Shown here: piece after piece, positions 1 through 64,000 of the stretch
Layout of the letters: every line of letters begins with the position of its first letter
Numbering within the stretch: the stretch's first letter is position 1
Assembly: GCA_964590105.1 (NCBI GenBank)
Contig: CAZPYM010000002.1
Coordinates: 26,697 to 90,696, forward strand
Source of the DNA: an uncultured Gammaproteobacteria bacterium
GTDB lineage: Bacteria > Patescibacteriota > Patescibacteriia > UBA11705 > JABHMO01
Direction: 5' to 3'
Length of the DNA: 64,000 nt
Position numbers and translations under genes: made by a program
The notes under the pieces: generated by a model
The model's input: only the letters and a program-made list of their open reading frames with translations
Database searches by the model: none
Told to the model about the DNA's origin: nothing

Positions 1-536
1 GGCTCCGCCCAAATGCTTTTCGTCTCAATGCCGTGCCTTAACTTTTCTTCAACATAATAAGCGGCGTATTCTTTTGTAAAAGCATTTAAAAACACTTCGA
101 ACGACGGCACGATGGCGAAAAGTTTTTTTTCTTTGCTTTCAAATGATTTTTCCGCTAAATTTTTAATCCCGGCCGTACCGCGAAAAAACTCCACCCGCGC
201 CTCGCCGGCCGGCACTTGTTCCATTGTCGGAAAAAATGGCAATGTTTTATCCAGCTTTTTTTCAAGCGACTCCACTTCCATCGCCCGCCGATGCAAAAGC
301 GATTTTAAATGTTCCGGCGGCTCGGCTCGAAACTTCAAAACCCGGCCGGTTTTCGAAATTGAAACCAGCCCTTTCTTTTCCAGCGTTTCGAGCGCGTGAT
401 ACAGCGCCGGTCTTTTTATTTCCGTTACTTTAGCCAACTCGCCAGCGCTGATCCTGGTTTGCTTCAACGCCGCGAGATAGGCGTTACTCTCGTTTTCAGT
501 AAGGCCAAATGAATTTAAAAACTTTTTAAGCTCCAT
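1..536 (-). CDS. TrmB-family HTH transcriptional regulator, partial (runs off the window at position 1)
   Basis: Minus-strand translation from ATG at 536 gives MELKKFLNSFGLTENESNAYLAALKQTRISAGELAKVTEIKRPALYHALETLEKKGLVS..., the same N-terminal winged-HTH pattern as the other TrmB-like proteins in this window. It is absent from the ORF track only because it runs off the edge. The plus-strand ORFs 112..399 and 224..433 are antisense artefacts. Confidence 0.75.
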   Translation of the reverse strand, partial: MELKKFLNSFGLTENESNAYLAALKQTRISAGELAKVTEIKRPALYHALETLEKKGLVSISKTGRVLKFRAEPPEHLKSLLHRRAMEVESLEKKLDKTLPFFPTMEQVPAGEARVEFFRGTAGIKNLAEKSFESKEKKLFAIVPSFEVFLNAFTKEYAAYYVEEKLRHGIETKSIWAE

Positions 537-648
537 ATAATTCCATTATACACTATTTTAAAATAATTGTCAATATACGATTGACAATAGTATATTTTAA
601 CTAAACTTATTTGTTTTAATTTTGAATAAAAAGAGCAAATAATTACCA

Positions 649-677
649 TTGACAAAATGCTGATTATTTGCTATAAT
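649..677 (+). promoter_or_regulatory. sigma70-like promoter, TTGACA-17 nt-TATAAT
   Basis: ttgacaaaatgctgattatttgctataat is a perfect -35 and -10 with a 17-nt spacer. It lies upstream of a small-membrane-protein operon with a GGAGGA RBS before the ATG at 736. Confidence 0.6.
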
Positions 678-735
678 AGTCGGTTGAAATCAAATTGATT
701 TCATGTTCATTGACAACAGCTTGCGGAGGAAACAA

Positions 736-900
736 TGAGCGCGGTAATACTTTTCTGGATCAGCTTACTGCTTACTTTCATTGCCGGAACTGCCATATGG
801 TTTGTTCCCGAGGATAACAAACCGAGAATGTCAATATTGCTTCTCGTTCCATGGACTCTACTCGCGGCAACCGTGGTGGCGAGGTATCTCGGATTATAAC
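736..900 (+). CDS. small hydrophobic membrane protein (54 aa)
   Basis: ATG with RBS gcggaggaaacaATG. Translation is MSAVILFWISLLLTFIAGTAIWFVPEDNKPRMSILLLVPWTLLAATVVARYLGL, under the 60-aa cut-off of the ORF track. The track's 707..910 minus ORF is its antisense. Confidence 0.6.
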
Positions 901-923
901 AATTCAACAACGGAGGAATAAAA

Positions 924-1178
924 ATGTCTAAACATAAAAATGGCTACCCCCATTGGAACATCTTTCTCTCAAAGATCGCCGGCGACATTATATTCGCTGT
1001 CCTGACTGTTTTGGCAATCAACTGGTTTATGACCGGCAACCACGGAGCGCGGGACTGGATTGGCGCCGTTGTCTGGATCGTATTGGGAAAAATAATCTCG
1101 GGGCAAGCAACGGACTTGCGAATTGACGCGGAAATCGAAAGAGCGTTTCGCGTGAGAGGTCTTGACAAGGATGACTAA
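924..1178 (+). CDS. small membrane protein (84 aa)
   Basis: RBS caacggaggaataaaaATG, two predicted TM helices, and an ATDLRIDAEIERA C-terminal motif shared with the downstream paralog. Confidence 0.6.
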   Translation: MSKHKNGYPHWNIFLSKIAGDIIFAVLTVLAINWFMTGNHGARDWIGAVVWIVLGKIISGQATDLRIDAEIERAFRVRGLDKDD

Positions 1179-1239
1179 GAAAATTGGGAAAAATCAATCC
1201 ACGAAATCACGTGCCAACAACCAACAACGGAGGAATAAA

Positions 1240-1479
1240 ATGTCTGAATCTAAAAAACCCATTGGGATCTTTTAGCCGTGTTTCTTGACCATCATCGCCG
1301 ACATCGCCCTCGCCGCCGCGATTGTCTTTGTTATCGGCAAAGCGATTCCCTGCGACTTTGACTATTATCTCGGCACACTCATCTGCATGGCGCTTATGAC
1401 GCGCGACGCGGCGACGGATATGCGGATTAACATGTGGATTGAAAAAACCGCTTCGCGAAAAAACCTTGGCGAAAATTAA
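1240..1479 (+). pseudogene. paralog of 924..1178 interrupted by an in-frame TAG
   Basis: The 5' region including the RBS is duplicated (caacaacggaggaataaaATGtctgaatctaaaaaa). Translation is MSESKKPIGIF*, then continues in frame as PCFLTIIADIALAAAIVFVIGK...ATDMRINMWIEKTA, homologous to 924..1178. The track ORF 1285..1479 is the downstream TTG-initiated remnant. Confidence 0.45.
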
Positions 1480-1494
1480 CCTCGGGAGGCAAAA

Positions 1495-1731
1495 ATGGCT
1501 AAATCATCAAATACAAAACCTTATTTACTACTATCTGCGTTCTGCTTCACCTTCTGTCTCGGTAATGCTTTTTGGCTTACAACTTTCGCCGATGTTTTTA
1601 ATTACATCCTTGCGGCCAGCTGGGCGTTCATAGGGTGCGTTAATTTATCGTTGAGTATCACGGACTATGTGGACGAAAAAATCAAAGCGGCGCTTCGCCC
1701 GCAAGACTTGGACAGTGGAGATGCGAAATGA
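1495..1731 (+). CDS. small membrane protein (78 aa)
   Basis: RBS gggaggcaaaaATG. Hydrophobic N-terminal two thirds. Confidence 0.55.
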   Translation: MAKSSNTKPYLLLSAFCFTFCLGNAFWLTTFADVFNYILAASWAFIGCVNLSLSITDYVDEKIKAALRPQDLDSGDAK

Positions 1732-1967
1732 AAGATCAAACCCACCTCACCATCTTTTGGATTTCCATGATCGGCGCCGCAATCACGCTGACACTCCACT
1801 GCTTGCCGTTTACTCTCGCGTTCTTCGCGCTTGGCATCGGTTTCACTGTCGCGTTCAACTGTTTAACCCGCTATTCGGTCAACATCCAACTCGTTTTGAT
1901 CATAGAATTTGTACTGGCAGTAATCATCCTTGGCGCGATTACCTACAAAAAACGCAAAAACTACTAG
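1728..1967 (+). CDS. small membrane protein (79 aa)
   Basis: ATGA start/stop overlap with the previous gene. Three hydrophobic segments. Confidence 0.55.
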   Translation: MKDQTHLTIFWISMIGAAITLTLHCLPFTLAFFALGIGFTVAFNCLTRYSVNIQLVLIIEFVLAVIILGAITYKKRKNY

Positions 1968-1990
1968 ACCTAAACATCCCCAGCAAAACA

Positions 1991-2022
1991 GCCCGCGGAT
2001 AAATCACGCGGGCTCTTTTTTT
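1991..2022 (+). terminator. rho-independent terminator
   Basis: gcccgcg-gataaatca-cgcgggc followed by tcttttttt, immediately after the small-membrane-protein operon. Confidence 0.65.
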
Positions 2023-2238
2023 AACATTATTCAATCATGACCGAAAAGCGGCCAGCGCTTCTTTGCCGTCTAATCGGGACATCAAAGTTGCGCCAAATTT
2101 TTTCAAATAAATATTCCGATTTAGATCCATTAGATTTTTATTTCATTCACAATATATTAAATCTACCCATTTTTGCAAATCTATGCAAATCGTCAAGTAA
2201 TCTATGCACGCTCTATTTTTATTAAATAAAATTTAATT

Positions 2239-2268
2239 AAAAAAGCCCGGTGAATCGTCACCGAGCTT
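2239..2268 (-). terminator. rho-independent terminator for the minus-strand operon ending at 2280
   Basis: Read on the minus strand: agctcggtga-cgat-tcaccgggct followed by tttttt. Confidence 0.55.
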
Positions 2269-2279
2269 CTTTGTTTGAA

Positions 2280-2876
2280 TCAGAGACCAATCTTCAAGCC
2301 GATCAATGTTCGAGCAAAGTCAAATTCAGTCTCTTCGGAATTAAGTGGCACCCAGGCCACCCAGGCAGTCATTTCCCAAAAGTTAAATTCCACCACCGGC
2401 CCGACTCCGGCCGGCCGGCGGTCTTTCACGCCGAGCGTCAGCCATTCCAGAGTTTTTACCCGCAATGTCAGATCGTACCAGACTTGCGAATCATCGCCAT
2501 CATAGGCAAGCCGTCCAACTTCCACCTGCCCGGTGAAGTTCACGCGTCCATTTTTCAGCCCGAGCAGATACGCTGTTTGAAGATCCATTCCCTCCGGCCC
2601 CTGCCGGCCACCGAGCGAAACTCCCAGTTGCAACCAATCAACCGGCTGCCAGATCGGGCCAAAATGCGCCTGCGCCCAGCCACTGTTCATGAGCGTGAAA
2701 AACCGCAGACTGAAATTCTCATTCAGCTTTACGGCCGCGCCCGCGTCAATGATCAGCTTGTCATGAACTTCCGGCGTCATGGTTTGCGTTTCGAAGAAAG
2801 CGCTGATTTGCGCCTGGGCCATTACCGGCAACAGCAAACACACAATAGAACCCAACACTGCCAAATACTTTGTCAT
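2280..2876 (-). CDS. secreted protein with signal peptide, unknown function; GC-rich gene
   Basis: N-terminus MTKYLAVLGSIVCLLLPVMAQAQ is a classic signal peptide. The rest has alternating hydrophobic pattern suggestive of beta structure. Local GC is clearly above the window background. Confidence 0.6.
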   Translation of the reverse strand: MTKYLAVLGSIVCLLLPVMAQAQISAFFETQTMTPEVHDKLIIDAGAAVKLNENFSLRFFTLMNSGWAQAHFGPIWQPVDWLQLGVSLGGRQGPEGMDLQTAYLLGLKNGRVNFTGQVEVGRLAYDGDDSQVWYDLTLRVKTLEWLTLGVKDRRPAGVGPVVEFNFWEMTAWVAWVPLNSEETEFDFARTLIGLKIGL

Positions 2877-2995
2877 TCTCCCCTCCTTAACGCGTTATTG
2901 CGCTTTTCCATTTTCACCATCACCCACCAAATCAAAAAAACAAATATTGCCGACATCACAAGAATCACAATCAATTCGGCTCCCGCCGTGAACAT
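2873..2995 (-). CDS. small membrane peptide (40 aa), translationally coupled
   Basis: ggaggtgtttcATG start. Translation is MFTAGAELIVILVMSAIFVFLIWWVMVKMEKRNNALRRGE, and its stop overlaps the ATG of the 2280..2876 gene (ATGA). Not in the ORF track because it is under 60 aa. Confidence 0.4.
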   Translation of the reverse strand: MFTAGAELIVILVMSAIFVFLIWWVMVKMEKRNNALRRGE

Positions 2996-3007
2996 GAAAC
3001 ACCTCCA

Positions 3008-3301
3008 CTATTCTCGTTTCCGAATCAACCGAACCGCGATGGCAATCAGCGCTCCGACAAACAAAATTGCCAGAAATCCAATTGCGCTAAACCCGCTCAT
3101 TCGATACATTGAATAAAGACAAGCGGCCAAAGGCGCAATCGCGCAAAGGTGCAATGCAAACAGAAGCCAACGCATCTCAAACTTAATGCGCGGTTGTATC
3201 TTGTCCTCGTATTTCTGGACAAGATATATCGTCCACCAAATAATCGAATAAATTGCAAACCAGAAAAACACCATGCCCCAAAGACCAATGAGTTGCGCCA
3301 T
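3008..3301 (-). CDS. membrane protein (97 aa)
   Basis: Three hydrophobic helices. First gene of the minus-strand trio 3301 to 2280. Confidence 0.5.
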   Translation of the reverse strand: MAQLIGLWGMVFFWFAIYSIIWWTIYLVQKYEDKIQPRIKFEMRWLLFALHLCAIAPLAACLYSMYRMSGFSAIGFLAILFVGALIAIAVRLIRKRE

Positions 3302-3507
3302 AATTTTCCTCCTCGTGAATCTCGAGCCCTGAGCTTACTTCTCGACCATGAGCTCGAAGCTGAATGGTCGAAGGGTCTAAAGGTATTGTTATTGTCAAAG
3401 TTCTATTTAATTCTGGATTATATCATACAAAAAATGACGTGTCAAGTATTTTAATCTAAATTTAGTCAAAATTAGTCACAAAACATTAGACAGCGCGAAT
3501 ATTCTCT

Positions 3508-3536
3508 TGACGTGTTTGTTTAATTTTGCCATAATA
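3508..3536 (+). promoter_or_regulatory. sigma70-like promoter followed by a ~120-nt leader
   Basis: ttgacg-16/17 nt-cataat. The leader carries hairpin acgggggaataccccgt at about 3620 before the ATG at 3659. Confidence 0.4.
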
Positions 3537-3658
3537 CGAGTGTCATAAAATAAATGATAATTACCCAAACCCCGCATGTAATTTCTCGAATCCTCGTCGC
3601 TCGAAATGACAATACGGGGGAATACCCCGTTTATTCCGCCACCTACGCAAAATAAAAT

Positions 3659-6427
3659 ATGCTGGAACAAAACCTCAAACAACTCGACTTCACCCCCAAC
3701 GAAATAAAAGTATATTTGGCTCTTTTCGCGATCGGCAAATCCAGAGCCGGAAAAATAATTGCTTCAACCGGCCTGCATAGAAATCTTGTTTACACTTCTT
3801 TGGAAACATTGGAAAAAAGAAATCTGATAACAAAAGTCTTAGTCAAGGGCGTAGCCGAATTTTCCGCCAATTCACCAACCTCCTTAATTGATGAAATTGA
3901 AAACAAAAAACAGCTCGCCCGTCAGGCGGCCGATGAATTGGAAAAACTCGCCAAACACGAGGAGCGCGACATAAAAATTTACGAAGGCCTCGACGGTATC
4001 AAGCAAGCCCGGTCAAATATTTTGAACTTGCCAAAAGGCAGTGAATTTTTTGTTTTAGGCGCCAGCAAGCTGAGCCAAACTCCGAAACTAGAAAATTTCT
4101 GGCGCGCCTTTCATAAAAAAAGGGAAGCAAAAGGAATAAAACAAAAAACGCTTTATGAAAGCACCACGGATCAAGGGGTTTTGGACAGCATCAAATGGCG
4201 CAATCAACTGCCAAATATGAAAACCAGGTTTTTGCCGTTTGAAATTGATTCCCCCCTTTGGTTTGACTTTGCCGAAGACCACGTCAATCTCGGCCTTGCC
4301 GGCAAAGACCCTCTGACAATCAACATCAAAAGCCGCGATCTGGCCAACGGCTTCAAAAAGTATTTTGAATATTTCTGGGATCAGCGCGTCCGGGTCAAAA
4401 CCGGCGTGGCCGCGGTCAAAGAAGCAATTTACGAACAGCTTAATTCTTTGGCGCCCGGCCAGGAATATCTTATTCTCGGCGCCAAGGGAGCGGATTATCC
4501 CGAGGGCATAGACGAGCTATATGACGAATTCCATACTGACCGCATTAAAAAAGGCGTTGTTACAAAAATGATTTGTTATGAAGAATCTTATGAAGGCCTG
4601 AAAAAACGATTTGAAAAATGCGGCGACATCGAAGGCAAAATTAGTTTTTTGAAAAAATATGCTTCCGGAACCCCGATCCCGATGCAGATCAACATGTACA
4701 AAAATAAAACCTTTTTTATTTTGTACGAAAAAACACCGGTTGTGATTTATTTTGACAACCCGATTATTTTCCAGACCTTTAATAATTATTTTAATGATAT
4801 CTGGAATCAAAAAGTTCATACTCACACCGGATTCAAGGCTCTGCATGACGCATTTTATAATATGATAAACGAACTTGGACCAGGGGAAGAATATTATGTT
4901 CTTGGCACAATGGGTCACGGCCTAGACAAAAAAATTGAAGATTTTTTTGATAAATATCACAACGACCGAATAAAGAAAAAAATTAATTTAAAAATGCTTT
5001 GCTACGAAGAATCATTTACGCCAATTTCTAAACGTTTTCAAAGAGAAGATCCGGAAAATAAATTTACCCAGCTGAAAATTTACCACGAATCTCCGCCCGC
5101 GCCAATGCAAATTGTGCTTTATAAACAAAAAGCTTTTATTACAATTTACGATGGCCACGACACAACCGTAATCCATTTTGACGAACCAAACGCGTACGCC
5201 GGATTTAAAAATCATTTTGACAAAGCCTGGGATCAGCGCGCCAAAACATATGAAGGAGTCGAACAAATAAAAAGACTTTTCATGGAAACCATGGAATTCG
5301 GCAATTATTCTGTTTTTGCCGAAGGCATGAAAATAATTGACGTGCTGGGCGAAGGGTTTTTTACCAGATGGCAAAAAGAAAAACAAAAACGCGGCACTAA
5401 ATCCCGCGGCATTATGAACGCCAGATTCAAAAGCCAGCCGACCGTCACCAAATCGATTACTCAAATGAAATTTATTCCCGGTTACACTGCGCCGGGCGTA
5501 ACTCTGATATTCAAAGACAAAGTGGCCAGCATTAATTTTTCAAAAAATCCGACCGCTTTTTTAATCGAAGACGCTGAAATTGCCCGAAGCAACCAATCCT
5601 ACTTTGATTTATTGTGGAATCAAAAAATTATAACCAGCGAAGGACAAAAAGAAGTTGAGCAACTCTACAACAATCTATTAGAAACAGCCAATTCGCAAGA
5701 TAAAGTTATGGTCTTTGCGGCCAAGCCATCTTCAGAGTCTTCGGCAAATTTCAATCTTGAATGGAATAAAAAAATCAGTAAAAAAACAAAAGGAGTCCGC
5801 CTGCTTTATTACGGCAATACCGGCCGGAACAGAGAGCGAGCTCAGGAATTGACCAAGGTCGGCTGTCAAGCTAAAACCTTGCCAACTGAACAAGAATTGC
5901 CCATCTCAACAATTATCATTGGCGATAAAATTTTAAGCACCGTCTGGAACAAAAAACCAATCGCTTTTTATATGAAGGATGAAACAACGGCCGCGGCTTA
6001 TAAAGAGAATTTTGAATTACTCTGGAATCAGGAAACTTTCGTATTAAAGGGCCTGGACGCGATTGAATATCTTTTTGAAGAAATGCTAGCCGCCGGACAC
6101 GCAGATCTGATCGGCGCCCGCGGATATTTCATTGACCGCCGGCCAGAATTCATTGACGACTGGGAAAAACGAGCCCGGCGCGCTGGCTTTACCATGCGCA
6201 ACATTGTGGATCCCGGACTACGCGGACATCGCATTACAAAATTTCCTTTTGCCAAGACAAAATATACGCTTAACAAAGAATTTTCCAACTTGAGCGTGTT
6301 CTGGATTTTTGGAGACAAATTGGCCATCAGCAACTGGACGGAGAAAGAGCCCTTTGCCATAATCATTGACAACAAACATGTGCACGATATGTATAAGCAA
6401 CAATTTGAATTGTTGTGGAGAAATTAG
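3659..6427 (+). CDS. giant TrmB-like regulator: N-terminal HTH plus about seven tandem TrmB C-terminal-domain-like repeats (922 aa)
   Basis: N-terminus MLEQNLKQLDFTPNEIKVYLALFAIGKSRAGKIIASTGLHRNLVYTSLETLEKRNLI is TrmB HTH-like. A ~115-130 aa module then recurs, each ending in an F/Y-x2-3-W-N/D-Q motif: YFEYFWDQRV, YFNDIWNQKV, HFDKAWDQRA, YFDLLWNQKI, NFNLEWNKKI, NFELLWNQET, QFELLWRN. The single-domain TrmB paralogs here end with the same kind of motif (WWKFMF, FNLAWRGCGK). Confidence 0.8.
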   Translation: MLEQNLKQLDFTPNEIKVYLALFAIGKSRAGKIIASTGLHRNLVYTSLETLEKRNLITKVLVKGVAEFSANSPTSLIDEIENKKQLARQAADELEKLAKHEERDIKIYEGLDGIKQARSNILNLPKGSEFFVLGASKLSQTPKLENFWRAFHKKREAKGIKQKTLYESTTDQGVLDSIKWRNQLPNMKTRFLPFEIDSPLWFDFAEDHVNLGLAGKDPLTINIKSRDLANGFKKYFEYFWDQRVRVKTGVAAVKEAIYEQLNSLAPGQEYLILGAKGADYPEGIDELYDEFHTDRIKKGVVTKMICYEESYEGLKKRFEKCGDIEGKISFLKKYASGTPIPMQINMYKNKTFFILYEKTPVVIYFDNPIIFQTFNNYFNDIWNQKVHTHTGFKALHDAFYNMINELGPGEEYYVLGTMGHGLDKKIEDFFDKYHNDRIKKKINLKMLCYEESFTPISKRFQREDPENKFTQLKIYHESPPAPMQIVLYKQKAFITIYDGHDTTVIHFDEPNAYAGFKNHFDKAWDQRAKTYEGVEQIKRLFMETMEFGNYSVFAEGMKIIDVLGEGFFTRWQKEKQKRGTKSRGIMNARFKSQPTVTKSITQMKFIPGYTAPGVTLIFKDKVASINFSKNPTAFLIEDAEIARSNQSYFDLLWNQKIITSEGQKEVEQLYNNLLETANSQDKVMVFAAKPSSESSANFNLEWNKKISKKTKGVRLLYYGNTGRNRERAQELTKVGCQAKTLPTEQELPISTIIIGDKILSTVWNKKPIAFYMKDETTAAAYKENFELLWNQETFVLKGLDAIEYLFEEMLAAGHADLIGARGYFIDRRPEFIDDWEKRARRAGFTMRNIVDPGLRGHRITKFPFAKTKYTLNKEFSNLSVFWIFGDKLAISNWTEKEPFAIIIDNKHVHDMYKQQFELLWRN

Positions 6428-6461
6428 CTTGACACAAAGTTCAACTTAAGTCATACTTAAG

Positions 6462-6707
6462 ATGAACCTATGTATAAAATATAATGTACCAAAAAGTATG
6501 ACTATCATTGGACTAAAAGATCTACGCCAAAACGTAGACAAATATTCCAAAAAAATTCAGAATGGCGAATCCTTTATTGTAATGAAACGCTCATTGCCCC
6601 TTTTTAAAATCTCACCTGTTAACGACGGGCCATGGGAAGAGCTGATTGATTTCACAAAAATAAAAAAAGGCGGTGTTGATATTAAAGAGTTGTTAAAACG
6701 TCTTTAA
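6462..6707 (+). CDS. Phd/YefM-family antitoxin (likely start at ATG 6492)
   Basis: MTIIGLKDLRQNVDKYSKKIQNGESFIVMKRSLPLFKISPV matches the Phd/YefM N-terminal pattern. It sits immediately upstream of a RelE/ParE-like ORF. Confidence 0.6.
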   Translation: MNLCIKYNVPKSMTIIGLKDLRQNVDKYSKKIQNGESFIVMKRSLPLFKISPVNDGPWEELIDFTKIKKGGVDIKELLKRL

Positions 6708-6710
6708 TGT

Positions 6711-6950
6711 ATGGTTGATAAAATCACCAAAGCAGTACAAAAATTATTAGACAAAGACAAGAAAAAAATAAAAGCCCTTTTACAAAACATTCAAAATGGA
6801 GAGTTATTGAATTTAGATATTAAAAAGCTTAAAGGGAGAAATGACGTTTACCGAGTTAGAAAAGGAAACATTCGAATACTTTTTCATAAAACAGAACAGT
6901 CTATAAAAATTTTAGCTGTTGAAAATAGAACAGACACTACCTACAACTAA
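6711..6950 (+). CDS. RelE/ParE-family toxin
   Basis: The C-terminal half NDVYRVRKGNIRILFHKTEQSIKILAVENRTDT is the canonical RelE/ParE YR(I/V)R...R(I/V)(I/L)... core. The gap to the antitoxin gene is 3 nt. Confidence 0.65.
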   Translation: MVDKITKAVQKLLDKDKKKIKALLQNIQNGELLNLDIKKLKGRNDVYRVRKGNIRILFHKTEQSIKILAVENRTDTTYN

Positions 6951-6956
6951 TTCTAT

Positions 6957-6990
6957 AAAAAAAACGCTCTCACTCGAGAGCGTTTTTTAG
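6957..6990. terminator. bidirectional rho-independent terminator
   Basis: aaaaaa-aacgctctc-actc-gagagcgtt-ttttt, between the convergent TA pair and the transporter gene. Confidence 0.7.
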
Positions 6991-7000
6991 ATTATCAAGA

Positions 7001-8452
7001 TTATTTCAAATGATAATAAAACTTTTCCATCAGGGTCTTCTTTGGCATTAACAAACAAAAGCCCGTGCTGACCGCCACAATAAATAGTGTCGCGCCTACA
7101 ATCCAGACTGGATTGTCAATTATATTACTGTAAACAAACAATGGGATTCCGATTACAAACGCACTCAATACTCCCCAAAAAACTCCCTTTTCACTTAGTC
7201 GTTCCCAATACAGACTCAAAACAGTCGGTACCATGATACAGGCGGCAACGGTATTAAACACCCACCACAAATGCTTCAAGCCAAAACCAGGAATATACAA
7301 AGCGCCGAGCGCAACTAATAAACCAAGAGACGTGATTCCAACCATTGCCAGGCGAGCTGATCGAATCGACCGGCCATCAGATTGATTTTTAACCACATCC
7401 GTAACCCAAAGAGAGCTGGCGGCTGACAAACCTGAATCAAGAGTTGAACTCAAACCGCACAAAAGCATTATCACAAACAAAAGCACTGCTCCCGCCGGCA
7501 ATAAATTGGCTACTGTCTGCACGCCGATCATAGAGACGTCCACTCCCGCCGGCAAACTAATTCCAAGCGCTGGATTGGCGCCAAGAAATCCCAGAGTTGA
7601 AAGTGCGATCGGAACTATTCCAAATAGAATCGCGCCAAAAACAAACGATTTAACAAGCTTTGTTTTTTTAATGGCAAATGCCCTCTGCCAATACTGCTGG
7701 TCGGAAATCGCTCCGGCAATGAGGCCGATTGAGGTGACAATTCCAAAAGAAAAAGCCACGCCCGGATCAAAAATATTTTTTATTCCGGCTAAACCACCAA
7801 AGCCCGCGCTAATCGCGCTAAATCCGCCGGCCGCTGACCAGACCCACGGCAAAACTATTGCGCCAATCGTAAAAATCATAGCCAGCTGAACAAAGTCAGT
7901 AATAATTGAAGCTTTTAATCCGGAAACCAAAGTGTACACCAAAGCAATTACCGCTAGGATCGGCATTACAATTGTCAAAGGAATTCCGGTTAACATTAAG
8001 ACCAAGCTTCCACCCGCAAAAAGCTGAACTGTCACGGCCATTAGCTGATAAAGAAAATACGGAAACAAGTAAACCTTATGAACGCGTTCACTTTGCAATT
8101 TAAACTTAATATACTGCGGCAAAGTATAGCCCTCGGGCAAACGTTCGCGAATCTTTGGCGCTAGAAAGGCAAACAGAGCCAAAGCAATTACATTGGGCAA
8201 AGTAAACCAGAAAATTCCAGCCAAACCTTTTTCATATGCCATTTGAACTGAAACAAATAAGGCCGGCGCCCAAATCCAGGAGGCGGCAATACTTGATCCG
8301 CCAAAGATCCAACCAACTTTTCGGTTGGCAACTAAAAAACCTTCTTTTGAATTGTCTTTTTGTAGCCTGGCAAAAACATAAGTGATTGCCAGCATAGCTA
8401 ATCCGAAAATTGCTAGAAATAGATAGCCGGTTGTTGATGATACGAATGTCAT
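7001..8452 (-). CDS. sodium:solute symporter family (SSS) transporter
   Basis: 483 aa with about 13 TM segments. The N-terminal region ...FLVANRKVGWIFGGSSIAASWIWAPALFVSVQMAYEKGLAGIFWFTL... is typical of SSF/PutP/PanF-like proteins. Confidence 0.8.
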   Translation of the reverse strand: MTFVSSTTGYLFLAIFGLAMLAITYVFARLQKDNSKEGFLVANRKVGWIFGGSSIAASWIWAPALFVSVQMAYEKGLAGIFWFTLPNVIALALFAFLAPKIRERLPEGYTLPQYIKFKLQSERVHKVYLFPYFLYQLMAVTVQLFAGGSLVLMLTGIPLTIVMPILAVIALVYTLVSGLKASIITDFVQLAMIFTIGAIVLPWVWSAAGGFSAISAGFGGLAGIKNIFDPGVAFSFGIVTSIGLIAGAISDQQYWQRAFAIKKTKLVKSFVFGAILFGIVPIALSTLGFLGANPALGISLPAGVDVSMIGVQTVANLLPAGAVLLFVIMLLCGLSSTLDSGLSAASSLWVTDVVKNQSDGRSIRSARLAMVGITSLGLLVALGALYIPGFGLKHLWWVFNTVAACIMVPTVLSLYWERLSEKGVFWGVLSAFVIGIPLFVYSNIIDNPVWIVGATLFIVAVSTGFCLLMPKKTLMEKFYYHLK

Positions 8453-8546
8453 AGAATTGATATTATTAAACTGTTAAATTGATAATTGCCTTGAATCATG
8501 AAACGCAACACGCATTTCACAGTTCAAAGTAATTAATGAATTGAAT

Positions 8547-8594
8547 GTCAGGCGGGATCTCGAACGATGTCGAGAGAGCCCGCCTGACTTTTTT
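8547..8594 (+). terminator. strong orphan hairpin plus T-tract; terminator-like, possibly the end of a small RNA
   Basis: gtcaggcggg-[atctcgaacgatgtcgagagag]-cccgcctgac then tttttt. No protein gene lies upstream on the plus strand. Confidence 0.4.
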
Positions 8595-8672
8595 GCTACG
8601 CTAATACAATTTTGCAATCTCAGTCGCATCAACTATCTAAACATCTAGAGACATTCAAGATTTGTTACTTCA

Positions 8673-8927
8673 TCATCTCAAGCACTTTAACCATTCCTCC
8701 CTTTTTCCGATCTCCCTTGCTACAAATCGTAACTCCCACTCTGACTTGCAGCTTCTGTAAACCTCTCTTAAAAAATCGATTTCTATCTTCTTTTCAAACT
8801 TTTCGATCTCGCTTTTGACTTCACGGGCTTCCTTGAACTCCTTTAATAGATCAAATACCCAAGGCAAAAGAGGCATATAAAACATAATAACAAGCACAAA
8901 TAAGATTCCAATCTCTTTCATTTCCAT
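8673..8927 (-). CDS. small membrane-anchored hypothetical protein
   Basis: aaggagaggaaaaATGgaaatgaaagag gives a good SD. Translation is MEMKEIGILFVLVIMFYMPLLPWVFDLLKEFKEAREVKSEIEKFEKK.... The track ORF extends to 8984 without an RBS. Confidence 0.45.
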   Translation of the reverse strand: MEMKEIGILFVLVIMFYMPLLPWVFDLLKEFKEAREVKSEIEKFEKKIEIDFLREVYRSCKSEWELRFVAREIGKREEWLKCLR

Positions 8928-8999
8928 TTTTCCTCTCCTTATTAAAGTTATAAAGAACATTGAATCATTTGTAATCTGTACCAATCAAAAAACAGCGGC

Positions 9000-9028
9000 T
9001 TGACAACCACTGTTTGATATAGTATTAT
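9000..9028 (+). promoter_or_regulatory. sigma70-like promoter for TrmB paralog
   Basis: ttgaca-accactgtttgatatag(17)-tattat. The near-palindrome aacagcgg/ccactgtt overlaps the -35. Confidence 0.45.
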
Positions 9029-9100
9029 AGCATATATAAAATGAGTGGTCAATACCACCACAAGATACGGTAGTAAATTGAGCCAAATAAATAAATTAAT

Positions 9101-9847
9101 ATGCTAATAAAAACTCTTCAGGAAATCGGACTTTCTCCAAACGAAGCCAAAATATATGAAGCTCTTTTGGAGCTGAAACAAGCCGGCGTCGGCACGATTT
9201 CCAGCCATTCGAAAATACACCGAAGAAATGTTTACGACACAATCTCCCGCCTGGTTGACAAGGGTCTGATCTTCCCGGTCATCGGCAAAGGAGAGAATAA
9301 ATATTCACCGGTTGACCCGGGAAAACTTCTGGAATTAGTCAAAGAAAAGGAAACAAGTCTACTCTCCATCCTGCCACTCATGAAACAAAAATATGAGGAG
9401 CGCAAAACTCCGCAGGAAGCTTATATTTATCGCGGCGTTGAAGGATTCAAAAATTACATGCGCGATATTTTGAAAGAAGGGCAGGATGTTTATTTTATCG
9501 GCGCCAAGCTGGGCTGGCTGGACCCGAGGATCAAAACATTTTTGAACAATTTTTTAACCCTGGCCAAGAAAAAGAAAATCAAATTCCACCACATCTTTGA
9601 CACGGAAGTAAAAGAAAAAACTCCTGCCAATGAATTAGCTGAGCTCGGCCCGAATCATCGCTTCATGCCCAAAGAATTTTCCACGGTTTCCGCCGCTGAT
9701 ATTTTCGGCGACTATGTTGTCACCTTTACCGGATTAAATTATAAAAAGATTGATGACGACGTGACTTTATTTGTCCTGCGCGACAAGGATCTGGCTGACA
9801 GTTACCGCACCTGGTGGAAATTTATGTTTAATAATTGTAATAAATAA
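9101..9847 (+). CDS. TrmB-family transcriptional regulator
   Basis: MLIKTLQEIGLSPNEAKIYEALLELKQAGVGTISSHSKIHRRNVYDTISRLVDKGLI. 248 aa, typical size, C-terminal YRTWWKFMF motif. Confidence 0.8.
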   Translation: MLIKTLQEIGLSPNEAKIYEALLELKQAGVGTISSHSKIHRRNVYDTISRLVDKGLIFPVIGKGENKYSPVDPGKLLELVKEKETSLLSILPLMKQKYEERKTPQEAYIYRGVEGFKNYMRDILKEGQDVYFIGAKLGWLDPRIKTFLNNFLTLAKKKKIKFHHIFDTEVKEKTPANELAELGPNHRFMPKEFSTVSAADIFGDYVVTFTGLNYKKIDDDVTLFVLRDKDLADSYRTWWKFMFNNCNK

Positions 9848-9852
9848 TTTTA

Positions 9853-11576
9853 TGCTAAAAAAAATCATCTTCGTTTCAATCTGCCTGATTTTTCTTTTTC
9901 CCAATCTGACTTCAGCCCGAGAAAATGTTTACGATTGGTATATCCAGAATTTTTATACCAAAATTACGGTTAATCAGGATTCTTCTTTAATTATTGAAGA
10001 GCAAATCACGGCCGACTGCGGTAATGGCAATGACAAACACGGCATTTTTCGGGTCTTGCCGACGCAAACCAAAACTCCGGACGGCACGATCAAAACTCCC
10101 ATTGAGTTAATTAAAATTACCGACTTTCAAGGCCAACCATATAATTACCAAACCATTCGCGGGAATAATACCCTAACCTGGAAGATCGGCAATCCGGACA
10201 CATCCGTAAAAGGCGTTAACACCTATTTAATTGTTTACAAAGTAAAAAATACTGTCCAATTTAATAATTCCGAATTTGATGAATTTTACTGGAACCTGCT
10301 TGGCAACTTCTGGGATCTAGAAATTGACAACTTTACGGCCGACATTATTTTTCAATCAGCCATCAATCAAGACAATACCAAAATTGATTACTACGCCGGC
10401 AACCTGGGCTCAAAAGACAAAACAACCGCCGGCTATTCCTGGCTCAATAAAAACACACTGCGCTTCGAGTCCAATTCAATATTCTACAAAAGCCAAGGTC
10501 TAACTACCTCTGTCACTTTTCCAAAAAATATTCTTCAGCCGACCCGACTTAGTTTATGGGAGAAGTTAAATACATATTTTTTCTTTTGGCCGTTCATTAT
10601 CCCCGTCATTATATTTATACTTTGCTTTTTGGTCTGGATCCGCTTTGGCAAAGATCCAAAACACGGCAAAACCATTATTGCGCTTTATGAACCGCCAAAA
10701 GGTTTAACTCCGGCAGAAATCGGCTCAATCCATCAGGAAGGAACATTTAACGAAAGGCTGATAACCGCGACGATTATTAACCTGGCAGTCAACGGTTATA
10801 TTACCCTTGAACAAATCTCTGAAAAAAAGAAATTCAGCATAACCAAAACCAAGAACGATTTCAAAATAACGAGATTAAACAAAGAGCCGCAAGCTTTATC
10901 GTCTTTGGAAAAATTAATTCTGGACAATCTTTTGGATCAACAACCGGAAATAACTTTATCAGCCATACAAAAAACATTTCCCAAAAAGATTAAGGGGATT
11001 TCAAAACAAATCCAAACTGCGCTGATTGAAAAGGGTTATTTTGCCAAAAAGGGTTTCACCCTTAAGCCGATTTTTATAGGCATAGGCGTTGTAATCGGAT
11101 TTATTTCATTTGCCCACATAGAAAATAATTGGCTCTGGGGGCTGGCCGGGGTTTTATCCGCGCTTTCCATATTAATCTTCGGACTGCTCATGGCCCAAAA
11201 AACTCCGAAAGGAGCGGAAGTTCAATGGGAGATTAAAGGATTTAAACATTACATGGATGTAGCGGAAAAGCATAGGCAGGAATTTTATGAAAAAGAAAAT
11301 ATCTTTGAAAAGTTTTTACCGTTTGCCATTGCCTTTGGTATGACAAAACAATGGATTAACAAAATGAAACAGATTTACGGCGAAGACTTTTTCGCCAACT
11401 ACGCGCCCGCCTGGTACATTGGCTCGACAATGGGCGGCTTTGACGCTGACTCTCTGAACAGCAGCCTGACCAGCATTTCCAATGCTGTTTCGCAAAGCAT
11501 GGGCACATCGTCCGGCTCGGGCGGCAGTGGATTTTCCGGCGGCGGCGGCGGCGGTGGTGGAGGCGGCGGCTGGTAA
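9853..11576 (+). CDS. DUF2207-like membrane protein with C-terminal poly-Gly tail
   Basis: Signal peptide MLKKIIFVSICLIFLFPNLTSA, a large extracytoplasmic domain, TM helices in the middle, and a C-terminus SGSGGSGFSGGGGGGGGGGGW. This architecture is characteristic of DUF2207. The track ORF starts earlier at 9771 by TTG read-through. Confidence 0.65.
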
Positions 11577-11719
11577 AAGAAGGAGAAAGTTAATTAGAGT
11601 TAATAAAAGTTAACTTGAGTTACATAAAAGAAAGTTACATAATAAACAAATAACTTTCTTTTAATTAACAATCCATTAACCCCAATTAACCTTTTCAATA
11701 CTTCCCATAATTTAAAAAG

Positions 11720-11753
11720 AAAAAAACCCCGGACAATGTTGTCAGGGGTTTTG
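11720..11753. terminator. bidirectional terminator
   Basis: aaaaaaa-ccccggaca-atgtt-gtcagggg-tttt (one mismatch in the stem), between convergent genes. Confidence 0.55.
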
Positions 11754-11759
11754 TAATTT

Positions 11760-12509
11760 TTATAGCTCATCTGAAACTTTGGAAATTTCCTGTCTAATGA
11801 TCATCACCTCTTCCATTGGCAAATCGCCGATTTGCTCGAGGCTTGTTATTCCGTGAGCATGAAGCACGGCATTCATCGCCTGCTTTCTTTTCTCCATAAA
11901 ACCAAGGTCACGAACATGACACAATGATTTGCCGCCAAAAGGCAATTCAAGTATGGCGACTTTTTCGGGCTGATCAAACTGCCGACGCAGAGTTTCTATA
12001 TCCGGCCCACCGGGCAAAGCAGGCATTGTTGTTCCCTCGTCCACAAACACTTGATCGACAATATACTTTTTCTCCGCCGTATCGCGGAATAACATTGTCA
12101 TCCGATTACCGGTAGACTGATCAATACAACCTTGCTCTTGCATGAACCTGTCAATTTCCTGAATAAACACCTCCATATCAACTACGCTTATCCGATTGTC
12201 CCAAAAAATGAAAGTATTTTTACCGACCTGGAAAGGGATTGCCCCTGCTCTGGTCGAACCACCAGAACCAATTATTACAATCGAATAATTATCCTTTTTA
12301 AGAGAAATTGAAACATGAATTTCTTTTGGTTCGCTTGTCCAAATTCGGGCAATCTTTTCAGCCGCGTCCTTTATGCCGAAGTTTCTAGTGAGATCGTATA
12401 AGTCCGCCAGCAAATCAGCTGACAAGCCGGGCAATTCCACCGGCGGATTTGTTAATTCAAAGAACTGAACAATCCGGGGATCAAATCTGCGCTCCAGCGA
12501 AAAGATCAT
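11760..12509 (-). CDS. hypothetical protein with C-terminal HhH-like motif; GC-rich
   Basis: 249 aa. The C-terminus NAVLHAHGITSLEQIGDLPMEEVMII resembles a helix-hairpin-helix. No confident family assignment. Confidence 0.55.
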   Translation of the reverse strand: MIFSLERRFDPRIVQFFELTNPPVELPGLSADLLADLYDLTRNFGIKDAAEKIARIWTSEPKEIHVSISLKKDNYSIVIIGSGGSTRAGAIPFQVGKNTFIFWDNRISVVDMEVFIQEIDRFMQEQGCIDQSTGNRMTMLFRDTAEKKYIVDQVFVDEGTTMPALPGGPDIETLRRQFDQPEKVAILELPFGGKSLCHVRDLGFMEKRKQAMNAVLHAHGITSLEQIGDLPMEEVMIIRQEISKVSDEL

Positions 12510-12613
12510 CAGTCACCTCCGTAAAACTAATCAAATCCCGTTAATAAATAATGCTAACACCACTAACCGTAATTGTCAATATTAAAAAAGCGCCCCGTCT
12601 CGAGAGAGCGCTT

Positions 12614-13291
12614 TTAGATCTTTAATGAAACCCGCGGCTTTTCCGCAGTCATCAGGGAATATATTCCGTCGGCATCGCACTCATCGGAAACAACAAAGCG
12701 CAATTTTGCTTGTCCGCTCCACAGATAGTGAGCGCCTTTGAACCCGCTGTCAATGATGCGAATCACCCTGATCGCAGCCGGCAAATCGCAAAGAACAGCC
12801 CGGCAAAAAGCGTTTCTGAACACTTCGCAAATTGTTGCCGGATGCCTGGTTTTCAGCGCCTCGCGCTCAAAAAACCTTTGCCAAGCGTGCGCTGATATCC
12901 GCACTTTTCCAAGTTTTTCATGCTCAAGCACGTGTCCGATCAATGTAGTTTCCAAACGTAGCGCTTCCAGCTTTTTCCAGGTCGCCGAACCGGATTGCGA
13001 CAACAGCTTCTTCAACAAGCAAAAGCTGCTCGTTATCTCTTCCACTGCTGGCCTGTAATTGTCCGGTCTGAAATGAAACAAAAGAAAATAAATAGAACTG
13101 CAGATCAACTGCACATTGAATTTCTCGCGCGCCCTCTCAATCGGAAAAGTGTAAAGCAGTTCAAAGTACATTCTCTCTTCGCGGTTGAAAACTTCCGCGC
13201 CGACAACGAGAATCAAGTATTCAAGCAAGAGCTTGAACTCTTGCTCTGGCAAAACCTTATTCAAAAGCTCTCTGATTCTTTCATCTTTCAT
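12614..13291 (-). CDS. hypothetical protein; ATG immediately preceded by a G12 tract; GC-rich
   Basis: gggggggggggg-aca-ATGaaagatgaaaga gives MKDERIRELLNKVLPEQEFKLLLEYL.... The track ORF from 13336 reads through the G-tract as GGGG. Which start is used depends on tract length. Confidence 0.55.
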   Translation of the reverse strand: MKDERIRELLNKVLPEQEFKLLLEYLILVVGAEVFNREERMYFELLYTFPIERAREKFNVQLICSSIYFLLFHFRPDNYRPAVEEITSSFCLLKKLLSQSGSATWKKLEALRLETTLIGHVLEHEKLGKVRISAHAWQRFFEREALKTRHPATICEVFRNAFCRAVLCDLPAAIRVIRIIDSGFKGAHYLWSGQAKLRFVVSDECDADGIYSLMTAEKPRVSLKI

Positions 13292-13294
13292 TGT

Positions 13295-13306
13295 CCCCCC
13301 CCCCCC
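13295..13306. repeat. homopolymeric C12/G12 tract
   Basis: Twelve consecutive C on the plus strand (G on the coding minus strand), 3 nt upstream of the ATG at 13291. No other homopolymer of this length was seen in the window. Confidence 0.9.
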
Positions 13307-13443
13307 TGAAACCTCAAACCTGGCGACGGCAAGCAAGATTATTTAGAAGTGTTGTTAATGCCCAGCGTCGATAAACCAGATTATAACAATCCGCAGATAC
13401 TGTCAAGCATCCGCGCTTATAAAAAAAATTTATTGAATTTCAG

Positions 13444-14172
13444 CTATTTACCGCAACCTCGCCATGCCAGGTTAAAAACCAATCTCATATTATTAGCGAT
13501 TTCATTACTTTCAATGATAACGCCCATTTTTTCTTTAAATGAAATAAAGGCTACCTTGTTGCCATAAACATCCATCTCACTTGTAAACGGATATTTTTCT
13601 TTTTTTACTAACCTCGTAACTTTTAAATCCGCTTCATCCGATAATTTATATTTTTTGATCTTATCAGTGTCAGGCCCGATTACTCTCGCAAAAATTTTAT
13701 TGTTTGTTCTTTTTAATTTATATTCATTTGCAAAGTCCTTGCCCAGATAAGCTAAAATATTGTCGCTGACAAAAGCATATAAATTACCGGTGTAATTTAG
13801 GGTGTCTCGATAAACTTCCTTCAATCCGTCAATACCTTCATAATAACGAATTTTTGGTTTTTCACCGGCCGTATTATAAAAAGATTTTAATAATGGCATG
13901 ACTTCCTCAAGTTGAGCTTTTTTTTCATCCAATAATTTATTTAATCGTTCCGGCTCTTCAGCATAGAAAAGTCTTTTTTTTCCTTTTTGCGTTTGGCCTA
14001 CTAGCCCGCGCCTGGTTAATTCAGTCAGAATATCATATACAGTCGGCCTTTTAATACCGGCTTTTTTTGCCAAATTTGTAACGCTGGTCTGCCCCAATTC
14101 CAAGCAGGAAAGATAAACCTTTATTTCTTTGTCACTTAAATTAAATTGTTTTAATACTTCTTCAATTTTCAT
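13444..14172 (-). CDS. TrmB-family transcriptional regulator
   Basis: MKIEEVLKQFNLSDKEIKVYLSCLELGQTSVTNLAKKAGIKRPTVYDILTELTRRGLV, ending ...FNLAWRGCGK. Confidence 0.8.
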   Translation of the reverse strand: MKIEEVLKQFNLSDKEIKVYLSCLELGQTSVTNLAKKAGIKRPTVYDILTELTRRGLVGQTQKGKKRLFYAEEPERLNKLLDEKKAQLEEVMPLLKSFYNTAGEKPKIRYYEGIDGLKEVYRDTLNYTGNLYAFVSDNILAYLGKDFANEYKLKRTNNKIFARVIGPDTDKIKKYKLSDEADLKVTRLVKKEKYPFTSEMDVYGNKVAFISFKEKMGVIIESNEIANNMRLVFNLAWRGCGK

Positions 14173-14373
14173 AAAATTATTTCTTTTAGTGTATTGTTCC
14201 GAGCGAGGAGAAACAACGCGTCGAAAAATGTCGGTAATTTCCGACTACATTTACATTATATCATACTATTATATCCCGTCAAGGTAACCGCGGTTTTTAT
14301 TTAATATTAGCCAATCATATTACTTAAAATTCACCACTCACCGACCACTACCCACCAAAAAGGTCGGTAATAA

Positions 14374-14402
14374 TTGACACTTTTGAAATTTTTTGCTATA
14401 AT
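14374..14402 (+). promoter_or_regulatory. sigma70-like promoter TTGACA-17-TATAAT for the GC-rich operon
   Basis: ttgacacttttgaaattttttgctataat. Inverted repeats ccgacc...ggtcgg (about 14341-14368) and tgtcgg-taattt-ccgaca (about 14231-14248) lie in the divergent intergenic region. Confidence 0.55.
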
Positions 14403-14458
14403 GCGCTGTTAAGATAAAGAAGTTCTTTTCATTACATCAACCATAAACGGGGGAAATC

Positions 14459-15397
14459 ATGAACTACGTTCAGCTGATTGAGAAAATGAAATCTGGCCTT
14501 GGGAAGTTATACAAGATGGCTCTAGATCTGGCCGCCATTCTGGACAGTGCGGCGGCGCAAGTAACAGAAGATGCAAGCCGCGGCTGGGAAGGACCGCGAG
14601 AGCAGAGACTTCGAACCTTCAACCTCCTGTGCGCTATCTGCGTCAAAGCCAACATTGCTCCTCCGAACTTGGAGGAAGGACTCTGGAGGGGAGCGCTTCC
14701 GCGAACTTACAACAAGGACCGCTTCGAACAGGCAAGGAAAGTCGCGCGAGAAACACGCCTCCGGGTACGCAAGCATCTGAAAGGACAAACCCGTCCCGCC
14801 GCGAACATGGCCCGCGCGCTCATGGAAACCATCAACCTTTTTCCGGATTGCGATGGCTTCACCGGCATCAACAAGGAAAACATCATGGCCATGCTCAACC
14901 GCCTTCTGGTGGACGAGCTCAGTCTCGCGCCCTTTCGGCCGGACTACAGCGCCATGACAATCCCCGACGTTCTGCATGCCGACGGTTCCGCCCGCCCTGC
15001 CACGGTCGTAATAGTTGACGACGATCCAAACGAACTGCTCAAGTCCGCGCTGACGCTGATCGGGATTCCAAATCTTGCGGTAAAATTCGTTCACTACAAA
15101 AGCGCTTCTGCCTGGAACAAACCACAAGGCCAGGAACTTCAGAACAAGCTCCTGGAAGTTGCCCGGTCTGTGCTGGAATTAACGCCGGACGTCATCGTGA
15201 TGGATCAGGGGCTCGGCGACATTGAAGGATCTGATCTTGTCACGACCATCAAGAACCAAAACCCGGAACACCGGCCAATCTTTGTCGCCAACACCGGCGG
15301 CGATCCGAACAAACTGCTCAATGCCGGCTGTCTCGATAACTTCGAGAAGGGTCGCGCTCCGAAAAGCATTCGACAGGCGATCAGCGCCGTCAATTAA
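14459..15397 (+). CDS. hypothetical protein with C-terminal receiver (REC/CheY-like) domain
   Basis: The C-terminus TVVIVDDDPNELL...PDVIVMDQGLGDIEGSDLV...PIFVANTGG...NFEKG has the DD, D, T and K positions of a receiver fold. The N-terminal ~170 aa are unassigned. GC is much higher than the window average. Confidence 0.6.
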   Translation: MNYVQLIEKMKSGLGKLYKMALDLAAILDSAAAQVTEDASRGWEGPREQRLRTFNLLCAICVKANIAPPNLEEGLWRGALPRTYNKDRFEQARKVARETRLRVRKHLKGQTRPAANMARALMETINLFPDCDGFTGINKENIMAMLNRLLVDELSLAPFRPDYSAMTIPDVLHADGSARPATVVIVDDDPNELLKSALTLIGIPNLAVKFVHYKSASAWNKPQGQELQNKLLEVARSVLELTPDVIVMDQGLGDIEGSDLVTTIKNQNPEHRPIFVANTGGDPNKLLNAGCLDNFEKGRAPKSIRQAISAVN

Positions 15398-15524
15398 AAA
15401 TCCAAAAAATATCTCGAGGGAAGTCACCATGTGGCTTCCCTCTTCAACCGCCGATTTCTTGGAAAAAGGAATCTGCAGTTGGAGATTTGTTCATTAAATT
15501 AAAAACAACCAAGAGGAGTCTGTC

Positions 15525-16193
15525 ATGACAACAGAAACTGATCATAAAAAAGCTCTTGAATTTTTCAAAAAGTCAAACCCAACTCTATATAACGATACGG
15601 AACAAATGCGGATCAAAATGCTTGAGCTCGAGGCCTGCACAAAAAACGAAACCAACCTCCCGGCCAAAAGCATCTATGTGCAAGGCCGAAACCTGCTGGC
15701 TTGCGCGCTCGGAGTTGAACTTCTCCCAGAAATTGAAATTCCGGAAGAAAAGGAAATGACCATGGATGAAATCAATGCCATTAGAATCGTGCCAAACCAA
15801 AAAATCACCGTTGTCATAGTTGACGACCGGCCAAATGAAGTTCAAGTCATGATATCCGTGCTCGAGTCCTGGCCCAATGTCCGAGTCTGGCCGATTATTG
15901 GCGAAATCACTCAGTGTTCTCCCAGAAAAACAGCAGGCTTGCTCACTGAACGCGAAAACCGGGTCTCGACTATCTGTCTTTTGGACGAAGCCATTGGCCA
16001 AATCAAGGGTTCTGATGTCGCCAAATTTCTGAATGAACTTGGTTTCGTCGGCATCCTGGCTTCAATCACCTCCGGTGAAAAGCCTGCTTTTACTGATTTC
16101 CACTTTGGCGACAAGAACAAAATGGCCGGCAACTATTTCATCAAGAAATTTGTTGAATTCATAAACCAACTGATCAGGGAGGAAAGACAATGA
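15525..16193 (+). CDS. hypothetical protein with C-terminal receiver-like domain (paralog of the previous C-terminus)
   Basis: KITVVIVDDRPNEVQVMISVLESWPN...ICLLDEAIGQIKGSDV...ILASITSGEKP...FGDKNK. Confidence 0.55.
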   Translation: MTTETDHKKALEFFKKSNPTLYNDTEQMRIKMLELEACTKNETNLPAKSIYVQGRNLLACALGVELLPEIEIPEEKEMTMDEINAIRIVPNQKITVVIVDDRPNEVQVMISVLESWPNVRVWPIIGEITQCSPRKTAGLLTERENRVSTICLLDEAIGQIKGSDVAKFLNELGFVGILASITSGEKPAFTDFHFGDKNKMAGNYFIKKFVEFINQLIREERQ

Positions 16194-16759
16194 ACCAGGA
16201 ATTGATGAGCCTCCGAACAACAATTCTCAGAAGCATCCGAGACCTGGGAGTTGATTTGGCGGAATTCACTGCCGCCTGCGCCTGCATGGCGCTGTCCCAA
16301 TCGGTCAGCATGGGGAAGATGATCAACGCGGGCAAACTGGATAGCAAAGATGTTCCGACCAATGCGCCTGGTACTATCATGTCCATGCTGGCGGACGATC
16401 AGGCAACCAGAGACATTTTCTTGCTGATTGCCAAATTGCTTTTCAGCACCAGCACGGCGCTGAACAGGCCTCTGACTTTTTCCGAAGTCGCGGGAATAAT
16501 CAAGTTCAATACTCAAACAGTGCCGAATGAACAGTTGAAAAAAGTCGCCGAGTATGTTGGTCCGGATGCTGTACCCGCTCATTTTCTTGGTGGGCCGGGA
16601 GTGCCGGAACCCAATCTGGCGGCCGCCTGGTTCTGGATGTTTCAAATATACCATGGAGCCGGCGAAAAGCTCGGCTTGACCGAAGTTCTGCTTCCCAGTT
16701 TCACTGATTTGCCGGAAAAAGTAGTAAAGAGCATTCAGCTCGTGATGCAAACTGCCTAA
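16190..16759 (+). CDS. hypothetical protein
   Basis: ATGA overlap with the upstream gene. 189 aa, no recognisable motif. Confidence 0.5.
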   Translation: MNQELMSLRTTILRSIRDLGVDLAEFTAACACMALSQSVSMGKMINAGKLDSKDVPTNAPGTIMSMLADDQATRDIFLLIAKLLFSTSTALNRPLTFSEVAGIIKFNTQTVPNEQLKKVAEYVGPDAVPAHFLGGPGVPEPNLAAAWFWMFQIYHGAGEKLGLTEVLLPSFTDLPEKVVKSIQLVMQTA

Positions 16760-16779
16760 CAACCCAAAAGGAGGACAAA

Positions 16780-17562
16780 ATGGCAGACAAATCTGATCAA
16801 CTCAAAGCACTGCTCGAGGCAAAGCAGTATGCCCAAGCACTCACGCTGATCAAGAGCGCCGACGACTACAATGAAGGTGAGAGCTTTGTCTTCGCAGTTC
16901 TGCGGCACAAGAAAGCCAGCCAGGCGCTACTCAACACTGCACTCAAAACTTTCATCAGGACAAGACAGAACTGGTATCGCCAACATGGATACTGGGTTCA
17001 CAGCTTGTCTCATTTCACCGGAGATCTCTGGGAAATGGGCCAACTGGACTGGATCAAGAAGCTCAACAAAATCGCCTTTGACGGCGTGCTTGAACTCGGC
17101 GACGACAATTGTTCTGAACGACTCGTAGGAGATTTTTTCCGACACAGTACCTGGGACATGGATCCTCGGGATTTTCACATCACGACTGAACTGCTTGACC
17201 ATTTCAAGTATGGCCGAGCCTATGGCCAGGCGCGCCTGGCTGTTTCTCCATTCGAAAGCGAAGCTGCTTTCAATGAATGGGAAGCTCGTTGGCATCTGAG
17301 TGCCGAGGGCTATGAAAAGAGTTTCAACTACGAAGCCCAGGAATCCATGGTCCATACCCAGGGTCTGACCAAATGGATCAAAATTCTGGCTGATCTGGGC
17401 CGAGACGTATCAGAATTCGACGGACTGATCAAGCGCCTCCTCGAGGCACAATTGATCGAATTCAAGGAAAAGCTGGAAAACGCGGACAAGGACTGGGTGC
17501 GCGAACACGCCGAAAAGGCAATTACAATCACCAAGGCCCAGCTGGCCGAACTCGATTCCTAA
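16780..17562 (+). CDS. hypothetical protein
   Basis: RBS aaaggaggacaaaATG. 260 aa, Trp/acid-rich, no recognisable motif. Confidence 0.55.
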   Translation: MADKSDQLKALLEAKQYAQALTLIKSADDYNEGESFVFAVLRHKKASQALLNTALKTFIRTRQNWYRQHGYWVHSLSHFTGDLWEMGQLDWIKKLNKIAFDGVLELGDDNCSERLVGDFFRHSTWDMDPRDFHITTELLDHFKYGRAYGQARLAVSPFESEAAFNEWEARWHLSAEGYEKSFNYEAQESMVHTQGLTKWIKILADLGRDVSEFDGLIKRLLEAQLIEFKEKLENADKDWVREHAEKAITITKAQLAELDS

Positions 17563-17572
17563 AACAACCAAA

Positions 17573-17606
17573 AGAGCCAAGCACTCACCTGCCTGGCTCT
17601 TTTTTA
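17573..17606 (+). terminator. rho-independent terminator
   Basis: agagcca-agcactcacctgcc-tggctct-tttttatt. Confidence 0.65.
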
Positions 17607-17618
17607 TTATCTAAATTT

Positions 17619-19628
17619 TTAACTTACCATTTCCAAATGCGGAATATATTGCTTGTAACCTTTTCCTTTGGGCTTGTGCGCGCTGACTGTAATTTTTTTC
17701 ACTCCTTCAGGATATTCTTGCGTCGGCCTCGAGGTCCAGCGAATTATTTCTACATTTTCAAATCCTGAAATCCACAAAATAAATTTGATTTCTTCATCAG
17801 TCATTATGTAAGAAAGATATTGAATATCATCTTTTGTTTCCGGACTGTGTCCATACCATCCGTCAGCCATATCCGAATTTTCCCTGGTGGGCTGATCAAA
17901 AATCAATACCCCGCCGGCTTCCAGTGTGCGCCAAGCGGAATTCAAGGTTTTCAATAAATTACCCGGACCAAATGCCTCTAAAATTGTATGCCAAGTATAG
18001 ATAACACTTTGATATTTTTTTTCCAAATCGCGATCAGCATAGTCCATGATACTCGCCTGTTCAAAATCAAATCCACCAGGCAATTTCTCCTGTTTAATCC
18101 TTTGTTTTATTGTTTTTATAAATTTTTCATTAGTATCAATACCATCAACTTCATAACCAGCCTCAATCAAAGGCAGGGTAATCCGTCCATAGCCGCAACC
18201 AACATCCAGAATTGTTTTAACCTTGTTTTGTTCAAATATTTTTTGCAAAATATCCAGCTCCTGCTCTGTGTCCGCGGTTTCGTGGGCCCGACCTTCAATA
18301 AGATCTTCCACTGACGCATAAAATCTTTTTTTGGCTCGCATTAATCTGCGGCCGGAAAGAGAGGCCGGACTACTTTTTATTTTACTTACAAGCTGAATTA
18401 ATTTTTCAATATCTTCCGGTTTAAAATCGGCTATAGCAATGTTAGCGCCATGTTCCAGGTTGAATTCATTAAATGCAAAATCGTCTGATACGGAAACTAT
18501 AATCGGTTGTAATAAGTTCGTCTCCCATTCTGTAAAATCCTCATCTCTTTCATATTCGACTTTATATTCATCCAGATACTTTCGTAACGTTTCTACATAA
18601 TATTTTTTCATTTCCAATTTTGCTTTTTCAAAATCCAAATTGCTAGCCATAGCTGAAATCTTTTCTCGATATTCAATATAATCCTCCTCGTCCTTGAAGT
18701 CAGCCAAAAGGCCAAGCTTATTATTCTTATCTTTGTCACGATACAAAAAATCATCGCAAACATAGTCCACATCTTTTTCGTCATACTCGCTAATTCGGTC
18801 AAACAATTTTTTTAAATATTCATCAGAAAATGCCCTGTCAAGTACTTTTGCATCACCTGATTTTAAATATTGTACTGCGGCGCGAGACAGTTCTTCATAT
18901 TCTTCTAAAAAATCTTCCCAATATCCTACACCGGCCTCCAAAACCGTATCCGGATTAATTTCTTCTCTTGTCCAGCGAAAACTATTATTAAACGGGAGAA
19001 CTATCTCCTCGCCAATAAAACTTTCCATTCTTTTTTGTGATTCCCAATAATATCTTTCAATAAACTCTGACGCGTGTTTTCGTACCCGCGGTACAACCCA
19101 ATCTTGCTGAGAGTTTCTAAAATCACCTTCCCCACCTTTACCAAAAACAACAATTAATTCCGGTAAATTAGATAAGGCTAAGTCCCCCGCCCTAAACGCC
19201 CCTCGCCAATCATAGGCCATTTCTAAATTATGAATAAGGTCACCCGGTGATTTTAAGTACTGAAACATGTAGGAACGTGTATCAGGATCGCCGTGTTTGC
19301 CTTTTTCCCTGTTATGATCGTAAACCATTCGAGCCAACGCTTGCTCTCTTTTTTTCTCGTTGTCAAACGCGTCTTTATCTTCGTCAACTGGTTCACCTGC
19401 ATTTTTGAGTTGAATTATTGGATTTACAAACCAAACATTAAAAAATTTGGCTCGTTCCTTTTCCGCGCCGCTTTCTTTTAATCTCGCCCTAGCCATTAAT
19501 TCAACACTGGAAACAATTCTATCAGATTCCTTCGGCATTACCGGCGACTGTGTTTCCTTTTCTAAAATAGGCGCTGACTCCAAACTTTTAAATGATTTTG
19601 GCTCCTTCATATAATGGTAGAGTAGCAT
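17619..19628 (-). CDS. large protein with C-terminal class I SAM-dependent methyltransferase domain
   Basis: The C-terminal ~200 aa contain ILDVGCGYGRITLPLIEAGYEVDGIDTNE (motif I) and ...GGVLIFDQP (post-motif II). The acid-rich N-terminal ~450 aa are unassigned. Confidence 0.65.
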   Translation of the reverse strand: MLLYHYMKEPKSFKSLESAPILEKETQSPVMPKESDRIVSSVELMARARLKESGAEKERAKFFNVWFVNPIIQLKNAGEPVDEDKDAFDNEKKREQALARMVYDHNREKGKHGDPDTRSYMFQYLKSPGDLIHNLEMAYDWRGAFRAGDLALSNLPELIVVFGKGGEGDFRNSQQDWVVPRVRKHASEFIERYYWESQKRMESFIGEEIVLPFNNSFRWTREEINPDTVLEAGVGYWEDFLEEYEELSRAAVQYLKSGDAKVLDRAFSDEYLKKLFDRISEYDEKDVDYVCDDFLYRDKDKNNKLGLLADFKDEEDYIEYREKISAMASNLDFEKAKLEMKKYYVETLRKYLDEYKVEYERDEDFTEWETNLLQPIIVSVSDDFAFNEFNLEHGANIAIADFKPEDIEKLIQLVSKIKSSPASLSGRRLMRAKKRFYASVEDLIEGRAHETADTEQELDILQKIFEQNKVKTILDVGCGYGRITLPLIEAGYEVDGIDTNEKFIKTIKQRIKQEKLPGGFDFEQASIMDYADRDLEKKYQSVIYTWHTILEAFGPGNLLKTLNSAWRTLEAGGVLIFDQPTRENSDMADGWYGHSPETKDDIQYLSYIMTDEEIKFILWISGFENVEIIRWTSRPTQEYPEGVKKITVSAHKPKGKGYKQYIPHLEMVS

Positions 19629-19692
19629 ATCTCAGGGAAGAATCAAATTAAAAGCCCCTAGCTGATTCGTCAGCCTGGGGCTTTTTATTTCG

Positions 19693-19992
19693 TTATTCAA
19701 CCATTTCGGCGATCCGCTTGCCAAGCGGCTTCGGCGGCACAAACGGCGCATGCGCCGGCCGCTTGCCTATCACCTTCAAAACGACATCCTTGCGCAACTC
19801 GCGCAGGTCCATGTCATCATTCCAAATGGCTGCGAGCTCCACGGCCTCCTTGTCAAACCGGTCGCGATTCTGCAACACCGCTCTTGAAACGAGCCAGATG
19901 ATGCTGTAATTGAGCTCTTCAACCGCCTTTTTCAGCGCCCTAGCCAACTGCCCATTGTCGTAGAGCCACTCCGCTGTCTTTTGTTCACTCAT
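19693..19992 (-). CDS. hypothetical small protein (99 aa)
   Basis: Strong SD gggaggaggcagATG. A hairpin terminator follows its 3' end at about 19640-19680. Confidence 0.5.
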   Translation of the reverse strand: MSEQKTAEWLYDNGQLARALKKAVEELNYSIIWLVSRAVLQNRDRFDKEAVELAAIWNDDMDLRELRKDVVLKVIGKRPAHAPFVPPKPLGKRIAEMVE

Positions 19993-20188
19993 CTGCCTCC
20001 TCCCGCTATTAACTTGAAATCAATTCTCGACAGCCTACGCCAAACCGATTTTTCAAGCTTAACTCACGATTATTAAGTTGTCAACGACGAAAACTGGTCA
20101 CGTTAAGAATAATGTCCGACAATAAAATTGGCACACGCTATTATCACAAAAAAATAAAAGCCCGCTTTAGAAGCGAGCTTTGGATTGT

Positions 20189-20776
20189 CTAAATCGCCTT
20201 CACAATATCAGCGATAGCGGCCATAGCGCCGACGCCCACGTCACCGCAGGCGAGTTTGCGCGATACCGGCGGAACCAGACGAAGGTCATACCAAATCTTC
20301 AATTTCGCCAAATGTTCGTCCGTGACCGGATGCTCCCACATCTTCGTGTTCATGGCCGGCGCGATTATCACCGGTTTACTTCTGTCCCAAGCGCGCAGAA
20401 CGCATGTAAGAAGATTGTCGCAAATACCGTTCGCGGCCTTGGACAAAGTGTTGGCCGAAAGCGGCGCGATCACTATCGCGTCCGCCCAGTCGCGAAGCGC
20501 GATGTGCGGAATTGACTGATTCTTGCGGTAACGCAGGCTCGGCCACTCGTCAAAATCAGTCCAAATCCTTGCGCCAGATATATGCGGCAGTTTGCCCCAG
20601 CCGAACTTGGTTCTGAGCAATTGCCCCAGGAAAAACCAAAATGGCTTTTTCTGAAAATATCCGGCGCTGAAAGTTGAAACGATCTGCACCTCATGGCCGG
20701 CTTTTTCCAGTTCGCAAACCAGCTTCTCCGCAAGAGTGGCCGCCACGCTTCCGGTAATACCCAGCAGTATTTTCAT
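20189..20776 (-). CDS. coaC: phosphopantothenoylcysteine decarboxylase-like flavoprotein (CoaC / HFCD family)
   Basis: Block-wise alignment to the E. coli Dfp N-domain: KILLGITGSVAA, HIALRDWADAIVIAPLSANTLSKAANGICDNLLT, PVIIAPAMNTKMW, LACGDVGVGAM. Confidence 0.8.
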   Translation of the reverse strand: MKILLGITGSVAATLAEKLVCELEKAGHEVQIVSTFSAGYFQKKPFWFFLGQLLRTKFGWGKLPHISGARIWTDFDEWPSLRYRKNQSIPHIALRDWADAIVIAPLSANTLSKAANGICDNLLTCVLRAWDRSKPVIIAPAMNTKMWEHPVTDEHLAKLKIWYDLRLVPPVSRKLACGDVGVGAMAAIADIVKAI

Positions 20777-21495
20777 TTCAGCCTCCCCGCCAATGCTTCC
20801 GGCAATTCATCGCGACTAACGCTTTTCGCTTTTCCTTTGCGATCAATAATGTACGCGCGCTCGCGCGCCCATTCGAGGCAATTTGCCACAATCAGGTCAG
20901 CATCGGAAACTGCGCGACTGCGCCTCGCGATTTCAATCAACTCCTCGTCGCTCTTGCCGACTTCCAGCTTGAACTTGACGAGATTGCCTTTGAATCCCCA
21001 CTCTTTCCGAATCCTATCCACGATCTTGAAGGTTGGAACCATGCGCAAAAAAAGTTCCTGATGTTTGGAAGAAATCTTGGCGCTCGAATCAGCTTCTGTC
21101 AGTCGTTCGTCCGCGCCGCGCTCGAAAACGCCCGCCACCTGATAATCGCTAACCGCGGCGGAGTGAATTACTACATCATAGCCGCCGGTGCGAATTTCTT
21201 CTTCCATGATATCTGCCAATTCAGCAAAAGTCTTGTACAACAGCGCGCGAGGATGCCGTATTGGATCCCATGATGCCCCGCCTCCGCTCCGATATCGGTA
21301 TCCAGCCATGTATCGATCTTCGAACTCTTTGACAAGAAGCGGATTCGAAGTAACAAGTACAACCTCATTTTGATGGCCATTCCACGACAAATCGAAAGCG
21401 ATCTCCGTTCCCGTGCGGCCGTGAAAAATGTTCGTGATCGCCCGCACCTTATCGATCATCACCTGCGTAGAACCGGCGGTTACGAGAATTTTCAT
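20773..21495 (-). CDS. coaB: phosphopantothenate--cysteine ligase (CoaB) domain protein
   Basis: KILVTAGSTQVMIDKVRAITNIFHGRTG matches the Dfp C-domain I(L/M)ITAGPTREPIDPVRYISNxSSGKMG, plus IHSAAVSDY and DLIVAN. ATGA overlap with coaC. Confidence 0.75.
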   Translation of the reverse strand: MKILVTAGSTQVMIDKVRAITNIFHGRTGTEIAFDLSWNGHQNEVVLVTSNPLLVKEFEDRYMAGYRYRSGGGASWDPIRHPRALLYKTFAELADIMEEEIRTGGYDVVIHSAAVSDYQVAGVFERGADERLTEADSSAKISSKHQELFLRMVPTFKIVDRIRKEWGFKGNLVKFKLEVGKSDEELIEIARRSRAVSDADLIVANCLEWARERAYIIDRKGKAKSVSRDELPEALAGRLK

Positions 21496-21551
21496 TTCAC
21501 ACCTCCCGTTAATGTGGCCGTAAGGGCACGATTGGTAGCGCCCCTACGAAA

Positions 21552-21779
21552 TTAATCTTCAATGCCATTATTCGCGAAAATCGCGCCGAGCCACCGATTT
21601 GGAAAATCATCGCGCGTCAAGCCGTTTTCCTTGCCACACACCGCGCAATGAACCCAGAACTCGTGCGCATGACCATGACCGATGTCGCTGATTTTCACCT
21701 CTTCGCATTCAACGGCGAGAATACTCTTGCATTTCACGCAGGTAAGTTTCACCGTATCGTTATTTTTCAATACTCGCAT
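21552..21779 (-). CDS. small zinc-ribbon-like protein (CxxC...H...CxxC)
   Basis: LTCVKCKSILAVECEEV...HCAVCGKENG. Overlaps the upstream gene end by about 20 nt. Confidence 0.45.
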   Translation of the reverse strand: MRVLKNNDTVKLTCVKCKSILAVECEEVKISDIGHGHAHEFWVHCAVCGKENGLTRDDFPNRWLGAIFANNGIED

Positions 21780-22692
21780 TGTTCACCTCAAGGCGAAAAA
21801 GTTTCGTTGCATTTTTCCAATAAATATTCGCTTTCCCATCATCGCCGATTCCCCACGGATCTCCGGCATCCATATTATCGTCACACGCCCAAGGACCGGG
21901 ATGAATTGTACCGCCAAGAGATTCTACCAGCGCAATCGTATCTGCATACGATTGAATTGGGAAATCAGTGGCGAACATGAGCCGGTCGACTCCATTTGGC
22001 ACCAATGTGATAAAATGTTCAATTTCGGCGCGCAACGCTTCCTTTTCCTCCGGCGCATATTCGATCGTACCGGAAATGTCGGTATAAACATTCGGGCATA
22101 TGCGCATGAGATCTCGGAGCTCGCTAAAATGCGGATTACCAAGGTGCGCCACCACGAACTTCACGCGCGGAAATCGTTGCGCCGCGCCAAAGAATTGACT
22201 TGGCCGCGACAGATATTCCAGCTTGTCGAGCGGGCAGTCGGCAAAGCCGCAGCGCCTCTCGCTTGCATCGCTACAGCAGTGATGCAAGTAGCCGGAGTGA
22301 AGGATTACCGGCAGATTAAATTCTTCCGCCAACTCGTAAACCGGAAACGCAGTCACGCCGCTCGGCTTAAAATCTTGATATCCGGGATAAAGCTTGATGC
22401 CGACAATCCGCTTTTCTTGCGCCAGTCGGCGCAAACGCATTACGCCAAGCTCGACATTGCCCATCATGTCTAAACTGCCGCAAGCAACGAACAGTTTCCT
22501 ATCACCAATTCGCGTCAACAGTTCTTCGTTGTGCAAACCAGATCCCTTGAAAGGAAAGTACGTGGCCATTAGTACAATCTTTGTTACTCCGTGCTCTTCC
22601 GCTAATCTTTCCAGGTCCGCAATCGTCGCTGTTTCCGTGTGCAAATTCCACAACTTGTGATTCGTCGTATGCGCGTGGATATCGATGATCAT
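21760..22692 (-). CDS. metal-dependent amidohydrolase (TIM-barrel, amidohydrolase_2-like)
   Basis: MIIDIHAHT N-terminal metal-binding motif, with HSGY and D-containing strands later. Confidence 0.65.
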   Translation of the reverse strand: MIIDIHAHTTNHKLWNLHTETATIADLERLAEEHGVTKIVLMATYFPFKGSGLHNEELLTRIGDRKLFVACGSLDMMGNVELGVMRLRRLAQEKRIVGIKLYPGYQDFKPSGVTAFPVYELAEEFNLPVILHSGYLHHCCSDASERRCGFADCPLDKLEYLSRPSQFFGAAQRFPRVKFVVAHLGNPHFSELRDLMRICPNVYTDISGTIEYAPEEKEALRAEIEHFITLVPNGVDRLMFATDFPIQSYADTIALVESLGGTIHPGPWACDDNMDAGDPWGIGDDGKANIYWKNATKLFRLEVNNASIEK

Positions 22693-22837
22693 TGTAGGCC
22701 TCCATCCTTGTTAAAGAACGTTTAATCTTACAAAATTAGCCAAATCTGTCAATTCAACCGGTCTAGTACAATCAAGCGCAAAAACATAGTTTGCTTTCAA
22801 TTGTCAATGTTCACTCCACCTTCTTTATACATCCCCG

Positions 22838-22866
22838 TTGACAAACTGTTAATATGTGTTTACAAT
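22838..22866 (+). promoter_or_regulatory. sigma70-like promoter for TrmB paralog
   Basis: ttgaca-17-tacaat, flanked by ttgtcaa (22801) and ttgacaa (22838) inverted half-sites. Confidence 0.45.
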
Positions 22867-22917
22867 ATGTTGTAGACAGGCTCTGTCTTTGCGCAAAATT
22901 AAACAATAATAATTACA

Positions 22918-23697
22918 ATGAACCTTCGACATATGGCCCAAACAATAACAATATTAAAACAATTTGGATTAACGGAGACTGAAATAAAGATTTATTTAGC
23001 CGGATTGAAATATACTGCGCTTTCGGTCAGCGACCTAGTTAAACAAACGGGGATCAAACGCACAACCATCTATCATGCTTTGGAAACCTTGATTCAAAAA
23101 GGTCTATGTTCGAAAAAACAAATTATTGGCAAACAGGCATTCAACATGACTGCGCCAAAAAATATAGAAAACCTTTTAACTGAAAAAATTGATGAATTGA
23201 ACAAGCAAAAAACTGCTTTACATGAAATAATCCCCTTGCTCGAAGCCAGTCAAACCGCCGGGACAAAAATGGTTGTTTCGCATTATGAAGGCATTGAAGG
23301 AATCAAACTGGTAGTCGAAGATGCTCTTTATTGCAAATCCAGACATTGGGATATTTTGGCGCCGGTGAAAAACTTTTTTTCTGAATTTGATAAAAGTTAT
23401 GCTGACTATTTTGTAACAACCAGACAACAAAGAAGCTTGACCGCCCGCTCACTGTGGGAAGTTGCTGTGTCCCCACAAAACTTAACGCCAGCGGTCTTAA
23501 AAGAACGCAATCCAAGGATTTTACCAAAAGTTATGCACGGAAAATTTAAGTCAGTAATTTGTTTATATGATGATAAAGTCTTGGTTATTTCTTCTCTTAA
23601 AGAATTGTATGCAGTCCTAATTCAATCACAAGAATTTCATGAAACCATGAGCTCAATTTACGAGGGGCTATGGCAAAGTTCAAGGCCGGTTAAATAA
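22918..23697 (+). CDS. TrmB-family transcriptional regulator
   Basis: ILKQFGLTETEIKIYLAGLKYTALSVSDLVKQTGIKRTTIYHALETLIQKGL. Confidence 0.8.
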   Translation: MNLRHMAQTITILKQFGLTETEIKIYLAGLKYTALSVSDLVKQTGIKRTTIYHALETLIQKGLCSKKQIIGKQAFNMTAPKNIENLLTEKIDELNKQKTALHEIIPLLEASQTAGTKMVVSHYEGIEGIKLVVEDALYCKSRHWDILAPVKNFFSEFDKSYADYFVTTRQQRSLTARSLWEVAVSPQNLTPAVLKERNPRILPKVMHGKFKSVICLYDDKVLVISSLKELYAVLIQSQEFHETMSSIYEGLWQSSRPVK

Positions 23698-23934
23698 CAT
23701 TGCTTCATCAAACAAAGCTAGTAAAACAGAATACCCGAGTTCTTGATTAAATTAGCCCAAACCGACAGAATAAAATCAAAAACAAAAGAAGCTCCCAACG
23801 GATCTTCTTTTTCGACTCTCTTCGATTATTTACATTGCTTGTCGCAACAATGACAGCCAACCAGCCGACAAAGAACAATAAATACTCGGCTCCGAAATAG
23901 AACCGAACCTCATGGTTATGAATTGAAATTAAAA

Positions 23935-26900
23935 TTATTTTGCCAACTTACCCGCCTCTTGCAGATCCAGTGACAAAGTTTTGGAAACCCCATCCTCGCC
24001 CATAGCCACGCCATAAAGCACATCAGCCACGTGCATTACCACTCGATTGTGCGTAATAATGACGAACTGCGACCGGTAAGACAATTCCTGCAAGATAACC
24101 GCAAACTTATCAGAGTTTGCTTCATCAAGAGCGGCGTCAACCTCGTCCATGACAATAAAAGGGGAAGGATTGCTCTCAATAATTGCGCAAATAAGAGCTA
24201 GGCTCGTCATTGTTCTTTCGCCACCGGACAATGACGCAATATTATTAATTTTCTTATTTGGCGGCGCGACCATTATTTCAATACCGGTATTAACAGGGCG
24301 CGCCTTTTCCGCCGACAAAGATTCCTCACCCTCGGACACTTCCGCTCCATTGTTTTCTTCCGGCAAAACCTCCTCTTGTTCTTTTGTTTCCTTTTTCTCT
24401 TTTTGTACAATTTCTAATTTCGCCTTGCCTCCCTGAAATATTTTTTCAAAATACTTGGCAAAGGCCTGATTTATTTTTTTGAATGAAGAATTAAATTGCC
24501 GACTGATCACTTCATCTAGCTCGTCAACTATTTTTTCCAGATCCTTGATTGCTTTTTCCAGATCGAGCGCCTGTCCGCTCAGAAATTCATAGCGCTCGGA
24601 AACATCCCGGTGTTCATCAACAATTTCCGCGTCAATGCCGCCTATTTGATCAAGCTCATGTTTTAATTTACTGATTTCAAACCAAAGCTGATCAATGTTG
24701 ACTGCCTGCGCCAGCTGAATTTTTTCCAGCTCTTCCCCGGCGCCCAGCTCGCCGACAATTTCTTTGTCTAAATCTTCTTTTTTCGCATCCAGTCTGGCCA
24801 GCTGAATATTTACATCACTAAGTTCATTGTTTACTTCATTTAATTTTCCCTGATGCTCCTGCATTTCTCTTTGCAAGCGAAAAACTTCAGTTTTTTTCTT
24901 TTCTTCTTCCAAATTAAACTGGTCCAGTTTTGTTCTCATCTGCTGGGCTTTGTTTTCCAGCTCATCCAACTGACGCTCCAACTCCACTTTTTTGCTGGAT
25001 AAATTTTTCAAATACCGATCCTGATCAGCCGGAGCAACTTGATTTTCTTCAATTTCCGCGACAATTTTATTTTTTTCTTTACCCAGAGTTTCTAAATCAT
25101 TACTGAGTGCTTTTTGTTTTGTTTCGCTGACCTGGATTTCCACGCGCAAATCATTAATTTCGTTTGTAAAATTCTGCCGTTGGCGCGACAAATCTTCAAT
25201 CTTTGATTTTAATATTGCTATTTCTTTTAATTTTTCCTCCTGACTGCTCAAACTTTTTTCTCCTCCATCCACCAGCCACGACAAGCTGCCGCGCCGCGTA
25301 TAGCCGCCGCGCATAGCGCCGCTCTTTTCAAAAACATCGCCATCAAGTGTCGACATTCTCTCCAGCCCCACGCCCAAGTCCCTAGCATTTTGTACATTAT
25401 CTACAATTATTGTACCGCCAAAAACAAAATTATAAATTTTTCTGAACTTCTGATCAAAATTAATCAGATCAACCGCAAAACCAATGGCTCCAGTATGTTC
25501 CAATAATTTTTTTGATTCCGCCCTCGGAGCAAAACCTTGAATTTTATTCAAAGGCAAAAACGTGGCTGTTCCCAGCTTGTGCTCTTTTAAATAATTGATA
25601 CATTTAACAGCCACTTGATCGTTTTGCACGACTATTGCCGACAATCTATTACCGGCCGCGGCCGAGAGCGCGGTTTCATACATTTGATCAAGCGTGGCCA
25701 GCCCACTAACTGTACCATGGATGCCCTGAATTGAATCTTTTTGCCGCAAGATCGCTTTGACCGATTCATAACCCGCATTGGCCCTACCGCCGCTTTTTAT
25801 CTGAGCCAGATCACCTTCAGCCGCCTGCAAATTATTATTTAAAACTGTGAGCTGATCAGCCAGATCAAAAATCATTTTTTCCGCTTCTTCCTGATTTTGT
25901 TTTTTGAGCAATAATTTGTTACCCACGTTATTTAGACTCTCTTTTATTTCGCCGGCTCGACGCTCCAGCTCTTCTTTTTTATTTTCCAACCAAGATAAAT
26001 TTTGCTTTCCCACCTTCACATACTCCAGGCTCATTTTCCCCTTGAGCACGGCCATGTCTTTCAATAAATCATTTTTTTCAGTGGTAATTCGGTTATATTC
26101 TTTTTGTAAATTATTAAAAACATCTTTCCTGGACTCCTGTCTGGCTGATTCGGCCAATAGACGTGAAACATTGTCCAGTCGAAGCTGTAAATCCTGCTTT
26201 AATCCGTCTTTAATATTAAATTTTTCTTCATACTGATCTCTATCAGATTTCATTTTTTGCAAAATGTGCGCATAGTAAGTCTTTTGCAACTCGCGCAGGC
26301 CATTTTCCACTTCTTTTCTTTTTTCCAGTTTTTTTATTTGCCGAGTCAGGGAGCGGAGACGCGGCTCGAGCTCAGCCAAGATCTTATTTGTTTGTTCCAG
26401 ATTGTCTCGCGAGCGGCTGAGACGATTGACCGACTGATCACGTTTGATCTGATATTGTTTTACGCCGGTGGCTTCGTCAAAAAATTCTTTGCGTTCAAAA
26501 GGCGAGATATTAATAATGTGATCAACCATTCCCTGGCCGATAATGCCGTAGCTTCTCTGGCCGAAATTCGCCCGCGCCAAAAGAATCAAAATATCATAAA
26601 GACGCACTTTGCTTTTGTTAATCAAATATTCATTTTCACCGTTCCGGTAAACCCGACGGGTGATGGCTACTTCGCTATAATCAATGGGCAATTCTTTGTC
26701 TTCATTATTCATGTACAAAATCACTTCGGCAAAACCCTGCCTGGCTTTTTTTTCACTGCCGCCGAAAATCACCTCTTCTGCTTTTTTGCAACGAATCAAT
26801 TTCAAACTCTGTTCGCCCAAAACCCAGCGGATGGCGTCGGCAACATTTGACTTGCCAGAACCGTTCGGCCCGACAATGCCGGTAATGCTTTTTGCCTTTG

Positions 26901-26988
26901 TGTCATGATTTGACTTTTCCGGAAACTCAAAAACTGTCCTTCTGGCGAAAGATTTGAATCCTTGAATTTCCAGTCTCTGTAAATACAT
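23935..26988 (-). CDS. smc: chromosome segregation protein SMC
   Basis: N-terminal Walker A GPNGSGKSNVADAIRWVLGEQS, long coiled coils, a hinge, and C-terminal LSGGERTMTSLALICAI...VMDEVDAALD signature and Walker B. Confidence 0.9.
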   Translation of the reverse strand: MYLQRLEIQGFKSFARRTVFEFPEKSNHDTKAKSITGIVGPNGSGKSNVADAIRWVLGEQSLKLIRCKKAEEVIFGGSEKKARQGFAEVILYMNNEDKELPIDYSEVAITRRVYRNGENEYLINKSKVRLYDILILLARANFGQRSYGIIGQGMVDHIINISPFERKEFFDEATGVKQYQIKRDQSVNRLSRSRDNLEQTNKILAELEPRLRSLTRQIKKLEKRKEVENGLRELQKTYYAHILQKMKSDRDQYEEKFNIKDGLKQDLQLRLDNVSRLLAESARQESRKDVFNNLQKEYNRITTEKNDLLKDMAVLKGKMSLEYVKVGKQNLSWLENKKEELERRAGEIKESLNNVGNKLLLKKQNQEEAEKMIFDLADQLTVLNNNLQAAEGDLAQIKSGGRANAGYESVKAILRQKDSIQGIHGTVSGLATLDQMYETALSAAAGNRLSAIVVQNDQVAVKCINYLKEHKLGTATFLPLNKIQGFAPRAESKKLLEHTGAIGFAVDLINFDQKFRKIYNFVFGGTIIVDNVQNARDLGVGLERMSTLDGDVFEKSGAMRGGYTRRGSLSWLVDGGEKSLSSQEEKLKEIAILKSKIEDLSRQRQNFTNEINDLRVEIQVSETKQKALSNDLETLGKEKNKIVAEIEENQVAPADQDRYLKNLSSKKVELERQLDELENKAQQMRTKLDQFNLEEEKKKTEVFRLQREMQEHQGKLNEVNNELSDVNIQLARLDAKKEDLDKEIVGELGAGEELEKIQLAQAVNIDQLWFEISKLKHELDQIGGIDAEIVDEHRDVSERYEFLSGQALDLEKAIKDLEKIVDELDEVISRQFNSSFKKINQAFAKYFEKIFQGGKAKLEIVQKEKKETKEQEEVLPEENNGAEVSEGEESLSAEKARPVNTGIEIMVAPPNKKINNIASLSGGERTMTSLALICAIIESNPSPFIVMDEVDAALDEANSDKFAVILQELSYRSQFVIITHNRVVMHVADVLYGVAMGEDGVSKTLSLDLQEAGKLAK

Positions 26989-26989
26989 C

Positions 26990-27060
26990 TTAGTACTTGG
27001 TTAATAGTGCCTAGTGTCTAGTAATAGTAAGGAATGGTACTTAGTGAATGGCGTTTATAA
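26990..27060. repeat. imperfect direct repeat (left flank of four-helix-bundle gene)
   Basis: tagtgcctagtgtctagtaatagtaaggaatggtacttagtgaatggcgttt resembles the right flank gtttagtgatatggcgtttggtaatggtgactaatgtctagtgttatagtac at 27480-27535. Confidence 0.5.
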
Positions 27061-27064
27061 AAAT

Positions 27065-27466
27065 TCAACTATTCTTTTTGTGATATTCTGCCCATGAATT
27101 TTTCAATTTTGAAATCTGTTTGCAGGTAATATTATATGTATTAATCAAATCATTACATTTACTCTTATCGATAAAGCCGGCATAAACATCAATACATACT
27201 GATGAATGATGAATCATCTCGTTCGCCTCTCCCAAAGTATCATTTAAATACTTTTCCCAATTTTTCTTTTAAAATCGTTTAGCAAATCCTTCGGCTATTA
27301 AAGCGGGGGCGGCTTTTGATGCTCTTTTCATTTGAGAACATAAACCAAACCTTTCATCGCTCGATAAACTTGATACTATCTCCATATGCACTACGAGCAT
27401 TGCTTTATATAAGTTCTGATAAATAATCAAATCTTGAAAAGATTTAATGTCCGTTTTATTCTCCAT
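27065..27466 (-). pseudogene. four-helix-bundle protein (the family often annotated as 23S rRNA intervening-sequence protein), frameshifted
   Basis: The N-terminal part MENKTDIKSFQDLIIYQNLYKAMLVV...ERFGLCSQMKRASKAAPALIAEGFAKRF stops at 27269. The expected C-terminal half KKNWEKYLNDTLGEANEM... continues in another frame from about 27268 downward, near a ttttaaaag run. Confidence 0.55.
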
Positions 27467-27707
27467 ATTTTAGTAATGGTGTTTAGTGATATGGCGTTTG
27501 GTAATGGTGACTAATGTCTAGTGTTATAGTACCCGAGCACAATTCACTCATCACTCCGGGCACCAACAACCACTCACCTCCGCACACATGTCGTAATTAT
27601 ACCAAAATTCCCCATTCAAAACAACGCCAGGTTGTTGACAACAATTTTTACCTCCAATAAAATATATGCTAAAATATCTTTGCCCTTAACCGAAAAGGAG
27701 GCTTTCC

Positions 27708-28139
27708 ATGTGGTCATCACTATTCGCCTTTTGGCTGATTTATTCAATGCTTTTCCTGGGAACTCTTTCCCCGGAAGCTGCTGAAGGTACGCTTGAAATC
27801 GCTCTGTGGACCGGACTTTTCGGCCTGGCGATAACTTCCATTGCTCTTTATTATTACTTCCATTACAAAAAGGTAGCCACCGGCTTCACGTTGCATAACT
27901 GCGACTGCGTTCGCGCCGGCGATGTCCTGCGGCAAGTCCGCCGTGACCCGCAAGGCATATTTCTGATTTTCACCAATGTCGACGGCGAACATGTCCGCCG
28001 AAAACTAACCGCAAAACAAGCAACGGATTTCCAATCACAGAGTTCCTACTTACCGGCATCTCGGCCCGGCGAATGCTGGCGGATTTATTCGATTGATCCG
28101 AAAAACAAAACCATTGCCTGCCACGGCCTCTGCTACTAA
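27708..28139 (+). CDS. hypothetical membrane protein
   Basis: RBS aaaaggaggctttccATG. Two N-terminal TM helices, with CDC and CHGLCY cysteines. Confidence 0.55.
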   Translation: MWSSLFAFWLIYSMLFLGTLSPEAAEGTLEIALWTGLFGLAITSIALYYYFHYKKVATGFTLHNCDCVRAGDVLRQVRRDPQGIFLIFTNVDGEHVRRKLTAKQATDFQSQSSYLPASRPGECWRIYSIDPKNKTIACHGLCY

Positions 28140-28145
28140 ATTCAC

Positions 28146-28178
28146 AAAAAGAGCCCTGTCTTACAACGGCTCTTTTTA
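28146..28178. terminator. bidirectional terminator
   Basis: aaaaagagcc-ctgtcttacaac-ggctct-ttttat. Confidence 0.55.
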
Positions 28179-28196
28179 TAATTGAATTATATTTAA

Positions 28197-31049
28197 TTAT
28201 TCCACAATCACATTGATCGCCTCGGCGCGATGATGTTCGCCCGCCGGATCAATAATTTCAATATACAATTCATAACCGCCCTTTTCATACGCCGCATTCC
28301 AAGATAAATTTATTTCGTTTGAATCGGGAAAAATCACTGTGGCCACGCTATTGATCTGGCCGGTTTCTGTTTTTCGGTACAAAACATTTACTTTTTCGCT
28401 GGCCAATAAATCAGTTAAATGAATCTTCAAGGGAGTCGGGAAGTTTTGCTGCTGAAGAACCGTTCCATTAGCCGGGAAAGTCCAGCTGGCTTGCGGCGCG
28501 GAAGCATCAGATATAATATTCAGTTCAATCTGAGCTTCGTTTATGTTGCCAACATCATCATGCGCCACGGCCCGTAACTTGTGAAACCCCTTAACAAAAT
28601 AACTGCTAATCGGGTAATGCAAATTGTATGGCGACAACGAATTTGTTTGTAATAATTTATTATCCAAATAATAGTCCACGCGGGTGATTCCTCTGGCGGC
28701 AGACGCATTGACGCTGGCATCGAGGAATGATTCAGAAATAGTAGCGTTATTATTTGGACTGGTAATAAATATTGTCGGCTTATTGGCTTCCGTATGCAGA
28801 TCATCAAATTCGCTTGGCGGCTGGTTCGTCGTAAACTCTTTGCCGGCCTCTTCAGTCGCTGATTTCAACCATGACTGCACTGCCTCTTCCCAAAATTGGT
28901 ACTGATAATCAGCTTTTACCGGATCATCAGGCGCGCCGCCGCGCGGATCATCTTTGTAAACATACTGTAAAATGCAATGCGCGTCCATGAACTCTTTTTC
29001 TTCAATTGCTTCCGGCGGAGTCAGATCGGTTGCCAACTTGCCGCTATATTTATCAATTTTAATAATTTTTACCGGTGAAATTTCACCATCCAAAACAGGC
29101 TTACCGGTTTTTTCAATTTCAACTGCCGGGAAATTTTCCACTGCTGTTCCTTCCAGCGCTTTTTTCATATACTCATTCCAGATAGGCACCGCCACTACGC
29201 CGCCGGCTGCGCCTTTTTTCATTGCCGAATTATCATTGTTGCCAACCCAGACGCCTGTGGCAAGAGATGGAGTATATCCCATTGTCCAGGCATCACGGTA
29301 ATCATTGGTTGTGCCTGTTTTGGCGGCTACCGGCCGGCCGGGCAAGGTCAAATTACTGCCGGCACCAAAAACATAGGCGCGCGCGCTGTCGTCAGACAAA
29401 ATATTAGTAGTCAAATTGGCAATCTTCGCGTCAATGGCTTTTCTTTTTCTTTCTTCGAATTTAATAAGGACATTGCCCTTGCTGTCTTCAACTCGCAAAA
29501 TGGCTACCGGCGGATGATACACACCTTCATTAGCCAGAGTGGCAAAAGCGGCTGTGTGTTCCAGCAACCTGACTTCGCCTCCGCCAAGGACAAGGGATAA
29601 ACCAAAACGACTACGGTCTTCAAATGACGTATAACCGAATAATTCCAGGAGATCAATTACTTTTTGCACGCCCACCAAATAAATAGTTTTGACCGCCGGA
29701 ATATTCAGCGATCCGGCCAAGGCTTTCCTCATCGTCACCGGCCCATGTTCAACTAAATCATAATTTAGCGGATGATAATCTTTTATTTCTGTTTTGAAAG
29801 TTGTTTCCACATCATAGAGAACGGTATCGGGCGTATAGCCTTTTTGAAAAACGGCTGTATAAACCAAAGGCTTAATTGATGATCCAGGCTGGCGCAGACT
29901 CAAAGCCACATTAACATTTCCGTCATGCTCAATATCAAAATAATCCTTTGAACCAACCATGGCCAAAATCTGTCCAGTTCGTGGATCTAATGACACCAAA
30001 GAGGCATTATAAAAATTATATTGCGCGCCTTTATTTTCAACGCCATTTGTAACTGCCTGTTCGGCAATTTCTTGCTTTCCCAGATCCAGCGTAGTCACCA
30101 CTTTGAGGCCGCCGCTCTCAACCAGTTCGTCGCCGAGTTTTTCACTGAGAAGCTCTTTGACATACATTACAAAATGCGGCGCAGTGATTGATTGTTTTTT
30201 TAGAGCAAATTCAATTTTCTCCGCGGCCGCCGCTTTGGACTGCTCCTCGGTAATGTAACCATTGTCAACCATTTGGCCCAAAACATACTGTTGGCGCCCA
30301 AGTAATTCATCCTTATGGCTTCCAAACGGCGAATAATAGGTCGGCGCTTTTGGCAGGGCGGCAAGAACTGCCGCTTGCCCCAAGGTTAAATCTTCAACGT
30401 CCTGATTAAAATAAGTCTGGCTAGCGGACTGAACGCCGTACGAAACAGACCCGTACGGGATTTCGTTCAAATACATCTGCAAAATATCATCCTTAGAAAA
30501 AGCTTTTTCAATTTTATAAGACAGAATAAATTCTTTTATTTTCCTGGAAATTTTCCTTTCATTAGTTAAAATAGCGTTCTTAACAAATTGCTGAGTCAAA
30601 GTTGAACCACCGCGAGCTCTCTTGCCCATCAGGGGATCAACAATCGCCCCCTTGATCATCGCCAATATATTAAATCCGCTGTGTTCGTAAAAATGTTTGT
30701 CTTCCGCTGAAATAGTCGCCCATTTCACATAATCAGGAATATCCGATAGCTTGACCAAAGTTCTTTTTTGCTCGCCATGCACATCATAGAGAACTGTTTT
30801 TTCATCCCGATCATAAATCTTGGTGCTTTGCGCCAAATTTCTCTCTAAAATTTTATTCGGATCAGGCAATGACCGCGAATACCAGGCAAAGGCGCCAATC
30901 AGGTAAATTACAAACAAGAAAAAGCAAACCACTCCAAGCTTAAAAAGTTGGAAGAACCATCGTTTAAATTTTTTCTTCATCTGCCGACCAAATCTTTTTC
31001 TCTGATATTCTGGCCGATGACGGATGACTCGAAGTTGGGGGATAGGCAT
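28197..31049 (-). CDS. penicillin-binding protein 1A (transglycosylase + transpeptidase) with ~300-aa C-terminal extension
   Basis: GT51 motifs (EDKHFYEHSGF, RGGSTLTQQ), TP motifs (SSIKP, SLN, KTGT), an N-terminal TM helix, and a long C-terminal beta-rich tail. The start is ambiguous between 31049 and the MKKKFKRW ATG at about 30979. Confidence 0.85.
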   Translation of the reverse strand: MPIPQLRVIRHRPEYQRKRFGRQMKKKFKRWFFQLFKLGVVCFFLFVIYLIGAFAWYSRSLPDPNKILERNLAQSTKIYDRDEKTVLYDVHGEQKRTLVKLSDIPDYVKWATISAEDKHFYEHSGFNILAMIKGAIVDPLMGKRARGGSTLTQQFVKNAILTNERKISRKIKEFILSYKIEKAFSKDDILQMYLNEIPYGSVSYGVQSASQTYFNQDVEDLTLGQAAVLAALPKAPTYYSPFGSHKDELLGRQQYVLGQMVDNGYITEEQSKAAAAEKIEFALKKQSITAPHFVMYVKELLSEKLGDELVESGGLKVVTTLDLGKQEIAEQAVTNGVENKGAQYNFYNASLVSLDPRTGQILAMVGSKDYFDIEHDGNVNVALSLRQPGSSIKPLVYTAVFQKGYTPDTVLYDVETTFKTEIKDYHPLNYDLVEHGPVTMRKALAGSLNIPAVKTIYLVGVQKVIDLLELFGYTSFEDRSRFGLSLVLGGGEVRLLEHTAAFATLANEGVYHPPVAILRVEDSKGNVLIKFEERKRKAIDAKIANLTTNILSDDSARAYVFGAGSNLTLPGRPVAAKTGTTNDYRDAWTMGYTPSLATGVWVGNNDNSAMKKGAAGGVVAVPIWNEYMKKALEGTAVENFPAVEIEKTGKPVLDGEISPVKIIKIDKYSGKLATDLTPPEAIEEKEFMDAHCILQYVYKDDPRGGAPDDPVKADYQYQFWEEAVQSWLKSATEEAGKEFTTNQPPSEFDDLHTEANKPTIFITSPNNNATISESFLDASVNASAARGITRVDYYLDNKLLQTNSLSPYNLHYPISSYFVKGFHKLRAVAHDDVGNINEAQIELNIISDASAPQASWTFPANGTVLQQQNFPTPLKIHLTDLLASEKVNVLYRKTETGQINSVATVIFPDSNEINLSWNAAYEKGGYELYIEIIDPAGEHHRAEAINVIVE

Positions 31050-31221
31050 GAGGATGGAGAACGTTAATTGATAGTTAATAACAGGAAATTACCAACCAAA
31101 TTCATATCCAAAAAACACAGTAAAAGATATTAACACAATATCACACCTACGGCCATGATTCAATATGCAAAACCAGCTCCAAAAATTGAACCCTCCGCCT
31201 TATCCGCGCGTTAAATCCGCG

Positions 31222-32151
31222 TTAAAACAGCATATCCAAAAATTTCTCAATCGGCTCGCGCTTTTTTCCATGAGTCGGGAAATGATGAAGCTGGACGCCC
31301 GGATCGCTATTTAATTCTATTATATATCTTTTTTTGTTAATGTCTTCAGCCAAATAATCAATACCAATCACATCTGTTTTTAAAAGCTTGGCAATGGTGA
31401 TTGCTTGTTTTTTTACTTCCGAAGATAATTCGTCCGTGCAGTCTCTTGACTCGCCGCCGGTATGAATATTGGCCGTCCCCCGCAATATAATTTTTTGATT
31501 TTCTTTCGGAACGTAATATAAACTTAATTTTTGCCCGGACAAAAACGCTTTCATGGGCTGATCAATGATAATCGGCTTTTTCCTCTGCTCCGGCGTTTCC
31601 TGCAAATTTTTTATGCTAATCAATTTTTTTATCGAATCCCTTCCATTACCGATTACATAAGCCGGAAATCTCTGAACCGCAAAAACGTTCTTATAATTTA
31701 TTACCAAAACCCTATGATCAACCCCCGGATAATATTTCTCAATGACCTTGCTGTGTTTTGTAAATTGATTTGCATAACGCCAGGCCTGCTTTAATTGCCG
31801 TACTGTTTCAATGCCCACCGAGATTCCTTTGCCTTGTTTCAATTTCATTGGCTTCACAACAACCTTTTTGTGTTTTTCAAGAAACTTTTTCGCTTCGCCG
31901 AATTCTTTTGTTTTGATCTGCGGCAGAACTGGAAATTTATTAATTTTCAAAAACTCTCTGGCCACAACCTTTGAACGAGCCAGCTCATATCCGCTGGCCG
32001 AAGAATTGTCACTGACAATTCCGCCGTATACTAAGTGTATTTGTTTCCCTTTGGATAAAACGCAAAAAGAATCATCAGATTCTAAAGTTTGACATTTAAT
32101 GCCTCTTTGTTTCGCGCGCCGGCATAAAAAAATTGTATGTTCGTTTTTCAT
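31222..32151 (-). CDS. ATP-grasp ligase, cyanophycin-synthetase-N-domain-like
   Basis: VVVKPMKLKQGKGI, AYVIGNG, NIHTGGESRDCTD, DVIGIDYL, and C-terminal QLHHFPTHGKKREPIEKFLDMLF, resembling the MHHxPxxGxPRxVAxAIxDxLF end of the CphA ATP-grasp domain. Confidence 0.65.
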   Translation of the reverse strand: MKNEHTIFLCRRAKQRGIKCQTLESDDSFCVLSKGKQIHLVYGGIVSDNSSASGYELARSKVVAREFLKINKFPVLPQIKTKEFGEAKKFLEKHKKVVVKPMKLKQGKGISVGIETVRQLKQAWRYANQFTKHSKVIEKYYPGVDHRVLVINYKNVFAVQRFPAYVIGNGRDSIKKLISIKNLQETPEQRKKPIIIDQPMKAFLSGQKLSLYYVPKENQKIILRGTANIHTGGESRDCTDELSSEVKKQAITIAKLLKTDVIGIDYLAEDINKKRYIIELNSDPGVQLHHFPTHGKKREPIEKFLDMLF

Positions 32152-32418
32152 GGGTTGTGACTTTCTGGCAATTGACTAGAAATCTACAATTTGTACTATT
32201 TCTCTTACAATACCATGCCCGCAGCAATGATTCAATATCCCCAGCAATGCTTGGAACCTTTGATTAAACCGTCTAGCACAAATAAAATCGGACGCTAACA
32301 ATTATGTTGGCATCCGATGAGTGTTAAAAACAAAGGACAAAAAAGCTAGAAGATCTAGGCATCCAAGCGCCCTGAACCACTCACTCCTTCGTCGCTCGGG
32401 TTCAGGGCAAGCAAAGCG

Positions 32419-32889
32419 CTACACACTTGCGAGGACTGCCGACGGACGATCGTCACCACAGTTACGGCCAAGCCAGTAGTAGTACCAGTCCCACCGCGAG
32501 CCACGCAAGCACAGGAATAGCACAAAGCGAAGACCACGAGGCGACCACAGGACAGTTCCTTCAAAACAAACATACTTTCCTTTCCAATGCTCGGGAATCA
32601 GATACGGATTATCCCACAGCGCTTTGAATACAGCCGCGTCCAGCCGAACATGACCAACCGCCTTGAGCCGCTTCAGCTTTTTCTCTCCCTGAATCGACCC
32701 GCCATCTTCCGGCCGGAGCATGTTCTCCAAGCGAATTTCGCTCAAGTCAATTTCTACGAGCGCGAGCGAACGCCCGTCCTGCTCGTCAATCTTCCAGCCT
32801 TTTTCACCGATGAAAACCGATGGATCAAACGGCTGGCTGCGGTCAATCACGAGCTTTGAACTCTGAAGTATCATCACCCGACCCCGCAA
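32419..32889 (-). CDS. hypothetical protein in a GC-rich insert
   Basis: ...GKYVCFEGTVLWSPRGLRFVLFLCLRGSRWDWYYYWLGRN. No family recognised. Local GC is far above neighbours. The true start may be the internal ATG at 32874. Confidence 0.4.
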   Translation of the reverse strand: MRGRVMILQSSKLVIDRSQPFDPSVFIGEKGWKIDEQDGRSLALVEIDLSEIRLENMLRPEDGGSIQGEKKLKRLKAVGHVRLDAAVFKALWDNPYLIPEHWKGKYVCFEGTVLWSPRGLRFVLFLCLRGSRWDWYYYWLGRNCGDDRPSAVLASV

Positions 32890-32938
32890 TTCTTCAAGAA
32901 TCGCCTAAACTCGGCGCCGACTTGAACAGGCTTCTCAA

Positions 32939-33038
32939 TCATCTCTTGCCGTCCAGCTCATCCCAATTAACCTTGCTGGCCAGAATGGCCATCAGATTAT
33001 GCTTATGGTACTGACCGACACTAACCGGCCTACTCATG
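32939..33038 (-). CDS. small ORF (32 aa) upstream of the previous gene
   Basis: gcggaggtgcgtcATG has a good SD. Translation is MSRPVSVGQYHKHNLMAILASKVNWDELDGKR. Coordinates are approximate to within 1 nt. Confidence 0.3.
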
Positions 33039-33277
33039 ACGCACCTCCGCGTTTACGCTGATCATGTTCCTCCCGCACTGCGCGGGACTCCATGACTAAC
33101 GCGATAGAAAAGATCAAGTTTCTTATTTACTTTAAGGTGTTATTATAATGCGCTATTTAAAAAATGTCAATGGCGGCTTGGCGTTTCGTTGCTAATATTA
33201 CCGTTTTTCATCGGTTACGAATTACGAATTGGCTACTAATATTCGTAGGAATGCGTAGATTCATAGCAGATTGGTAA

Positions 33278-34294
33278 TTAGTAGCCTTTTGTTTCAGGAA
33301 AAAGCTGGTCAATGATCGCGCCGGCCGCGTTTCTCGGTTCGCCGACATACGGAATGTGGTGCATCGAAATCATGGGAGAATCATTAACCTCAATAATAAT
33401 ATAATTTCGACTGGTTGGCTCGGCAGTAATATCTTTGGTTAAATAATCAATGCCCGCGAAAGCCAAACCGGGAATTGCCTGAATTATTTTAACTGCCAAT
33501 TTTTTTATCTTTGGATTAACAATATCAGTCGCGTCATAACTGTCGCCGCCAGTGGAGATATTTGAATTCACGCGTAAATAAACCAAATGGTCTTTTTCCA
33601 GAACGGTGGAAAGTTTTAATTTTTGTTTTTCCAAAAGCTCCCTAACTATATTATCAACTTTAATTTTTACCAGGCTTTTTTCATGTCCCCGGCCACGCCG
33701 CGGATCTTTGTTTTTCAGCTCAATCAATTGCTTGATCGAACGAATACCGTCGCCAACCACATTTGCCGGCACGCGATGAATGGCTGCCACATATCTTTCC
33801 CGGGTGGCGAAAATGCGATATTCCTCGCCGATAAATTCCTTTTCCACAATAACTGTTTTAAATAAGCCGGTTTTGAATTCTTTCAAAGCCCTTCGAACTT
33901 TGGCCTCTGAATCAAGTCCGACAAATACTTTTTTTCCCTGAATGCCACTCAGTGGCTTGATCACAACCGGATATTTTATTTTTCTGCAAAAATCTAAAAT
34001 TTCTTTTATTTTTCGATAATCAAAAACCCGGCTTCTGGCCACTTGAATTCCGGCCCGGCGGAAAAAATATTTTGCCAGTTCTTTGTTCCTCTGAATCCAA
34101 AAAGCAATGCAATCTGTTTCTGACGTTCTTTGCCCGACGATTACCTCCCTCCGTCCCTTGTATTGCAATTCTAAAAAACTTTTCTGGGACAAGATCCCGG
34201 ACTTAAATATCCGAACGACTTTTATACCTCTCTTTTCCGCTTCCGCTCCAATTAAGTAAGTACTAAAATAATTAAAATCTTTTTTGTTTAACAT
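33278..34294 (-). CDS. ATP-grasp ligase, cyanophycin-synthetase-N-domain-like (paralog of 31222..32151)
   Basis: YPVVIKPLSGIQGKKV, ANVVGDGIRSIKQLIELKNKDPRRGRGHEKSL, NISTGGDSYDATD, GIDYLTKDI, IEVNDSPMISMHHIPYVGEPRNAAGAIIDQLFP. This is the characteristic CphA ATP-grasp signature. Confidence 0.7.
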   Translation of the reverse strand: MLNKKDFNYFSTYLIGAEAEKRGIKVVRIFKSGILSQKSFLELQYKGRREVIVGQRTSETDCIAFWIQRNKELAKYFFRRAGIQVARSRVFDYRKIKEILDFCRKIKYPVVIKPLSGIQGKKVFVGLDSEAKVRRALKEFKTGLFKTVIVEKEFIGEEYRIFATRERYVAAIHRVPANVVGDGIRSIKQLIELKNKDPRRGRGHEKSLVKIKVDNIVRELLEKQKLKLSTVLEKDHLVYLRVNSNISTGGDSYDATDIVNPKIKKLAVKIIQAIPGLAFAGIDYLTKDITAEPTSRNYIIIEVNDSPMISMHHIPYVGEPRNAAGAIIDQLFPETKGY

Positions 34295-34355
34295 AGGAAT
34301 ATAGTAACAAACTGTTAAATTGCTAAATTGTTAAACTGTTTAAACAAAACGGGGT

Positions 34356-35213
34356 TTAGCAATTCTCCAGATATTTAACAATCTCTTCCGCAACATTGAT
34401 GCCGACAACCCGCGTGAATCGCTTAAACTTTGGTGAGCGATTGACTTCAAGCAACTTTTGCTGGTCGCCATCCCGAATAATGTCAACGCCAGCAATGTCA
34501 GTATTGGTGGCCTTGGCCGCTTTTAAAGCCAGTGCTTTCAATTCTTCGGTTAGAATAGCGGGCGTTGAACGCTTTTCCAAAGGAACCTTTTTTCTTTCCG
34601 AATTATAGTAGCTCATTCTTTGCATTACTCCCAGTATTTTATCGCCAACAACTAAAACGCGGAAGTAAAAATCAGCATTTACCTTTTTCTGAATTAAAAA
34701 TCGCTCAACCCTATTCTTTCTCTTGATAAAAAACTGTTCCAACCCTTTTTTTGTTTTAAATGAATAAATATTTCGGCTGTGCATGCCGTTTATGTCCTTA
34801 ATCAGAACCGGCCGCGGAATCTTTGTTAAATATCGGCTAAACTCTTCAAAAGTTGAAAAGTGAAAGGTGTCAACACAGGGAAGGTTTTCCTGAAAAAATT
34901 CAAACGACATGAACATTTTGTCAAATTCATAAGCCTTGTTGTACAGTTCGCGGTCAATCACTTCCGTGCCGGAGAACTTGAAGTAGCGAGCCAATGTTTT
35001 TGCCTTGGCAAAATACGGAGCAATGCCACGGAACAAGCAAACATCAAAATTTTCCAATTTTTCACCGCGCCAAAAGGCCTGCATTTTGTTATCCTTAACA
35101 ATCAATGAAATTTTATGCAAGGAAGTGCGCAGAACTTCATGGCCGCGCCTTTTCGCCTCGATCATTATTTGGTTATTTTCAATAGAGCGCGGTCCGATTA
35201 TCAATAGCTTCAT
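34356..35213 (-). CDS. RimK-like ATP-grasp ligase
   Basis: About 285 aa, with a C-terminal block DIAGVDIIRDGDQQKLLEVNRSPKFKRFTRVVGINVAEEIVKYLENC typical of RimK/GshB-type ATP-grasp. Confidence 0.65.
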   Translation of the reverse strand: MKLLIIGPRSIENNQIMIEAKRRGHEVLRTSLHKISLIVKDNKMQAFWRGEKLENFDVCLFRGIAPYFAKAKTLARYFKFSGTEVIDRELYNKAYEFDKMFMSFEFFQENLPCVDTFHFSTFEEFSRYLTKIPRPVLIKDINGMHSRNIYSFKTKKGLEQFFIKRKNRVERFLIQKKVNADFYFRVLVVGDKILGVMQRMSYYNSERKKVPLEKRSTPAILTEELKALALKAAKATNTDIAGVDIIRDGDQQKLLEVNRSPKFKRFTRVVGINVAEEIVKYLENC

Positions 35214-35449
35214 AAATGGGTTCGGGAAATTAAGTAAATTAGTGAATTGGCGAATTAGCGAATTAAGAGATTAAGAGAATTAAGGGATTAAGAGAATATA
35301 GAATCTCTCGCTTTACTATACTTTATTTAAATTTGATCTATAATTCGCGTCATTCGTGTGTTCCTTAGTCATTCGTGTTAATAACTAATTCACTTTCCTG
35401 TGTCAACCCGAACGAGGAGGAACGACGAGTCGAGGGTCGTGTTACCCCT

Positions 35450-36847
35450 TTACTTGGTAGGATCGATTAAAAATTTTTTCAAGTCCCGCCGGCCGACTAA
35501 AACCGGATATTTTAAATTTTCGCGCATAATCACCGAAGCATTGCTATTTATTTCCACTCCTTCAAGTTCGATCTTCAAAGGAATCTCCATTCGATAAGAA
35601 ACTCCATGACTGCTGAATGTTTTCGCAATAGCCACAATGTCAGGATGTTTTTCCAGTTCAAGCCAAACCTTTTTCCGGCTTAGCTCTGCCACTTCTTCCG
35701 CTGTCATGACGCGTTTGATATTAAATTTTTCATAATATTCAATGGCCTCACCAAAACCCAATTGTCTGGCCAGGTTTTCATCAATCGCCGTAATGCCGGC
35801 CCCAGTGTCCAACTTGGCTTCAATCGCCACCCATTGACCGTCTTTATCTTTAATTTTTATCGGGTTAATAATGCCCAGCACTCGCTTGCCGGTCATTTCC
35901 TCAACCTCGCTTTCAATTTCACCGCCAAAAAGTTCCTTGGCTACCGCAATTCCCTTTTTCACTGTTTTTATTTTCAATCCTTTTACCCGCAAAAGCCGAT
36001 CCTTGATCGGAGCTAAATTAGCAATCTGAATTGACAGTCCGGGATGCGCATTTAATTCCAAAATTACCGGCCCTTTTTCTCTGTCCATAGCAATGTCTAC
36101 GCCAACATAATTTAGACCACAGGCAACAGCAGCTTTGACAGCCAGTGTTAATATATTTTCCCAGTTTGGAATTTTGATCCCGCGCAAAGGCAATTTCATA
36201 TCAGGCAAATTCTCAATCAAACGATCATGATGAATCGCATAAGTGGTCACTCCGGTAGAAATATCAAGCCCAACGCAAATTCCGCCCTGATGCAAATTGG
36301 CTTTTCCTCTTGATTCCTTGGTAGGCAATCGAAGCATAGCCATCACAGGAACCTTATTGTAAACAATAACTCGAATATCCGGAATTCCTTTGTAACTATA
36401 TAGTTTAAATACGGGGTGAATTTTCAGTCTTTCTTCGAAAAAAGCCGCATCCGGCGCATTTGTTTTGGAATAATCACCGTCCAGAATATTGGAAACTCGA
36501 AGCATGATATCTTGCACACTCGCTTCGCGGTCAAGCGGTAATACCCACTTGCCATTTTTTTTCCGACCAAAAGTAACCATAATGCCCTCGCCGCCAAGTC
36601 CTTGATTTGGCTTTAAAACAAAACTTTTCGGCAGGGAGGCCCAGTCGAAATTATAAAATTCCTTGCGATTACGAATAGCCGCAATGATTCTTGACACCGG
36701 TAATTCATGCTTCACCAGAAGTCTTTTGGTGCGTAATTTTTCGTCAACCAATTTGATCTTCTTCTTGGAAGCGCCGGGCCGGACAAAAGTCAAATTCCTG
36801 GCATTCATGCCGAGAACCTGCTTACTTTTTTTCAGCCAACTCAACAT
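35450..36847 (-). CDS. RimK-like ATP-grasp fused to a retropepsin-like aspartic protease domain
   Basis: The N-terminal ATP-grasp carries LELNAHPGLSIQIANLAP. The C-terminal ~140 aa contain WVAIEAKLDTGAGITAIDENLARQLGF (D-T/S-G-A aspartic protease motif), the domain widely annotated as an ATP-dependent zinc protease partner of RimK. Confidence 0.7.
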   Translation of the reverse strand: MLSWLKKSKQVLGMNARNLTFVRPGASKKKIKLVDEKLRTKRLLVKHELPVSRIIAAIRNRKEFYNFDWASLPKSFVLKPNQGLGGEGIMVTFGRKKNGKWVLPLDREASVQDIMLRVSNILDGDYSKTNAPDAAFFEERLKIHPVFKLYSYKGIPDIRVIVYNKVPVMAMLRLPTKESRGKANLHQGGICVGLDISTGVTTYAIHHDRLIENLPDMKLPLRGIKIPNWENILTLAVKAAVACGLNYVGVDIAMDREKGPVILELNAHPGLSIQIANLAPIKDRLLRVKGLKIKTVKKGIAVAKELFGGEIESEVEEMTGKRVLGIINPIKIKDKDGQWVAIEAKLDTGAGITAIDENLARQLGFGEAIEYYEKFNIKRVMTAEEVAELSRKKVWLELEKHPDIVAIAKTFSSHGVSYRMEIPLKIELEGVEINSNASVIMRENLKYPVLVGRRDLKKFLIDPTK

Positions 36848-38462
36848 TTTTTATAACCTTTCGAAAACGATAATATTCAGTTAAACGCAAACCGGTCCAC
36901 TTACCAATCAATAAATTAATAATAACAGTTAATAGTATATATTCCGGATAACCCAGGATCAGCGTGCGCAATGTTTGCCAGCTCGCCACCCAATAACAGA
37001 GCACTGACAAGAAAAGAGTTTCCAAAATCAACATGACCGCGCTCTTGTTTCCTCTTTCAATTTGCACGGAAATAAATTTTTCAGTCAAAAGCACGATAAC
37101 CAAAATCGGAAAAATCGACATTTCCAGCAAACCGTTTTTCCCAAATCTGGCGCCGAGCAAAAAAATCACAAAAATCGAAAAACTTACCAAGCTAAGAACA
37201 ATGGCCATCCTCGGTAAATATGACAATTGAATTTTTCTAGCCAACAGACGCCCGAGTGTTCCGACTAGCAGAGTTATCAAGAACAACGCCAGTCCGTATT
37301 TCAATCCGGTAACCAAAAAAGTAACTGCCACGATCGATGGCGTGTAAATTCCAAGCGCCTTGACACCGATAATCTGCCGAGAAAAAGCCATGATGGTGGC
37401 GATAACCGGCAAAATTAAAATTAGATAAATAGTATTAATCGGCACGCCATTATCAACCATGTAGCCCACACAATAAGACAAAAAATTCCAAGGCTTCAAT
37501 GTACTGGCATCTCTTTGCGTATGCAGACCGACCAAACGATAATCCACTTGACTGGCGCGCAATTTGTTTAGCAAAGATTCAAAATCAGAACTGCTAAAAA
37601 CATCATTGGCCGCCGCCGGTTTAGTCAGGACAATGAATTGCGGATTTAGAAGATTATATAAGCTTTGCGCCAATTTGGCCGTGGCGGAAAAATTTTGTTC
37701 GGTAACTACTACAAAAAATTTATTTTGGAAACCAAAACTATTCAAATCACCGCCATTTTCGCTCGAACTCCTGGTTAAATTTTGCGCCGCTTCAAGAAAA
37801 GCATTCAAACCAAAATTTTTATCCGTCCAAATAATTACAGCGCCGGCTTGACGAATATTTTCCTTGCTTTTTAAAACCTGCTGAGCCAGTTCCTTCTCAA
37901 TAACATAGTCTACCTCTCCCTGTTGATTGATGTTAACGACCAATATCCCTTGAGAGCTAGCAATATTATTTACACCGCGAAATTTTTCATCGTCAACAGC
38001 TTTATCAGAAATCAACACGACCACGTCTTTGTCAACGCTTACCATCACTTCATCGCCGCTTTCGTATTTCAAACTATTGGAGTAGCCCACGATCCGCAGG
38101 CTGGCGCGATAGACTCCGGATGAATAATAAACATGAGCAACCTCCTTGCCGCTGGCCACATCGCCGTCGCCAAAATCCCAAAAATATTCCGGATTATCCA
38201 CGCCGGAGACAACAGAACCCAAGGCTGAAAAAACCACCTGGTTTTTGGCCACTATATTTTTGTCTTCTCCCGCAACAGCCTTGATAACCGGCAGCTGAAT
38301 AACCGGCTCTTCCTGAGCGAAAATAGCCCCTTTTGGTAAAAAAACAAAAAAGCATAAAAGCAAAAAAACAAAAAAACCAAAAAGCGCACTTTTTCTGAGC
38401 CTGAATTGCCCTCTATAAAAAAAACTTGATCCTAATTTTTCCCATATATTATTTCTAGTCAT
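36822..38462 (-). CDS. membrane protein: N-terminal PKD-like domain plus C-terminal multi-pass (about 7 TM) domain
   Basis: Signal/TM, then EYFWDFGDGDVASGKEVAHVYYSSGVYRASL (the PKD WDFGDG motif), a long extracytoplasmic region, then at least 7 hydrophobic helices. Overlaps the ATP-grasp/protease gene by 26 nt. Confidence 0.7.
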   Translation of the reverse strand: MTRNNIWEKLGSSFFYRGQFRLRKSALFGFFVFLLLCFFVFLPKGAIFAQEEPVIQLPVIKAVAGEDKNIVAKNQVVFSALGSVVSGVDNPEYFWDFGDGDVASGKEVAHVYYSSGVYRASLRIVGYSNSLKYESGDEVMVSVDKDVVVLISDKAVDDEKFRGVNNIASSQGILVVNINQQGEVDYVIEKELAQQVLKSKENIRQAGAVIIWTDKNFGLNAFLEAAQNLTRSSSENGGDLNSFGFQNKFFVVVTEQNFSATAKLAQSLYNLLNPQFIVLTKPAAANDVFSSSDFESLLNKLRASQVDYRLVGLHTQRDASTLKPWNFLSYCVGYMVDNGVPINTIYLILILPVIATIMAFSRQIIGVKALGIYTPSIVAVTFLVTGLKYGLALFLITLLVGTLGRLLARKIQLSYLPRMAIVLSLVSFSIFVIFLLGARFGKNGLLEMSIFPILVIVLLTEKFISVQIERGNKSAVMLILETLFLSVLCYWVASWQTLRTLILGYPEYILLTVIINLLIGKWTGLRLTEYYRFRKVIKNVELAEKK

Positions 38463-38612
38463 ATTTATACTCTTGCTGCTGGCAAATTATAATTTATTAT
38501 TTTTGAATTTTAATTTTTCCTTTCAGCAAGCAACGTCTCCTTGTTTTATTGTTTCGTTGCTCCGTTGTTTTGTTATTCCAATGTTTCGTTGCCTTTTTGT
38601 TTTCTTGTTTTC

Positions 38613-39116
38613 TTATTTCTTGCTTTCAACCTTCAATTTATAGCTATTGGCCGCGCAGATCGCCGTAGCCAAGGCGTCAGCCGCATCATCCGGTTTTGGA
38701 ATCTGTTTTAAATTGAGCAAAGCTTTTACCATTTGCTGCATTTGACCTTTTTCCGCCCGGCCATAGCCGGTTATTGCCTGTTTTATCTGCAGCGGAGTAA
38801 ATTCAACCACCTCTTTTCCCGCTTCAACCGCGGTCAGGAGAATTACACCACGCGCCTGCCCGACTTTAAGCGCGGTTTTAACGTTTTTAAAGAAAAACAG
38901 CTCTTCCACCGCCACCAAATCCGGCTGATATTTTTTTATTATTGATTTCAAATCCTTACTTAAATATTTCAGCCGCTGAATAAATTCATCCTCCTGTCCG
39001 GTTTTAATCACGCCATAATCCAGGCATTTCATTTTTGAACCCTCAACTTCAATCACGCCGAAACCGGTTAGACCGTAACCAGGGTCAATTCCGAGGATTG
39101 TGCGTTGCTTTCGCAT
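38613..39116 (-). CDS. ruvC: Holliday junction resolvase RuvC
   Basis: ILGIDPGYGLTGFGVIE...LVAVEELFFFKNVKTALKVGQARG...DAADALATAI. Confidence 0.9.
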   Translation of the reverse strand: MRKQRTILGIDPGYGLTGFGVIEVEGSKMKCLDYGVIKTGQEDEFIQRLKYLSKDLKSIIKKYQPDLVAVEELFFFKNVKTALKVGQARGVILLTAVEAGKEVVEFTPLQIKQAITGYGRAEKGQMQQMVKALLNLKQIPKPDDAADALATAICAANSYKLKVESKK

Positions 39117-39227
39117 ACAAATAGTTCAGCAAGCTAGCAAGCAAGCGCCTAAGTAAGGGTTCAAGATTTTGAACTCTGACACAAGCGCCACAGGCACAAT
39201 CGCTTATCTCGCTAGATTGCTTTCTCG

Positions 39228-39944
39228 TTAATCCACGTTAACATAAACTGAATTAATATCGTCTTGCTCTTCCAGTATTTCAACAATATTCTGAATTTTT
39301 TCACTGATTTCATCACTCGCGCTTTGCTTTTCCTTTGCCACCCATTCCATTTCAGCGTATGCTAATTTTAAACTCTTTTGCTCAAGCTGTTTTTTAATTT
39401 TTTCAAAATTGGCGAACCCGGAATAAATTGTCAGTCCGCCATCTTCTTCCATAACATCATCCGCGCCGCTGTCAATCAATTCCAAAATCAGTTCATCTTT
39501 ATCTTTTATTTGATCACCCTGTAAATGAATTACCCCCTTGTGTTCAAACATCCATTTGACTGAATTTTGCGCGCCGAGCGAACCGCCATATTTTGACAAA
39601 ATCGCTCTGACTTCCGGAGTCGTGCGATTTTTGTTGTCGGTAACGCCCTCGACGAGAATGGCAATTCCGCCCGGTCCGAATCCTTCATACAAAACCTCTT
39701 CAATTATAGCTCCGCCCAATTCCCCCGTACCTCTTTTGACTGCCTTTTCGATATTGTCTTTCGGCATGTTGACACTTTTGGCTTTTTCAATGGCGGTAAA
39801 CAAAGAAAAGTTCATTTCCGGATCACCACCCCTTTTCGCGGCAATTGAAATATTGTGCGACAACTTGGTAAAAGCATTCGCCCTCTTGGAATCAACCGCG
39901 TCTTTGCGGCGTTTGGTTGTTGCCCATTTGGAATGACCGGACAT
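39228..39944 (-). CDS. YebC/PmpR-family DNA-binding regulatory protein
   Basis: MSGHSKWATTKRRKDAVDSKRANAFTKL is the hallmark N-terminus. Confidence 0.9.
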   Translation of the reverse strand: MSGHSKWATTKRRKDAVDSKRANAFTKLSHNISIAAKRGGDPEMNFSLFTAIEKAKSVNMPKDNIEKAVKRGTGELGGAIIEEVLYEGFGPGGIAILVEGVTDNKNRTTPEVRAILSKYGGSLGAQNSVKWMFEHKGVIHLQGDQIKDKDELILELIDSGADDVMEEDGGLTIYSGFANFEKIKKQLEQKSLKLAYAEMEWVAKEKQSASDEISEKIQNIVEILEEQDDINSVYVNVD

Positions 39945-39956
39945 ACGATTTAGAAA

Positions 39957-40040
39957 AATTACAAATTATGCGCCCAAGGCGCATCCGCCCATGGCGGACA
40001 AATAACAAATTACAAACAATAAAGCGGAAATTATAAAAAA
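39957..40040 (-). repeat. ~85-nt twin-hairpin dispersed repeat, copy 1 (inverted orientation)
   Basis: Its reverse complement reads ttataatttccgctttattgtttgtaatttgttatttgtccgccatgggcggatgcgccttgggcgcataatttgtaattt, almost identical to 41375..41500. Confidence 0.8.
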
Positions 40041-40066
40041 TAGTCAATATTCCAAACGTTTGTGAC

Positions 40067-40258
40067 TTATCGCCAATATTCATTACTTAACTTATTTAAC
40101 GCAACAATAATACCAAATCCGACGGAAAAAATCAAGGCAAAAAGCCGCTCAATAAAAACATGCTCCATATCCAATTTCCAACTTCCAAACAGCTTTCCGC
40201 ATACCGCGTACCAACTTCTAGCCCCAAACTGTGTATAAGTTAATTGCTTTATTAACAT
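40067..40258 (-). CDS. small hydrophobic ORF (63 aa)
   Basis: ORF only. Lies inside the region bracketed by the inverted repeats. Confidence 0.25.
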   Translation of the reverse strand: MLIKQLTYTQFGARSWYAVCGKLFGSWKLDMEHVFIERLFALIFSVGFGIIVALNKLSNEYWR

Positions 40259-40313
40259 ACGTTTGATAAGTTAAAAATAAGCGAGTGTGAAATAATTCAA
40301 AACAAAAATAAAT

Positions 40314-41324
40314 ATGGAAGAATTGCGCCGACAATTTGACAAAAGCAATCTTCACGAGATAATCGCCGATCTGCCAAAGCAATTTAATCAAGCTTTTAAA
40401 GAAATTGAAGTTAAAATAAATTCCGATACAAAAAAAATTATTTTCTGCGGGCTGGGCGGATCCGCTCTGCCGGCCAATTTGCTGAAAACTTTTTTATCAG
40501 TCACAAAATCATCTTTTAATATTCCCATAAAAATCAACCGCGACTATACTCTGCCTAATCTTGTTGACCAGAGCTGGTGCGGTTTTTTTGATTCCTATTC
40601 CGGAAACACGGAAGAAACTCTGGCCGCGCTGGCAGAAGCTGCAGCCCGCGGAATGAAACAAATAATAATTCTGGCGCATACCGGAAAGCTCAAGCAAATT
40701 GCGCTTGAAAAAGGCTACCAGCTGATCGAATTGCCGGACACGAGCCAGCCTAGGATGTCATATGGCTACGTTGTCGGTGCCATGCTCAAAGTTTTTCAAA
40801 ATTCAGGACTGCTTGATTTAAATATTCCCGAACTAAGCAAGGACATTGAAGCGGCATTATCAATTAATTCTGAAGTTGAAGAGCAGGGTCAAATGCTCGC
40901 TGAATCAATCAAGGGAAAAGTTCCGATTATCTATACTTCAAATATCTGGAAGTATGTGGCCATGGTCTGGAAAATAAATTTTAATGAAAACACCAAAACG
41001 CAGAGCTTTTGGAATGTTTTTCCGGAATTAAATCACAATGAAATGGTCGGTTACACCAATTTAGTTGGCGAATACAAAGTAATAATAATAAAAGATCTAT
41101 CCGATCATCCTCGCGTCCAGAAACGAATGGACATATTTGAAAATATTTTGGGCGATAAATTAAATGCTCAAATTATAACCATGCGCGGCGGATCGCCTTT
41201 TTACAAATTATTAACTTCACTCATGCTGGGACTCTGGAGCGCCTATTATCTCGCCTTGCTAAATCAAGTCGATCCAACGCCCGTTGACTTGGTGGAAGAA
41301 TTCAAAAAACTAATGACGGATTAA
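40314..41324 (+). CDS. pgi: bifunctional phosphoglucose/phosphomannose isomerase (archaeal-type SIS-domain PGI/PMI)
   Basis: About 336 aa, IIFCGLGGSALPANLLKTFL SIS motif, typical size for the PGI/PMI family. Confidence 0.75.
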   Translation: MEELRRQFDKSNLHEIIADLPKQFNQAFKEIEVKINSDTKKIIFCGLGGSALPANLLKTFLSVTKSSFNIPIKINRDYTLPNLVDQSWCGFFDSYSGNTEETLAALAEAAARGMKQIIILAHTGKLKQIALEKGYQLIELPDTSQPRMSYGYVVGAMLKVFQNSGLLDLNIPELSKDIEAALSINSEVEEQGQMLAESIKGKVPIIYTSNIWKYVAMVWKINFNENTKTQSFWNVFPELNHNEMVGYTNLVGEYKVIIIKDLSDHPRVQKRMDIFENILGDKLNAQIITMRGGSPFYKLLTSLMLGLWSAYYLALLNQVDPTPVDLVEEFKKLMTD

Positions 41325-41340
41325 GTTGCCCATTGAAAAC

Positions 41341-41500
41341 TTGTCCCAAAGGTATCCTCTTGTGATAGTTTGTAATTTCCGCTTTATTGTTTGTCCCGAA
41401 GGGCTCCTCTTGTGCTAATTTGTAATTTCCGCTTTATTGTTTGTAATTTGTTATTGGTCCGCCATAGGCGGATGCGCCTTGGGCGCACAATTTGTAATTT
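41341..41500 (+). repeat. tandem ~52-nt duplication followed by copy 2 of the twin-hairpin repeat
   Basis: ttgtcccaaaggtatcctcttgtgatagtttgtaatttccgctttattgtttg, then tcccgaagggctcctcttgtgctaatttgtaatttccgctttattgtttg, then taatttgttattggtccgccataggcggatgcgccttgggcgcacaatttgtaattt. Confidence 0.8.
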
Positions 41501-41613
41501 ACTGTTTGTCAGGGGGCTCACGCCTCTTTTCAATATACCAAAAGCTGCCCTTATCCATGCTTGAAGGGCAGCTTTTTTATTTACGCTAATTTAATTTCTA
41601 ATTAAACCCTTAA

Positions 41614-42015
41614 CTAATTACCCGTTGTGGCGTCAAGCAATGAAGTGATCACAAAGTTAGTAATAGCGTAAGCCGCCAAAATTATAGCGAGGCCAATCAC
41701 CGCGTTGGTCAGCCACTGCTTAGCCTTGGTGACATCCTCAGGATTGCCTCCTGCCGTCATCCACAGGAATCCGGCGTATATTACGATAACAATCACAACC
41801 ACGCCAAGAAAAGTTAAAACAACTTTTATTATATTTCCGACCATCTCAGGCAATGGCGTCGGATCTTCCGTGTCATATGCGGTTCCACCTACACTATTTA
41901 AGTTATTCGTTAACTCCGTTTTGAAATCAGTTGCTGCCACCGGCTGGGCCGTCAGTGATATCATAAAACTACTGACAAGCACGAGCATTAAACAAAGCGC
42001 AATAATATTTTTCAT
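41614..42015 (-). CDS. T4SS-pilin-like (TrbC/VirB2-like) small secreted protein, paralog 1
   Basis: Signal peptide, a variable mature N-terminus, then the conserved core VIVIVIYAGFLWMTAGGNPEDVTKAKQWLTNAVIGLAIILAAYAITNFV. Confidence 0.7.
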   Translation of the reverse strand: MKNIIALCLMLVLVSSFMISLTAQPVAATDFKTELTNNLNSVGGTAYDTEDPTPLPEMVGNIIKVVLTFLGVVVIVIVIYAGFLWMTAGGNPEDVTKAKQWLTNAVIGLAIILAAYAITNFVITSLLDATTGN

Positions 42016-42035
42016 AAATTTTTCCGAATTACTTG

Positions 42036-42491
42036 TTATATAAATATTGAATTAATGAGCGCGCTAACGCCGGTAGCAACAGTTAATTTGTCCACTACAA
42101 AATAAGTAATCGCATAGGCGGCAAGAGCAATACCCAGCCCGATCACAGCCTGCGACAGCATGTCTTTTGCTTTGGTGACTCTTTCAGGATTACCACCAGC
42201 CGTCATCCACATTATACCGCTATAAATAACTAAAACAAGTAAAATAATTCCAAGTAAAACTAAAATCACTTTGATCGCCGCGCCAACTATAGTGGGTAAA
42301 TCCTTGTTCGGAACACCGCCGGCCGCTGACGCTCCCATGCCTTCGCCGGCTTTGCCAAGAGTGGAGGTGATTGAATCTGTACTGGCAGGAGCAGGCGGCG
42401 CAGCCTGTACGACAGCAATCCCGCAAAATATAAATACCATTGAGGCCAAAACTCCGATGCTAATCAATTTTTTAAAATTTGTTACAGTCAT
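42036..42491 (-). CDS. T4SS-pilin-like protein, paralog 2
   Basis: Core LVLVIYSGIMWMTAGGNPERVTKAKDMLSQAVIGLGIALAAYAITYFV. Confidence 0.7.
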   Translation of the reverse strand: MTVTNFKKLISIGVLASMVFIFCGIAVVQAAPPAPASTDSITSTLGKAGEGMGASAAGGVPNKDLPTIVGAAIKVILVLLGIILLVLVIYSGIMWMTAGGNPERVTKAKDMLSQAVIGLGIALAAYAITYFVVDKLTVATGVSALINSIFI

Positions 42492-42535
42492 ATTATTTTT
42501 AATTTATTAATTTCCAGCAAAATTCATTCCCCTTT

Positions 42536-42592
42536 ATAATTTGTTATTTGTCCGCCATAGGCGGATGCGCTTTGGGCGCATAATTTGTAATT
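42536..42592 (+). repeat. twin-hairpin repeat, copy 3 (partial), between pilin paralogs 2 and 3
   Basis: ataatttgttatttgtccgccataggcggatgcgctttgggcgcataatttgtaatttcc. Confidence 0.8.
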
Positions 42593-42595
42593 TCC

Positions 42596-43000
42596 TTATT
42601 CCACCCCGACCGCGCTGGTCATTGCCTTAACCACGTAATATGTAATCGCATATGCCGCCATGGTCACCGTCAAGCCGATCGCGCCATCTATGATCATGCC
42701 CCTGCCTTTGGTCACTCCCTCAGGAGCGCCCGCGGCCGTCATCCAAGTTACGCCACCGTAAACAACGATTATCAAAAATATGATCCCGGCCACGCTGACC
42801 AAAACCCCGATCGCTTTACCAATCACGCCCGCCGGATCAACTTTGTCGGTTTTTAATCCCGCCGGCCCAGCTGAGGTTTCAAGCCCTTTGAGCGCCTTGG
42901 CAGTTGCTTTTTCATTGGCCATGACCCCGTCCGCAACTAATACAAAATTAATCGTAAAAAACGAGATGAATAACAAACAAATTAATAATTTTTTAAACAT
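42596..43000 (-). CDS. T4SS-pilin-like protein, paralog 3
   Basis: Core IIVVYGGVTWMTAAGAPEGVTKGRGMIIDGAIGLTVTMAAYAITYYV. Confidence 0.7.
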   Translation of the reverse strand: MFKKLLICLLFISFFTINFVLVADGVMANEKATAKALKGLETSAGPAGLKTDKVDPAGVIGKAIGVLVSVAGIIFLIIVVYGGVTWMTAAGAPEGVTKGRGMIIDGAIGLTVTMAAYAITYYVVKAMTSAVGVE

Positions 43001-43007
43001 AATAAAT

Positions 43008-43406
43008 TTAATTTACTGTAGTTCCAATTTTTTCAATCACATAATGCGTAACCTGATAGGCCATGAGGGTCACCAGCAGACCGATGGCGCCATGGATCAG
43101 GGTATTGCGCGCTTTTGTTACATTTTCAGGATTGCCGCCGGAAGTCAGCCAAGTAATACCACCGTACAAAACAACGATCATGAAAATTATTCCCAAAAAG
43201 CTGACCGCCATGCCAACATATTTTCCAATTATATATTCCAATGTTGGCGTATCAGCCCCTTCAACTGCCAGCCCGGACATCTTGGCGGCCTTGTCCAGCC
43301 CGCCGGCTAGACTGGTCGTATCTCCGGCCAGCACAACGGAAAAACAAAAAAAACTTCCAATTGCCAGCAAAATAATAAGTATTAGAATTGAATGTGTATT
43401 TTTCAT
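43008..43406 (-). CDS. T4SS-pilin-like protein, paralog 4
   Basis: Core MIVVLYGGITWLTSGGNPENVTKARNTLIHGAIGLLVTLMAYQVTHYV. Confidence 0.7.
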   Translation of the reverse strand: MKNTHSILILIILLAIGSFFCFSVVLAGDTTSLAGGLDKAAKMSGLAVEGADTPTLEYIIGKYVGMAVSFLGIIFMIVVLYGGITWLTSGGNPENVTKARNTLIHGAIGLLVTLMAYQVTHYVIEKIGTTVN

Positions 43407-43487
43407 AGCTGATTCCCCGCCACTATAAAGCTGGTGGAAATACTTTCAACTTTTCCCTTTTCCATTTTCCCTTTTCCCTTTCAACTT

Positions 43488-43880
43488 CTACTCAACTGTC
43501 GCCGCCATTAAACTAGTCAGAACAAACCTGGTAATAGCGTAAGCAGAAAGAATAATAATTAGGCCAACAATTCCGGACATGATATATCCCGTAGCCTCCT
43601 TGGCTTTTTCATCACTGCCGCCAGCCACCATAAACTTGAATCCTCCGACCAGAATAAGCACAATGGCCACTATGCCAAGAAATCCCAAAACCACATTGAT
43701 GAGCGCGCCCGCGGTTTCCTTGAGGTCCCGATCTCCTAGTTCTGTCTGAATTTCCACATTGCTTAGCCCATACAATTCACCATTATCAGCCAAAACAGCA
43801 GAAGAGTAAAAAAAACTTCCCATTACAAGTAATATAAAAATGGCTAAAAGTGAACGCGCATTTTTCATACTTCTCATCAA
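43488..43880 (-). CDS. T4SS-pilin-like protein, paralog 5
   Basis: Core LILVGGFKFMVAGGSDEKAKEATGYIMSGIVGLIIILSAYAITRFV. Confidence 0.65.
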   Translation of the reverse strand: MMRSMKNARSLLAIFILLVMGSFFYSSAVLADNGELYGLSNVEIQTELGDRDLKETAGALINVVLGFLGIVAIVLILVGGFKFMVAGGSDEKAKEATGYIMSGIVGLIIILSAYAITRFVLTSLMAATVE

Positions 43881-43953
43881 GCAACTATTGCCTGAATAAT
43901 TATTTAATGAGAACCGGGCAGGAGGAATACCCCCCCTGCCCGCAGATTCTTTT

Positions 43954-44349
43954 TTATTCAGTTGTTGCCGTCATTAAGCTGTCCAAGACAAAACTGGTAA
44001 TGGCGTAAGCCGCGAGAATTATTGCCAGGCCGATAATACCATTGATAATGTATTTCTTGGCCTCATCAGTTTTCTCTGCTGCGCCTCCGGCTGTCATATA
44101 CTTAAAGCCGCCCATCAACACGATCACAATAGCTACTACTCCCAAGAATCCCAAAATCACACTTATAACTGAGCCGATCGTTGCCTTTAGATCCTGTTTT
44201 CCAAGACCTAACTCCCCCATGTCCTCAAGGCCATATATAGCATCCCCCTCATTATCACCAGCTAAAACCGGCAAAGCCACTGTCATCGCCATCAAGAGAA
44301 AAAGGCAGACGCCTGTAATCATCTTGATTTTTTTGTTGTCTAAATACAT
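43954..44349 (-). CDS. T4SS-pilin-like protein, paralog 6
   Basis: Core IVLMGGFKYMTAGGAAEKTDEAKKYIINGIIGLAIILAAYAITSFV. Confidence 0.65.
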   Translation of the reverse strand: MYLDNKKIKMITGVCLFLLMAMTVALPVLAGDNEGDAIYGLEDMGELGLGKQDLKATIGSVISVILGFLGVVAIVIVLMGGFKYMTAGGAAEKTDEAKKYIINGIIGLAIILAAYAITSFVLDSLMTATTE

Positions 44350-44390
44350 GTGCGTTTCAATTAATTATTAATTAGTTTATATTTAAATTT

Positions 44391-45179
44391 TTAACCCCAG
44401 AAATCTAAATTTCCAATAATATAACCAACAATGATGTAACTGATAAAAATCACAAACAAACCCAGCGCCGCCCAGATCATAGATTTTTCCGCCGTGTCAA
44501 TTTTCTTTGACTCGCCCATAGCAGTCATCCACATTATACCACTATAGATGAAAACTATCAAAGCGATTGAACCGATTATCCCCAAGAGCAGGCTGACAGC
44601 ATTACCAGCCAAGACTGAAACATCATCGGTCTTGACCATCTCGCCCGGAAAAGTTGAATCAACCTTGGCAATGGCGTCTTTTACCGCTTGTTCTGCTGAT
44701 GGACCGGATAGCGCCGGAGCGGGTACCGTAGCTCCACCGCTTGGAAGGGTGGCAGAACCGGTTCCTCCTACGGCAGCGCCAGCAGGGGCGACTGTTTCTT
44801 CCACTTCCTTTACGTTAGTCAGTGTGCAAGTCGCACTCACTGTAACTCCTGGAATTTTTGGCAGGATGCTCGTATTGCAGTCTGCTTCCTTGACATCGGT
44901 TTTAGAATAAGTGCAATCACAATTAGGATCAGCCCACGTACAATTAGCAGCGTTAACAAAGTCTACACAAATTTGCTTGTTTGCTGCACTCAAAGCCAGA
45001 CCAAGAATCGTTCCTTCGCATTTTGTGCATGCTGGTTCGTCCACGAGAAAACCAGATAATTTTCCTGCGCAGTCGCAAGTTCCGACCTTTACTTTTACCG
45101 CGCCACTAGCTTGCGGGAAAAAAAATAACATCAAACAGCACAATAATGTCGTCGGGATTATAAGTTTTTTTATTTTCAT
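44391..45179 (-). CDS. Cys-rich secreted protein with C-terminal pilin-like domain
   Basis: Signal peptide, about 12 Cys in the first 110 aa (GTCDCAGK...CTKCEG...CTWADPNCDCTY), an Ala/Gly/Pro-rich linker, then LIVFIYSGIMWMTAMGESKKIDTAEKSMIWAALGLFVIFISYIIVGYI. Confidence 0.65.
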   Translation of the reverse strand: MKIKKLIIPTTLLCCLMLFFFPQASGAVKVKVGTCDCAGKLSGFLVDEPACTKCEGTILGLALSAANKQICVDFVNAANCTWADPNCDCTYSKTDVKEADCNTSILPKIPGVTVSATCTLTNVKEVEETVAPAGAAVGGTGSATLPSGGATVPAPALSGPSAEQAVKDAIAKVDSTFPGEMVKTDDVSVLAGNAVSLLLGIIGSIALIVFIYSGIMWMTAMGESKKIDTAEKSMIWAALGLFVIFISYIIVGYIIGNLDFWG

Positions 45180-45182
45180 AGT

Positions 45183-45551
45183 TTATGTTACTCCTGATAA
45201 TTTCCCAATCAAAATTTTGATGATAACGCCGGCCAGTAAAATTATCGCCAGCCCGATCACCGCGTTACTTAGAATACCTGTGGCTGTCTTGATTCTACCT
45301 GACGCGCCGCCGGAAGTCATATACATGACTCCGCCTATTACAAACATGAGTAGAGCCAGTGATCCAGAAATTCCAAGAATAATCTGAGCCACAGTAGCAA
45401 TTGTTTGCTCCACCGCGCTCAAATTGCACTCCTTCACGTCAGCATCTCCGGCGCAGGAGCTCGGTACGATCGACGGAAAAGCCATGGCCGCGTGTCCGGC
45501 TATTAAACCAAAACAAATAAGAATAATTATGAATATTATATTTTTTCTCAT
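45183..45551 (-). CDS. T4SS-pilin-like protein, divergent paralog 8
   Basis: LLMFVIGGVMYMTSGGASGRIKTATGILSNAVIGLAIILLAGVII. 4-nt overlap with the upstream SBP gene. Confidence 0.6.
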   Translation of the reverse strand: MRKNIIFIIILICFGLIAGHAAMAFPSIVPSSCAGDADVKECNLSAVEQTIATVAQIILGISGSLALLMFVIGGVMYMTSGGASGRIKTATGILSNAVIGLAIILLAGVIIKILIGKLSGVT

Positions 45552-46957
45552 AATTTTTTGAGGTAAGAATAATTCATTTTTTCAGCCGCCTGCTTCAAAG
45601 CATCCTTGCTGGTCAGCCCTCCGGACAAAGTCGCATTCACCATATCGGAAAAAATTTGTTCCGCGGCCGCCGGGCTTTCCCCGCGATACCAGCTTTTGGC
45701 GGTTAATATCTGGTCGGCAAAAACAGCCAAATCATCGTCTGCCAGCTGTGCATTGATTAATTTGGTTGAACGCAGAGCCGTGGCTTTTTTTGATTTGTCC
45801 AAATATGTTACTACATTTTTCTCATCAGCCATGAACTGCACAAAATCCCAGACATAATCTTTTATCTTGGTTTTATTTGACACTGCCTCAACCCAATAAT
45901 TAGCATAATTAACTTTTTGGTTTTGTCCGACCTGGGGCACTGGCGCTATGCCAAAGTTCAATTTTGGCGCCTGCGCCAGGATCTGCTCGCGATCATAGGC
46001 ATAGCCAAAGAAATAGGCCGCTTTACCGTTTATAAAAGCTTCAAGCGAACCCGGCATTTTGTCATTCCAACAATATCCTTCATAAAGAGGGGAAGCGAAT
46101 TGGACATAATACTCAAGCGCGCCAAGACCCGGCGCGGATGCCAGGCCGGAAACCTGCTTTGGCATTTTGTCAAAAGTAACAGTACCTGATTCGTCAATCA
46201 TTGGCGCCAGATTCTGCATCATTAGAAGCGACAAAATATCAAAACTTCTAGCAACATTCGTTGCGGTTCCCATGGCCGCGCCGGAAACTAAAATTTCGCC
46301 GGTTGATTCATCTATCTTGGTAATTTTTTTTACCTGCTCCTGAAAATCAGTCCAAGTCGCCGGCGGCTCGGCAATGCCAGCGTTATTCAATAAATCATTA
46401 TTATAATACATCACCAAAGTATCCATATTAAGTGGCAGACCCCAGACCTGTTCGTTTCTATCTTCGTCATTAATAATCACATCATCAGCAACCACTTGTA
46501 AAAACTTTTTTCTAACGTCACCGGCTGTTAAAGATTTTTTGGTTACAAATTCCACCACCTCTTCTTTTTTCACGCTTCCCTTCATGTATTTTATCGGGGT
46601 CACGGTTTTTGGCGGCATGGGCAATAACTTTGTCTGATAGCGCGGCAACCAGGTGTTGTGAAGCGACATAATGTCAGGACCCCGGTCCTCGGCCAGCGCA
46701 TCAATCAATTCTTTTTCATATTCGTCATAACGCAATTTTCGATATTCGATCGTCACGTTAGGATGAAGTTGTCTATAAGCGCTAATAATATCTTTCACTG
46801 AGCTTTCATTATCAAAAACGCGCCACCAAATAATTTTTTCTTTTTTATAAGCTTTAATCGCGGAGGTATCGCCGCCCTTGGTGCAGGCAGTGGTGGAAAA
46901 AATCAGCCCTACAATCACCATGGCGACAAAAAATATTTTTGTTTTTCGGCTGGCCAT
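45548..46957 (-). CDS. ABC transporter substrate-binding lipoprotein (sugar-type SBP family 1)
   Basis: Lipoprotein signal ...IFSTTAC, 469 aa, with SBP_bac_1-like composition and length. It is co-directional with and overlaps the first pilin-like gene. Confidence 0.7.
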   Translation of the reverse strand: MASRKTKIFFVAMVIVGLIFSTTACTKGGDTSAIKAYKKEKIIWWRVFDNESSVKDIISAYRQLHPNVTIEYRKLRYDEYEKELIDALAEDRGPDIMSLHNTWLPRYQTKLLPMPPKTVTPIKYMKGSVKKEEVVEFVTKKSLTAGDVRKKFLQVVADDVIINDEDRNEQVWGLPLNMDTLVMYYNNDLLNNAGIAEPPATWTDFQEQVKKITKIDESTGEILVSGAAMGTATNVARSFDILSLLMMQNLAPMIDESGTVTFDKMPKQVSGLASAPGLGALEYYVQFASPLYEGYCWNDKMPGSLEAFINGKAAYFFGYAYDREQILAQAPKLNFGIAPVPQVGQNQKVNYANYWVEAVSNKTKIKDYVWDFVQFMADEKNVVTYLDKSKKATALRSTKLINAQLADDDLAVFADQILTAKSWYRGESPAAAEQIFSDMVNATLSGGLTSKDALKQAAEKMNYSYLKKL

Positions 46958-47133
46958 ATTTATTTTTTTGGAACCTCTGAAAGATATAGATTCGCTACGA
47001 AATTTTCAAATTTTAAAGCGAAAATTGTGAAAAGCGAGGAGGTTTAATAATTAAATTAAGCTGACGAGCTTTTAACAATTTGCAGCTAAAATTTGGAAAT
47101 TGCAGTAGAAGCTATATTTTTCAGAGGTTCCTG

Positions 47134-48003
47134 TTATAAATTTAAACTTTTTAAATATTTTTTAAATTCCTTTTTCAGGTCCGGTCGCTGCAGAGCCAGC
47201 TCAACATTTGCCCGCAAATAGCCCAGCTTGGAACCGGTATCATAATATTTGCCGTTTATTTTCTTGGCGTAGATCGGCCGCTTTTTCGACAGCCCAAAAA
47301 TCGCGTCCACCAGCCAGAGCTCTCCGCCTTTGCCCAGTTTTGTTTTTTCCAATTGTTCGAAAATATCCGGAGTTAAAACAAAGCCGCCAAGCGAGGCCAG
47401 AGTTGACGGCGCTTTTTCCGGTCCCGGCTTTTCCACGATTGATTTAATTTGAATAACGTCTTTCTCAACTTCCACTCCGTCGATTATACCATATTTATTC
47501 GTATCTTGCTTTGAAACTTCGTACGCCGTCAGAACAGGGTCGCCATATTTTTCATAAACATCAATCAACTGTCCCAATTGCGACCTTCCCTTGGTATAAA
47601 AAAACTCATCGCCCCACATTACTGCAAACGGTTCGTCGCCAATCAAATGTTTAGCACAAAGCACCGGCGTGCCGTTGCCGTACGGTCCCTTTTGTCTGAT
47701 ATAAATAAAATTGGCCATGTCCGCGATTCTTTTGACTTCCAACCGCATCTCTTCTTTGCCAATTTTCTTTAGATAATTTTGCAGTTCGTAATTATAACCA
47801 AAATGATCTTCCACCGCCCGCTTGCCCGAACCGGTAACCAAAATAATTGTTTCAATTCCTGCCCTCACAGCATCCTCCACTACGTATTGAACAATCGGCT
47901 TGTCAACAATGGGTAACATTTCTTTTGGCTGGGCTTTTGTGGCGGGCAAAAATCGCGTGCCATAGCCGGCCACGGGAATGATTAATTTTTTTACTGAAGA
48001 CAT
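47134..48003 (-). CDS. galU: UTP--glucose-1-phosphate uridylyltransferase
   Basis: KLIIPVAGYGTRFLPATKAQPKEMLPIVDKPIVQYVVEDAVRAGIETIILVTG is the GalU hallmark. Confidence 0.9.
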   Translation of the reverse strand: MSSVKKLIIPVAGYGTRFLPATKAQPKEMLPIVDKPIVQYVVEDAVRAGIETIILVTGSGKRAVEDHFGYNYELQNYLKKIGKEEMRLEVKRIADMANFIYIRQKGPYGNGTPVLCAKHLIGDEPFAVMWGDEFFYTKGRSQLGQLIDVYEKYGDPVLTAYEVSKQDTNKYGIIDGVEVEKDVIQIKSIVEKPGPEKAPSTLASLGGFVLTPDIFEQLEKTKLGKGGELWLVDAIFGLSKKRPIYAKKINGKYYDTGSKLGYLRANVELALQRPDLKKEFKKYLKSLNL

Positions 48004-48203
48004 AAATTTTTAAATAAATTACAAATTACAAACAATAAAACAGAAAGCACAAAGAAAATTATTCTAATTACTCTAATTATTTTAATTGACCTAAATAAAT
48101 CCCAATGACTCAATTATTCTAAATACTAAATTCGGGATTTGGAACTTAGAAATTATTTAGAATAATTTACCTGATAAATACTCTATGTTCCATGCCCTAT
48201 GCG

Positions 48204-48455
48204 CTATTTAAAGGTCATCGCGCTTTTGGCTTTCTTCAGTTTATACAAGAACTTGCAAAAGATCAGCGCCAGATAAATATTCAAGGCGGCCAAAAGGACA
48301 AAAAAGACTGCCACCAAAATAAACAGGGTCTGCGGATAAATTAAAATCAGAGCCGCCATCGCCGCCCAGATAATCATTTGAATAACAAAATAAATAATAA
48401 ACCAAATCAAAGTATTGCGCGCGTGGCTGTATAAACTTTCTACAAGATGCAACAT
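48204..48455 (-). CDS. small membrane protein (83 aa)
   Basis: Two TM helices. Intergenic flank 48010..48040 carries a partial copy of the ttgtaatttgtaattt repeat. Confidence 0.45.
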   Translation of the reverse strand: MLHLVESLYSHARNTLIWFIIYFVIQMIIWAAMAALILIYPQTLFILVAVFFVLLAALNIYLALIFCKFLYKLKKAKSAMTFK

Positions 48456-48689
48456 AATTTAAAATTAATAATTATTAAAGCAAAAATTTCTTACTTTTTG
48501 ACAATATAAATTATAGCACTTTATTACAAATCAGACAAAATCTTTCATTACCCGATTTGCGGCTGTCGCTGTTTGCCTCCGCTCAAGGATTGAGATCAAA
48601 TCAACGCTCCAACATTGGAGCGTTTTTAATGTCCTTTTTAAACAAAAAAAGGCCTTGAGTTTTCAAGGCTTTTTGCGAGTTTAATTTTC

Positions 48690-49007
48690 TCATCCATCAA
48701 CAATACCTACCTGATAGCCGGCAGCAATATTGACAAGCATATCAGCCTCGTGGCCAGTGAGCTTGCAAAAAACATGGGCCACTATTCGGCCGCGCAATAC
48801 TGCCAGGAACAACTTGGCAATGAATTCATTAAACTGATTCAGATTTTCAAAAACCAGCTCCTTGCCTTGACCAGGAAAAACCACTTGCAAGCGGATGGTT
48901 TTCCTGCCCGCAATCCGCCGCAAATGCGCCGAGAGCTTGCGCAGATCGGCCACGTCAGAGCAAACGATTTTCAGACTCAAAATTTCTTTGCCACCGCTAG
49001 GAGTCAT
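48690..49007 (-). CDS. hypothetical protein (105 aa)
   Basis: ORF with a downstream palindromic terminator at 48646..48678. No family assigned. Confidence 0.45.
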   Translation of the reverse strand: MTPSGGKEILSLKIVCSDVADLRKLSAHLRRIAGRKTIRLQVVFPGQGKELVFENLNQFNEFIAKLFLAVLRGRIVAHVFCKLTGHEADMLVNIAAGYQVGIVDG

Positions 49008-49170
49008 TTCATCCTCCTCTTTGTTAAACTGCCCTCAACTCATAATAATCTTTTTGCTTTTTTGTGTCAACACTGACGCTCGCGAAAAACGAAAAAACTC
49101 TTAAATAATTGGGTCTTAAACTTAGAATTACTCATACTCCAGCTTTTACTTTTGTAACCAAAAGTAACAA

Positions 49171-49321
49171 AAGTTTTGGGGGTAATTGATTCGCGTCAGA
49201 GCAACATTTTCGTGGTTATCCCTCCGCCTCGCCACATTATCAGAATTGATTTTACTTGTAGCGTTAATGTTGCTTCGTACGATAGCCGCGGCCACTGGCT
49301 CAACAATTACCCCCAAACCCC
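49171..49321. ncRNA. candidate structured small RNA (orphan intergenic element with long-range pairing)
   Basis: ttttgggggtaattg at 49174..49189 is perfectly complementary to caattacccccaaa at 49305..49318. Nested pair gcaacatt (49201) / aatgttgc (49266). There is an internal GUGG...CCAC hairpin with a CCCUCCGCCUCG loop. It sits between a terminator and the next gene. The strand is undetermined. Confidence 0.35.
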
Positions 49322-49395
49322 CACCGGTTAAATATGTCTTTCTCATTAAAAGTCTACGGCAATCAGTTAGTAAATTTAAAAAAATCCAACAAAAA

Positions 49396-49428
49396 AACAG
49401 AGCTGCGCAAACTCTGTTTTTTTATATA
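49396..49428. terminator. bidirectional terminator downstream of the RRM gene
   Basis: aaaaaaa-cagag-ctgcgcaaa-ctctg-tttttttat. Confidence 0.6.
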
Positions 49429-49442
49429 TTCAGTAGTCTAAA

Positions 49443-49703
49443 TTAATCTCTAGGGGCCATTGGACGAGCTTCGTTTACAACGATTGCTCTACCATTGAAA
49501 TCCTGGCCATTGAACATCTCAACAGCGGCTTTTGCTTCTTCGTCAGTATCATATTCAACAAAGCCAAAACCCTTTGAACGTCCTGTTGCTCTATCAGTAA
49601 TGATATTAGCTGACACAACGTTGCCTGCTTGAGAAAAAGTTTGCTTCAACTCATCTTCTGTAGTGTTGTAAGGCAAACTTCCAATAAATAACTTTTTTCC
49701 CAT
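49443..49703 (-). CDS. RRM-type RNA-binding protein
   Basis: KLFIGSLPYNTTEDEL (RNP-2) and KGFGFVEY (RNP-1). Confidence 0.9.
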   Translation of the reverse strand: MGKKLFIGSLPYNTTEDELKQTFSQAGNVVSANIITDRATGRSKGFGFVEYDTDEEAKAAVEMFNGQDFNGRAIVVNEARPMAPRD

Positions 49704-49917
49704 AGTTCTTGATTGCGTTTAATTTTTTAATGGGCTTGTAAGAAGCGACCTTTCCCAAAACAGAAAACATTTTCTCAAATCGCTGATTGCGCAAATCATC
49801 ACTTTTTGGAAAAATTTTACAAAAACTTAACAACTAACTTACAAACGCTTGATTGCAGTATAGCATGCCTGGCAATTTCTGTCAATAGCAGCCATTTTTA
49901 GCACTTTTATACAAAAT

Positions 49918-50589
49918 TTAAGGTTGTTCTACCGGCTCACCCGCATCAACTGCCGCGTAAAACTTCGTGTTATCGGACAAAAACACTATTTTCGATCCTC
50001 CTTCTTTGATTTCAATAGTAATGCTGGCCGCATCCTTTTGAATAATTTTTCCCTGCAAATTTGCGCGCGAAGCCGCCGTTCCTCCAACGCGCCCTTTTGC
50101 CTGTCCGGCCTGATCAGCTGTCCCTTGCTGTTGCCAAGTCCGACCATTAGCACCTCGCTGCTGTTGAAATTGCGCTCTTTGCTCGGGCGTAAGATTTTGG
50201 AAATTTGCGGGGTTATCCGGTTTTGGCGCGCTACTGTCGCTATTTTTTTGAATGTCAGTCGGCTGATTATCGGTGGAATCCACCCCTGCGCTTTGCGGTT
50301 TAGGCATTAAATCTTGCAACTTGAAATCTTCCGGCGCTACGATAATGCTATCTGCAATGATAAAATTATCAGAAGTTTTTCCCATAACAAAAACATTTAC
50401 CTGTAATTCAATTTGCGATAAATCAATTTCCTTAAACTTCTCATTATTAGTAAAAGGGTCAAAAACAGCCGCCAGTTTATCCGCATTTTGATTATTGTTT
50501 CCATTGGCTTGAACTTCTGCCGGCTGCTTGCCGGCGCAACCTGAAAGAGCAAGGAGCAGAGTAAAAATAACAACTGTTTTTTTGATCAT
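49918..50589 (-). CDS. lipoprotein, Gln/Asn-rich, unknown function
   Basis: MIKKTVVIFTLLLALSGCAG lipobox. Confidence 0.55.
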   Translation of the reverse strand: MIKKTVVIFTLLLALSGCAGKQPAEVQANGNNNQNADKLAAVFDPFTNNEKFKEIDLSQIELQVNVFVMGKTSDNFIIADSIIVAPEDFKLQDLMPKPQSAGVDSTDNQPTDIQKNSDSSAPKPDNPANFQNLTPEQRAQFQQQRGANGRTWQQQGTADQAGQAKGRVGGTAASRANLQGKIIQKDAASITIEIKEGGSKIVFLSDNTKFYAAVDAGEPVEQP

Positions 50590-50619
50590 ATAAATACTTA
50601 AGCTAGTTCTAAAATAAAT

Positions 50620-51846
50620 TTATTCATAACGCAGAGCTTCAATTGGATTCATCCTAGCTGCACGCCTGGCCGGATAATAGCCGAAAACAATTCCAATGGC
50701 CGCTGACACACCGAAAGCGAGCAAAACCGAGCTGATTGAGATCGACGTTGCCGTACCACTGAATTTTGTAACCAACCAAGAAGCCCCACAACCAACGATC
50801 ACGCCAATAATTCCACCAATAAAAGTCAAGGCAACCGCTTCTACAAGAAATTGAGAACTAATATTCCTGTTTTTTGCTCCGAGCGATTTTCGCAAACCAA
50901 TCTCACGGGTGCGTTCAGTAACCGTAGTCAACATCATATTCATAATACCAATCCCGCCGACCAAAAGAGAAATCCCGGCAATCGCCCCCAAAAGCAAAGT
51001 TAAAGTATCCGTAACAGAAGTCATAGTATTCATGATATCAGCCTGATTCATAATGCTAAAATCCGGACTTAGCGGGTCGGCTATTTTATGTCTTGTAAGC
51101 AATAAATTGGTAATTTCTTGCTGAACTTCATTCATCGCTTCCGCACTTTTTACTTGAACACTAATATTACTGACCGCCTGATTGCCGGTAAAATATTGCT
51201 GGGCAGTGGTAATCGGCACATAAACCAAATCATCTGAACTGCCAAAGCCAGTGCCGCCTTTGCTGGCGGTAATTCCAATGATCGTGAACTCTAAATTTTC
51301 TATTTTAATTTTTTGTCCCACCGGATTTGAATTCTCACCGAACAAGTCATCTCTGACCGTAGGCCCAATCACGGCGACTTTTGAAATTTTTTCTATCTGC
51401 TGATTCACCAGGAAAGCTCCGCTTTCCATTTCAATATTCTTAACAAGACCATAAAACGAATCAACGCCATAAATGCTGGTATTGGTATTTGTTCCTTGCT
51501 TGGTTTTTATTTGTTTTCTGGAACTAACGGTCGGCGCGACATATTCGATTTGATCAGATTGCAATTTTATTGCCTCAGAATCTTCAGAAGTCAGCGTTGT
51601 TGCCGAACCCGAACCACCTCTAACCACAGAACCAACATTTTTTTGCGAACCCGGCGAGACAACCAACAGGTTTGAACCAAGCTCTTGAATATTTGTCTCA
51701 ATGCCCTTGGCCGCTCCCTGTCCAATTGAAATCATGGCAATCACCGAACCAATACCAATGACAATACCAAGTATAGTCAAAATCGATCTAGCCCGATTAG
51801 CGGAAATAGCTAAATAAGTTTCCTGCAGTAGATCAGAAACCAGCAT
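50620..51846 (-). CDS. MacB/FtsX-family ABC transporter permease
   Basis: N-terminal TM, a large periplasmic domain, then three C-terminal TM helices with an FtsX-like block (RTREIGLRKSLGA). Confidence 0.85.
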   Translation of the reverse strand: MLVSDLLQETYLAISANRARSILTILGIVIGIGSVIAMISIGQGAAKGIETNIQELGSNLLVVSPGSQKNVGSVVRGGSGSATTLTSEDSEAIKLQSDQIEYVAPTVSSRKQIKTKQGTNTNTSIYGVDSFYGLVKNIEMESGAFLVNQQIEKISKVAVIGPTVRDDLFGENSNPVGQKIKIENLEFTIIGITASKGGTGFGSSDDLVYVPITTAQQYFTGNQAVSNISVQVKSAEAMNEVQQEITNLLLTRHKIADPLSPDFSIMNQADIMNTMTSVTDTLTLLLGAIAGISLLVGGIGIMNMMLTTVTERTREIGLRKSLGAKNRNISSQFLVEAVALTFIGGIIGVIVGCGASWLVTKFSGTATSISISSVLLAFGVSAAIGIVFGYYPARRAARMNPIEALRYE

Positions 51847-51851
51847 ATTTT

Positions 51852-52553
51852 TTATTTAATTTTTAAAATCGCTCCACTAATATCGGAAACAATTTTACCG
51901 TCTTTTATTTCTATCATTCGGTCAGCATGCTCGGCAACATATTTTTCATGCGTAATAATAATTATTGTATGCCCTTTTTCTCGATTCAACTTCTTAAATG
52001 TTTCCAGCACAATATCGCCGGTCTTTGAATCAAGGTTGCCGGTAGGTTCATCAGCCAAAATCAAATCAGGATCATTAATCAAAGCTCGGGCAATAGCCAC
52101 TCTCTGCATCTGTCCGCCGGAAAGTTGATTTGATAGATTATGCCATCGACTTTCTTCGAGACCCGCAGAAATTAGAGCAGCTTTCGCTTTTTCATAACGA
52201 GCTGCTCTCGGAGTCTTATTGTCATACAACAAAGGCAAAAGCACATTTCTAAGGACAGTGGCTCTCGATAAAAGATTAAACGACTGAAAAACAAATCCAA
52301 TCTTTTGCGATCTTATTTCAGCCGACTCATCATCCGTTAATTGAAGTACATTCTGATCATTTAAATAATAACTTCCACTGGTCGGCCGGTCGAGCAGTCC
52401 CAAAATATGCATTAGGGTGGATTTACCCGAGCCTGATGGACCAATAATCGCCACAAATTCTCCCTTTTTAATTTCAAAACTAACATTGTCCAGCACTTTT
52501 ACTGATGTTTCGCCAGTTTTATAAATTTTTTCAACATTTTCGCATTTAATCAT
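51852..52553 (-). CDS. ABC transporter ATP-binding protein (MacB/LolD type)
   Basis: GPSGSGKST Walker A, LSGGQMQRVAIARAL signature, ILADEPTGNLD Walker B. Confidence 0.9.
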   Translation of the reverse strand: MIKCENVEKIYKTGETSVKVLDNVSFEIKKGEFVAIIGPSGSGKSTLMHILGLLDRPTSGSYYLNDQNVLQLTDDESAEIRSQKIGFVFQSFNLLSRATVLRNVLLPLLYDNKTPRAARYEKAKAALISAGLEESRWHNLSNQLSGGQMQRVAIARALINDPDLILADEPTGNLDSKTGDIVLETFKKLNREKGHTIIIITHEKYVAEHADRMIEIKDGKIVSDISGAILKIK

Positions 52554-52629
52554 AAAATAATTTCATTGCGTTATTCCCATTATGCTACGCTCGGATAAAT
52601 TTCTATATTACAAACACAAACAATGCTAA

Positions 52630-54504
52630 TCACTGCATTATCCTCATCATGCCGCCCATAGAGCCACCCCCGCCTTGCGGCTGAGCGGCGCTGCTGGTTG
52701 CAGTACTACTAGAAATTGTTTGAGTAATAATCTGGGCGCCTTCTTCTATTCCTTCAGTGATTTCTATCATAGTATCATTGCTTTCGCCTGTTACCACGGT
52801 TTGTTTCTGTGGCTGATTATTCACCAAGATTTCAACATAACTGGTTGCTCCTTGAGCTTTTACCGCGCTGAACGGAACCATGAGAACATTCGGCTTAGCG
52901 TCCGTGACAATGGAAACACTGACGCTCATTCCCGGTTTTATTCTGTCATCCTGAACATCAAAAGCGATTTTCACGCCATAGCTGACCACTCCTTGCGAAA
53001 CAGTCCCGAGAGTATCTATTTCCGCAACTTCTCCGGTGATGGTTAAATCTGAAATTGCGTCAAATTCAATATTGGCCTTTTGTCCTGATTTAACCTGAGC
53101 AGCGTCATTTTCATTCAACGTAAGCTGGGCAATTTTTTGGTTTGTAATCAACGTTCCGACAGTGGTGGAAGAGCTGACTGAATCTCCTTTGGCAATATTA
53201 AATGAAGCCAAGACGCCGTCAAACGGCGCTCGCACTGAATAATCCGCCAATTTTTGCTTTGTATCATTTAAAGAGTTTTCTTTTTGCTGAATGGCTAATT
53301 TTTTATTTCTGATTGAAAGTTCATCCGCGCCCGCTTTTGTTTTTACTAGTTTTTCTTCCAACTCCTGCAAACTTCTTTGCTTTTGCGCTATTTCAACCGG
53401 ATCATTGATTGCCGCCTTGGCCAAGTTATCATCAGCGTCAATAATTGTCTGCTTATCTTGGCTTATTGTTTTTTGAATAGCTAACAAGGTGCTCAAATGA
53501 GAATTGATCTGGCCCAGAAACGAACTGAGGCTAGATTGATCTTTGGTCACCTGGCTGAATACCTGCAAGCCATACCCATTTCGGTATTCAACCCAAGCGT
53601 CGAGCAAGTTAATTTCATTTTTTGTAGTCCCTGATACGTTTTTTGCTGTTTCAATTGTTTCGTCCAAAAGAGTTTCAATAACTTCCGTGTCAGAATAAAG
53701 GTTGGCGCTCTTGTAATTGCTACTATTGGCATCGTAAGCTGTCTTGGCCGTCGCATAACTGGCTTCAGCCGAATTAAGAAAGGTGTTTTCAAAAGCAGCG
53801 CGCTCTGATGAATGCGTCGGCAAAAAAGAATTGCCCAGGGAATCCACGTTTATCGTATTATTAAACTGTGCGTTGCCACTGCTCAAGGTTTTGCTGTACA
53901 AAACACTATTAAGTTCAGTCATAATATCCGGCAAATCCAAAAACGCATTGGCTATTTTATTATATGCGTCATTATATGCAGTTGCGAAATCTTCTTCCGC
54001 CGTTTGTTTCTTCTGCTGAAGCGCTTGAACAGCACTTTCCTGATCTTGTCCCAGCTTGGTCAAAGATTCTTTCGCGCTGGTTATTGAATTCTCTGCCTGC
54101 AACAACGTATAAGAATCCACCGGCGCCAATAACTGTTCCAAGTCTAATTTCGCCGTTTCAAGACTGGTTTCCGCGTCCTTTACTGTTTGATAAGCGCTCC
54201 GGCTGTCTATTTGAGCGAGGAGCGCGCCCATTTTTACTTGCTGGCCGGTTTTGGCGTTAATATAAGTAACATCGCCGGAAGCTTTAGGTTTTATGTCGAC
54301 TTGATTTGACGCCAGTACCTGGCCACTACCAGAAATTGAAACAATTAAAGGCCCTTTAACAGCCGCCGCCGTAATATATCTTGGCGCTGTATCACTTGGA
54401 GTCAATTTCTGATACCCAAAATATCCGCCGACAATAATCAATGCCAGGCATATTACTGTTATTAACTTTTTCCGAAGGATTAACTGAAAAAATTTAGTAA
54501 ACAT
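52630..54504 (-). CDS. HlyD/MFP-family periplasmic adaptor with extended coiled coil and Gly/Met-rich C-terminal tail
   Basis: N-terminal TM, a long coiled-coil region, beta-barrel/lipoyl-like segments (VKPGMSVSVSI), and a C-terminus QPQGGGGSMGGMMRIMQ. Confidence 0.7.
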   Translation of the reverse strand: MFTKFFQLILRKKLITVICLALIIVGGYFGYQKLTPSDTAPRYITAAAVKGPLIVSISGSGQVLASNQVDIKPKASGDVTYINAKTGQQVKMGALLAQIDSRSAYQTVKDAETSLETAKLDLEQLLAPVDSYTLLQAENSITSAKESLTKLGQDQESAVQALQQKKQTAEEDFATAYNDAYNKIANAFLDLPDIMTELNSVLYSKTLSSGNAQFNNTINVDSLGNSFLPTHSSERAAFENTFLNSAEASYATAKTAYDANSSNYKSANLYSDTEVIETLLDETIETAKNVSGTTKNEINLLDAWVEYRNGYGLQVFSQVTKDQSSLSSFLGQINSHLSTLLAIQKTISQDKQTIIDADDNLAKAAINDPVEIAQKQRSLQELEEKLVKTKAGADELSIRNKKLAIQQKENSLNDTKQKLADYSVRAPFDGVLASFNIAKGDSVSSSTTVGTLITNQKIAQLTLNENDAAQVKSGQKANIEFDAISDLTITGEVAEIDTLGTVSQGVVSYGVKIAFDVQDDRIKPGMSVSVSIVTDAKPNVLMVPFSAVKAQGATSYVEILVNNQPQKQTVVTGESNDTMIEITEGIEEGAQIITQTISSSTATSSAAQPQGGGGSMGGMMRIMQ

Positions 54505-54507
54505 AAA

Positions 54508-55101
54508 TTATTTTATGAATGAAAATCGAGAACCTTTTGGCGGCTTTGGCAAACTCTCTGCCTCTCCGTTGAAAACGCGGATGAGCTTGGCTTCAATCTG
54601 ACCGGCTTCATTTGGAGACCCGATGATGACAACAGCATCGCCTGTTTTTAAATTATTTTCCACAGTTTTCATTCCTGTTTTAATTATTGTGTCTTGGGTA
54701 ATTATAACTATTTTTTCCATATCGCCCCGTCCTTTAATCACAAAACCGTTTTCTTGAAGTTCAATAATCTCTCCAAAGGCACCATGCCCTTCAATAAAAT
54801 CTCCAGGCAGTGGTGGCGCGCCCCGCCAATCTTCCAAAAATCCGCCTTCTGGTCCGGCAAAATTTTTATGATAATTCTCCGCCCAACGATAAGAATATCT
54901 TGCCTTCATACCACCGACCATCATACCGGCGCCGAATATCAAGATGAAAACAGCAAAACCGGCCAAACCGACGATAACCCATTTTAAAATTATACGCAAT
55001 GAACACTCTCTTAGAGTAGCGCAATCAACTCCCTTTAATTTTTTATCCTCTTTACAAGAAGCTGGATTTTCTTCTTTGTTAATTTGTTTTTCTTTGTCCA
55101 T
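54508..55101 (-). CDS. hypothetical membrane protein
   Basis: One TM helix. Co-operonic with the efflux genes. Confidence 0.45.
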   Translation of the reverse strand: MDKEKQINKEENPASCKEDKKLKGVDCATLRECSLRIILKWVIVGLAGFAVFILIFGAGMMVGGMKARYSYRWAENYHKNFAGPEGGFLEDWRGAPPLPGDFIEGHGAFGEIIELQENGFVIKGRGDMEKIVIITQDTIIKTGMKTVENNLKTGDAVVIIGSPNEAGQIEAKLIRVFNGEAESLPKPPKGSRFSFIK

Positions 55102-55116
55102 AAAATTTTATTGTTA

Positions 55117-55536
55117 TTAAGCAAAACTTTGTTTTAGGTATCCAAATAGCAATTTTTTCCGATATAAAAATAAACGAAGCGTAAAAATGGCCACTGCCAA
55201 ACTGAAAAAGAAAATTACTATGCTTGCGATCGGCAACGACTCCAATATGGCCAGACAAAAGTCTTGCCAAATGGCAAAAAATGTATCCAGATCGCCCACC
55301 GCTGCTGAAAAGAAATAAGAGACGCCCGAGCTTTCCATTTGTTCCGCCAGGATTGCGCCGGAAATTGGCGTAGCAATCAAAGAAACCAATAATAAAACCA
55401 AGAAACCAAATAACAATCGCCTGGTTTGCCGACGCTCCCGCTCTTTATTGATGGCAATAATAATCCTATCAAAAAGACCCCGGGACGGTTCCGCGGACTT
55501 AAGATCAGTAAATGGTTTTTCTAAATTTTGACGCAT
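55117..55536 (-). CDS. putative anti-sigma factor (membrane protein)
   Basis: Immediately downstream of the ECF sigma gene, with a cytoplasmic N-terminus and two TM helices. Confidence 0.45.
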   Translation of the reverse strand: MRQNLEKPFTDLKSAEPSRGLFDRIIIAINKERERRQTRRLLFGFLVLLLVSLIATPISGAILAEQMESSGVSYFFSAAVGDLDTFFAIWQDFCLAILESLPIASIVIFFFSLAVAIFTLRLFLYRKKLLFGYLKQSFA

Positions 55537-55611
55537 ACTCTATATGTTAATACGAACAAAGGACGCATTTTGGTGCATCCCTTTATTCTATTTATCTAAT
55601 TTTATTATTAT

Positions 55612-56175
55612 TTACGACTCAGGCAAAAGATGTTTAAGTTTAATCAAAGCTCGCCGATGACGACTTTTTATCGTGTGAAGCGGCTCGCCAAGCGACTCGG
55701 AAATTTCTTTGAAGCTGAGGTCACCGTCGTATCGAGAGGATAAAACCATTCGGTATTTCAATGTTAATTGATTTATTGCCGCGTTAATAGTTTCAGTAAT
55801 GTCAGACCGTTCAAGAACTTCATTTGCCAATGGAGCCGGATCAGAGAGCGTTTCAATAAGTTGATTTTCCCCTTCTTCATTTTCAAAGGCAGTAAAAGGA
55901 ATTGTCTTTCTCTTTCTCAATAAGTCAATGCAGGTATTTTTGGCAATGGAAAAAATCCAGGTTTTAAAACTTTTTCTTTGATCAAATCTTTTTAGCTTGC
56001 TCCATACCTTTATAAAAACTTCTTGGGTAACATCTTCCGCGTTCTGCTCATTACCTACATATTTATAAACAAAACCGTAAATCGGCTTTAAATAGCTTCT
56101 AATTAAAATTTCGAGCGACTCTTCGTCGCCGGCAAGATAATCCGCAACCAATTGACTATCAATCAGGCGATTCAT
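55612..56175 (-). CDS. ECF-type RNA polymerase sigma factor (sigma-70 regions 2 and 4)
   Basis: YLKPIYGFVYKYVGNEQNAEDVTQEVFIKVW (region 2) and MVLSSRYDGDLSFKEISESLGEPLHTIKSRHRRALIKLK (region 4). Confidence 0.85.
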   Translation of the reverse strand: MNRLIDSQLVADYLAGDEESLEILIRSYLKPIYGFVYKYVGNEQNAEDVTQEVFIKVWSKLKRFDQRKSFKTWIFSIAKNTCIDLLRKRKTIPFTAFENEEGENQLIETLSDPAPLANEVLERSDITETINAAINQLTLKYRMVLSSRYDGDLSFKEISESLGEPLHTIKSRHRRALIKLKHLLPES

Positions 56176-56235
56176 ATATTTTTAGATTAGCACTTTTCGG
56201 AAAAACTATCAATCTCTAACAGCTAAACATCAAAA

Positions 56236-57072
56236 TTATTTTACCAGCATTATATGCTCTTGGGGAACATCTTCGGGAATTAAAATTTCAGGCTGTTGAA
56301 TTCTCCAAGGAAAGCTATCTGGCGCACCCTTAATTGGACAAAACTCACTTGTGCCAGACGGTTCCCCATCTCTATAATTATCAGCATCTTTGATACTCTC
56401 TCCATCTTCTGCCCATTCTGGTCTTTTATACCAAATTAAAAAATCCTCAAGGGTAACTAAATTTTTCCAATATTCTTCGGCCTGTTGTTGCGCGGCCTCG
56501 TTTTCTGTCCAACCCCGACGCATATCCTCCATAATTCGAGTAATATATTCCAAATCTCCAACATAGGCTTTTTTAGGATCTACTTTTAATTCAATGACCT
56601 CCCCCGGATACTGTGATTTTAGGTATTGCGGGTCAGTCATTTTTGTAACATACGCTTCCGGTGAGTCCACGCCCAATTTTCTCAAAAAATCCGGGCTATA
56701 CTTTTGCATAGTTTCGAACCCATCTCGCAAAAATCTTTCTTCCCTCTTGATAAACCTTTGATCAGCGCCAACTAAACCGTGTCCGTATTCTAAAAATGGG
56801 TAACCATAAAGATTATTTCTACTGATGCCTTTGGCTTTTAATTCCTCCGGCCGAAAACTGTCAATTATCGCATTTCGCCTTACCATTGATTCTGCTCCGC
56901 CAATATTTTTTGTTTCGATATTCGTTTTTAGCCCGCCCTGATCAATAGCCGGCAACAACTCTTCCTTGGTCTCATGGAAAACACTAACAAAATTTGGCGG
57001 GGCAATAATTTCTTGCCTTTCTAAAATACTTTCCCGCTTTTTAGTTTCAAAAGATTGTTCTTGATTCTTCAT
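56236..57072 (-). CDS. hypothetical protein (278 aa)
   Basis: ORF only. Acidic and Trp-containing. No family assigned. Confidence 0.5.
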   Translation of the reverse strand: MKNQEQSFETKKRESILERQEIIAPPNFVSVFHETKEELLPAIDQGGLKTNIETKNIGGAESMVRRNAIIDSFRPEELKAKGISRNNLYGYPFLEYGHGLVGADQRFIKREERFLRDGFETMQKYSPDFLRKLGVDSPEAYVTKMTDPQYLKSQYPGEVIELKVDPKKAYVGDLEYITRIMEDMRRGWTENEAAQQQAEEYWKNLVTLEDFLIWYKRPEWAEDGESIKDADNYRDGEPSGTSEFCPIKGAPDSFPWRIQQPEILIPEDVPQEHIMLVK

Positions 57073-57206
57073 AAATTTATTTCAATTCAGAAAAAATCTC
57101 GCTTCTGAACTTTCTGAATTGAAAGCTATTTGAAATTTTCTTAAAAACGGCCAGCGGGCTTGCCCGCCGTAGCAGAGAAACAATCGTTAGCAATGTAAAT
57201 ATGTTT

Positions 57207-57296
57207 TGGCGGAGAGGGAGGGATTCGAACCCTCGACGCCCTTGCGGACGTAACGGTTTTCGAGACCGTCCCATTCAACCACTCTGGCACCTCTCC
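57207..57296 (-). tRNA. tRNA-Ser (anticodon CGA), type II, CCA encoded
   Basis: Minus-strand RNA: GGAGAGG-UG-CCAGAGUGGUUGAAUGGGACGG-UCUCGAAAACCGU(anticodon loop CUCGAAA)-UACGUCCGCAAGGGCGUC(long variable arm)-GAGGGUUCGAAUCCCUC-CCUCUCC-G-CCA. Confidence 0.85.
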
Positions 57297-57353
57297 GTAA
57301 ATAATCACAAGCTATTATATCATCTCTGTTTATACGACAGGCAAAAATTACCC

Positions 57354-57626
57354 CTAACTTCTTTTGTTTCTTCTTTCCTGGATATATCTTTCAAGTAAAT
57401 ATCCCCGCCTTTCTCTTCCTTTTCCAGTTTTTAGAAACTTCTCTTCTCTCAATGCGTCTTCCTTGTAAGTAAACGCCCCATAATATACCAATTCCCACGG
57501 AATTCCTCTTGCAGTAAATGGTACTAGCCCACGATTATGCTGCTTCAACCGTGAGCTAATATCTTGAGAATAACCAGTATAAAATTTTCCCAATTTTTCA
57601 CTGAATAACATATAAACAAAATACAT
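57354..57626 (-). CDS. small GIY-YIG nuclease-domain protein (90 aa)
   Basis: MYFVYMLFSEKLGKFYTGYSQDISSRLKQHN is the GIY-(x10)-YIG / R...QHN motif set of the GIY-YIG superfamily. Confidence 0.75.
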   Translation of the reverse strand: MYFVYMLFSEKLGKFYTGYSQDISSRLKQHNRGLVPFTARGIPWELVYYGAFTYKEDALREEKFLKTGKGRERRGYLLERYIQERRNKRS

Positions 57627-57643
57627 ATTTTACTCCGCTTTTC

Positions 57644-57673
57644 CCCGCCCAAGGCGGGTGCGCCTAGGGCGCA
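57644..57673 (+). repeat. twin-hairpin element related to the dispersed repeat family
   Basis: cccgcccaaggcgggtgcgcctagggcgca forms two adjacent GC hairpins like ccgccataggcgg-atgcgccttgggcgca. Confidence 0.6.
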
Positions 57674-57678
57674 GAGAG

Positions 57679-57727
57679 CGGCCCATTCAACCCCTGCCCG
57701 CCTTTGGTGGAACTCTGGCACGCCTCC
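57679..57727 (-). other. degenerate partial copy of the 5' part of tRNA-Ser
   Basis: Minus-strand GGAGGCGUGCCAGAGU[19-nt insert]GGUUGAAUGGGCCGC. This is identical to tRNA-Ser at GUGCCAGAGU and GGUUGAAUGGG, but there is no anticodon or T arm. Confidence 0.6.
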
Positions 57728-57732
57728 GTACA

Positions 57733-58221
57733 TTAGTCATTTACTGCATTATGAAAATACTGTAAAGCTATTGGATAATACTCTAAATCATCCACTGAGT
57801 CAAAATCGCCCTCCATAACAACAAATGCTCCCATGTCTTCAATATATTGAAAATGTTTTTCCAAAAAACCGTCCTGATAATATTCCCGGTCGTTCTTTCT
57901 CATTATCAACAAATTCTCCGTCTGCTCGGCAACTTCAAAATCTGAAAATGTTTTTTTTAGTAAATCAAAACTCGCGGCCGGCTGATTTTCTTTCGGGCAA
58001 CTGTATTGATAAATGTACACACCGATATCATTGTTATATTCATTAATAAAAAAATCCTTGTAGCCCTCGCAAAAAAATGGAGCCCGGCTATTTTCAAAAT
58101 TCTGATTTATCTCCTGTTCAAGCGCCGGCAGACCCCAGAAATAAACCATTGCCATAGCCGCCGCAATAACCACAACGGCTATTATTATAAATATTGTAAA
58201 AATTTTGTTTTGATATTCCAT
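57733..58221 (-). CDS. hypothetical membrane-anchored protein (162 aa)
   Basis: N-terminal TM helix, then an acidic and Tyr-rich ectodomain. Confidence 0.5.
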   Translation of the reverse strand: MEYQNKIFTIFIIIAVVVIAAAMAMVYFWGLPALEQEINQNFENSRAPFFCEGYKDFFINEYNNDIGVYIYQYSCPKENQPAASFDLLKKTFSDFEVAEQTENLLIMRKNDREYYQDGFLEKHFQYIEDMGAFVVMEGDFDSVDDLEYYPIALQYFHNAVND

Positions 58222-58227
58222 AGCAGT

Positions 58228-59574
58228 TTAACTGATCTTTATTTTTTCTCTATCCCGCATCACCACTGCGCCGGCCGCAAAAACCAGCCACCACAAAACA
58301 CTTAAATCGTTTTTAAAATATTGCGCGTCAACCAAGCCGTGGACAAAAATCGCAACCAAAACAGCAATTAAAACAAGGTAAACTTTTTTATTTTCCTTTT
58401 CTTCAACGCGCCAATAATTGGCAACAAACTTTATCATGAGCGCAATAATTGCCAATAAACCCAAGAGTCCGGTTTCGCTCCAGAAATTTAGAAAAAAATT
58501 ATGCGGGTACATGTAAATTTCAGTCGGCTGCCAGTGCGCTTTTTTGTACTCTTCGTCATACAAAACTTTATCCAGCCATTTTGAATCGCCTTTGTCTTTA
58601 ATCCAAATTCCTTCGGCATGATACGGAGCGATCACAGTCTGATAGCCGGCTAATCCGGCGCCAGAAATAATCCGGCCGTCAGTTAACATGCTCCAAGTTT
58701 CTTTCCATTGCTGAACGCGGATCTGGCCTGACAGGTCAGACATGGTGGCTTTTTCAAACACATACGAACGAAAAGGTGTAATAAGTGAAACAAGTATAAC
58801 AAGCGCCATTAAAATGCAGGTTGAAGTGCGGCGCAACTTTTTATTCGGAAAAAAGAATCCCAAAAAAACAACTGCCGCCAAAATGCCGATCGCGGCGCCT
58901 TCAGATCGGGCGAAGACAATCGCGGCGATCGCCGCCACAATAACCAGCCCTTGGTAAAAACGCGATTTATCGCGTCTCCCTTGCCAGAAAAACATTCCCA
59001 AAAACAAAACAACAATCGGCGCCAAATAAAGTCCGACTGCATTTGGAAATCCATACCAGGAAACAACCCGCCGCGTTTCTTCCGCCGCCCAGAAAGGATT
59101 GGCAATGCCAAATCCGGTAAATTTTTGAATAATAGCGGGAATTGCCACCAGCAAAGCCGAAGAACCAAGCGCCCCTACAATTAGACTCCAATGTTCGCGG
59201 TTCTTCATGCTATTCACAAACACAATAAAAAACAAAATTGGTTCAATAAAATATGCTTTCCAGATTCCCTGCGCGGCAATTCGATCCGGCGAAACAAAGA
59301 CAGCAATTGTGGCCGCGACTAGAAAAATTAAAATCAAATATCCATAACCTCCGAAAGAAAAATCGCGCCGTTTTTTGAAATTGCGCGCCAGCCATATTAA
59401 AAATAAAAGCAGAATCATCGATTCCAGCAAAGTCGCGGGAATTCCTAAAACCGTGAATCTAATCAAATACGTCGGTAAACAAAAAACAACCAAAGCCAGC
59501 GCCCAATCAATTTTTTTCCAGGCGAGGAAGGAGAATAATAGAATGTAGGCAATTAGCAAAATGTTCAGAAACAT
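58228..59574 (-). CDS. O-antigen ligase (Wzy_C/RfaL)-family membrane protein
   Basis: About 12 TM helices with a large loop and the YMYPHNFFLNFWSETGLLGL block typical of the O-antigen ligase family. Confidence 0.65.
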   Translation of the reverse strand: MFLNILLIAYILLFSFLAWKKIDWALALVVFCLPTYLIRFTVLGIPATLLESMILLLFLIWLARNFKKRRDFSFGGYGYLILIFLVAATIAVFVSPDRIAAQGIWKAYFIEPILFFIVFVNSMKNREHWSLIVGALGSSALLVAIPAIIQKFTGFGIANPFWAAEETRRVVSWYGFPNAVGLYLAPIVVLFLGMFFWQGRRDKSRFYQGLVIVAAIAAIVFARSEGAAIGILAAVVFLGFFFPNKKLRRTSTCILMALVILVSLITPFRSYVFEKATMSDLSGQIRVQQWKETWSMLTDGRIISGAGLAGYQTVIAPYHAEGIWIKDKGDSKWLDKVLYDEEYKKAHWQPTEIYMYPHNFFLNFWSETGLLGLLAIIALMIKFVANYWRVEEKENKKVYLVLIAVLVAIFVHGLVDAQYFKNDLSVLWWLVFAAGAVVMRDREKIKIS

Positions 59575-59800
59575 AGTTTCGCGTGATTTAGCGTTTTGTT
59601 TGGCGCAGTTTAGCGAACTGAATTGACAAAGCCCCTTCTTTCCTCTATACTAAAACACTGCTACTATTGTAGTGATTTCGCTGTATTTTGACAATGGTCT
59701 TGGCCTTGGTCGAAATGCTGTTCTCCGCAACAGGGCGGAAAACGGATGGTCGCCTTAGGCGCGTTCAGCTGGCAGAGAATGGTCTGCCAAGGAGAAAAAA

Positions 59801-60700
59801 ATGGGAAACACACAAAGGGTTGAAATTTGTAAACACTGCCTGCCGAAAAGCAAAGAAGTTAAAACACGGCTCGGATTTTTTGGCTGGATTTGTGGTGTAT
59901 GCCTCACAGTTCTTTTCTACTTTATTAATCTCTCACTTACTGGCATTTTATCTCCTCCCCCTCCAACAGCATTCATTCCTCTCGGAATTATAAGCATGGT
60001 TGCCTGCGCTTACATTATTGTAAGCCTTATTGACGATCTGAGACGCAAACACTACTATCTATTCCTTGACAAAGAAGGCCGACTGCACTGCGACACAGTA
60101 GCTCCATTGCTATTTGAAGACCACTACTACTGGCAAATGAAAAGCGAACTCTTGGCAACACAGCAAGAAACTGTTTCGCGCGAGGATTTTCTCATCGCTT
60201 CTGATGTCATCCACTGGACAGTGGGTGGCCTGCGCCGGAACTATGGACATGTCATGGAAACAGACGAAAACCCCGTCAACAAATGGTCTTTGCTACAGAT
60301 TCCGCGCGTGAACTTTGTTTTTGGGAACCCCTTTAATGAAAGCGTGAGAATCACCATACGAAATGAAGACGGATACGAAGTAACCTCGAGCCCCAGAGAT
60401 ATCCTGCGCTGGACAATTGATCATCCGCAATCATTGCACAGATTAGCTAGGGCGTTATCCCGGCTTGCTGGTGTAGAAAATGACGCAAGAAGCTGGCACG
60501 ACCTGACGAAAGAAGCTAACGAGAAGTGGAAGGATATGGCTTGCGGGTACAACCAGCTCGGTCAATTCCTGATCCAGCTACGCGAGACCGCCTCGACCTG
60601 GCCACAAAACTCAAAGTATGCCAGAGAAAACCGACTGCTTATTGATGGATTCCTTGCCGAACAGGATCCGGTGGTGGTTGAATCATGGAAACAAGGCTAG
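59801..60700 (+). CDS. hypothetical protein with two N-terminal TM helices; moderately GC-rich
   Basis: RBS ccaaggagaaaaaaATG. A ~150-nt leader containing the ggcagagaatggtctgcc hairpin, preceded by ttgaca-17-tatact at about 59623. Confidence 0.55.
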   Translation: MGNTQRVEICKHCLPKSKEVKTRLGFFGWICGVCLTVLFYFINLSLTGILSPPPPTAFIPLGIISMVACAYIIVSLIDDLRRKHYYLFLDKEGRLHCDTVAPLLFEDHYYWQMKSELLATQQETVSREDFLIASDVIHWTVGGLRRNYGHVMETDENPVNKWSLLQIPRVNFVFGNPFNESVRITIRNEDGYEVTSSPRDILRWTIDHPQSLHRLARALSRLAGVENDARSWHDLTKEANEKWKDMACGYNQLGQFLIQLRETASTWPQNSKYARENRLLIDGFLAEQDPVVVESWKQG

Positions 60701-60791
60701 GCTGTTCCGATCGACGACCAGCCGTCAACGGCGGAAACTATTTTGTAAAAATTAACCCAACGAGATCGTTCGCTGGGTATTTTTTTTGTAA

Positions 60792-60822
60792 CAAAAAAGC
60801 TCTGCAACGCAGAGCTTTTATC
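60792..60822. terminator. bidirectional terminator
   Basis: aaaaaa-gctctgc-aac-gcagagc-tttta. Confidence 0.65.
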
Positions 60823-60829
60823 TTTTCTA

Positions 60830-61477
60830 TTAGATATCTCCCTGCCTGATTAGCTCCCCGACTTTCCTTTTCCCGTCAGGCGCCTTACTAATTCTGGTTT
60901 CTTTTACTTTTTCGAATGTGGTTGAATCCCCGCTGTCGCCGGCGATCTTTCCAAAACTTCTGGTTCCTTTCTGAATACTCTCAATCCGGTGTGTCACATT
61001 TCCACGCTCATAATCCTCAAAACCATTTTGCGCTCTACGAAAAAAATCTATTGCCAAATCAATATCATCAATTGCGCCCACCATGCGAGCAAAAATATCA
61101 TGTTTATCCCGCTCTGTCTTGTCTACGCTTTTCGACCAAGTATGCAACGCTTCCTTTGGTGAAAGCGCCGGATCAAAAGACTTAAACGCCTTTATATCTC
61201 TATAAATAGAGTCCGCCCACAGCTTCAATTCTCTTGCCTGTCTCAATTCTTTAATAAAAGGCCCGCCCGACAAAGTTTTATCAGCCACGACGCTTTTGGT
61301 TTCTAGAAGCTTATCCGCATCTTCCACGAGCTTTTTCGCCTTCTCCAAAACGCCCTCCCAGCCTTTTTCCTTTTCCATAAATTTTACATAGTTTGCGCTT
61401 CCTTGGGGAGTCTCTTTCTGCTGTCCCGTCGCCCCTTCTGCCAATTTTTTACCTCTAAATTTATCAAAAAAACCCAT
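60830..61477 (-). CDS. hypothetical protein (215 aa)
   Basis: ORF, charged and helical, no family assigned. Confidence 0.5.
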   Translation of the reverse strand: MGFFDKFRGKKLAEGATGQQKETPQGSANYVKFMEKEKGWEGVLEKAKKLVEDADKLLETKSVVADKTLSGGPFIKELRQARELKLWADSIYRDIKAFKSFDPALSPKEALHTWSKSVDKTERDKHDIFARMVGAIDDIDLAIDFFRRAQNGFEDYERGNVTHRIESIQKGTRSFGKIAGDSGDSTTFEKVKETRISKAPDGKRKVGELIRQGDI

Positions 61478-61641
61478 ACGTTTTTTTATTATTTATAATT
61501 TTAACTATTGCTCATTTTATCCAACAAAATGCCTTCAAATCAGCCTCGTTCCTCCAAATAGCACAATAACAATATACTATTCTTATACCAGAAATGTCAA
61601 CGCTCGCATTGTTTCAGTCCACCAATTAATAAAATTTATAT

Positions 61642-62793
61642 TCAATAAATCAAAAGTTTCCTATACTCAATCAGCATTTCGCTTAATAAAAATTTCTCCG
61701 CAACTTTTTCTCTAGCCGCCTCGGCGTATTTCACCGCCAAGTCAGGATTCTTGTGCAACCACAGGATCGCCTCGGCCAGAGCTCTCGGATTGCCCGGCTC
61801 GACTAGCATTCCATGCTTTTCATTGTCAATAATTTCGACTGTCCCTCCACTTTTCGTGGCAATCACCGGTCGGCCGCAAGCCATGGCTTCAATCGCGAGG
61901 ACACCAAGAGACTCTTTCAGGCTAGGCAAAACAAAAACATCAAAATTATAAATCCAATCCGGAAAATTATCTTTATATCCGACCAACTTGATCTTATTCT
62001 GCAGATTCAAAGTTTCAATTAACCAATGCAAATTGTCTCGCTGCGATCCTTCTCCGACAATCACACAATCAATCTCAGGAATTTCAGCTTTTATTAAATC
62101 AACAGCCTTAACTAAATATTCCAAGCCCTTGACCTTTTCCAATCTCGCCACACAACCGATTGTAAAATTATTTTTATCATAATCAATTGTTTTTCTTTCG
62201 GCCATAGCGCCGAAAAGATCTTCCTGCTTTTTGTATTTCTCGGGATCAACGCCGTGATAAATAACTTTGACGTTTTTAATTCCAATATTCTCCAGTTCCT
62301 GCCTGACAAATTGAGAAATCGCCACGATTACGACCAGACCGCTCCACCATTTGTAAAAGACTTTGTAAATATTTTTCGCTATTACCGGATCAATTGACAA
62401 ATGCTCCAGCCAAATAATTTCGTAACCGAGCAGTGAAGCAATCGGAGTAAAAATCAGTTTTTCCGTTATTGTCAGACAATATAATTTTTCAACTTTATGA
62501 GCTATTTTGTAATAAACAAGAGCAATTATCGCACTAATAATTAAAAAAGGTAGGGAAAATAAAAACAACAACTTGGTTCCGGCGCTAACGGGCGCAAGTC
62601 CGAGCCACCAGCGCTCCGCTCGCCAGCCACGCTTGCGAAATTCGCTAAGCATTACTGAACATGACGACAGTAAAAAAAAATCAATGCCTTGATTTTGCAA
62701 ATTTTCAACTATTTGAAAAGTGTGCTTCTCCACTCCTCCGATTCTCGAGCGAAAAGGAAACTTGGTAATTAATACTTTTGTTTGTGGAATCAT
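61642..62793 (-). CDS. glycosyltransferase family 4 (GT-B, Glycos_transf_1)
   Basis: C-terminal block PSLKESLGVLAIEAMACGRPVIATKSGGTVEIIDNEKHGMLVEP is the GT4 EX7E region. Confidence 0.8.
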   Translation of the reverse strand: MIPQTKVLITKFPFRSRIGGVEKHTFQIVENLQNQGIDFFLLSSCSVMLSEFRKRGWRAERWWLGLAPVSAGTKLLFLFSLPFLIISAIIALVYYKIAHKVEKLYCLTITEKLIFTPIASLLGYEIIWLEHLSIDPVIAKNIYKVFYKWWSGLVVIVAISQFVRQELENIGIKNVKVIYHGVDPEKYKKQEDLFGAMAERKTIDYDKNNFTIGCVARLEKVKGLEYLVKAVDLIKAEIPEIDCVIVGEGSQRDNLHWLIETLNLQNKIKLVGYKDNFPDWIYNFDVFVLPSLKESLGVLAIEAMACGRPVIATKSGGTVEIIDNEKHGMLVEPGNPRALAEAILWLHKNPDLAVKYAEAAREKVAEKFLLSEMLIEYRKLLIY

Positions 62794-62799
62794 AGCGGC

Positions 62800-63981
62800 T
62801 TATTTTAATTTAATCAGTTCCTGAATCTCTTGCCTTTTGATCCCTCCGAATAAATATAAAAATGAAAAATAAACAACCACTGAAATTACTAATAGAATCA
62901 TCACGTGCCAGCTACGCAGGAAATAAATCACACCGGCCATAATCAAGGCGGCGGGAATTGCTCTGGCAAATGTTTTTAATGAAGGGAAAAACTTTATCGC
63001 CCGGTAAATCAAAATCGCGGTCCAACATAAAATTAAAATCTCGCTAAAAACCGTCATCCAGGCCGCGCCCCAATATCCGAATTTTGGAATAAAAACAAAA
63101 TATCCGATCAAGGTTAAAACCGCGGCAGTTAAATATCCCCACATCATACTTTTCTGTCTGTCGACCGCCACGACTGCGTAAGAAAATAGACTGGTGGCAA
63201 AAATCGCGCCCGAAGCCAGGATCAGAACTTTTAAAATATCGCCCGATAAAGCAAAATCCTCGCCAGCCACGAAAACCATGACTTTGCCGGCGATAATCAT
63301 CGTGCCGGTCACAATCGGCACAGCGAAAATAATCAAAGCGTCAAAGGATTTTTGTAAAATATTTTTTAATTCAACAAAATTTTTCTGAATAAAATATCCA
63401 GATGCTATCGGCAAAACAATTCCCATGAAAACAGCCGGAAGCATGGTCAGAATATCCACTACGCGGTAGGTCGCGCCGTACAAACCGACTTCCCCCTGCG
63501 ATCGAAAAAGCGACAAAATTATTGTGTCCATTTTTAAATAAATCAAATTAAATGAAATTGATAATGCAATCGGCCAGGTGCGTTTTATTAATTCTTTCCA
63601 AATATTCAAATCAACCTGCCATTGCCACTTGATATGCTCGCGCGAAAATAAAAAAACTATTATTAAATTCAAAACACTGCCAACCGTCAAAGCGCCGAAA
63701 ACCCAGTAAATATCTTTGCCCAGCCAGACAGCTAAAACAATCAGTGCCACGAAAACAATTCTGCCCAGAACTTCGGCCAAAGTTAATTTAAACATTTTCA
63801 TTTTCTGCTGAAAAACTCCGGTCAGGGTTTGAATTATTGTAATGGAAAAAAACGAGGCCACGGTGATCAGCACGCCGAGCTTGATAAAAATATTGTACGG
63901 AAAAAACCAAATCAAAATCGGCGCCAGCGCGAGGAATCCAATCGCGGTTATTATTCGAAAAGACATTATTGAATTCATCAC
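62800..63981 (-). CDS. polysaccharide flippase/Wzx-like (MOP superfamily) membrane protein, possibly 5'-truncated by the window edge
   Basis: About 12 TM helices. The reading frame stays open to position 64000, so the true start may be outside the window. Confidence 0.6.
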   Translation of the reverse strand: MMNSIMSFRIITAIGFLALAPILIWFFPYNIFIKLGVLITVASFFSITIIQTLTGVFQQKMKMFKLTLAEVLGRIVFVALIVLAVWLGKDIYWVFGALTVGSVLNLIIVFLFSREHIKWQWQVDLNIWKELIKRTWPIALSISFNLIYLKMDTIILSLFRSQGEVGLYGATYRVVDILTMLPAVFMGIVLPIASGYFIQKNFVELKNILQKSFDALIIFAVPIVTGTMIIAGKVMVFVAGEDFALSGDILKVLILASGAIFATSLFSYAVVAVDRQKSMMWGYLTAAVLTLIGYFVFIPKFGYWGAAWMTVFSEILILCWTAILIYRAIKFFPSLKTFARAIPAALIMAGVIYFLRSWHVMILLVISVVVYFSFLYLFGGIKRQEIQELIKLK

Positions 63982-64000
63982 ACGGCTAAGATCAATGCCC

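Follow-up and report, generated by a model that had tools for sequence, protein, structure and literature searches.

A predicted TrmB-family regulator with six tandem PLD-like domains and a candidate operator at its own promoter in a CPR bacterium

Introduction

Two architectures have been described in the literature for the TrmB family of transcription regulators, an HTH alone or an HTH with one ligand-sensing domain (PMC9426492, PMC4158304), and the family is considered rare in bacteria, where it makes up about 0.5% of transcription factors (PMC9426492). In TrmB and TrmBL1/Tgr (PDB 3QPH, 2F5T), the effector-binding domain (EBD) consists of one first subdomain, the last helix of which is the ‘sugar recognition helix’ lining the ligand cleft, and a seven-stranded β-barrel subdomain that provides six of the seven sugar contacts of TrmB (G320, E326 and others) (PMC4158304). 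A conserved tyrosine is found in the recognition helix of both proteins (Tyr50 in TrmB, for which a role is described, and Tyr49 in TrmBL1), and TrmB-family proteins have palindromic operators, which lie over the start site in cases of repression, as exemplified by the TGM (TATCAC-N5-GTGATA); autoregulation has been reported for TrmBL1/Tgr (PMC4158304). Members of the family dimerise through the helix that follows the HTH (PMC4158304, PMC4877046).

TrmBL2 (TK0471; Thermococcales; PDB 5BOX, 5BPD, 5BPI, 5BQT) departs from this plan in having no barrel: a winged HTH and an amphipathic helix are followed by a single α/β C-domain (264 aa in total), and this archaeal protein forms tetramers and stiff filaments in a largely non-specific coating of DNA (PMC4877046, PMC3031468). 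The locus analysed here lies in a 64-kb stretch of DNA from a CPR bacterium (‘the window’ below, meaning that whole stretch), in which one TrmB-like gene codes for a protein of 922 aa (Table 1).

Architecture of the 922-aa protein

The gene is intact and its product was assigned to the TrmB family by its HTH, using a PF01978 score above the Pfam gathering score as the measure of membership: aa 6–61 scored 36.3 bits, where the cut-off is 25.6 (E 5.2e-9). The match to the NCBIfam model tran_reg_TrmB was no more than partial, at 21.8 bits where the cut-off is 600. Tyr45 is present in every one of the 89 sequences of alignment A2 and in a profile alignment falls on the VYD (Tyr50-Asp51) of TrmB chain 3qph, so that the protein shares with TrmB and TrmBL1/Tgr the PF01978 HTH and the recognition-helix tyrosine as well as the fold of the first EBD subdomain described below. 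The long predicted helix at aa 74–97, followed in the AF2 model by a low-confidence hinge (aa 96–101), aligns with the corresponding TrmBL2 helix in the end-to-end alignment of an HTH+unit profile (A3), and the giant protein presumably dimerises through it.

Table 1. Coordinates of the features of the locus within the window
Feature	Position	Strand	Remarks
Giant TrmB-like ORF	3659..6427	+	complete, 922 aa plus stop; six tandem PLD-like units
Winged-HTH head	3659..3868	+	PF01978; AF2 pLDDT 89-96; Tyr45
Long post-HTH helix, aa 74-97	3878..3949	+	AF2 secondary structure; site of TrmB/TrmBL2 coiled-coil dimerisation helix
Unit R1, aa 103-243	3965..4387	+	subtype D (‘first-position’ type), end FEYFWDQ
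Unit R2, aa 244-385	4388..4813	+	subtype B, end FNDIWNQ; modelled singly
Unit R3, aa 386-527	4814..5239	+	subtype B, end FDKAWDQ; 41% identical to R2
Unit R4, aa 528-656	5240..5626	+	subtype N, end FDLLWNQ; least confident part of full-length model
Unit R5, aa 657-792	5627..6034	+	subtype K, end FELLWNQ
Unit R6, aa 793-922	6035..6424	+	subtype A (‘last-position’ type), end FELLWRN then stop
Single-unit paralog, cut by window edge	536..<1	-	178 aa seen; promoter 573..545, 12/12 matches
Single-unit paralog, 248 aa (HTH + helix + one unit)	9101..9847	+	promoter 9000..9028; palindrome GTGGT-CAAT-ACCAC downstream of -10
Single-unit paralog, 242 aa	13444..14172	-	promoter 14282..14255; palindrome GTCGG-AAATTA-CCGAC
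Single-unit paralog, 259 aa	22918..23697	+	promoter 22838..22866; palindrome AGACAG-GCT-CTGTCT
Giant-gene sigma-70-like promoter, TTGACG-17-CATAAT	3507..3535	+	10/12 matches; TG before -10
O1, operator-like 19-bp palindrome TGTCAT-AAAATAA-ATGATA	3541..3559	.	starts 5 nt after -10 hexamer, over expected transcription start
O2, possible second site (TATCATACAAAAAATGACG, 1 mismatch)	3421..3439	.	tentative; 120 bp upstream of O1
Divergent genes	2280..3301	-	97-aa membrane-like protein 3008..3301; 198-aa signal-peptide protein 2280..2876

The remainder of the protein (aa 103–922) is completely tiled by six adjoining units of 129–142 aa, joined by 3-residue linkers, which were enumerated with a home-made unit HMM because PF11495 gave no match; this HMM found six full-length copies (E 4e-31 to 5e-40 each). 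The initial annotation, made from the sequence alone, had proposed one HTH with about seven C-domain copies, of which the single HTH and the tandem copies stand and the number is corrected to six. The closing motif that it had given for each copy, F-x-x-x-W-(N/D)-Q, occurs in all six units in the slightly wider form F-x-x-x-W-[NDR]-[QN] (aa 236, 378, 520, 649, 785 and 916), and the proposed internal repetition was borne out by BLASTP between units at E-values far beyond chance, from 1e-40 (R2/R3, 41% identity) to about 1e-4, with two pairs weaker and pairwise identities of 15–41%. The R2/R3 pair is the youngest duplication. The subtype string of the protein is D-B-B-N-K-A, and the closest relative, P0001 (787 aa, D-B-B-N-A), lacks the subtype K unit R5.

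The repeat array is not an assembly artefact, because a search for DNA-level tandem repeats within the gene found none and the identical 922-aa protein is carried by seven contigs from independent assemblies (Logan, ENA, JGI). An origin of the gene in a defence system or mobile element was rejected, as PADLOC matched nothing in the protein beyond the HTH and tblastn against phage and plasmid collections gave no match.

The window holds five TrmB-like genes, all in its first 24 kb and none beyond, and each has just upstream a sigma-70-like site agreeing with the consensus at 10 or more of 12 positions, both in line with the initial annotation. The single-unit paralogs matched the unit HMM (E 1e-24 to 1e-31), which agrees with the earlier view that the copies correspond to the C-terminal domain of the short paralogs. 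The three complete paralogs resemble the giant protein in their head, helix and unit and in having a strong promoter with a palindrome just after the -10, and differ from it in possessing one unit against six and in the palindromes themselves. The paralog at 22918..23697 is convergent with an SMC gene (23935..26988, minus strand), and the SMC-adjacent slot is taken by a multi-unit relative in two of the other loci examined (L018 and L019).

Fold and identity of the repeated unit

The AF2 model of a single unit (R2; pLDDT 95.9) was matched best by Foldseek to the TrmBL2 C-terminal domain (E 2e-6 to 2e-5, probability 1.00), with TM-scores (query) of 0.60–0.67 against 5bqt, 5box, 5bpd and 5bpi. 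The next matches were FAM83/DUF1669, PLD1/2, Zucchini, PPK and F13, and PLD-fold proteins (PLD1/2, Zucchini, Nuc, NucT, PPK, F13, PSS) scored between E 1e-4 and 1e-2. The full-length AF2 model shows one β-α pattern in six copies and matches TrmBL2, TrmB and Nuc/NucT; its pTM is 0.49 and confidence is low at aa 96–101, 477–532, 550–611 and 657–659, so that the geometry between units is uncertain.

The initial annotation had named the repeat as the TrmB C-terminal domain and suggested enumeration with HMMs, an approach that gave no C-domain match: PF11495 (Regulator_TrmB), which matches TrmBL2 (PMC3031468), does not match the giant protein (whole protein, E up to 10) or the single units and paralogs (E up to 1). 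Evidence for homology of the unit therefore comes from the fold, from a unit-only profile, which gave a marginal TrmBL2 match among PDB sequences (E 3.2), and from a stronger HTH+unit profile. Addition of the HTH head resolved the marginal match, as the HTH+unit profile aligned end to end with TrmBL2 (E 2e-9, positions 7–240 against 11–259) and also found TrmB 3qph (E 6e-12); moreover, TrmBL2 terminates in FNEYWEK, the same F-x-x-x-W motif. The repeated unit is thus the counterpart of the first EBD subdomain of TrmB and of the entire TrmBL2 C-terminal domain, with a PLD-like α/β fold. The β-barrel of TrmB and TrmBL1 has no counterpart, since aa 103–922 of the full-length model consist wholly of α/β units with no barrel-like all-β segment.

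The catalytic HKD motif (H-x-K-x4-D) is present in none of the six units and its His position is variable. A basic residue occupies the HKD-lysine position in 98% of units (K 70%, R 28%; column 105 of alignment A1) and in all six here; the column is equated with the HKD lysine on the basis of secondary-structure order. Fold and basic residue are thus shared with the PLD superfamily (Nuc, Zucchini, PLD1/2, PPK C-domains, F13 and the non-catalytic FAM83 DUF1669), whereas PLD enzymes retain the HKD and have one or two domains packed as a (pseudo)dimer in place of six consecutive ones. A PLD-like pairing of adjacent units is not supported, as two-domain PLDs align over ~350 columns but with an rmsd of about 17 Å, and adjacent units of the full-length model do not superpose on them. 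Overall, the giant protein is very probably a TrmB-family regulator of the TrmBL2 architectural type with six non-catalytic PLD-like units; it differs from TrmBL2 in having six such domains per chain, in being bacterial (with a sigma-70 promoter) and in its association with a conserved, specific palindrome.

Multi-unit relatives

The architecture had been considered unusual, which it is, but it is not unique: a homolog survey places it on the six-unit rung of a ladder of proteins with 2 to 7 units, represented by hundreds of metagenomic proteins from CPR bacteria and DPANN-labelled archaeal MAGs. Copy number ranged from 3 to 7 among 90 homologs, and a search of 1.84 billion proteins with the unit profile returned 9,550 cluster representatives with a maximum of seven units; odd unit numbers are frequent in the multi-unit family. 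The genome scan was queried with the single giant protein, alignment A2 being too diverse for this use. A second 6-unit protein represents an independent lineage, as it is only 25% identical to the giant. About 15 unit subtypes were distinguished, which have positional preferences (first-type and last-type) and are conserved individually across lineages and recombined in varying number and order as a mosaic; in the D-B..A clade (50 proteins), mean identity was 44–53% for the units against 51% for the HTH.

Literature searches combining TrmB with Patescibacteria, CPR or PLD-like found nothing, and those combining TrmB with DPANN yielded no paper that looked relevant by title or abstract; in the literature searched, neither the six-unit architecture nor the 2-to-7-unit ladder has been described before. 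To our knowledge, six to seven consecutive PLD-fold domains per chain would be the longest such array.

Promoter, candidate operator and divergent genes

The strongest functional clue, missed in the initial annotation, is a conserved palindrome over the giant gene's own promoter (O1, Table 1). No other site in the 64 kb matches TRTCAT-N7-ATGAYA exactly, and five matches were found when up to one mismatch was allowed, against 0.57 expected; those at 35702, 41959 and 51019 were dismissed as they lie inside coding regions. A like promoter layout occurs in L005, L008–L011, L015, L018 and L019, and upstream of relatives in L005/6, L008/9, L010, L011 and L015 the exact palindrome recurs, a single time in each locus and invariably 5 nt after the -10; L018 and L019 have a TGTCAC variant at this 5-nt offset. 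With the window counted, T(G/A)TCA(T/C)-N7-ATGA(C/T)A follows the -10 at a distance of 5 nt in eight independent bacterial loci. Its half-site resembles the TATCAC of the TGM, with a spacer of N7 as against N5. O1 could in principle belong to another factor.

O2 was retained as tentative only. The O1–O2 spacing recurs in L005, L018 and L019; however, O2 sits in the spacer of the divergent promoter (minus strand, 3445..3417), its left half is explained as the reverse complement of the extended -10 (TGnTATAAT) of that promoter, and neither L018 nor L019 keeps its right half. Direct TTAG(T/A)CA repeats upstream of the -35 of the giant gene are not shared with the paralog promoters, and the 5' leader of the gene matched no Rfam family and gave a modest fold z-score of -2.2.

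The divergent genes are candidate co-regulated targets. Relatives of the 198-aa protein (33–57% identity) hold the same divergent position by multi-unit relatives in L005, L018 and L019, so that this ~199-aa protein is conserved in four loci. It had no Pfam, NCBIfam or PDB match and no profile similarity to the different ~190-aa protein encoded upstream in L008, L010 and L011.

Proposed role of the giant protein and alternatives

We propose that an HTH, a dimerisation helix and a PLD-like domain multiplied to six contiguous, diverged and individually conserved units would act together as follows. The two HTH heads of a dimer would bind T(G/A)TCA(T/C)-N7-ATGA(C/T)A over the transcription start, and binding at O1 would repress the promoter of the giant gene itself and, probably, the divergent operon encoding the conserved ~199-aa secreted protein; repression over the start site is suggested by analogy with TrmBL1/Tgr, which act likewise at TGM sites overlapping the start. 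The six-unit tail would most likely be a largely rigid extension that modulates repression. Thus, the giant protein is probably an autorepressor, in the best reading a dimeric and sequence-specific one, for which we infer DNA binding, dimerisation and repression, even though TrmBL2, the protein nearest to it in structure, is a chromatin protein with non-specific DNA binding (PMC3031468, PMC4877046). As to how the array modulates repression, higher-order self-association or binding of a partner, in line with the scaffold that the initial annotation had named as its alternative, is a plausible if somewhat doubtful route, and ligand binding in individual units or in the clefts between them is a tentative suggestion.

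The last of these, taken further, would make the protein a multi-input sensor in which each unit or inter-unit cleft binds a different small molecule and the signals release the HTH dimer, much as the initial annotation had imagined in a sensor-domain polymer integrating multiple ligands. Homology gives this no support because the β-barrel subdomain, from which six of the seven TrmB sugar contacts come (PMC4158304), is absent here; TrmBL2, with the same single domain and no barrel, is without a known ligand, and the strong preference of subtypes for first or last position looks structural rather than sensory. Nevertheless, the ~15 subtypes are individually conserved and recombined across lineages, constraint on the units is as strong as on the HTH, the sugar recognition helix of TrmB (PMC4158304) corresponds to the helix carrying the F-x-x-x-W motif, and the basic residue at the HKD-lysine position is kept almost throughout, so that we regard a multi-input sensor as possible, though not likely.

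A nucleoid-associated or architectural protein, coating DNA in the manner of TrmBL2 with little sequence specificity and with linked units replacing or extending the TrmBL2 inter-subunit contacts, is rather unlikely. It would suit the position of TrmBL2 as the best match by fold and profile to both the unit and the HTH+unit module, the tetramers and stiff filaments that TrmBL2 builds on DNA (PMC4877046, PMC3031468) and the basic character of the giant protein (pI 9.0, net charge +16; R1 and R4, pI 9.5–9.7). However, the conservation in eight loci of a specific palindrome, always at one place in the promoter, argues for sequence-specific binding, and the four single-unit paralogs, with a different palindrome each after their own -10, look like specific regulators.

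The fold of the unit and its Foldseek likeness to Nuc, NucT, Zucchini and PLD1/2 might suggest a nuclease, phosphodiesterase or phospholipase of the PLD superfamily, tethered to an HTH and with more than one catalytic domain, which is highly improbable given that H-x-K-x4-D occurs in no unit, with only Lys/Arg kept, that TrmBL2 and FAM83, as the closest relatives, have no catalytic role, and that PADLOC defence models gave no match beyond the HTH. Finally, although mis-assembly is common for tandem repeats and fusion is conceivable in principle with four other paralogs in the window, a repeat collapsed or expanded in assembly, a fusion of paralogs through a lost stop codon or a pseudogene has a negligible chance of being correct, given the absence of a DNA-level repeat, the low identity between units, the same 922-aa sequence on seven independently assembled contigs, the single HTH head, the units adjoining without gaps, the full coverage of the unit HMM by six of six units, all of which fold in the AF2 model, and the same unit-number ladder in many lineages.

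Significance

Our analysis adds to the described TrmB architectures a CPR bacterium with five members of the family in 24 kb, one of them with a six-fold C-domain, and a new 19-bp palindrome at the promoter of the giant gene and at seven other loci. Gene regulation in these reduced, mostly uncultured organisms is almost unknown. The present family, for which an operator and an autoregulatory loop are predicted and a divergent target gene is conserved, offers a concrete entry point to it. More speculatively, and with a fair measure of doubt on our part, the array may define a ‘poly-domain’ class of one-component regulators specific to the ultra-small symbiotic lineages (CPR, DPANN), in which interchangeable subtypes are added or removed between fixed first and last units. 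If this is true, such a protein would either sense several signals in combination or stand in, as a single chain, for the TrmBL2 oligomer, and one regulator would replace several where a genome encodes very few transcription factors.

Repeat architecture of the giant protein

The gene at 3659..6427 (+) has 922 open codons, and Pfam recognised a single domain in its product (hereafter the giant), the TrmB winged-HTH PF01978 at aa 6–61 (E 5e-9, exceeding the gathering score), with no domain in aa 100–922. The motif F-x-x-x-W-[NDR]-[QN] is found six times, at aa 236, 378, 520, 649, 785 and 916, and a cut placed after every motif gives six units (R1 to R6) of 129–142 aa that align end to end, each closing on the aromatic motif as the initial annotation had described. 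BLASTP of unit against unit confirmed the internal repetition, with E-values from 1e-40 (R2/R3, 41% identity) to approximately 1e-4 and two weaker pairs, and an HMM made from the units returned exactly six full-length matches in the giant (each E 4e-31 to 5e-40). The proposed tandem array of C-terminal domains therefore stands, whereas its estimate of about seven copies is corrected to six by both the HMM and the motif positions. The copies could not be enumerated with the available TrmB C-domain HMM: PF11495 (Regulator_TrmB), the model covering the C-terminal domain of TrmB and TrmBL2 (PMC3031468), matched neither the giant nor its single units nor the short paralogs in the window, and only the HTH model was found. 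The protein is basic (pI 9.0), with R1 and R4 at pI 9.5–9.7. An assembly artefact is excluded as the source of this architecture, since no DNA-level tandem repeat was found within the gene and the identical 922-aa protein is present on seven contigs of independent Logan, ENA and JGI assemblies.

Fold of the unit and of the full-length protein

The AlphaFold2 model of R2, computed with an alignment of 47 unit sequences (pLDDT 95.9, pTM 0.89), is an alpha/beta domain of order beta-alpha-beta-alpha-beta-alpha-beta4-alpha. In a Foldseek search of the PDB its top eight matches were chains of the archaeal chromatin protein TrmBL2 (E 2e-6 to 2e-5), followed by FAM83/BJ-TSA-9 (DUF1669), phospholipases D1/D2, Zucchini, polyphosphate kinase, vaccinia F13 and phosphatidylserine synthase, and the predicted fold is thus that of phospholipase D (PLD). 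At the profile level a unit alone matched TrmBL2 marginally (E 3.2), yet end to end, while a profile of HTH, helix and one unit matched TrmB (3qph, E 6e-12) and TrmBL2 (E 2e-9, residues 11–259 of 262). TrmBL2 itself ends in F-N-E-Y-W-E-K, which identifies the aromatic motif as the C-terminal helix signature of the family.

The first subdomain of the TrmB effector-binding domain (EBD) is an eight-stranded sheet flanked by helices, the last of which is the 'sugar recognition helix', and a second, beta-barrel subdomain gives six of the seven sugar contacts (PMC4158304). In this nomenclature the repeated unit is the first EBD subdomain; the barrel is absent from the giant, because the six units tile aa 103–922 completely. 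The catalytic H-x-K-x4-D (HKD) motif is not present in the units; all that is kept of it is a Lys or Arg at the position of its lysine, in 98% of them. Further conserved residues are a Gly that follows strand 1, one Pro, a D/N-K pair and, in the last helix, Phe and Trp. The giant is accordingly neither a PLD enzyme (no HKD motif) nor a sugar sensor of the TrmB/TrmBL1 type (no barrel, no PF11495 match).

The full-length model (pLDDT 83.8, pTM 0.49) consists of the HTH (aa 1–70), a long helix (aa 74–97) where TrmB and TrmBL2 have their dimerisation helix, a hinge of low confidence (aa 96–101) and one fold repeated six times with three-residue linkers. Confidence is high and continuous across R1-R2-R3 and R5-R6, and low in the region of R4 and where R4 joins R3 and R5. 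Foldseek with this model recovered TrmBL2 and TrmB over approximately 240–270 columns; two-domain PLD enzymes aligned over approximately 350 columns at an rmsd of about 17 Å, so the model does not pack adjacent units as a PLD pseudo-dimer.

Relatives, copy number and subtype mosaic

A search of 5.8 billion proteins gave 90 relatives, all carrying PF01978 and no other domain, with quantised lengths of about 515, 650, 790 and 1080 aa. The unit HMM counted three units in 53 of them, four in 26, five in nine and seven in two, leaving the giant alone with six in that comparison. An exhaustive HMMER search of 1.84 billion cluster representatives with the unit profile matched 9,550 proteins at E ≤1e-3 (4,064 reaching 1e-10 and 298 reaching 1e-30), the best 150 of which have two to seven units. 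Ranking by total score favours many-unit proteins in such lists and biases their frequencies; proteins with several units probably make up a few percent of the family. The first unit starts at aa 95–135, directly behind the HTH head, in 200 of 230 pooled proteins. Another protein with six units, P0092 (926 aa), shares only 25% identity with the giant, indicating that high copy number arose or persisted in separate lineages. Odd unit numbers are frequent, which would argue against obligatory intramolecular pairing of units.

By source name and genome record the relatives, which databases call 'hypothetical' or 'sugar-specific transcriptional regulator TrmB', fall partly in MAGs with a Woesearchaeota or Nanoarchaeota label and otherwise in Falkow-, Kuenen-, Magasanik- and other Parcubacteria/Patescibacteria. 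Loci L012, L013 and L016, which carry archaeal labels, and L017, which encodes a seven-unit protein (P0026), have a TATA-box-like element approximately 25–30 nt before the ATG and no sigma-70 promoter, and L017 has a RadA-type (Rad51/HHH_5) neighbour. These features support a real archaeal origin, but the bacterial-size triosephosphate isomerase on L013 means that the labels are not fully secure.

The closest relatives of each giant unit are particular units of other proteins, often at a different position. Clustering of all units gave approximately 15 subtypes with clear positional preference: D, C, J, M and O occur first, A, I and L last, and B, E, G, K, N, H and F in the middle. The commonest architecture in the clade of the giant is D-B-A (36 proteins); D-B-K-A, D-B-B-A, D-B-N-A and D-B-B-K-A were also seen. 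The closest relative (P0001, Falkowbacteria, 787 aa, 60% identity) is D-B-B-N-A and the giant D-B-B-N-K-A, one K-type unit (R5) more. The array is a mosaic of subtypes and not a simple polymer. Across 50 proteins of the D-B..A clade, mean pairwise identity is 44% for the first unit, 50% for the second and 53% for the last, compared with 51% for the HTH head; the units are as conserved as the head, which marks them as subject to purifying selection and not as duplicates in decay.

Promoter palindromes

Comparison of the regions upstream of the giant's relatives revealed a palindrome, O1 in the window, that begins exactly 5 nt past the -10 hexamer of the giant's promoter (see table). The pattern T(G/A)TCAT-N7-ATGA(C/T)A occurs once per 13–18-kb locus, with an unchanged 5-nt offset, in L005/L006 (P0001, Falkowbacteria), L008/L009, L010 and L015 (Magasanikbacteria) and L011, where a rough base-composition estimate expects approximately 0.01 exact matches per locus. 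A TGTCAC variant lies in the equivalent place in L018 (P0010, three units) and L019 (P0002, four units). O1 is the only exact match in the 64-kb window; with one mismatch there are five, against 0.57 expected, a number reached in none of 100 shuffles.

Coordinates of the promoter elements and genes discussed in the text (window positions unless a locus is named)
Feature	Position	Strand	Details
Sigma-70-like promoter of the giant	3507-3535	+	TTGACG-17-CATAAT, TG upstream
O1 palindrome, 19 bp	3541-3559		TGTCAT-AAAATAA-ATGATA
GC-rich palindrome, three-unit relative	L012 ~5890-5910		CCCCTATAGGGG
GC-rich palindrome, four-unit relative	L013 ~4750-4770		CCCCTAGTGGGG
GC-rich palindrome, seven-unit relative	L017 ~2940-2960		CCTCCCCGAAGGGAGG
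Single-unit paralog	starts 536	-	HTH + helix + one unit; cut by window edge
Single-unit paralog	9101..9847	+	248 aa; HTH + helix + one unit
Single-unit paralog	13444..14172	-	242 aa; HTH + helix + one unit
Single-unit paralog	22918..23697	+	259 aa; HTH + helix + one unit
~199-aa protein gene, signal peptide, divergent from multi-unit gene	2280..2876	-	
Same, L005	6983-7582		
Same, L018	2212-2811		
Same, L019	2153-2770		

Operators of the TrmB family are palindromes that overlap the transcription start where the protein represses, and in the TrmBL1/Tgr branch, where autoregulation is reported, the operator TGM is TATCAC-N5-GTGATA (PMC4158304); the half-site T(G/A)TCA(T/C) found here is close to that of TGM. 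In the archaeal-type loci a GC-rich palindrome, CCCC-N4-GGGG or CCTCCC-N4-GGGAGG, closely precedes the TATA-like box (in L012, L013 and L017 approximately 12–20 nt upstream of TTTATATA / TTTATAAATA) and may be the operator of that branch. All four short paralogs have a palindrome just past their own -10, different in each. The conserved palindrome of the giant, the separate ones of the paralogs and those of the archaeal loci together suggest that the family consists of autoregulated factors with sequence specificity rather than of chromatin proteins that lack it.

A partial match, O2, lies exactly 120 bp upstream of O1, inside the divergent promoter, in the window, L005, L018 and L019. Its left half coincides with the extended -10 of the divergent promoter and, of the four loci, only the window and L005 conserve its right half, so that O2 is a tentative second operator site.

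The leader of the giant (3536–3658) is unusually long, about 117 nt where relatives have 20–50 nt. Within it lies a GC-rich hairpin, ACGGGG-GAAUA-CCCCGU (3614–3630), followed by UUUAUU, and a CCCCG at 3570–3574 could pair alternatively with the hairpin CGGGG in an attenuator-like layout, although the fold z-score is only -2.2; the leader had no Rfam match. Just upstream of the -35, three TTAG(T/A)CA direct repeats (3462, 3472 and 3486; range 3462–3492) adjoin an AT-rich palindrome (3447–3474). The repeats were not found in the paralog promoters, and similar strings (TTTAGTCA/TTAAGTCAC) occur upstream in L018 and L019.

Short paralogs and neighbouring genes

The unit HMM and the HTH HMM each identified five genes in the 64-kb window, all in its first 24 kb, in agreement with the four ordinary TrmB genes previously noted beside the giant; a promoter-like site matching 10–12 of 12 positions stands directly upstream of every short paralog, as had also been claimed. 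The 248-aa paralog is directly followed by a DUF2207 membrane protein gene (9852–11576, +) with a C-terminal Ser/Gly run (…GSGGSGFSGGGGGGGGGGGW), a pair also present on Logan contig L001. Divergent from the 242-aa paralog are two consecutive genes (14459–16193, +; 312 and 222 aa) with weak similarity to response-regulator receivers, in which no output domain could be recognised. The multi-unit genes of L018 and L019 are convergent with SMC; in the window (region 22918–26988) it is the 259-aa paralog that sits beside SMC, and the giant is 17 kb away.

No broadly conserved operon partner of multi-unit genes was found. The divergent ~199-aa protein (33–57% identity in L005, L018 and L019) has many conserved Trp, Gly and Arg residues and the strings FFETQTM... 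and KDRRPAGVGP, has no relative in Pfam, NCBIfam or the PDB, and is preceded by a small membrane protein gene in the window and L005; the intergenic layout between it and the multi-unit gene is fixed across all four loci. A 288-aa GTG ORF (2250–3116, +) that overlaps this conserved minus-strand gene and has an odd composition is almost certainly spurious. In L008, L010 and L011 the divergent slot is filled by an unrelated beta-rich protein of approximately 170–197 aa with a signal peptide and an aromatic C-terminus (..SYTF), an ending that resembles the signature of outer-membrane beta-barrels and is unexpected in CPR bacteria. ZIP zinc-transporter genes recur within a few kb of multi-unit genes in L005, L012 and L018.

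Directly downstream of the giant, two small genes (6462–6950; 81 and 79 aa) are conserved beside a Kuenenbacteria relative (L007; 91% and 75% identity); the 79-aa product contains '...YRVRKGNIRILF...' and looks like a RelE/ParE-type toxin, making a toxin-antitoxin pair probable. Farther away lie three tandem paralogous genes (41614–43000, -; 133, 151 and 134 aa). Their small products carry a signal peptide or TM segment and a conserved ...WMTAGGNPE..VTKAK...AYAIT motif and look like TrbC/VirB2-type pilins; direct repeats of 'TTGTAATTTCCGCTTTATTGTTTGT' lie just upstream (41340–41500).

Proposed mode of action

We regard as established the domain composition and fold of the giant, its lack of catalytic and sugar-binding features, the selection acting on each unit, the mosaic nature of the ladder and the conservation of the promoter palindrome. 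By analogy with the family, the giant would dimerise through the helix after the HTH, the two heads of the dimer would bind the palindrome, and RNA polymerase would be occluded at the giant's own promoter and perhaps at the divergent one. Our tentative preference is that the six-unit tail acts as a largely rigid extension modulating repression through self-association or partner binding, since TrmBL2, with a single homologous domain, tetramerises and polymerises on DNA, and since the unit types found in first and last position have a structural look. The second-ranked reading, somewhat less likely, is that single units or the clefts between units sense ligands. Coating of DNA in the manner of TrmBL2, which the giant resembles in the nature of its C-terminal module, is unlikelier again, as the specific operator speaks against it.

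No paper was found in full-text searches that paired TrmB with Patescibacteria, CPR or PLD-like terms, and TrmB with DPANN gave nothing relevant by title or abstract. Reviews describe the TrmB family as rare in bacteria and recognise only two architectures, HTH alone and HTH with one C-terminal domain (PMC9426492, PMC4158304). The giant is a real and unusual protein, open to testing, that elaborates on a known family without introducing a new principle, and its multi-unit TrmB-like architecture goes beyond the two that those reviews describe.

Follow-up and report, generated by a model that had tools for sequence, protein, structure and literature searches.

The window analysed here is a stretch of 64 kb in which a minus-strand gene at 12614..13291 (gene 1, 225 amino acid residues, start codon ATG at 13291) is preceded by an uninterrupted run of twelve G residues. 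This G12 tract occupies 13306..13295 of the minus strand, from −15 to −4 with respect to the ATG, which is the Shine-Dalgarno (SD) position of gene 1; on the plus strand the same tract reads as twelve C at 13295..13306. The order of elements on the minus strand is ...GGTTTGAGGTTTCA-G12-ACA-ATG, with ACA at 13294..13292 and the ATG codon at 13291..13289, in agreement with the distance of 3 nt given in the initial annotation. A second minus-strand gene at 11760..12509 (gene 2, 249 amino acid residues) lies downstream of gene 1. The GC content is 42.2% for the window, 46.8% for gene 1 and 44.0% for gene 2.

The tract had been described as the only long homopolymer in the window, and no other G or C run longer than 7 nt was found; C7 and C6 come next, and G runs on the plus strand do not exceed 5 nt. 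With independent positions, the base composition predicts 0.0018 C runs of at least 12 nt for the whole window; a length of 12 was attained in four of 2000 shuffles. G/C runs of at least 6 nt are otherwise depleted about four-fold (3 observed versus 11.3 expected). The G12 tract is a real, non-random sequence feature, and its retention despite this depletion hints at selection or a very recent origin, neither of which is accounted for by a passive SD.

An upstream ATG at 13336, in frame with the tract and liable to be shifted out of frame by slippage, had been proposed. The in-frame codon at 13336..13334 (minus strand) is in fact TTG, is not preceded by an SD and is not a start codon. Two orthologs of gene 1 (L017:3578-4252 and L020:247-909, 42–44% identity) align residue 1 to residue 1 with its product. 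Because both align from Met1, the start was assigned to ATG 13291 and the tract to noncoding sequence, so that insertions or deletions in it shift no reading frame.

The near-consensus promoter reported for gene 1 was confirmed at 13406..13380 of the minus strand. It consists of TTGACA (13406..13401), a 15-nt spacer and TATAAT (13385..13380), to which a TGn extended −10 element can be added. The promoter scan lists sites with spacers of 16–18 nt only, so this site was unlisted and was read by eye. It ends 74 nt upstream of the G12 tract, and no other promoter nearer to the tract or spanning it was detected by the scan or by inspection by eye. Because of this distance the tract does not form a promoter spacer; it neither separates nor overlaps the −35 and −10 elements, and changes in its length leave the promoter geometry intact.

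The predicted 5′ UTR of gene 1 (13373..13292, minus strand) is about 80 nt long, about 55 nt longer than in the relatives; the distance from the TTGACA-type promoter to the ATG is 53–63 nt in the other family members versus 115 nt for gene 1. The additional stretch of about 55 nt is left unexplained if the tract is a plain SD. In the minimum free energy (MFE) fold of the leader, a C/U-rich stretch, CUUGCUUGCCGUCGCC (about 13337..13322), pairs with the G tract. This fold is no more stable than those of shuffled sequences (z = +1.2) and no Rfam family reaches the gathering threshold in the leader, and a structured leader or riboswitch was rejected on both grounds. An origin of the 5′ UTR from a mobile element or repeat was likewise rejected, there being no second copy within the window.

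Gene 1 is followed by an intrinsic terminator at 12615..12586 (minus strand) with an 11-bp stem and a U-run; the terminator region has a folding energy of −27.6 kcal/mol over 91 nt (z = −2.7 versus shuffles). Directly after it, at 12579..12551 of the minus strand, a promoter-like site TTGACA-17-TAGCAT with TG before the −10 element precedes gene 2, which has its own GGAGG SD. This arrangement contradicts the two-gene operon of the initial annotation, and equally the control of 11760..12509 by the gene 1 promoter: gene 2 appears to be transcribed separately. The G12 tract would not control gene 2, and such control cannot be assumed. The gene 1 ortholog of L017, the closest relative, likewise has a hairpin and another promoter downstream of it, and only in L017 is a gene 2 homolog linked to gene 1 homologs. 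At that locus (L017:3578-5882) a paralog with 32% identity comes after the gene 1 ortholog, and the gene 2 homolog lies only 30 nt beyond this paralog. A paralog of this type was either lost from the genome of the window or never present in it; no gene 1 paralog was found elsewhere in the window. Pfam, NCBIfam, PADLOC and PHROGs gave nothing in favour of the HhH-like nature ascribed to gene 2. Neither gene 1 nor gene 2 had a match in PADLOC or PHROGs, and an origin of the two genes in a defence system or a phage was rejected.

A word-indexed homolog search had suggested that gene 1 was an ORFan, a view overturned by a full HMMER scan of 1.84 billion representative proteins, in which 37 relatives were recovered. 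The motif of the family reads V.VT.HAW.RF.ER ... LRFVV ... L.TVE.P., and alignment A1 contains an invariant C-terminal signature comprising H135, R139, R143, F162, R178, Y189, R198, T215 and E217. The product is composed of an N-terminal helical part (residues ~1–115) and a C-terminal alpha/beta part (~121–217), and the AF2 model built with the family alignment has a pLDDT of 93 and a pTM of 0.87. No named family in Pfam, NCBIfam, PADLOC or PHROGs and no PDB sequence match was obtained for gene 1. A Foldseek comparison of the model with the PDB gave nothing significant, the best matches being HigB, colicin D and CdiA-CT (E 0.3–1.1, TM at most 0.4). The C-terminal alpha/beta domain with its invariant His, Arg, Tyr and Glu residues is weakly reminiscent of RelE/HigB (ParE-superfamily) and BECR-type toxins, from which the gene 1 product differs by its fused 115-residue N-terminal helical domain and by the lack of a significant sequence or structure match to the RelE/ParE superfamily. 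No antitoxin-like partner of gene 1 was identified. A RelE/BECR-like nuclease domain may be present and is taken here as a lead, not a finding. The product looks cytoplasmic and devoid of the usual hallmarks of phase-variable genes, such as a surface location or a restriction-modification function.

The position of the tract was compared with that of the translation initiation signals of its relatives. At all five other family loci (two in L017 and one each in L020, L021 and L022/L023) a canonical SD without a homopolymer is found at the tract position, the motifs being AAGGAG, GGAAAGGAGG, AAGGGGA, AGAGGAGG and AAAGGAGG, with GGGGA and AGGAGG types included. With respect to the ATG, these motifs span −5 to −13 and the G12 tract −15 to −4. 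The family SDs (GGAGG/GGGGA) share with the tract the position, the predicted pairing with CCUCC and a comparable duplex energy, and differ in not being expanded; among the six family loci examined the 12-nt homopolymer is unique to gene 1. The tract has the features of an SD, being G-rich, complementary to CCUCC (the anti-SD is assumed), located 4–15 nt upstream of the start and placed where the homologs have theirs. GGGGG serves as the SD of the nearby gene starting at 14459, which likewise belongs to the GC-rich class of SD-using genes.

Duplex energies were modelled with an assumed canonical 16S tail, the 16S rRNA gene lying outside the window. With this tail the anti-SD duplex has −14.6/−14.7 kcal/mol at every length of at least 10 G, and −13.7, −11.4 and −9.4 kcal/mol at G9, G8 and G5, respectively; four natural SDs modelled in the same way gave −8.4 to −16.3 kcal/mol, as compared with −14.7 for the tract. 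Since the modelled energy is flat from G10 onwards, G11, G12 and G13 are predicted to be equivalent as ribosome-binding sites. It had been claimed that slippage would alter the spacing between the SD and the ATG. The tract itself is the SD surrogate, however, and because its 3′ end always lies 3 nt from the ATG this spacing is fixed.

These observations are best accommodated if the G12 tract is a slippage-expanded, lineage-specific SD element in front of a monocistronic gene whose family is rare and uncharacterised, which is the probable explanation. Replication slippage in this lineage would have lengthened a short G-rich SD of the AAGGAG or AAGGGGA type, and the lengthened form would have been retained. 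The expanded tract would function as an SD through base pairing to the CCUCC(U) tail assumed for the 16S rRNA, and with pairing in any register and a fixed 3′ end, changes of one or two bases would have next to no effect on initiation. The SD would be weakened only by larger contractions, to less than about G9, and then gradually. A mutable expression modulator is possible; the potentially mutable tract would be at most a graded, slow "rheostat" rather than an ON/OFF contingency switch. An SD-like motif precedes 12 of the 44 genes of the window and the other 32 have none, and given this proportion the dependence of the organism on SDs is uncertain.

To follow the length of the tract in public metagenome assemblies, 16 contigs were retrieved by means of the exact products of the flanking genes, namely a TrmB-type regulator (13444..14172) and gene 2. 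The contigs came from ENA (MEGAHIT, k141), JGI and Logan assemblies, that is from several samples and three pipelines, and each of the 16 matched the window at 100% identity from end to end. Twelve G were found in each of the six contigs that bound the tract on both sides. Two further contigs reach exactly 12 G, one ending on the twelfth G (L003) and the other starting on the first (L012); L004 and L005 alone read well past the tract (>300 nt). The length of 12 is reproducible across samples. No length variants were seen at the consensus level, in contigs that are clonal and thus uninformative on mutability: given the zero divergence among samples and the consensus nature of the sequences, a constant G12 says little on this point. 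A pattern scan allowing 6–30 nt between the flanks found no tract-length variants in the JGI metagenome and GTDB genome collections. Exact-product look-ups of gene 1, as the 225-residue protein or the 240-residue version starting at TTG, returned no recorded positions, and a search with the three-ortholog alignment yielded no relatives in the genome, metagenome and viral collections.

Nine of the 16 contigs have an end no more than about 20 nt from the tract; inside 13285..13316 such ends occur in 7 of the 9 contigs anchored on the TrmB-type gene and in 2 of the 7 anchored on gene 2. This clustering fits heterogeneity among the reads or, equally, loss of Illumina quality at poly-G together with low coverage. 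The G12 tract is in any case a reproducible breakpoint of short-read metagenome assemblies of this genome. Further recurrent breaks fall within gene 1 or at its end, at 12978..12983 (four contig ends) and 12635..12637 (three); neither site has a repeat. Full-length gene 1 is contained in none of the retrieved short-read contigs.

The initial annotation saw in the tract the classic architecture of a slipped-strand contingency locus. Part of this description stands: G12 is long enough to slip (about 7–9 G/C or more being sufficient) and lies in the 5′ UTR, at the ribosome-binding site, behind a strong promoter. The remainder fails, since the tract lies outside both the ORF and the promoter spacer, single-base changes are neutral in the SD model, no tract of constant or varying length is kept in the orthologs (L017, L020, L021, L022/L023), every one of the six bounded assemblies reads G12 at the consensus level, and the tract stands alone in the window. 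That gene 2 is transcribed separately and that the gene 1 product appears cytoplasmic, being neither a surface nor a restriction-modification protein, are further reasons why the architecture is not the classic one. A true simple-sequence contingency locus, in which frequent slippage would set the mRNA level or translation of gene 1 through the tract length and give populations of mixed states, is accordingly unlikely. In its favour, the tract is strongly non-random, follows a near-consensus promoter, and with 12 G exceeds tract lengths that vary in known systems (G6–G12 in uspA1, PMC7302503; 6–16 G in tlpB, PMC8295292); contig ends cluster at it, and those of L003 and L012 fall as expected from branching of the assembly graph. 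The same breaks, however, would arise equally from collapse of Illumina quality at poly-G and low coverage, and others occur at repeat-free sites. No mechanism for single-base effects is apparent for this location, and both the single tract in 64 kb, where contingency loci are expected in genomes enriched in such tracts, and a gene class that is not typically phase-variable, rather than a surface, restriction-modification or host-interaction target, speak against it.

A dependence on length could also arise if the tract formed an RNA G-quadruplex (G4) hiding the SD, with translation de-repressed at 10 G or fewer and shut off at 15 or more. Folding with ViennaRNA and G4 energies forms a two-layer G4, from four G-runs with at least two tetrads over the ribosome-binding site, only when at least 11 G are present (MFE about −40 versus −22 without G4), and a three-layered one at 15 or more (about −58); this is the sole length-dependent step in any of the models. 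It is purely a model with generous parameters, in which the energy per layer is probably too high; G4s of only two layers joined by single-G loops have little stability, and no conservation is seen in the relatives. RNA G4s in bacteria are reportedly mostly unfolded or selected against, and such a threshold has only a slim chance of operating here. Alternatively, a C/U-rich small RNA acting in trans might bind the tract, with an effect set by the length of the G-repeat, by analogy with RepG, the target of which the tract resembles in geometry (5′ UTR, 12 G). The sole other notable C run in the window, C7 at 43930..43936, belongs to the stem of a terminator hairpin between two pilin-like genes, fully paired and not exposed in a loop, however, and no candidate was found in the 64-kb window, out of about 594 kb; a RepG-like regulator is highly improbable. 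Taken jointly, the G4 and small RNA variants of a modulator are still very unlikely, and a hypermutable element embedded in the ribosome-binding site, tuning a putatively RelE-like nuclease-domain protein through a G4 threshold or graded SD strength, would be very unlikely as well. Finally, the very frequent breaks of assemblies at the tract might point to an assembly or sequencing artefact, caused by poly-G dark cycles or a mis-joined contig. The tract is internal, though, with unique flanks on both sides, and was obtained identically from MEGAHIT, JGI and Logan in several samples; L004 and L005 read more than 300 nt beyond it, and the flank is continuous with the start codon validated by the orthologs. 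An artefact is largely refuted and exceedingly improbable. 

The expanded SD favoured here was set beside known G-tract systems. The upstream poly(G) tract of uspA1 in Moraxella catarrhalis, of 6–12 residues and noncoding, has a graded high/low effect via the mRNA level, and its length varies between strains (6, 8, 9 and 11) and during passage; the gene encodes a surface adhesin (PMC7302503). The tract of gene 1 resembles it as a G homopolymer upstream of the ORF and not coding, and differs in that no variation was seen (clonal consensus), the SD is overlapped and the product looks cytoplasmic. In the leader of tlpB-hp0102 of Helicobacter pylori a G-repeat, with 12 G in strain 26695, confers gradual post-transcriptional control by the small RNA RepG, for which the C/U-rich loop of the RNA is needed, and the repeat length differs among isolates (PMC8295292). 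The likeness lies in a homopolymeric repeat of 12 G in the 5′ UTR, whereas RepG is known there and here there is no such RNA in the window and no length polymorphism among the clonal contigs. The classic simple-sequence repeat (SSR) loci, with poly-G/C tracts within genes or in the spacer between −35 and −10, have in common with gene 1 a long G/C homopolymer at the 5′ end of the gene; they differ in that G12 is in neither ORF nor promoter spacer, is a lone tract and showed no polymorphism among the clonal contigs. By analogy, the closest functional counterparts would be the noncoding graded poly-G tracts of uspA1 and tlpB, in both of which variation in length has been observed and is the defining feature.

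Should the tract vary in length and tune expression, stochastic regulation by SSRs would be extended to ultra-small uncultivated bacteria. A contingency function, if true, would make this the first contingency locus of the simple-sequence type to be described from an ultra-small bacterium of the CPR/Patescibacteria-like kind, an affiliation suggested for the host by its 594-kb contig and gene content, and a poly-G embedded in a ribosome-binding site would join the short list of noncoding, non-promoter SSR switches (uspA1, tlpB/RepG); in the literature no paper was found that mentions both phase variation and Patescibacteria. A homopolymer beside a start codon does not by itself make a contingency locus: once ortholog starts, promoters and terminators were used as context, most of the mechanism proposed for gene 1 fell away.

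Two classes of translation initiation are apparent in the window. The 12 of 44 genes with an SD-like motif have a mean GC content of 48.2%, and the 32 genes with A/T-rich leaders and no SD one of 41.1% (Mann-Whitney p = 2.6e-6). Eight of the 12 SD-led genes fall in two clusters, 11760..17562 and 20189..21495, made up of gene 1, gene 2, four plus-strand genes at 14459..17562 and CoaC/CoaB at 20189..21495; between the clusters lie AT-rich TrmB-type regulators without SD. Three TrmB-type winged-helix regulators within 15 kb (9101..9847, 13444..14172 and 22918..23697) flank the GC-rich clusters. In the four-gene plus-strand cluster at 14459..17562 (45–56% GC) a 312-residue protein gave a sub-threshold match to the receiver domain PF00072 (29.0 bits versus a cut-off of 30.2), a 222-residue protein contains a similar VVIVDD-PNE stretch without a receiver-domain match, and proteins of 189 and 260 residues belong to no family. 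The GC skew of the plus strand is strongly and uniformly negative, about −0.14 (15411 C versus 11604 G), and the minus strand carries most genes of the window, as would fit a single replichore arm.

At 43008..45179 (minus strand) lie three paralogous membrane proteins in tandem, each of about 130 residues, which share the motif GGFK(F/Y)M.AGG and are pilin-like by eye; they are followed by a 262-residue protein with a related C-terminus, and a G7/C7 terminator hairpin is located at 43915..43942. The DUF2207 membrane protein at 9852..11576 (plus strand) ends in an 11-glycine tail, which in the window is encoded without a long homopolymer; its homolog at L017:1684-3375 has C8 and C6 runs at the 3′ end of the gene, which would be a coding poly-G/C tract.

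Follow-up and report, generated by a model that had tools for sequence, protein, structure and literature searches.

The window, the whole 64,000-nt stretch of DNA that was analysed, carries at 31222-38462 a block of five ORFs, all on the minus strand, as established by an ORF check of the sequence. The block encodes a PKD/7TM membrane protein (g1), a ligase-retropepsin fusion (g2), a RimK-family ligase (g3), and two CphA-G-type ligases (g4 and g5). The features are listed in Table 1. g2 and g3 are spaced by 236 nt, and g4 and g5 by 1126 nt. An earlier note on this DNA had described five co-directional genes in one block; the five genes and their shared strand were reproduced, but their contiguity is broken by the island between g4 and g5. 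Direct reading of the sequence located in all four ATP-grasp ligases the canonical Lys as well as the Gly-rich loop and the D...E-x-N motifs for metal binding. The four ligase types that had been proposed were confirmed by profile searches. The nearest named relatives were Candidatus Kuenenbacteria (80% identity) and Falkowbacteria, which confirms the CPR background that the note had assumed.

Table 1. Features of the ligase block and its surroundings (positions are those of the window; aa, residues of the named protein)
Feature	Position	Strand	Basis or remark
g1, RloB-like membrane protein, 546 aa	36822..38462	-	Pfam, NCBIfam, AF2
PKD domain of g1, aa 58-144	38031..38291	-	Predicted extracellular
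Alpha/beta ectodomain of g1 (flavodoxin- or receiver-like), aa 146-311	37530..38027	-	
7TM domain of g1, aa 342-546	36825..37439	-	Predicted out-to-in topology, basic cytoplasmic loops, cytoplasmic tail
Cytoplasmic C-terminal motif of g1, GKWTGLRLTEYYRFRKV	36855..36905	-	Conserved across 7TM partners
g2, RloC-like ATP-grasp + retropepsin fusion, 465 aa	35450..36847	-	Predicted cytoplasmic
ATP-grasp domain of g2, aa 7-291	35975..36829	-	PF14397, TIGR02291, Foldseek
Acidic linker of g2, LFGGEIESEVEEMTG, aa 306-320	35888..35932	-	Conserved in 46 homologues
Retropepsin-like (RimB/RloA-type) domain of g2, aa 321-465	35453..35887	-	Catalytic DTGA at 35798-35809
g3, RimK-family ATP-grasp ligase, 285 aa, accessory family F3	34356..35213	-	PF08443, TIGR00768, PDB
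g4, stand-alone CphA-G-domain-like ligase, 338 aa, accessory family F1	33278..34294	-	TIGR02068, PDB
g5, second stand-alone CphA-G-domain-like ligase, 309 aa, family F1	31222..32151	-	TIGR02068, PDB
Inserted GC-rich island, outside the ligase system	32164..33201	.	~1.06 kb, between g4 and g5
Consensus promoter within the island	33142-33170	-	TTGACA-17-TATAAT, 12/12 positions
ORFx within the island, 156 aa	32419-32889	-	Unrelated gene
PBP1A, class A penicillin-binding protein, context gene	28197..31049	-	Usual downstream neighbour of the locus
Promoter-like site, 150-nt RuvC-g1 intergenic region	38486..38513	-	TTAAAA-16-TATAAT, 10/12 positions; consensus match only

From its N-terminus onwards, g1 runs through a TM anchor (aa 24-40), a PKD domain, and an alpha/beta domain to a set of seven TM helices. 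Its matches to PKD_4 (52.9 bits) and 7TM_transglut (PF14402, 99.5 bits) were both over the Pfam cut-offs, the WDFGDG motif was found, and the AF2 model had a pLDDT of 82. These matches, with a 26-nt overlap between g1 and g2, bore out the description of a PKD protein with about seven TM helices overlapping the ligase/protease gene. NCBIfam RloB matched g1 with 88 bits over no more than the 200 positions at the C-terminal end of the model, and the alpha/beta ectodomain sits where RloB instead has an inactive transglutaminase domain. The cytoplasmic C-terminal motif G(K/R)WxGLRxxEYxRF(R/K)x(V/I), with minor substitutions allowed, was present in essentially all listed 7TM partners of related loci and was common to bare (~218 aa) and long (~520 aa) partners. 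Most relatives have the bare protein, the PKD ectodomain being a lineage-specific feature. Although the note had considered the cluster plausibly important for surface or host interaction, such interaction through the PKD domain thus lies outside the core function.

g2 matched ATPgrasp_ST (PF14397) with 225 bits (E 1e-66) and TIGR02291 with 275 bits, against an equivalog cut-off of 314, and its AF2 model had a pLDDT of 86. The top Foldseek PDB matches of the ATP-grasp domain were RimK 4iwx/5zk6 (E 1e-10). Residues 1-13 are conserved in homologues, supporting the long start that overlaps g1. Neither a signal peptide nor a TM segment was found in g2, and the protein is therefore predicted to be cytoplasmic. 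In its C-terminal part, Pfam Zn_protease scored below the gathering score (E 1.7e-4, 21.9 bits versus 27), NCBIfam RloA3 matched with E 2e-5, and a profile of the domain (A4) matched the RloA structures 9g58 (E 4.5e-4) and 9g59. Despite the sub-threshold Pfam score, the earlier identification of a DTGA retropepsin-type protease was upheld because D-G-A is invariant in 46 g2 homologues, with Thr348 nearly so, and because of the match to the RloA structures. In the same homologues D347, R419, and R442 are invariant, and position 345 is K or R. The profile alignment to RloA paired AK(L/I)DTGA, K345 with K46, and R419/R442 (23 residues apart) with two chain Arg residues, equated with R114 and R137 by numbering. 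Judging from this alignment, the g2 protease retains, unchanged or with a conservative Lys/Arg swap, three Arg/Lys residues by which RloA coordinates poly-glutamate. In the linker, F307 and G309 do not vary among the 46 homologues, and conservation of E310/E312/E314/E316 reaches 90% or more; the pLDDT is <50 at aa 312-319; the linker may be an autoprocessing or pseudo-substrate site.

g3, earlier called RimK-like, matched RimK (PF08443) with 78 bits and TIGR00768 with 116 bits (cut-off 143), and its nearest PDB entry was Pseudomonas RimK (7qyr, 64 bits). g4 and g5 matched TIGR02068 with 301 and 223 bits, respectively, only over model positions ~160-475, the ATP-grasp G domain; both proteins lack the N domain and the Mur-like M domain of cyanophycin synthetase. 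The motifs NISTGGDSYDATD, GIDYL, and MHHIPYVGEPRNAAGAIIDQLFP were all located in g4, which also matched the PDB entries of CphA1 (7lgm, 172 bits) and GshAB (3ln7, 157 bits). Further matches of g5 were to NAGGN synthetase (166 bits), GshAB (160 bits), and PDB 7wac (123 bits). The earlier view of two CphA-type paralogs without the Mur half was thus right about domain content, but with an identity of only 29%, g4 and g5 belong to one clade as distant members and are not recent paralogs. Branching, in cyanophycin synthetase, is the task of the M domain, and the absence of this domain from the window leaves the proposed branched, Asp-Arg-like product unsupported. RimK, LysX, MptN, the CphA G domain, GshB, and NAGGN synthetase all extend a carboxylate with an amino acid, and the chemistry of each ligase here would be that of its clade.

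The island has a GC content of 52-54%, versus ~39% in its flanks, and is bordered by 22-nt imperfect direct repeats, both of which include ATGAAAAACG, the start of g5. The ORFx family comprised 1386 cluster representatives without known function. In Falkowbacteria, the two counterpart ligase genes overlap and the island is missing. Owing to this inserted transcription unit and the g2-g3 gap, co-expression of the four ligases is less certain here than in relatives.

Across 81 related loci, the gene order was YebC, RuvC, 7TM, ligase-retropepsin fusion, ATP-grasp array, and usually PBP1A. The array held one to four extra ligases, rarely none. Accessory ligases followed the fusion gene in 71 of the 81 loci, with median gaps of 9.5 nt from the fusion to the first ligase and 3 nt between ligases, so that the neighbourhood proved to be conserved. 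The 7TM-to-fusion gap had a median of 7 nt (73 loci), which, with the overlap in the window, indicates translational coupling. Neither an assignment of the ligases to unrelated ATP-grasp families lacking synteny nor an independent PKD-7TM unit, the outcomes named beforehand as speaking against the earlier note, was found. Three loci reached via homologues of g4, not g2, were all of the same type. In L061 and L071, ATPgrasp_ST, retropepsin, and a MATCAP-like carboxypeptidase form a single ORF; P0305 is a fusion of a CphA-G-like ligase with a retropepsin, and a RimK + DUF3541 fusion was also seen. Some ~37 ligase combinations were drawn from ~7 accessory families, the set in the window being one of them. 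The array is combinatorial, and the four-ligase version is not a fixed system. The block represents a locus type that is widespread in Patescibacteria.

The earlier note had treated the ATP-grasp/protease/7TM trio as a computational prediction only, which is outdated, as a genetic and structural characterisation of Pseudomonas rloABC appeared in 2025 (mBio, PMC12239564). RloA cuts Glu runs of at least 8, and mutation of its R114 or R137 abolishes both poly-Glu cleavage and complementation in Pseudomonas (PMC12239564). Removing either rloB or rloC suppresses the triple deletion of rloA1-3 (PMC12239564), which implies that the ligase and the 7TM protein jointly make something that the protease must remove. 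Poly-glutamylated RpsF was cleaved in vitro by both RimB and RloA (PMC12239564). By sequence comparison, g1 corresponds to Pseudomonas rloB and g2 to rloC/rloA; in the block, an Rlo-type system thus occurs in a Patescibacteria (CPR) variant, enlarged by three accessory amino-acid ligases, of which g3 is from the RimK family and g4 and g5 are from the CphA-G/GshAB/NAGGN clade. However, the g2 retropepsin is fused to the ligase and predicted to be cytoplasmic, whereas Pseudomonas RloA is secreted and periplasmic, so that the Pseudomonas logic, removal of an exported product, may not transfer. In this respect the g2 fusion parallels the cytoplasmic RimK-RimB pair. To our knowledge, the family, Pseudomonas Rlo included, has yet to be linked to a product, substrate, or acceptor. 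Overall, the earlier interpretation was partly supported; it had overlooked the Rlo correspondence, the GC-rich insertion with its own promoter, and the membership in a widespread locus.

The reading that we favour, whose chances of being right we put at about even, is that the Rlo-type module and the accessory ligases make an acidic peptide chain at the membrane, in an ATP-dependent and template-free manner, and trim it. Each ATP-grasp enzyme would turn a terminal carboxylate into an acyl-phosphate and add one amino acid, and the ligases would jointly build or extend, on the cytoplasmic side of the membrane, an alpha-linked, probably Glu/Asp-rich chain. The g2 retropepsin domain, keeping the basic residues for poly-glutamate binding, would trim or limit the chain. 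The 7TM protein may bind the ligase or the acidic product via its conserved basic cytoplasmic face and either hand the product to the envelope or hold the acceptor; export or anchoring of the product by this protein, suggested in the note, is inferred. The accessory ligases would fix the composition of the chain, which would vary by lineage. The analysis itself showed the identities of the domains, the intactness of the catalytic motifs, the coupling within the operon, a synteny that is conserved yet combinatorial, and Rosetta-stone peptidase fusions. The tight gaps, the 71 of 81 loci, the fusions, and the shared type of the loci reached via g4 support functional coupling of the core and the accessory ligases. 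By contrast, the chemistry is inferred by analogy with each ligase clade, as are the acidity of the product and the part played by the 7TM protein from the reading as a whole.

The GshAB and NAGGN relatives attach Gly or Gln rather than acidic residues, and amino-acid specificity is not readable from sequence; both points count against the favoured reading. So do the scores of g2 below the TIGR02291 cut-off and of its protease domain below the Pfam gathering score, the cytoplasmic protease, the g4-g5 insertion, and the g2-g3 gap.

RimK modifies ribosomal protein S6 at its C-terminal end, and TTL/TTLL enzymes act on tubulin. The locus might likewise write a reversible code on the C-terminal tail of one particular cytoplasmic protein, with the ligases adding residues, the retropepsin (and, in relatives, the MATCAP-like enzyme) removing them, and the 7TM protein as regulator or sensor. 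Such tail editing, which we consider unlikely, is consistent with the fusion of a cytoplasmic protease to a ligase, the RimK family membership of g3, the MATCAP-like carboxypeptidases added to relatives' loci or fused to the core gene, the weak TTL-family Pfam matches of some accessory ligases, and the cleavage of RpsF. However, a candidate acceptor was not found, and the 7TM C-termini, basic rather than acidic, are unlikely to serve. Moreover, the window contains no MATCAP-like gene, the Pseudomonas counterpart protease works outside the cytoplasm, and the essentially invariant 7TM partner, translationally coupled to the ligase gene, is left unexplained. Modification of peptidoglycan precursors appears distinctly improbable. 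The Enterococcus D-aspartate ligase is an ATP-grasp enzyme that modifies the stem peptide, and accessory ligases could similarly add side-chain or cross-bridge residues, giving a lineage-specific wall chemistry for the adjacent PBP1A; their variable complement would recall the cross-bridge diversity of Gram-positive bacteria. In 52 of the 81 loci, PBP1A is found downstream and on the same strand, and in a few cases 1-35 nt separate it from the last ligase. However, its median gap of 138 nt contrasts with 3-10 nt within the array, L088 and L091 (reached via g4 homologues) keep the core and ligases without it, and the adjacency may be inherited gene order, since that of RuvC and YebC is equally conserved and surely non-functional. 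Separate Mur-type genes occupy the variable slot of three relatives, but their products score higher with the cyanophycin synthetase M domain than with MurE. This explanation also gives a poly-Glu-binding retropepsin no role. On its side, rlo operon mutants have cell-shape and beta-lactam phenotypes, peptidoglycan homeostasis is raised by the authors as a speculation, and in Vibrio the VxrAB wall-damage regulon induces the rlo genes (PMC12239564).

A slightly less probable explanation still is that g1-g2 form a self-contained Rlo-like unit, with g3-g5 as loose neighbours that on their own make small peptides in the cytoplasm (NAGGN- or glutathione-like osmolytes, thiols) or mature a graspetide-type RiPP. 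The matches of g4 and g5 to the ATP-grasp half of GshAB and to that of NAGGN synthetase, the NCBIfam name of RloB (osmotic stress tolerance protein), and gaps exceeding those of relatives, the g4-g5 gap with a foreign promoter, fit this explanation. However, the locus contains no GshA or GNAT partner gene. For RiPP maturation, the g2-g3 gap offered no precursor-peptide candidate, having no minus-strand ORF of at least 20 aa (small ORFs are present in the g4-g5 gap), and graspetide maturase models matched only marginally (~27-28 bits versus cut-offs of 350-425). Furthermore, the accessory ligases of relatives are packed on the core gene, often overlapping, and follow it through changed neighbourhoods, and the ligase-protease fusions link both ligase clades to one peptidase type.

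We searched the block at 31222-38462 with domain profiles. Five long minus-strand ORFs were found, as the earlier note had described, and Pfam and NCBIfam profiles together with PDB sequence searches agreed with its reading of four ATP-grasp ligases and a PKD/7TM membrane protein. A sixth ORF (ORFx), absent from that description, lies in the same interval, within a GC-rich island between g4 and g5. The locus covers ~7 kb, or roughly 1%, of a ~594-kb contig.

Features of the ligase block and of the island between g4 and g5
Feature	Position	Strand	Description
g1, PKD/7TM membrane protein	36822-38462	minus	546 aa; PKD_4 52.9 bits and 7TM_transglut (PF14402) 99.5 bits (gathering score 25) [Pfam]
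g2, ATP-grasp ligase-retropepsin fusion	35450-36847	minus	465 aa; ATPgrasp_ST (PF14397) 225 bits (gathering score 31.4)
g2 inter-domain linker, LFGGEIESEVEEMTG	35888-35932	minus	aa 306-320; conserved, disordered, acidic
g3, RimK family	34356-35213	minus	285 aa
g4, CphA-G-like ligase	33278-34294	minus	338 aa; CphA model TIGR02068 301 bits
Island	32164-33201 (about; ~1.06 kb)		GC 52-54% versus ~39% in the flanks
Island promoter	33142-33170	minus	perfect sigma-70 consensus, TTGACA-17-TATAAT
ORFx	32419-32889	minus	156 aa
Island 3' hairpin	32369-32408		10-bp perfect
g5, CphA-G-like ligase	31222-32151	minus	309 aa; CphA model TIGR02068 223 bits

As read from the sequence, the ATP-grasp Lys and Gly-rich loop are retained in all four ligases, and so are the D...E-x-N metal ligands. 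The score of g2 against TIGR02291 ("alpha-L-glutamate ligase-like") was 275 bits, and the equivalog cut-off is 314; on this profile g2 is classed as a member of the family and is not called an equivalog. The 26-nt overlap of g1 and g2 includes the beginning of g2, which gene callers start at Met14 to give a 452-aa form (P0001). Because residues 1-13 are conserved in 46 homologues, the overlapping start is taken as the real one. The g3 protein aligned to positions 8-275 of the 276 in TIGR00768 with 116 bits (cut-off 143) and exceeded the Pfam RimK threshold of 21 with 78 bits; its closest PDB sequence was Pseudomonas RimK, and an orthologous member of the same ligase family in a related locus (L044) was above the TIGR00768 cut-off at 160 bits. 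The alignments of g4 and g5 to TIGR02068 (cut-off 850 bits) were limited to positions ~160-475, the ATP-grasp G domain. Both proteins also matched the ATP-grasp halves of GshAB and NAGGN synthetase. Their closest PDB sequences were CphA1 (172 bits for g4 and 123 bits for g5), with GshAB also matched by both, and they are only 29% identical to each other.

We next examined the C-terminal domain of g2, which weakly matched the Zn_protease/RimB-like (Pfam) and RloA3 (NCBIfam) models. In the AF2 model of g2 (pLDDT 86), a beta-rich domain comes after the ATP-grasp domain, whose best match among solved structures was RimK (Foldseek E 1e-10). Since Foldseek with this model returned ATP-grasp enzymes for all of the top 50 matches, a profile of the C-terminal domain alone was compared with the PDB sequences. 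This profile matched the retropepsin RloA (9G58, E 4.5e-4; 9G59, E 9e-3) and also the Legionella protein 2PMA, and the AK(L/I)DTGA motif and two invariant arginines were superposed on RloA in the alignment. In the g2 family, D347, G349, A350, R419 and R442 do not vary and T348 hardly does; the two arginines are 23 residues apart and align with Arg residues of RloA in 9G58. Equated by chain numbering, they would be R114 and R137 of RloA, and K345 would correspond to K46. As judged from these alignments, the catalytic DTGA and the Lys/Arg residues of poly-Glu coordination are conserved in the retropepsin domain of g2. In one homologue (L061), this domain was above the Pfam gathering score at 36.5 bits. 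RloA cleaves runs of at least eight glutamates, and mutation of R114 or R137 abolishes this cleavage (PMC12239564). Since the residues that bind poly-Glu are kept in the fused protease, the product of the ligases would probably be acidic.

Neither the sequence nor the AF2 model of g2 showed a hydrophobic N-terminus, a transmembrane segment or a signal peptide. The protease, fused to the C-terminus of the ligase and lacking a signal peptide, is thus predicted to be cytoplasmic, like RimB. It is directly preceded by a Glu-rich linker that has two invariant residues, F307 and G309, and four Glu residues with at least 90% conservation. Placed in front of a protease predicted to bind acidic chains, this linker may be a site of self-cleavage (autoprocessing) or a pseudo-substrate or auto-inhibitory site. 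Another arrangement was seen at L090:6547-9488, where two retropepsin fusions, RloC-retropepsin and then CphA-G-like-retropepsin (P0305, 8001-9488), stand in tandem and P0305 carries a poly-Lys linker (SRKKKKP) at the position of the acidic linker of the g2 family.

To place the block among its relatives, a word-indexed search with the g2 fusion family was performed; the family proved large, with 5869 matches, the best 120 of which were all of Patescibacteria type. The scan of GTDB species representatives gave 376 confirmed relatives, the best 80 loci of which were kept, and the analysis at the level of ORFs is based on 81 loci. The kept loci were mostly from Moranbacteria/Paceibacteria, with some from Falkowbacteria and Kuenenbacteria, and the closest named relative is Kuenenbacteria (80% identity). 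The 7TM gene was directly upstream of the fusion gene in 73/81 loci, with RuvC upstream of the 7TM gene in 64/81. One to four accessory ATP-grasp genes followed the fusion gene immediately in 71/81 loci (one in 27 loci, two in 32, three in 10 and four in 2), and PBP1A was located further downstream on the same strand in 52/81. Among the accessory ligases, about seven families recur, in about 37 different orders; the order of the window (RimK-like, CphA-G-like, CphA-G-like) recurs in Falkowbacteria. The median gaps were 7 nt from the 7TM gene to the fusion gene, 9.5 nt from the fusion gene to the first ligase, 3 nt between ligases and 138 nt from the last ligase to PBP1A. Three loci reached independently through homologues of g4 were all of the same type, and two of them lacked PBP1A adjacency, which indicates that the accessory ligases track the core and not PBP1A. 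The Patescibacteria locus is widespread and compact, and its presence in hundreds of species representatives suggests that it probably matters for these reduced, largely uncultivated bacteria.

The membrane partner varies outside its core. In most lineages it is a bare protein of ~218 aa, and a PKD plus alpha/beta ectodomain was found only in ABY1-type lineages (Kuenen-, Falkow- and Kerfeldbacteria). The match of g1 to the NCBIfam RloB model (E 4.7e-25) covered model positions 307-507 only, and the inactive transglutaminase ectodomain, sought as a feature of Rlo, was absent from g1. The positive-inside rule predicts a cytoplasmic position for the C-terminus and basic loops of the 7TM proteins, and the tail motif GKWTGLRxxEYxRFR is kept, with minor substitutions, in essentially all 7TM partners listed. 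The cytoplasmic face is the most conserved part of the protein and the transglutaminase ectodomain is dispensable. The 7TM C-terminus was also considered as a glutamylation acceptor and rejected, because these tails are basic, with K/R-rich sequence at their ends.

We then surveyed the slot downstream of the fusion gene. Homologues of the MATCAP family (formerly DUF1704; the tubulin tyrosine carboxypeptidase family) adjoin the ligase-retropepsin gene in relatives; they were found in 12/81 loci and additionally in L088 (5604-7037) and L091 (4539-5972). In two loci (L061:10001-12835 and L071:3891-6761), a single ORF of ~950 aa combines ATPgrasp_ST, retropepsin and MATCAP-like domains, each above its Pfam gathering score. 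P0305 joins a CphA-G-like ligase to a second retropepsin, and RimK-DUF3541 fusions are also present in relatives. Of all the evidence that a peptide chain is made and edited by this locus, the strongest is that ligases have repeatedly become fused to an endopeptidase and a carboxypeptidase. Proteins consisting of Mur-ligase M and C domains only were found at L027:13220-14434, L080:11480-12742 and L052:3083-4360, and the Mur-like proteins of the slot scored higher with the cyanophycin synthetase M domain (107 bits) than with MurE (74 bits). Together with nearby G-domain-like ligases, these M-domain-like proteins suggest a split cyanophycin-synthetase-like enzyme set in some Patescibacteria. Glycosyltransferases and YdjC likewise occur in the slot. 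In the closest named relative, a 121-aa ORF (L008:11473-11838) resembling by eye the four-helix-bundle "23S rRNA intervening sequence" proteins lies directly after g2 and before a homologue of ORFx. Since it sits where the window has g3, the slot also gathers small unrelated genes.

The island between g4 and g5 is bounded by 22-nt imperfect direct repeats, both of which include the first ten bases of g5. These repeats look like a target-site duplication made by a small mobile unit. ORFx is a member of a large family, so far uncharacterised, with 1386 cluster representatives and a typical length of 150-220 aa; ORFx itself matched nothing in Pfam, NCBIfam, PHROG or PADLOC, and a homologue 70% identical to it was found just after g2 in a Kuenenbacteria contig. 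No such island was found in Falkowbacteria. As the island carries its own promoter, g5 may be transcribed apart from g1-g4 in this genome.

The closest characterised counterpart of the block is Rlo. Two NCBIfam models that matched the block, RloB ("osmotic stress tolerance membrane protein") for g1 and RloA3 ("retropepsin-like aspartic peptidase") for g2, are based on the work of Lormand et al. (mBio 2025, PMC12239564). The rloA gene of Pseudomonas aeruginosa codes for a secreted retropepsin and rloC for a cytoplasmic ATP-grasp protein; the system influences tolerance of osmotic stress and of beta-lactams as well as cell shape and the formation of biofilms, and in a triple rloA mutant the osmotic and antibiotic defects and those in biofilm and shape are suppressed once rloB or rloC is deleted (PMC12239564). 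RloB was treated as essentially proteobacterial, with 96% of its hits in Proteobacteria (PMC12239564). The block resembles Rlo in that a single operon brings together a membrane protein of the 7TM_transglut family, a ligase of the ATPgrasp_ST/TIGR02291 type and a retropepsin of the RimB/RloA type. By contrast, its protease is fused to the ligase C-terminus and predicted to be cytoplasmic, unlike the secreted RloA; g1 has PKD and alpha/beta domains in place of the transglutaminase ectodomain, and most relatives have no ectodomain; one to four extra ligases follow the core gene; and the host is a member of Patescibacteria.

Other known systems share parts of this arrangement. RimK and RimB carry out the poly-glutamylation of ribosomal protein S6 and the trimming of its tail, respectively. 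The pairing of a cytoplasmic ATP-grasp alpha-L-glutamate ligase with a retropepsin-like protease, predicted here to be likewise cytoplasmic, is common to both, g3 is of the RimK family, and the ligase domain of g2 finds its best structural match in RimK. However, g2 belongs to the ATPgrasp_ST clade and not to RimK proper (~20% identity in structural alignments), ligase and protease form one protein, and the 7TM partner, which Rim lacks, is obligatory here. In CphA, the G domain adds Asp to the C-terminus of the backbone, the N domain holds the polymer and the Mur-like M domain adds the Arg branch. The G domain of CphA1/CphA2 is nearest in sequence to g4 and g5, but the N and M domains are absent from both, whose scores of 223-301 bits compare with the 850-bit cut-off; M-domain-like separate genes occur only in some relatives (L027, L080 and L052). 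No Mur-like gene was found in the block, and neither g4 nor g5 has the N + G + M architecture of CphA1. The branched Asp-Arg-like product suggested by the earlier note is therefore unsupported in the window, which holds no M-domain ligase. GshAB (GshF) and NAGGN synthetase act on a small peptide or an acyl-amino acid, joining an amino acid to its carboxylate. The C-terminal domain of GshAB and NAGGN synthetase share with g4 and g5 the ATP-grasp clade and a C-terminal H-x-P-x-G-x-x-R motif, whereas g4 and g5 stand alone, without a GshA or GNAT partner domain, in a different genomic context.

Iyer, Abhiman, Burroughs and Aravind are said to have predicted, in Mol Biosyst in 2009, that ATP-grasp, 7TM/inactive-transglutaminase and peptidase proteins form a peptide-modification system, and the same three domain families are present here. 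Multi-ligase arrays, fusions and transglutaminase-less 7TM partners reportedly do not figure in that description. With the trio predicted in 2009 and Rlo characterised in 2025, the locus is not a categorically new system. Our literature searches found nothing on a Patescibacteria ATP-grasp/7TM locus or on bacterial MATCAP/DUF1704 genes linked to ATP-grasp ligases, and we found no description in Patescibacteria of the fused cytoplasmic protease, the transglutaminase-less partner, the combinatorial ligase arrays or the MATCAP-like editing enzymes.

RimK, LysX, MptN, the CphA G domain, GshB and NAGGN synthetase convert a carboxylate to an acyl-phosphate, to which the amino group of an amino acid is then added. 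Because all ligase clades present add amino acids to carboxylates, we propose that the ligases would carry out template-free, stepwise synthesis of an alpha-linked peptide chain. The fused retropepsin would trim this chain, the 7TM partner would receive or export it via its conserved basic cytoplasmic face, and the accessory ligases would vary its composition between lineages. We give this general model about an even chance of being correct. Candidate acceptors, which give rival readings, are a free peptide, the C-terminus of a protein and a wall precursor. For the last of these, modification of peptidoglycan precursors by the ligases, the adjacency of PBP1A and the phenotypes of Pseudomonas rlo mutants speak; it is weakened by the equally conserved adjacency of RuvC, by the larger gap to PBP1A (138 nt median) and by the existence of loci that have lost PBP1A. 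Synthesis and editing of a peptide chain in the cytoplasm is what the features of the Patescibacteria locus point to.

A more elaborate form of peptide-chain synthesis is conceivable, in which lineage-swapped ATP-grasp ligases write a defined hetero-oligopeptide that is edited by peptidases and either delivered to the surface or used as a tail code on protein; that all of these parts hold jointly seems to us rather unlikely. The editors would be the retropepsin as endopeptidase and the MATCAP-like carboxypeptidase as exopeptidase. For delivery to the cell surface, the peptide would pass through 7TM translocases of a family not recognised before; alternatively, it would sit at the C-terminus of a protein as a reversible tail code. 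The pairing of bacterial ATP-grasp ligases with MATCAP-like enzymes is reminiscent of the eukaryotic tubulin tail cycle (TTL/TTLL with MATCAP/CCP), an analogy only: the two activities meet in relatives, in two cases as single polypeptides, whereas the window has no MATCAP-like gene and matches to the TTL family were faint. If true, the tail code would be a bacterial counterpart, and possibly the evolutionary source, of the TTL/TTLL-MATCAP tubulin code, and the elaborate form as a whole would mean that the system is kept in ultra-small genomes as central to envelope or host-interface biology. Independent comparative leads on Rlo come from the Patescibacteria version, with its ligase fused to a protease and in some lineages also to a MATCAP-like carboxypeptidase, and from the extra ligases of defined clades in many combinations. 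The locus could make the question of the product of Rlo-type ligases experimentally tractable, and its small soluble enzymes lend themselves to simple reconstitution.

Several other readings were rejected. A defence system was not indicated by PADLOC, which gave no match for any of the six proteins. Maturation of a graspetide (RiPP) was dismissed, as the g2-g3 gap has no minus-strand ORF of at least 20 aa; the small ORFs listed in the g4-g5 gap gave no precursor-peptide candidate, and the maturase models (MdnB/MdnC/PsnB clade) scored no more than about 27-28 bits (cut-offs 350-425) with family representatives from related loci. A structured RNA or riboswitch in the block or island was likewise discarded, with no Rfam match at E ≤ 0.1 over 31-39 kb. 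The only Rfam match in the whole window was a tRNA at 57210-57296. Raised GC (0.475-0.50 versus ~0.41 for the window) was observed at 14001-18000 and 20001-22000, and these stretches are not rRNA given that single tRNA match. Finally, about eight small membrane proteins of ~130 aa, paralogous to one another and with matches to T4SS_pilin (PF18895), form an array at 41614-43000 and further upstream, just beyond PGI, YebC and RuvC (see L001:1258-5195); the array is conserved in Falkowbacteria too (L004:81-3488).
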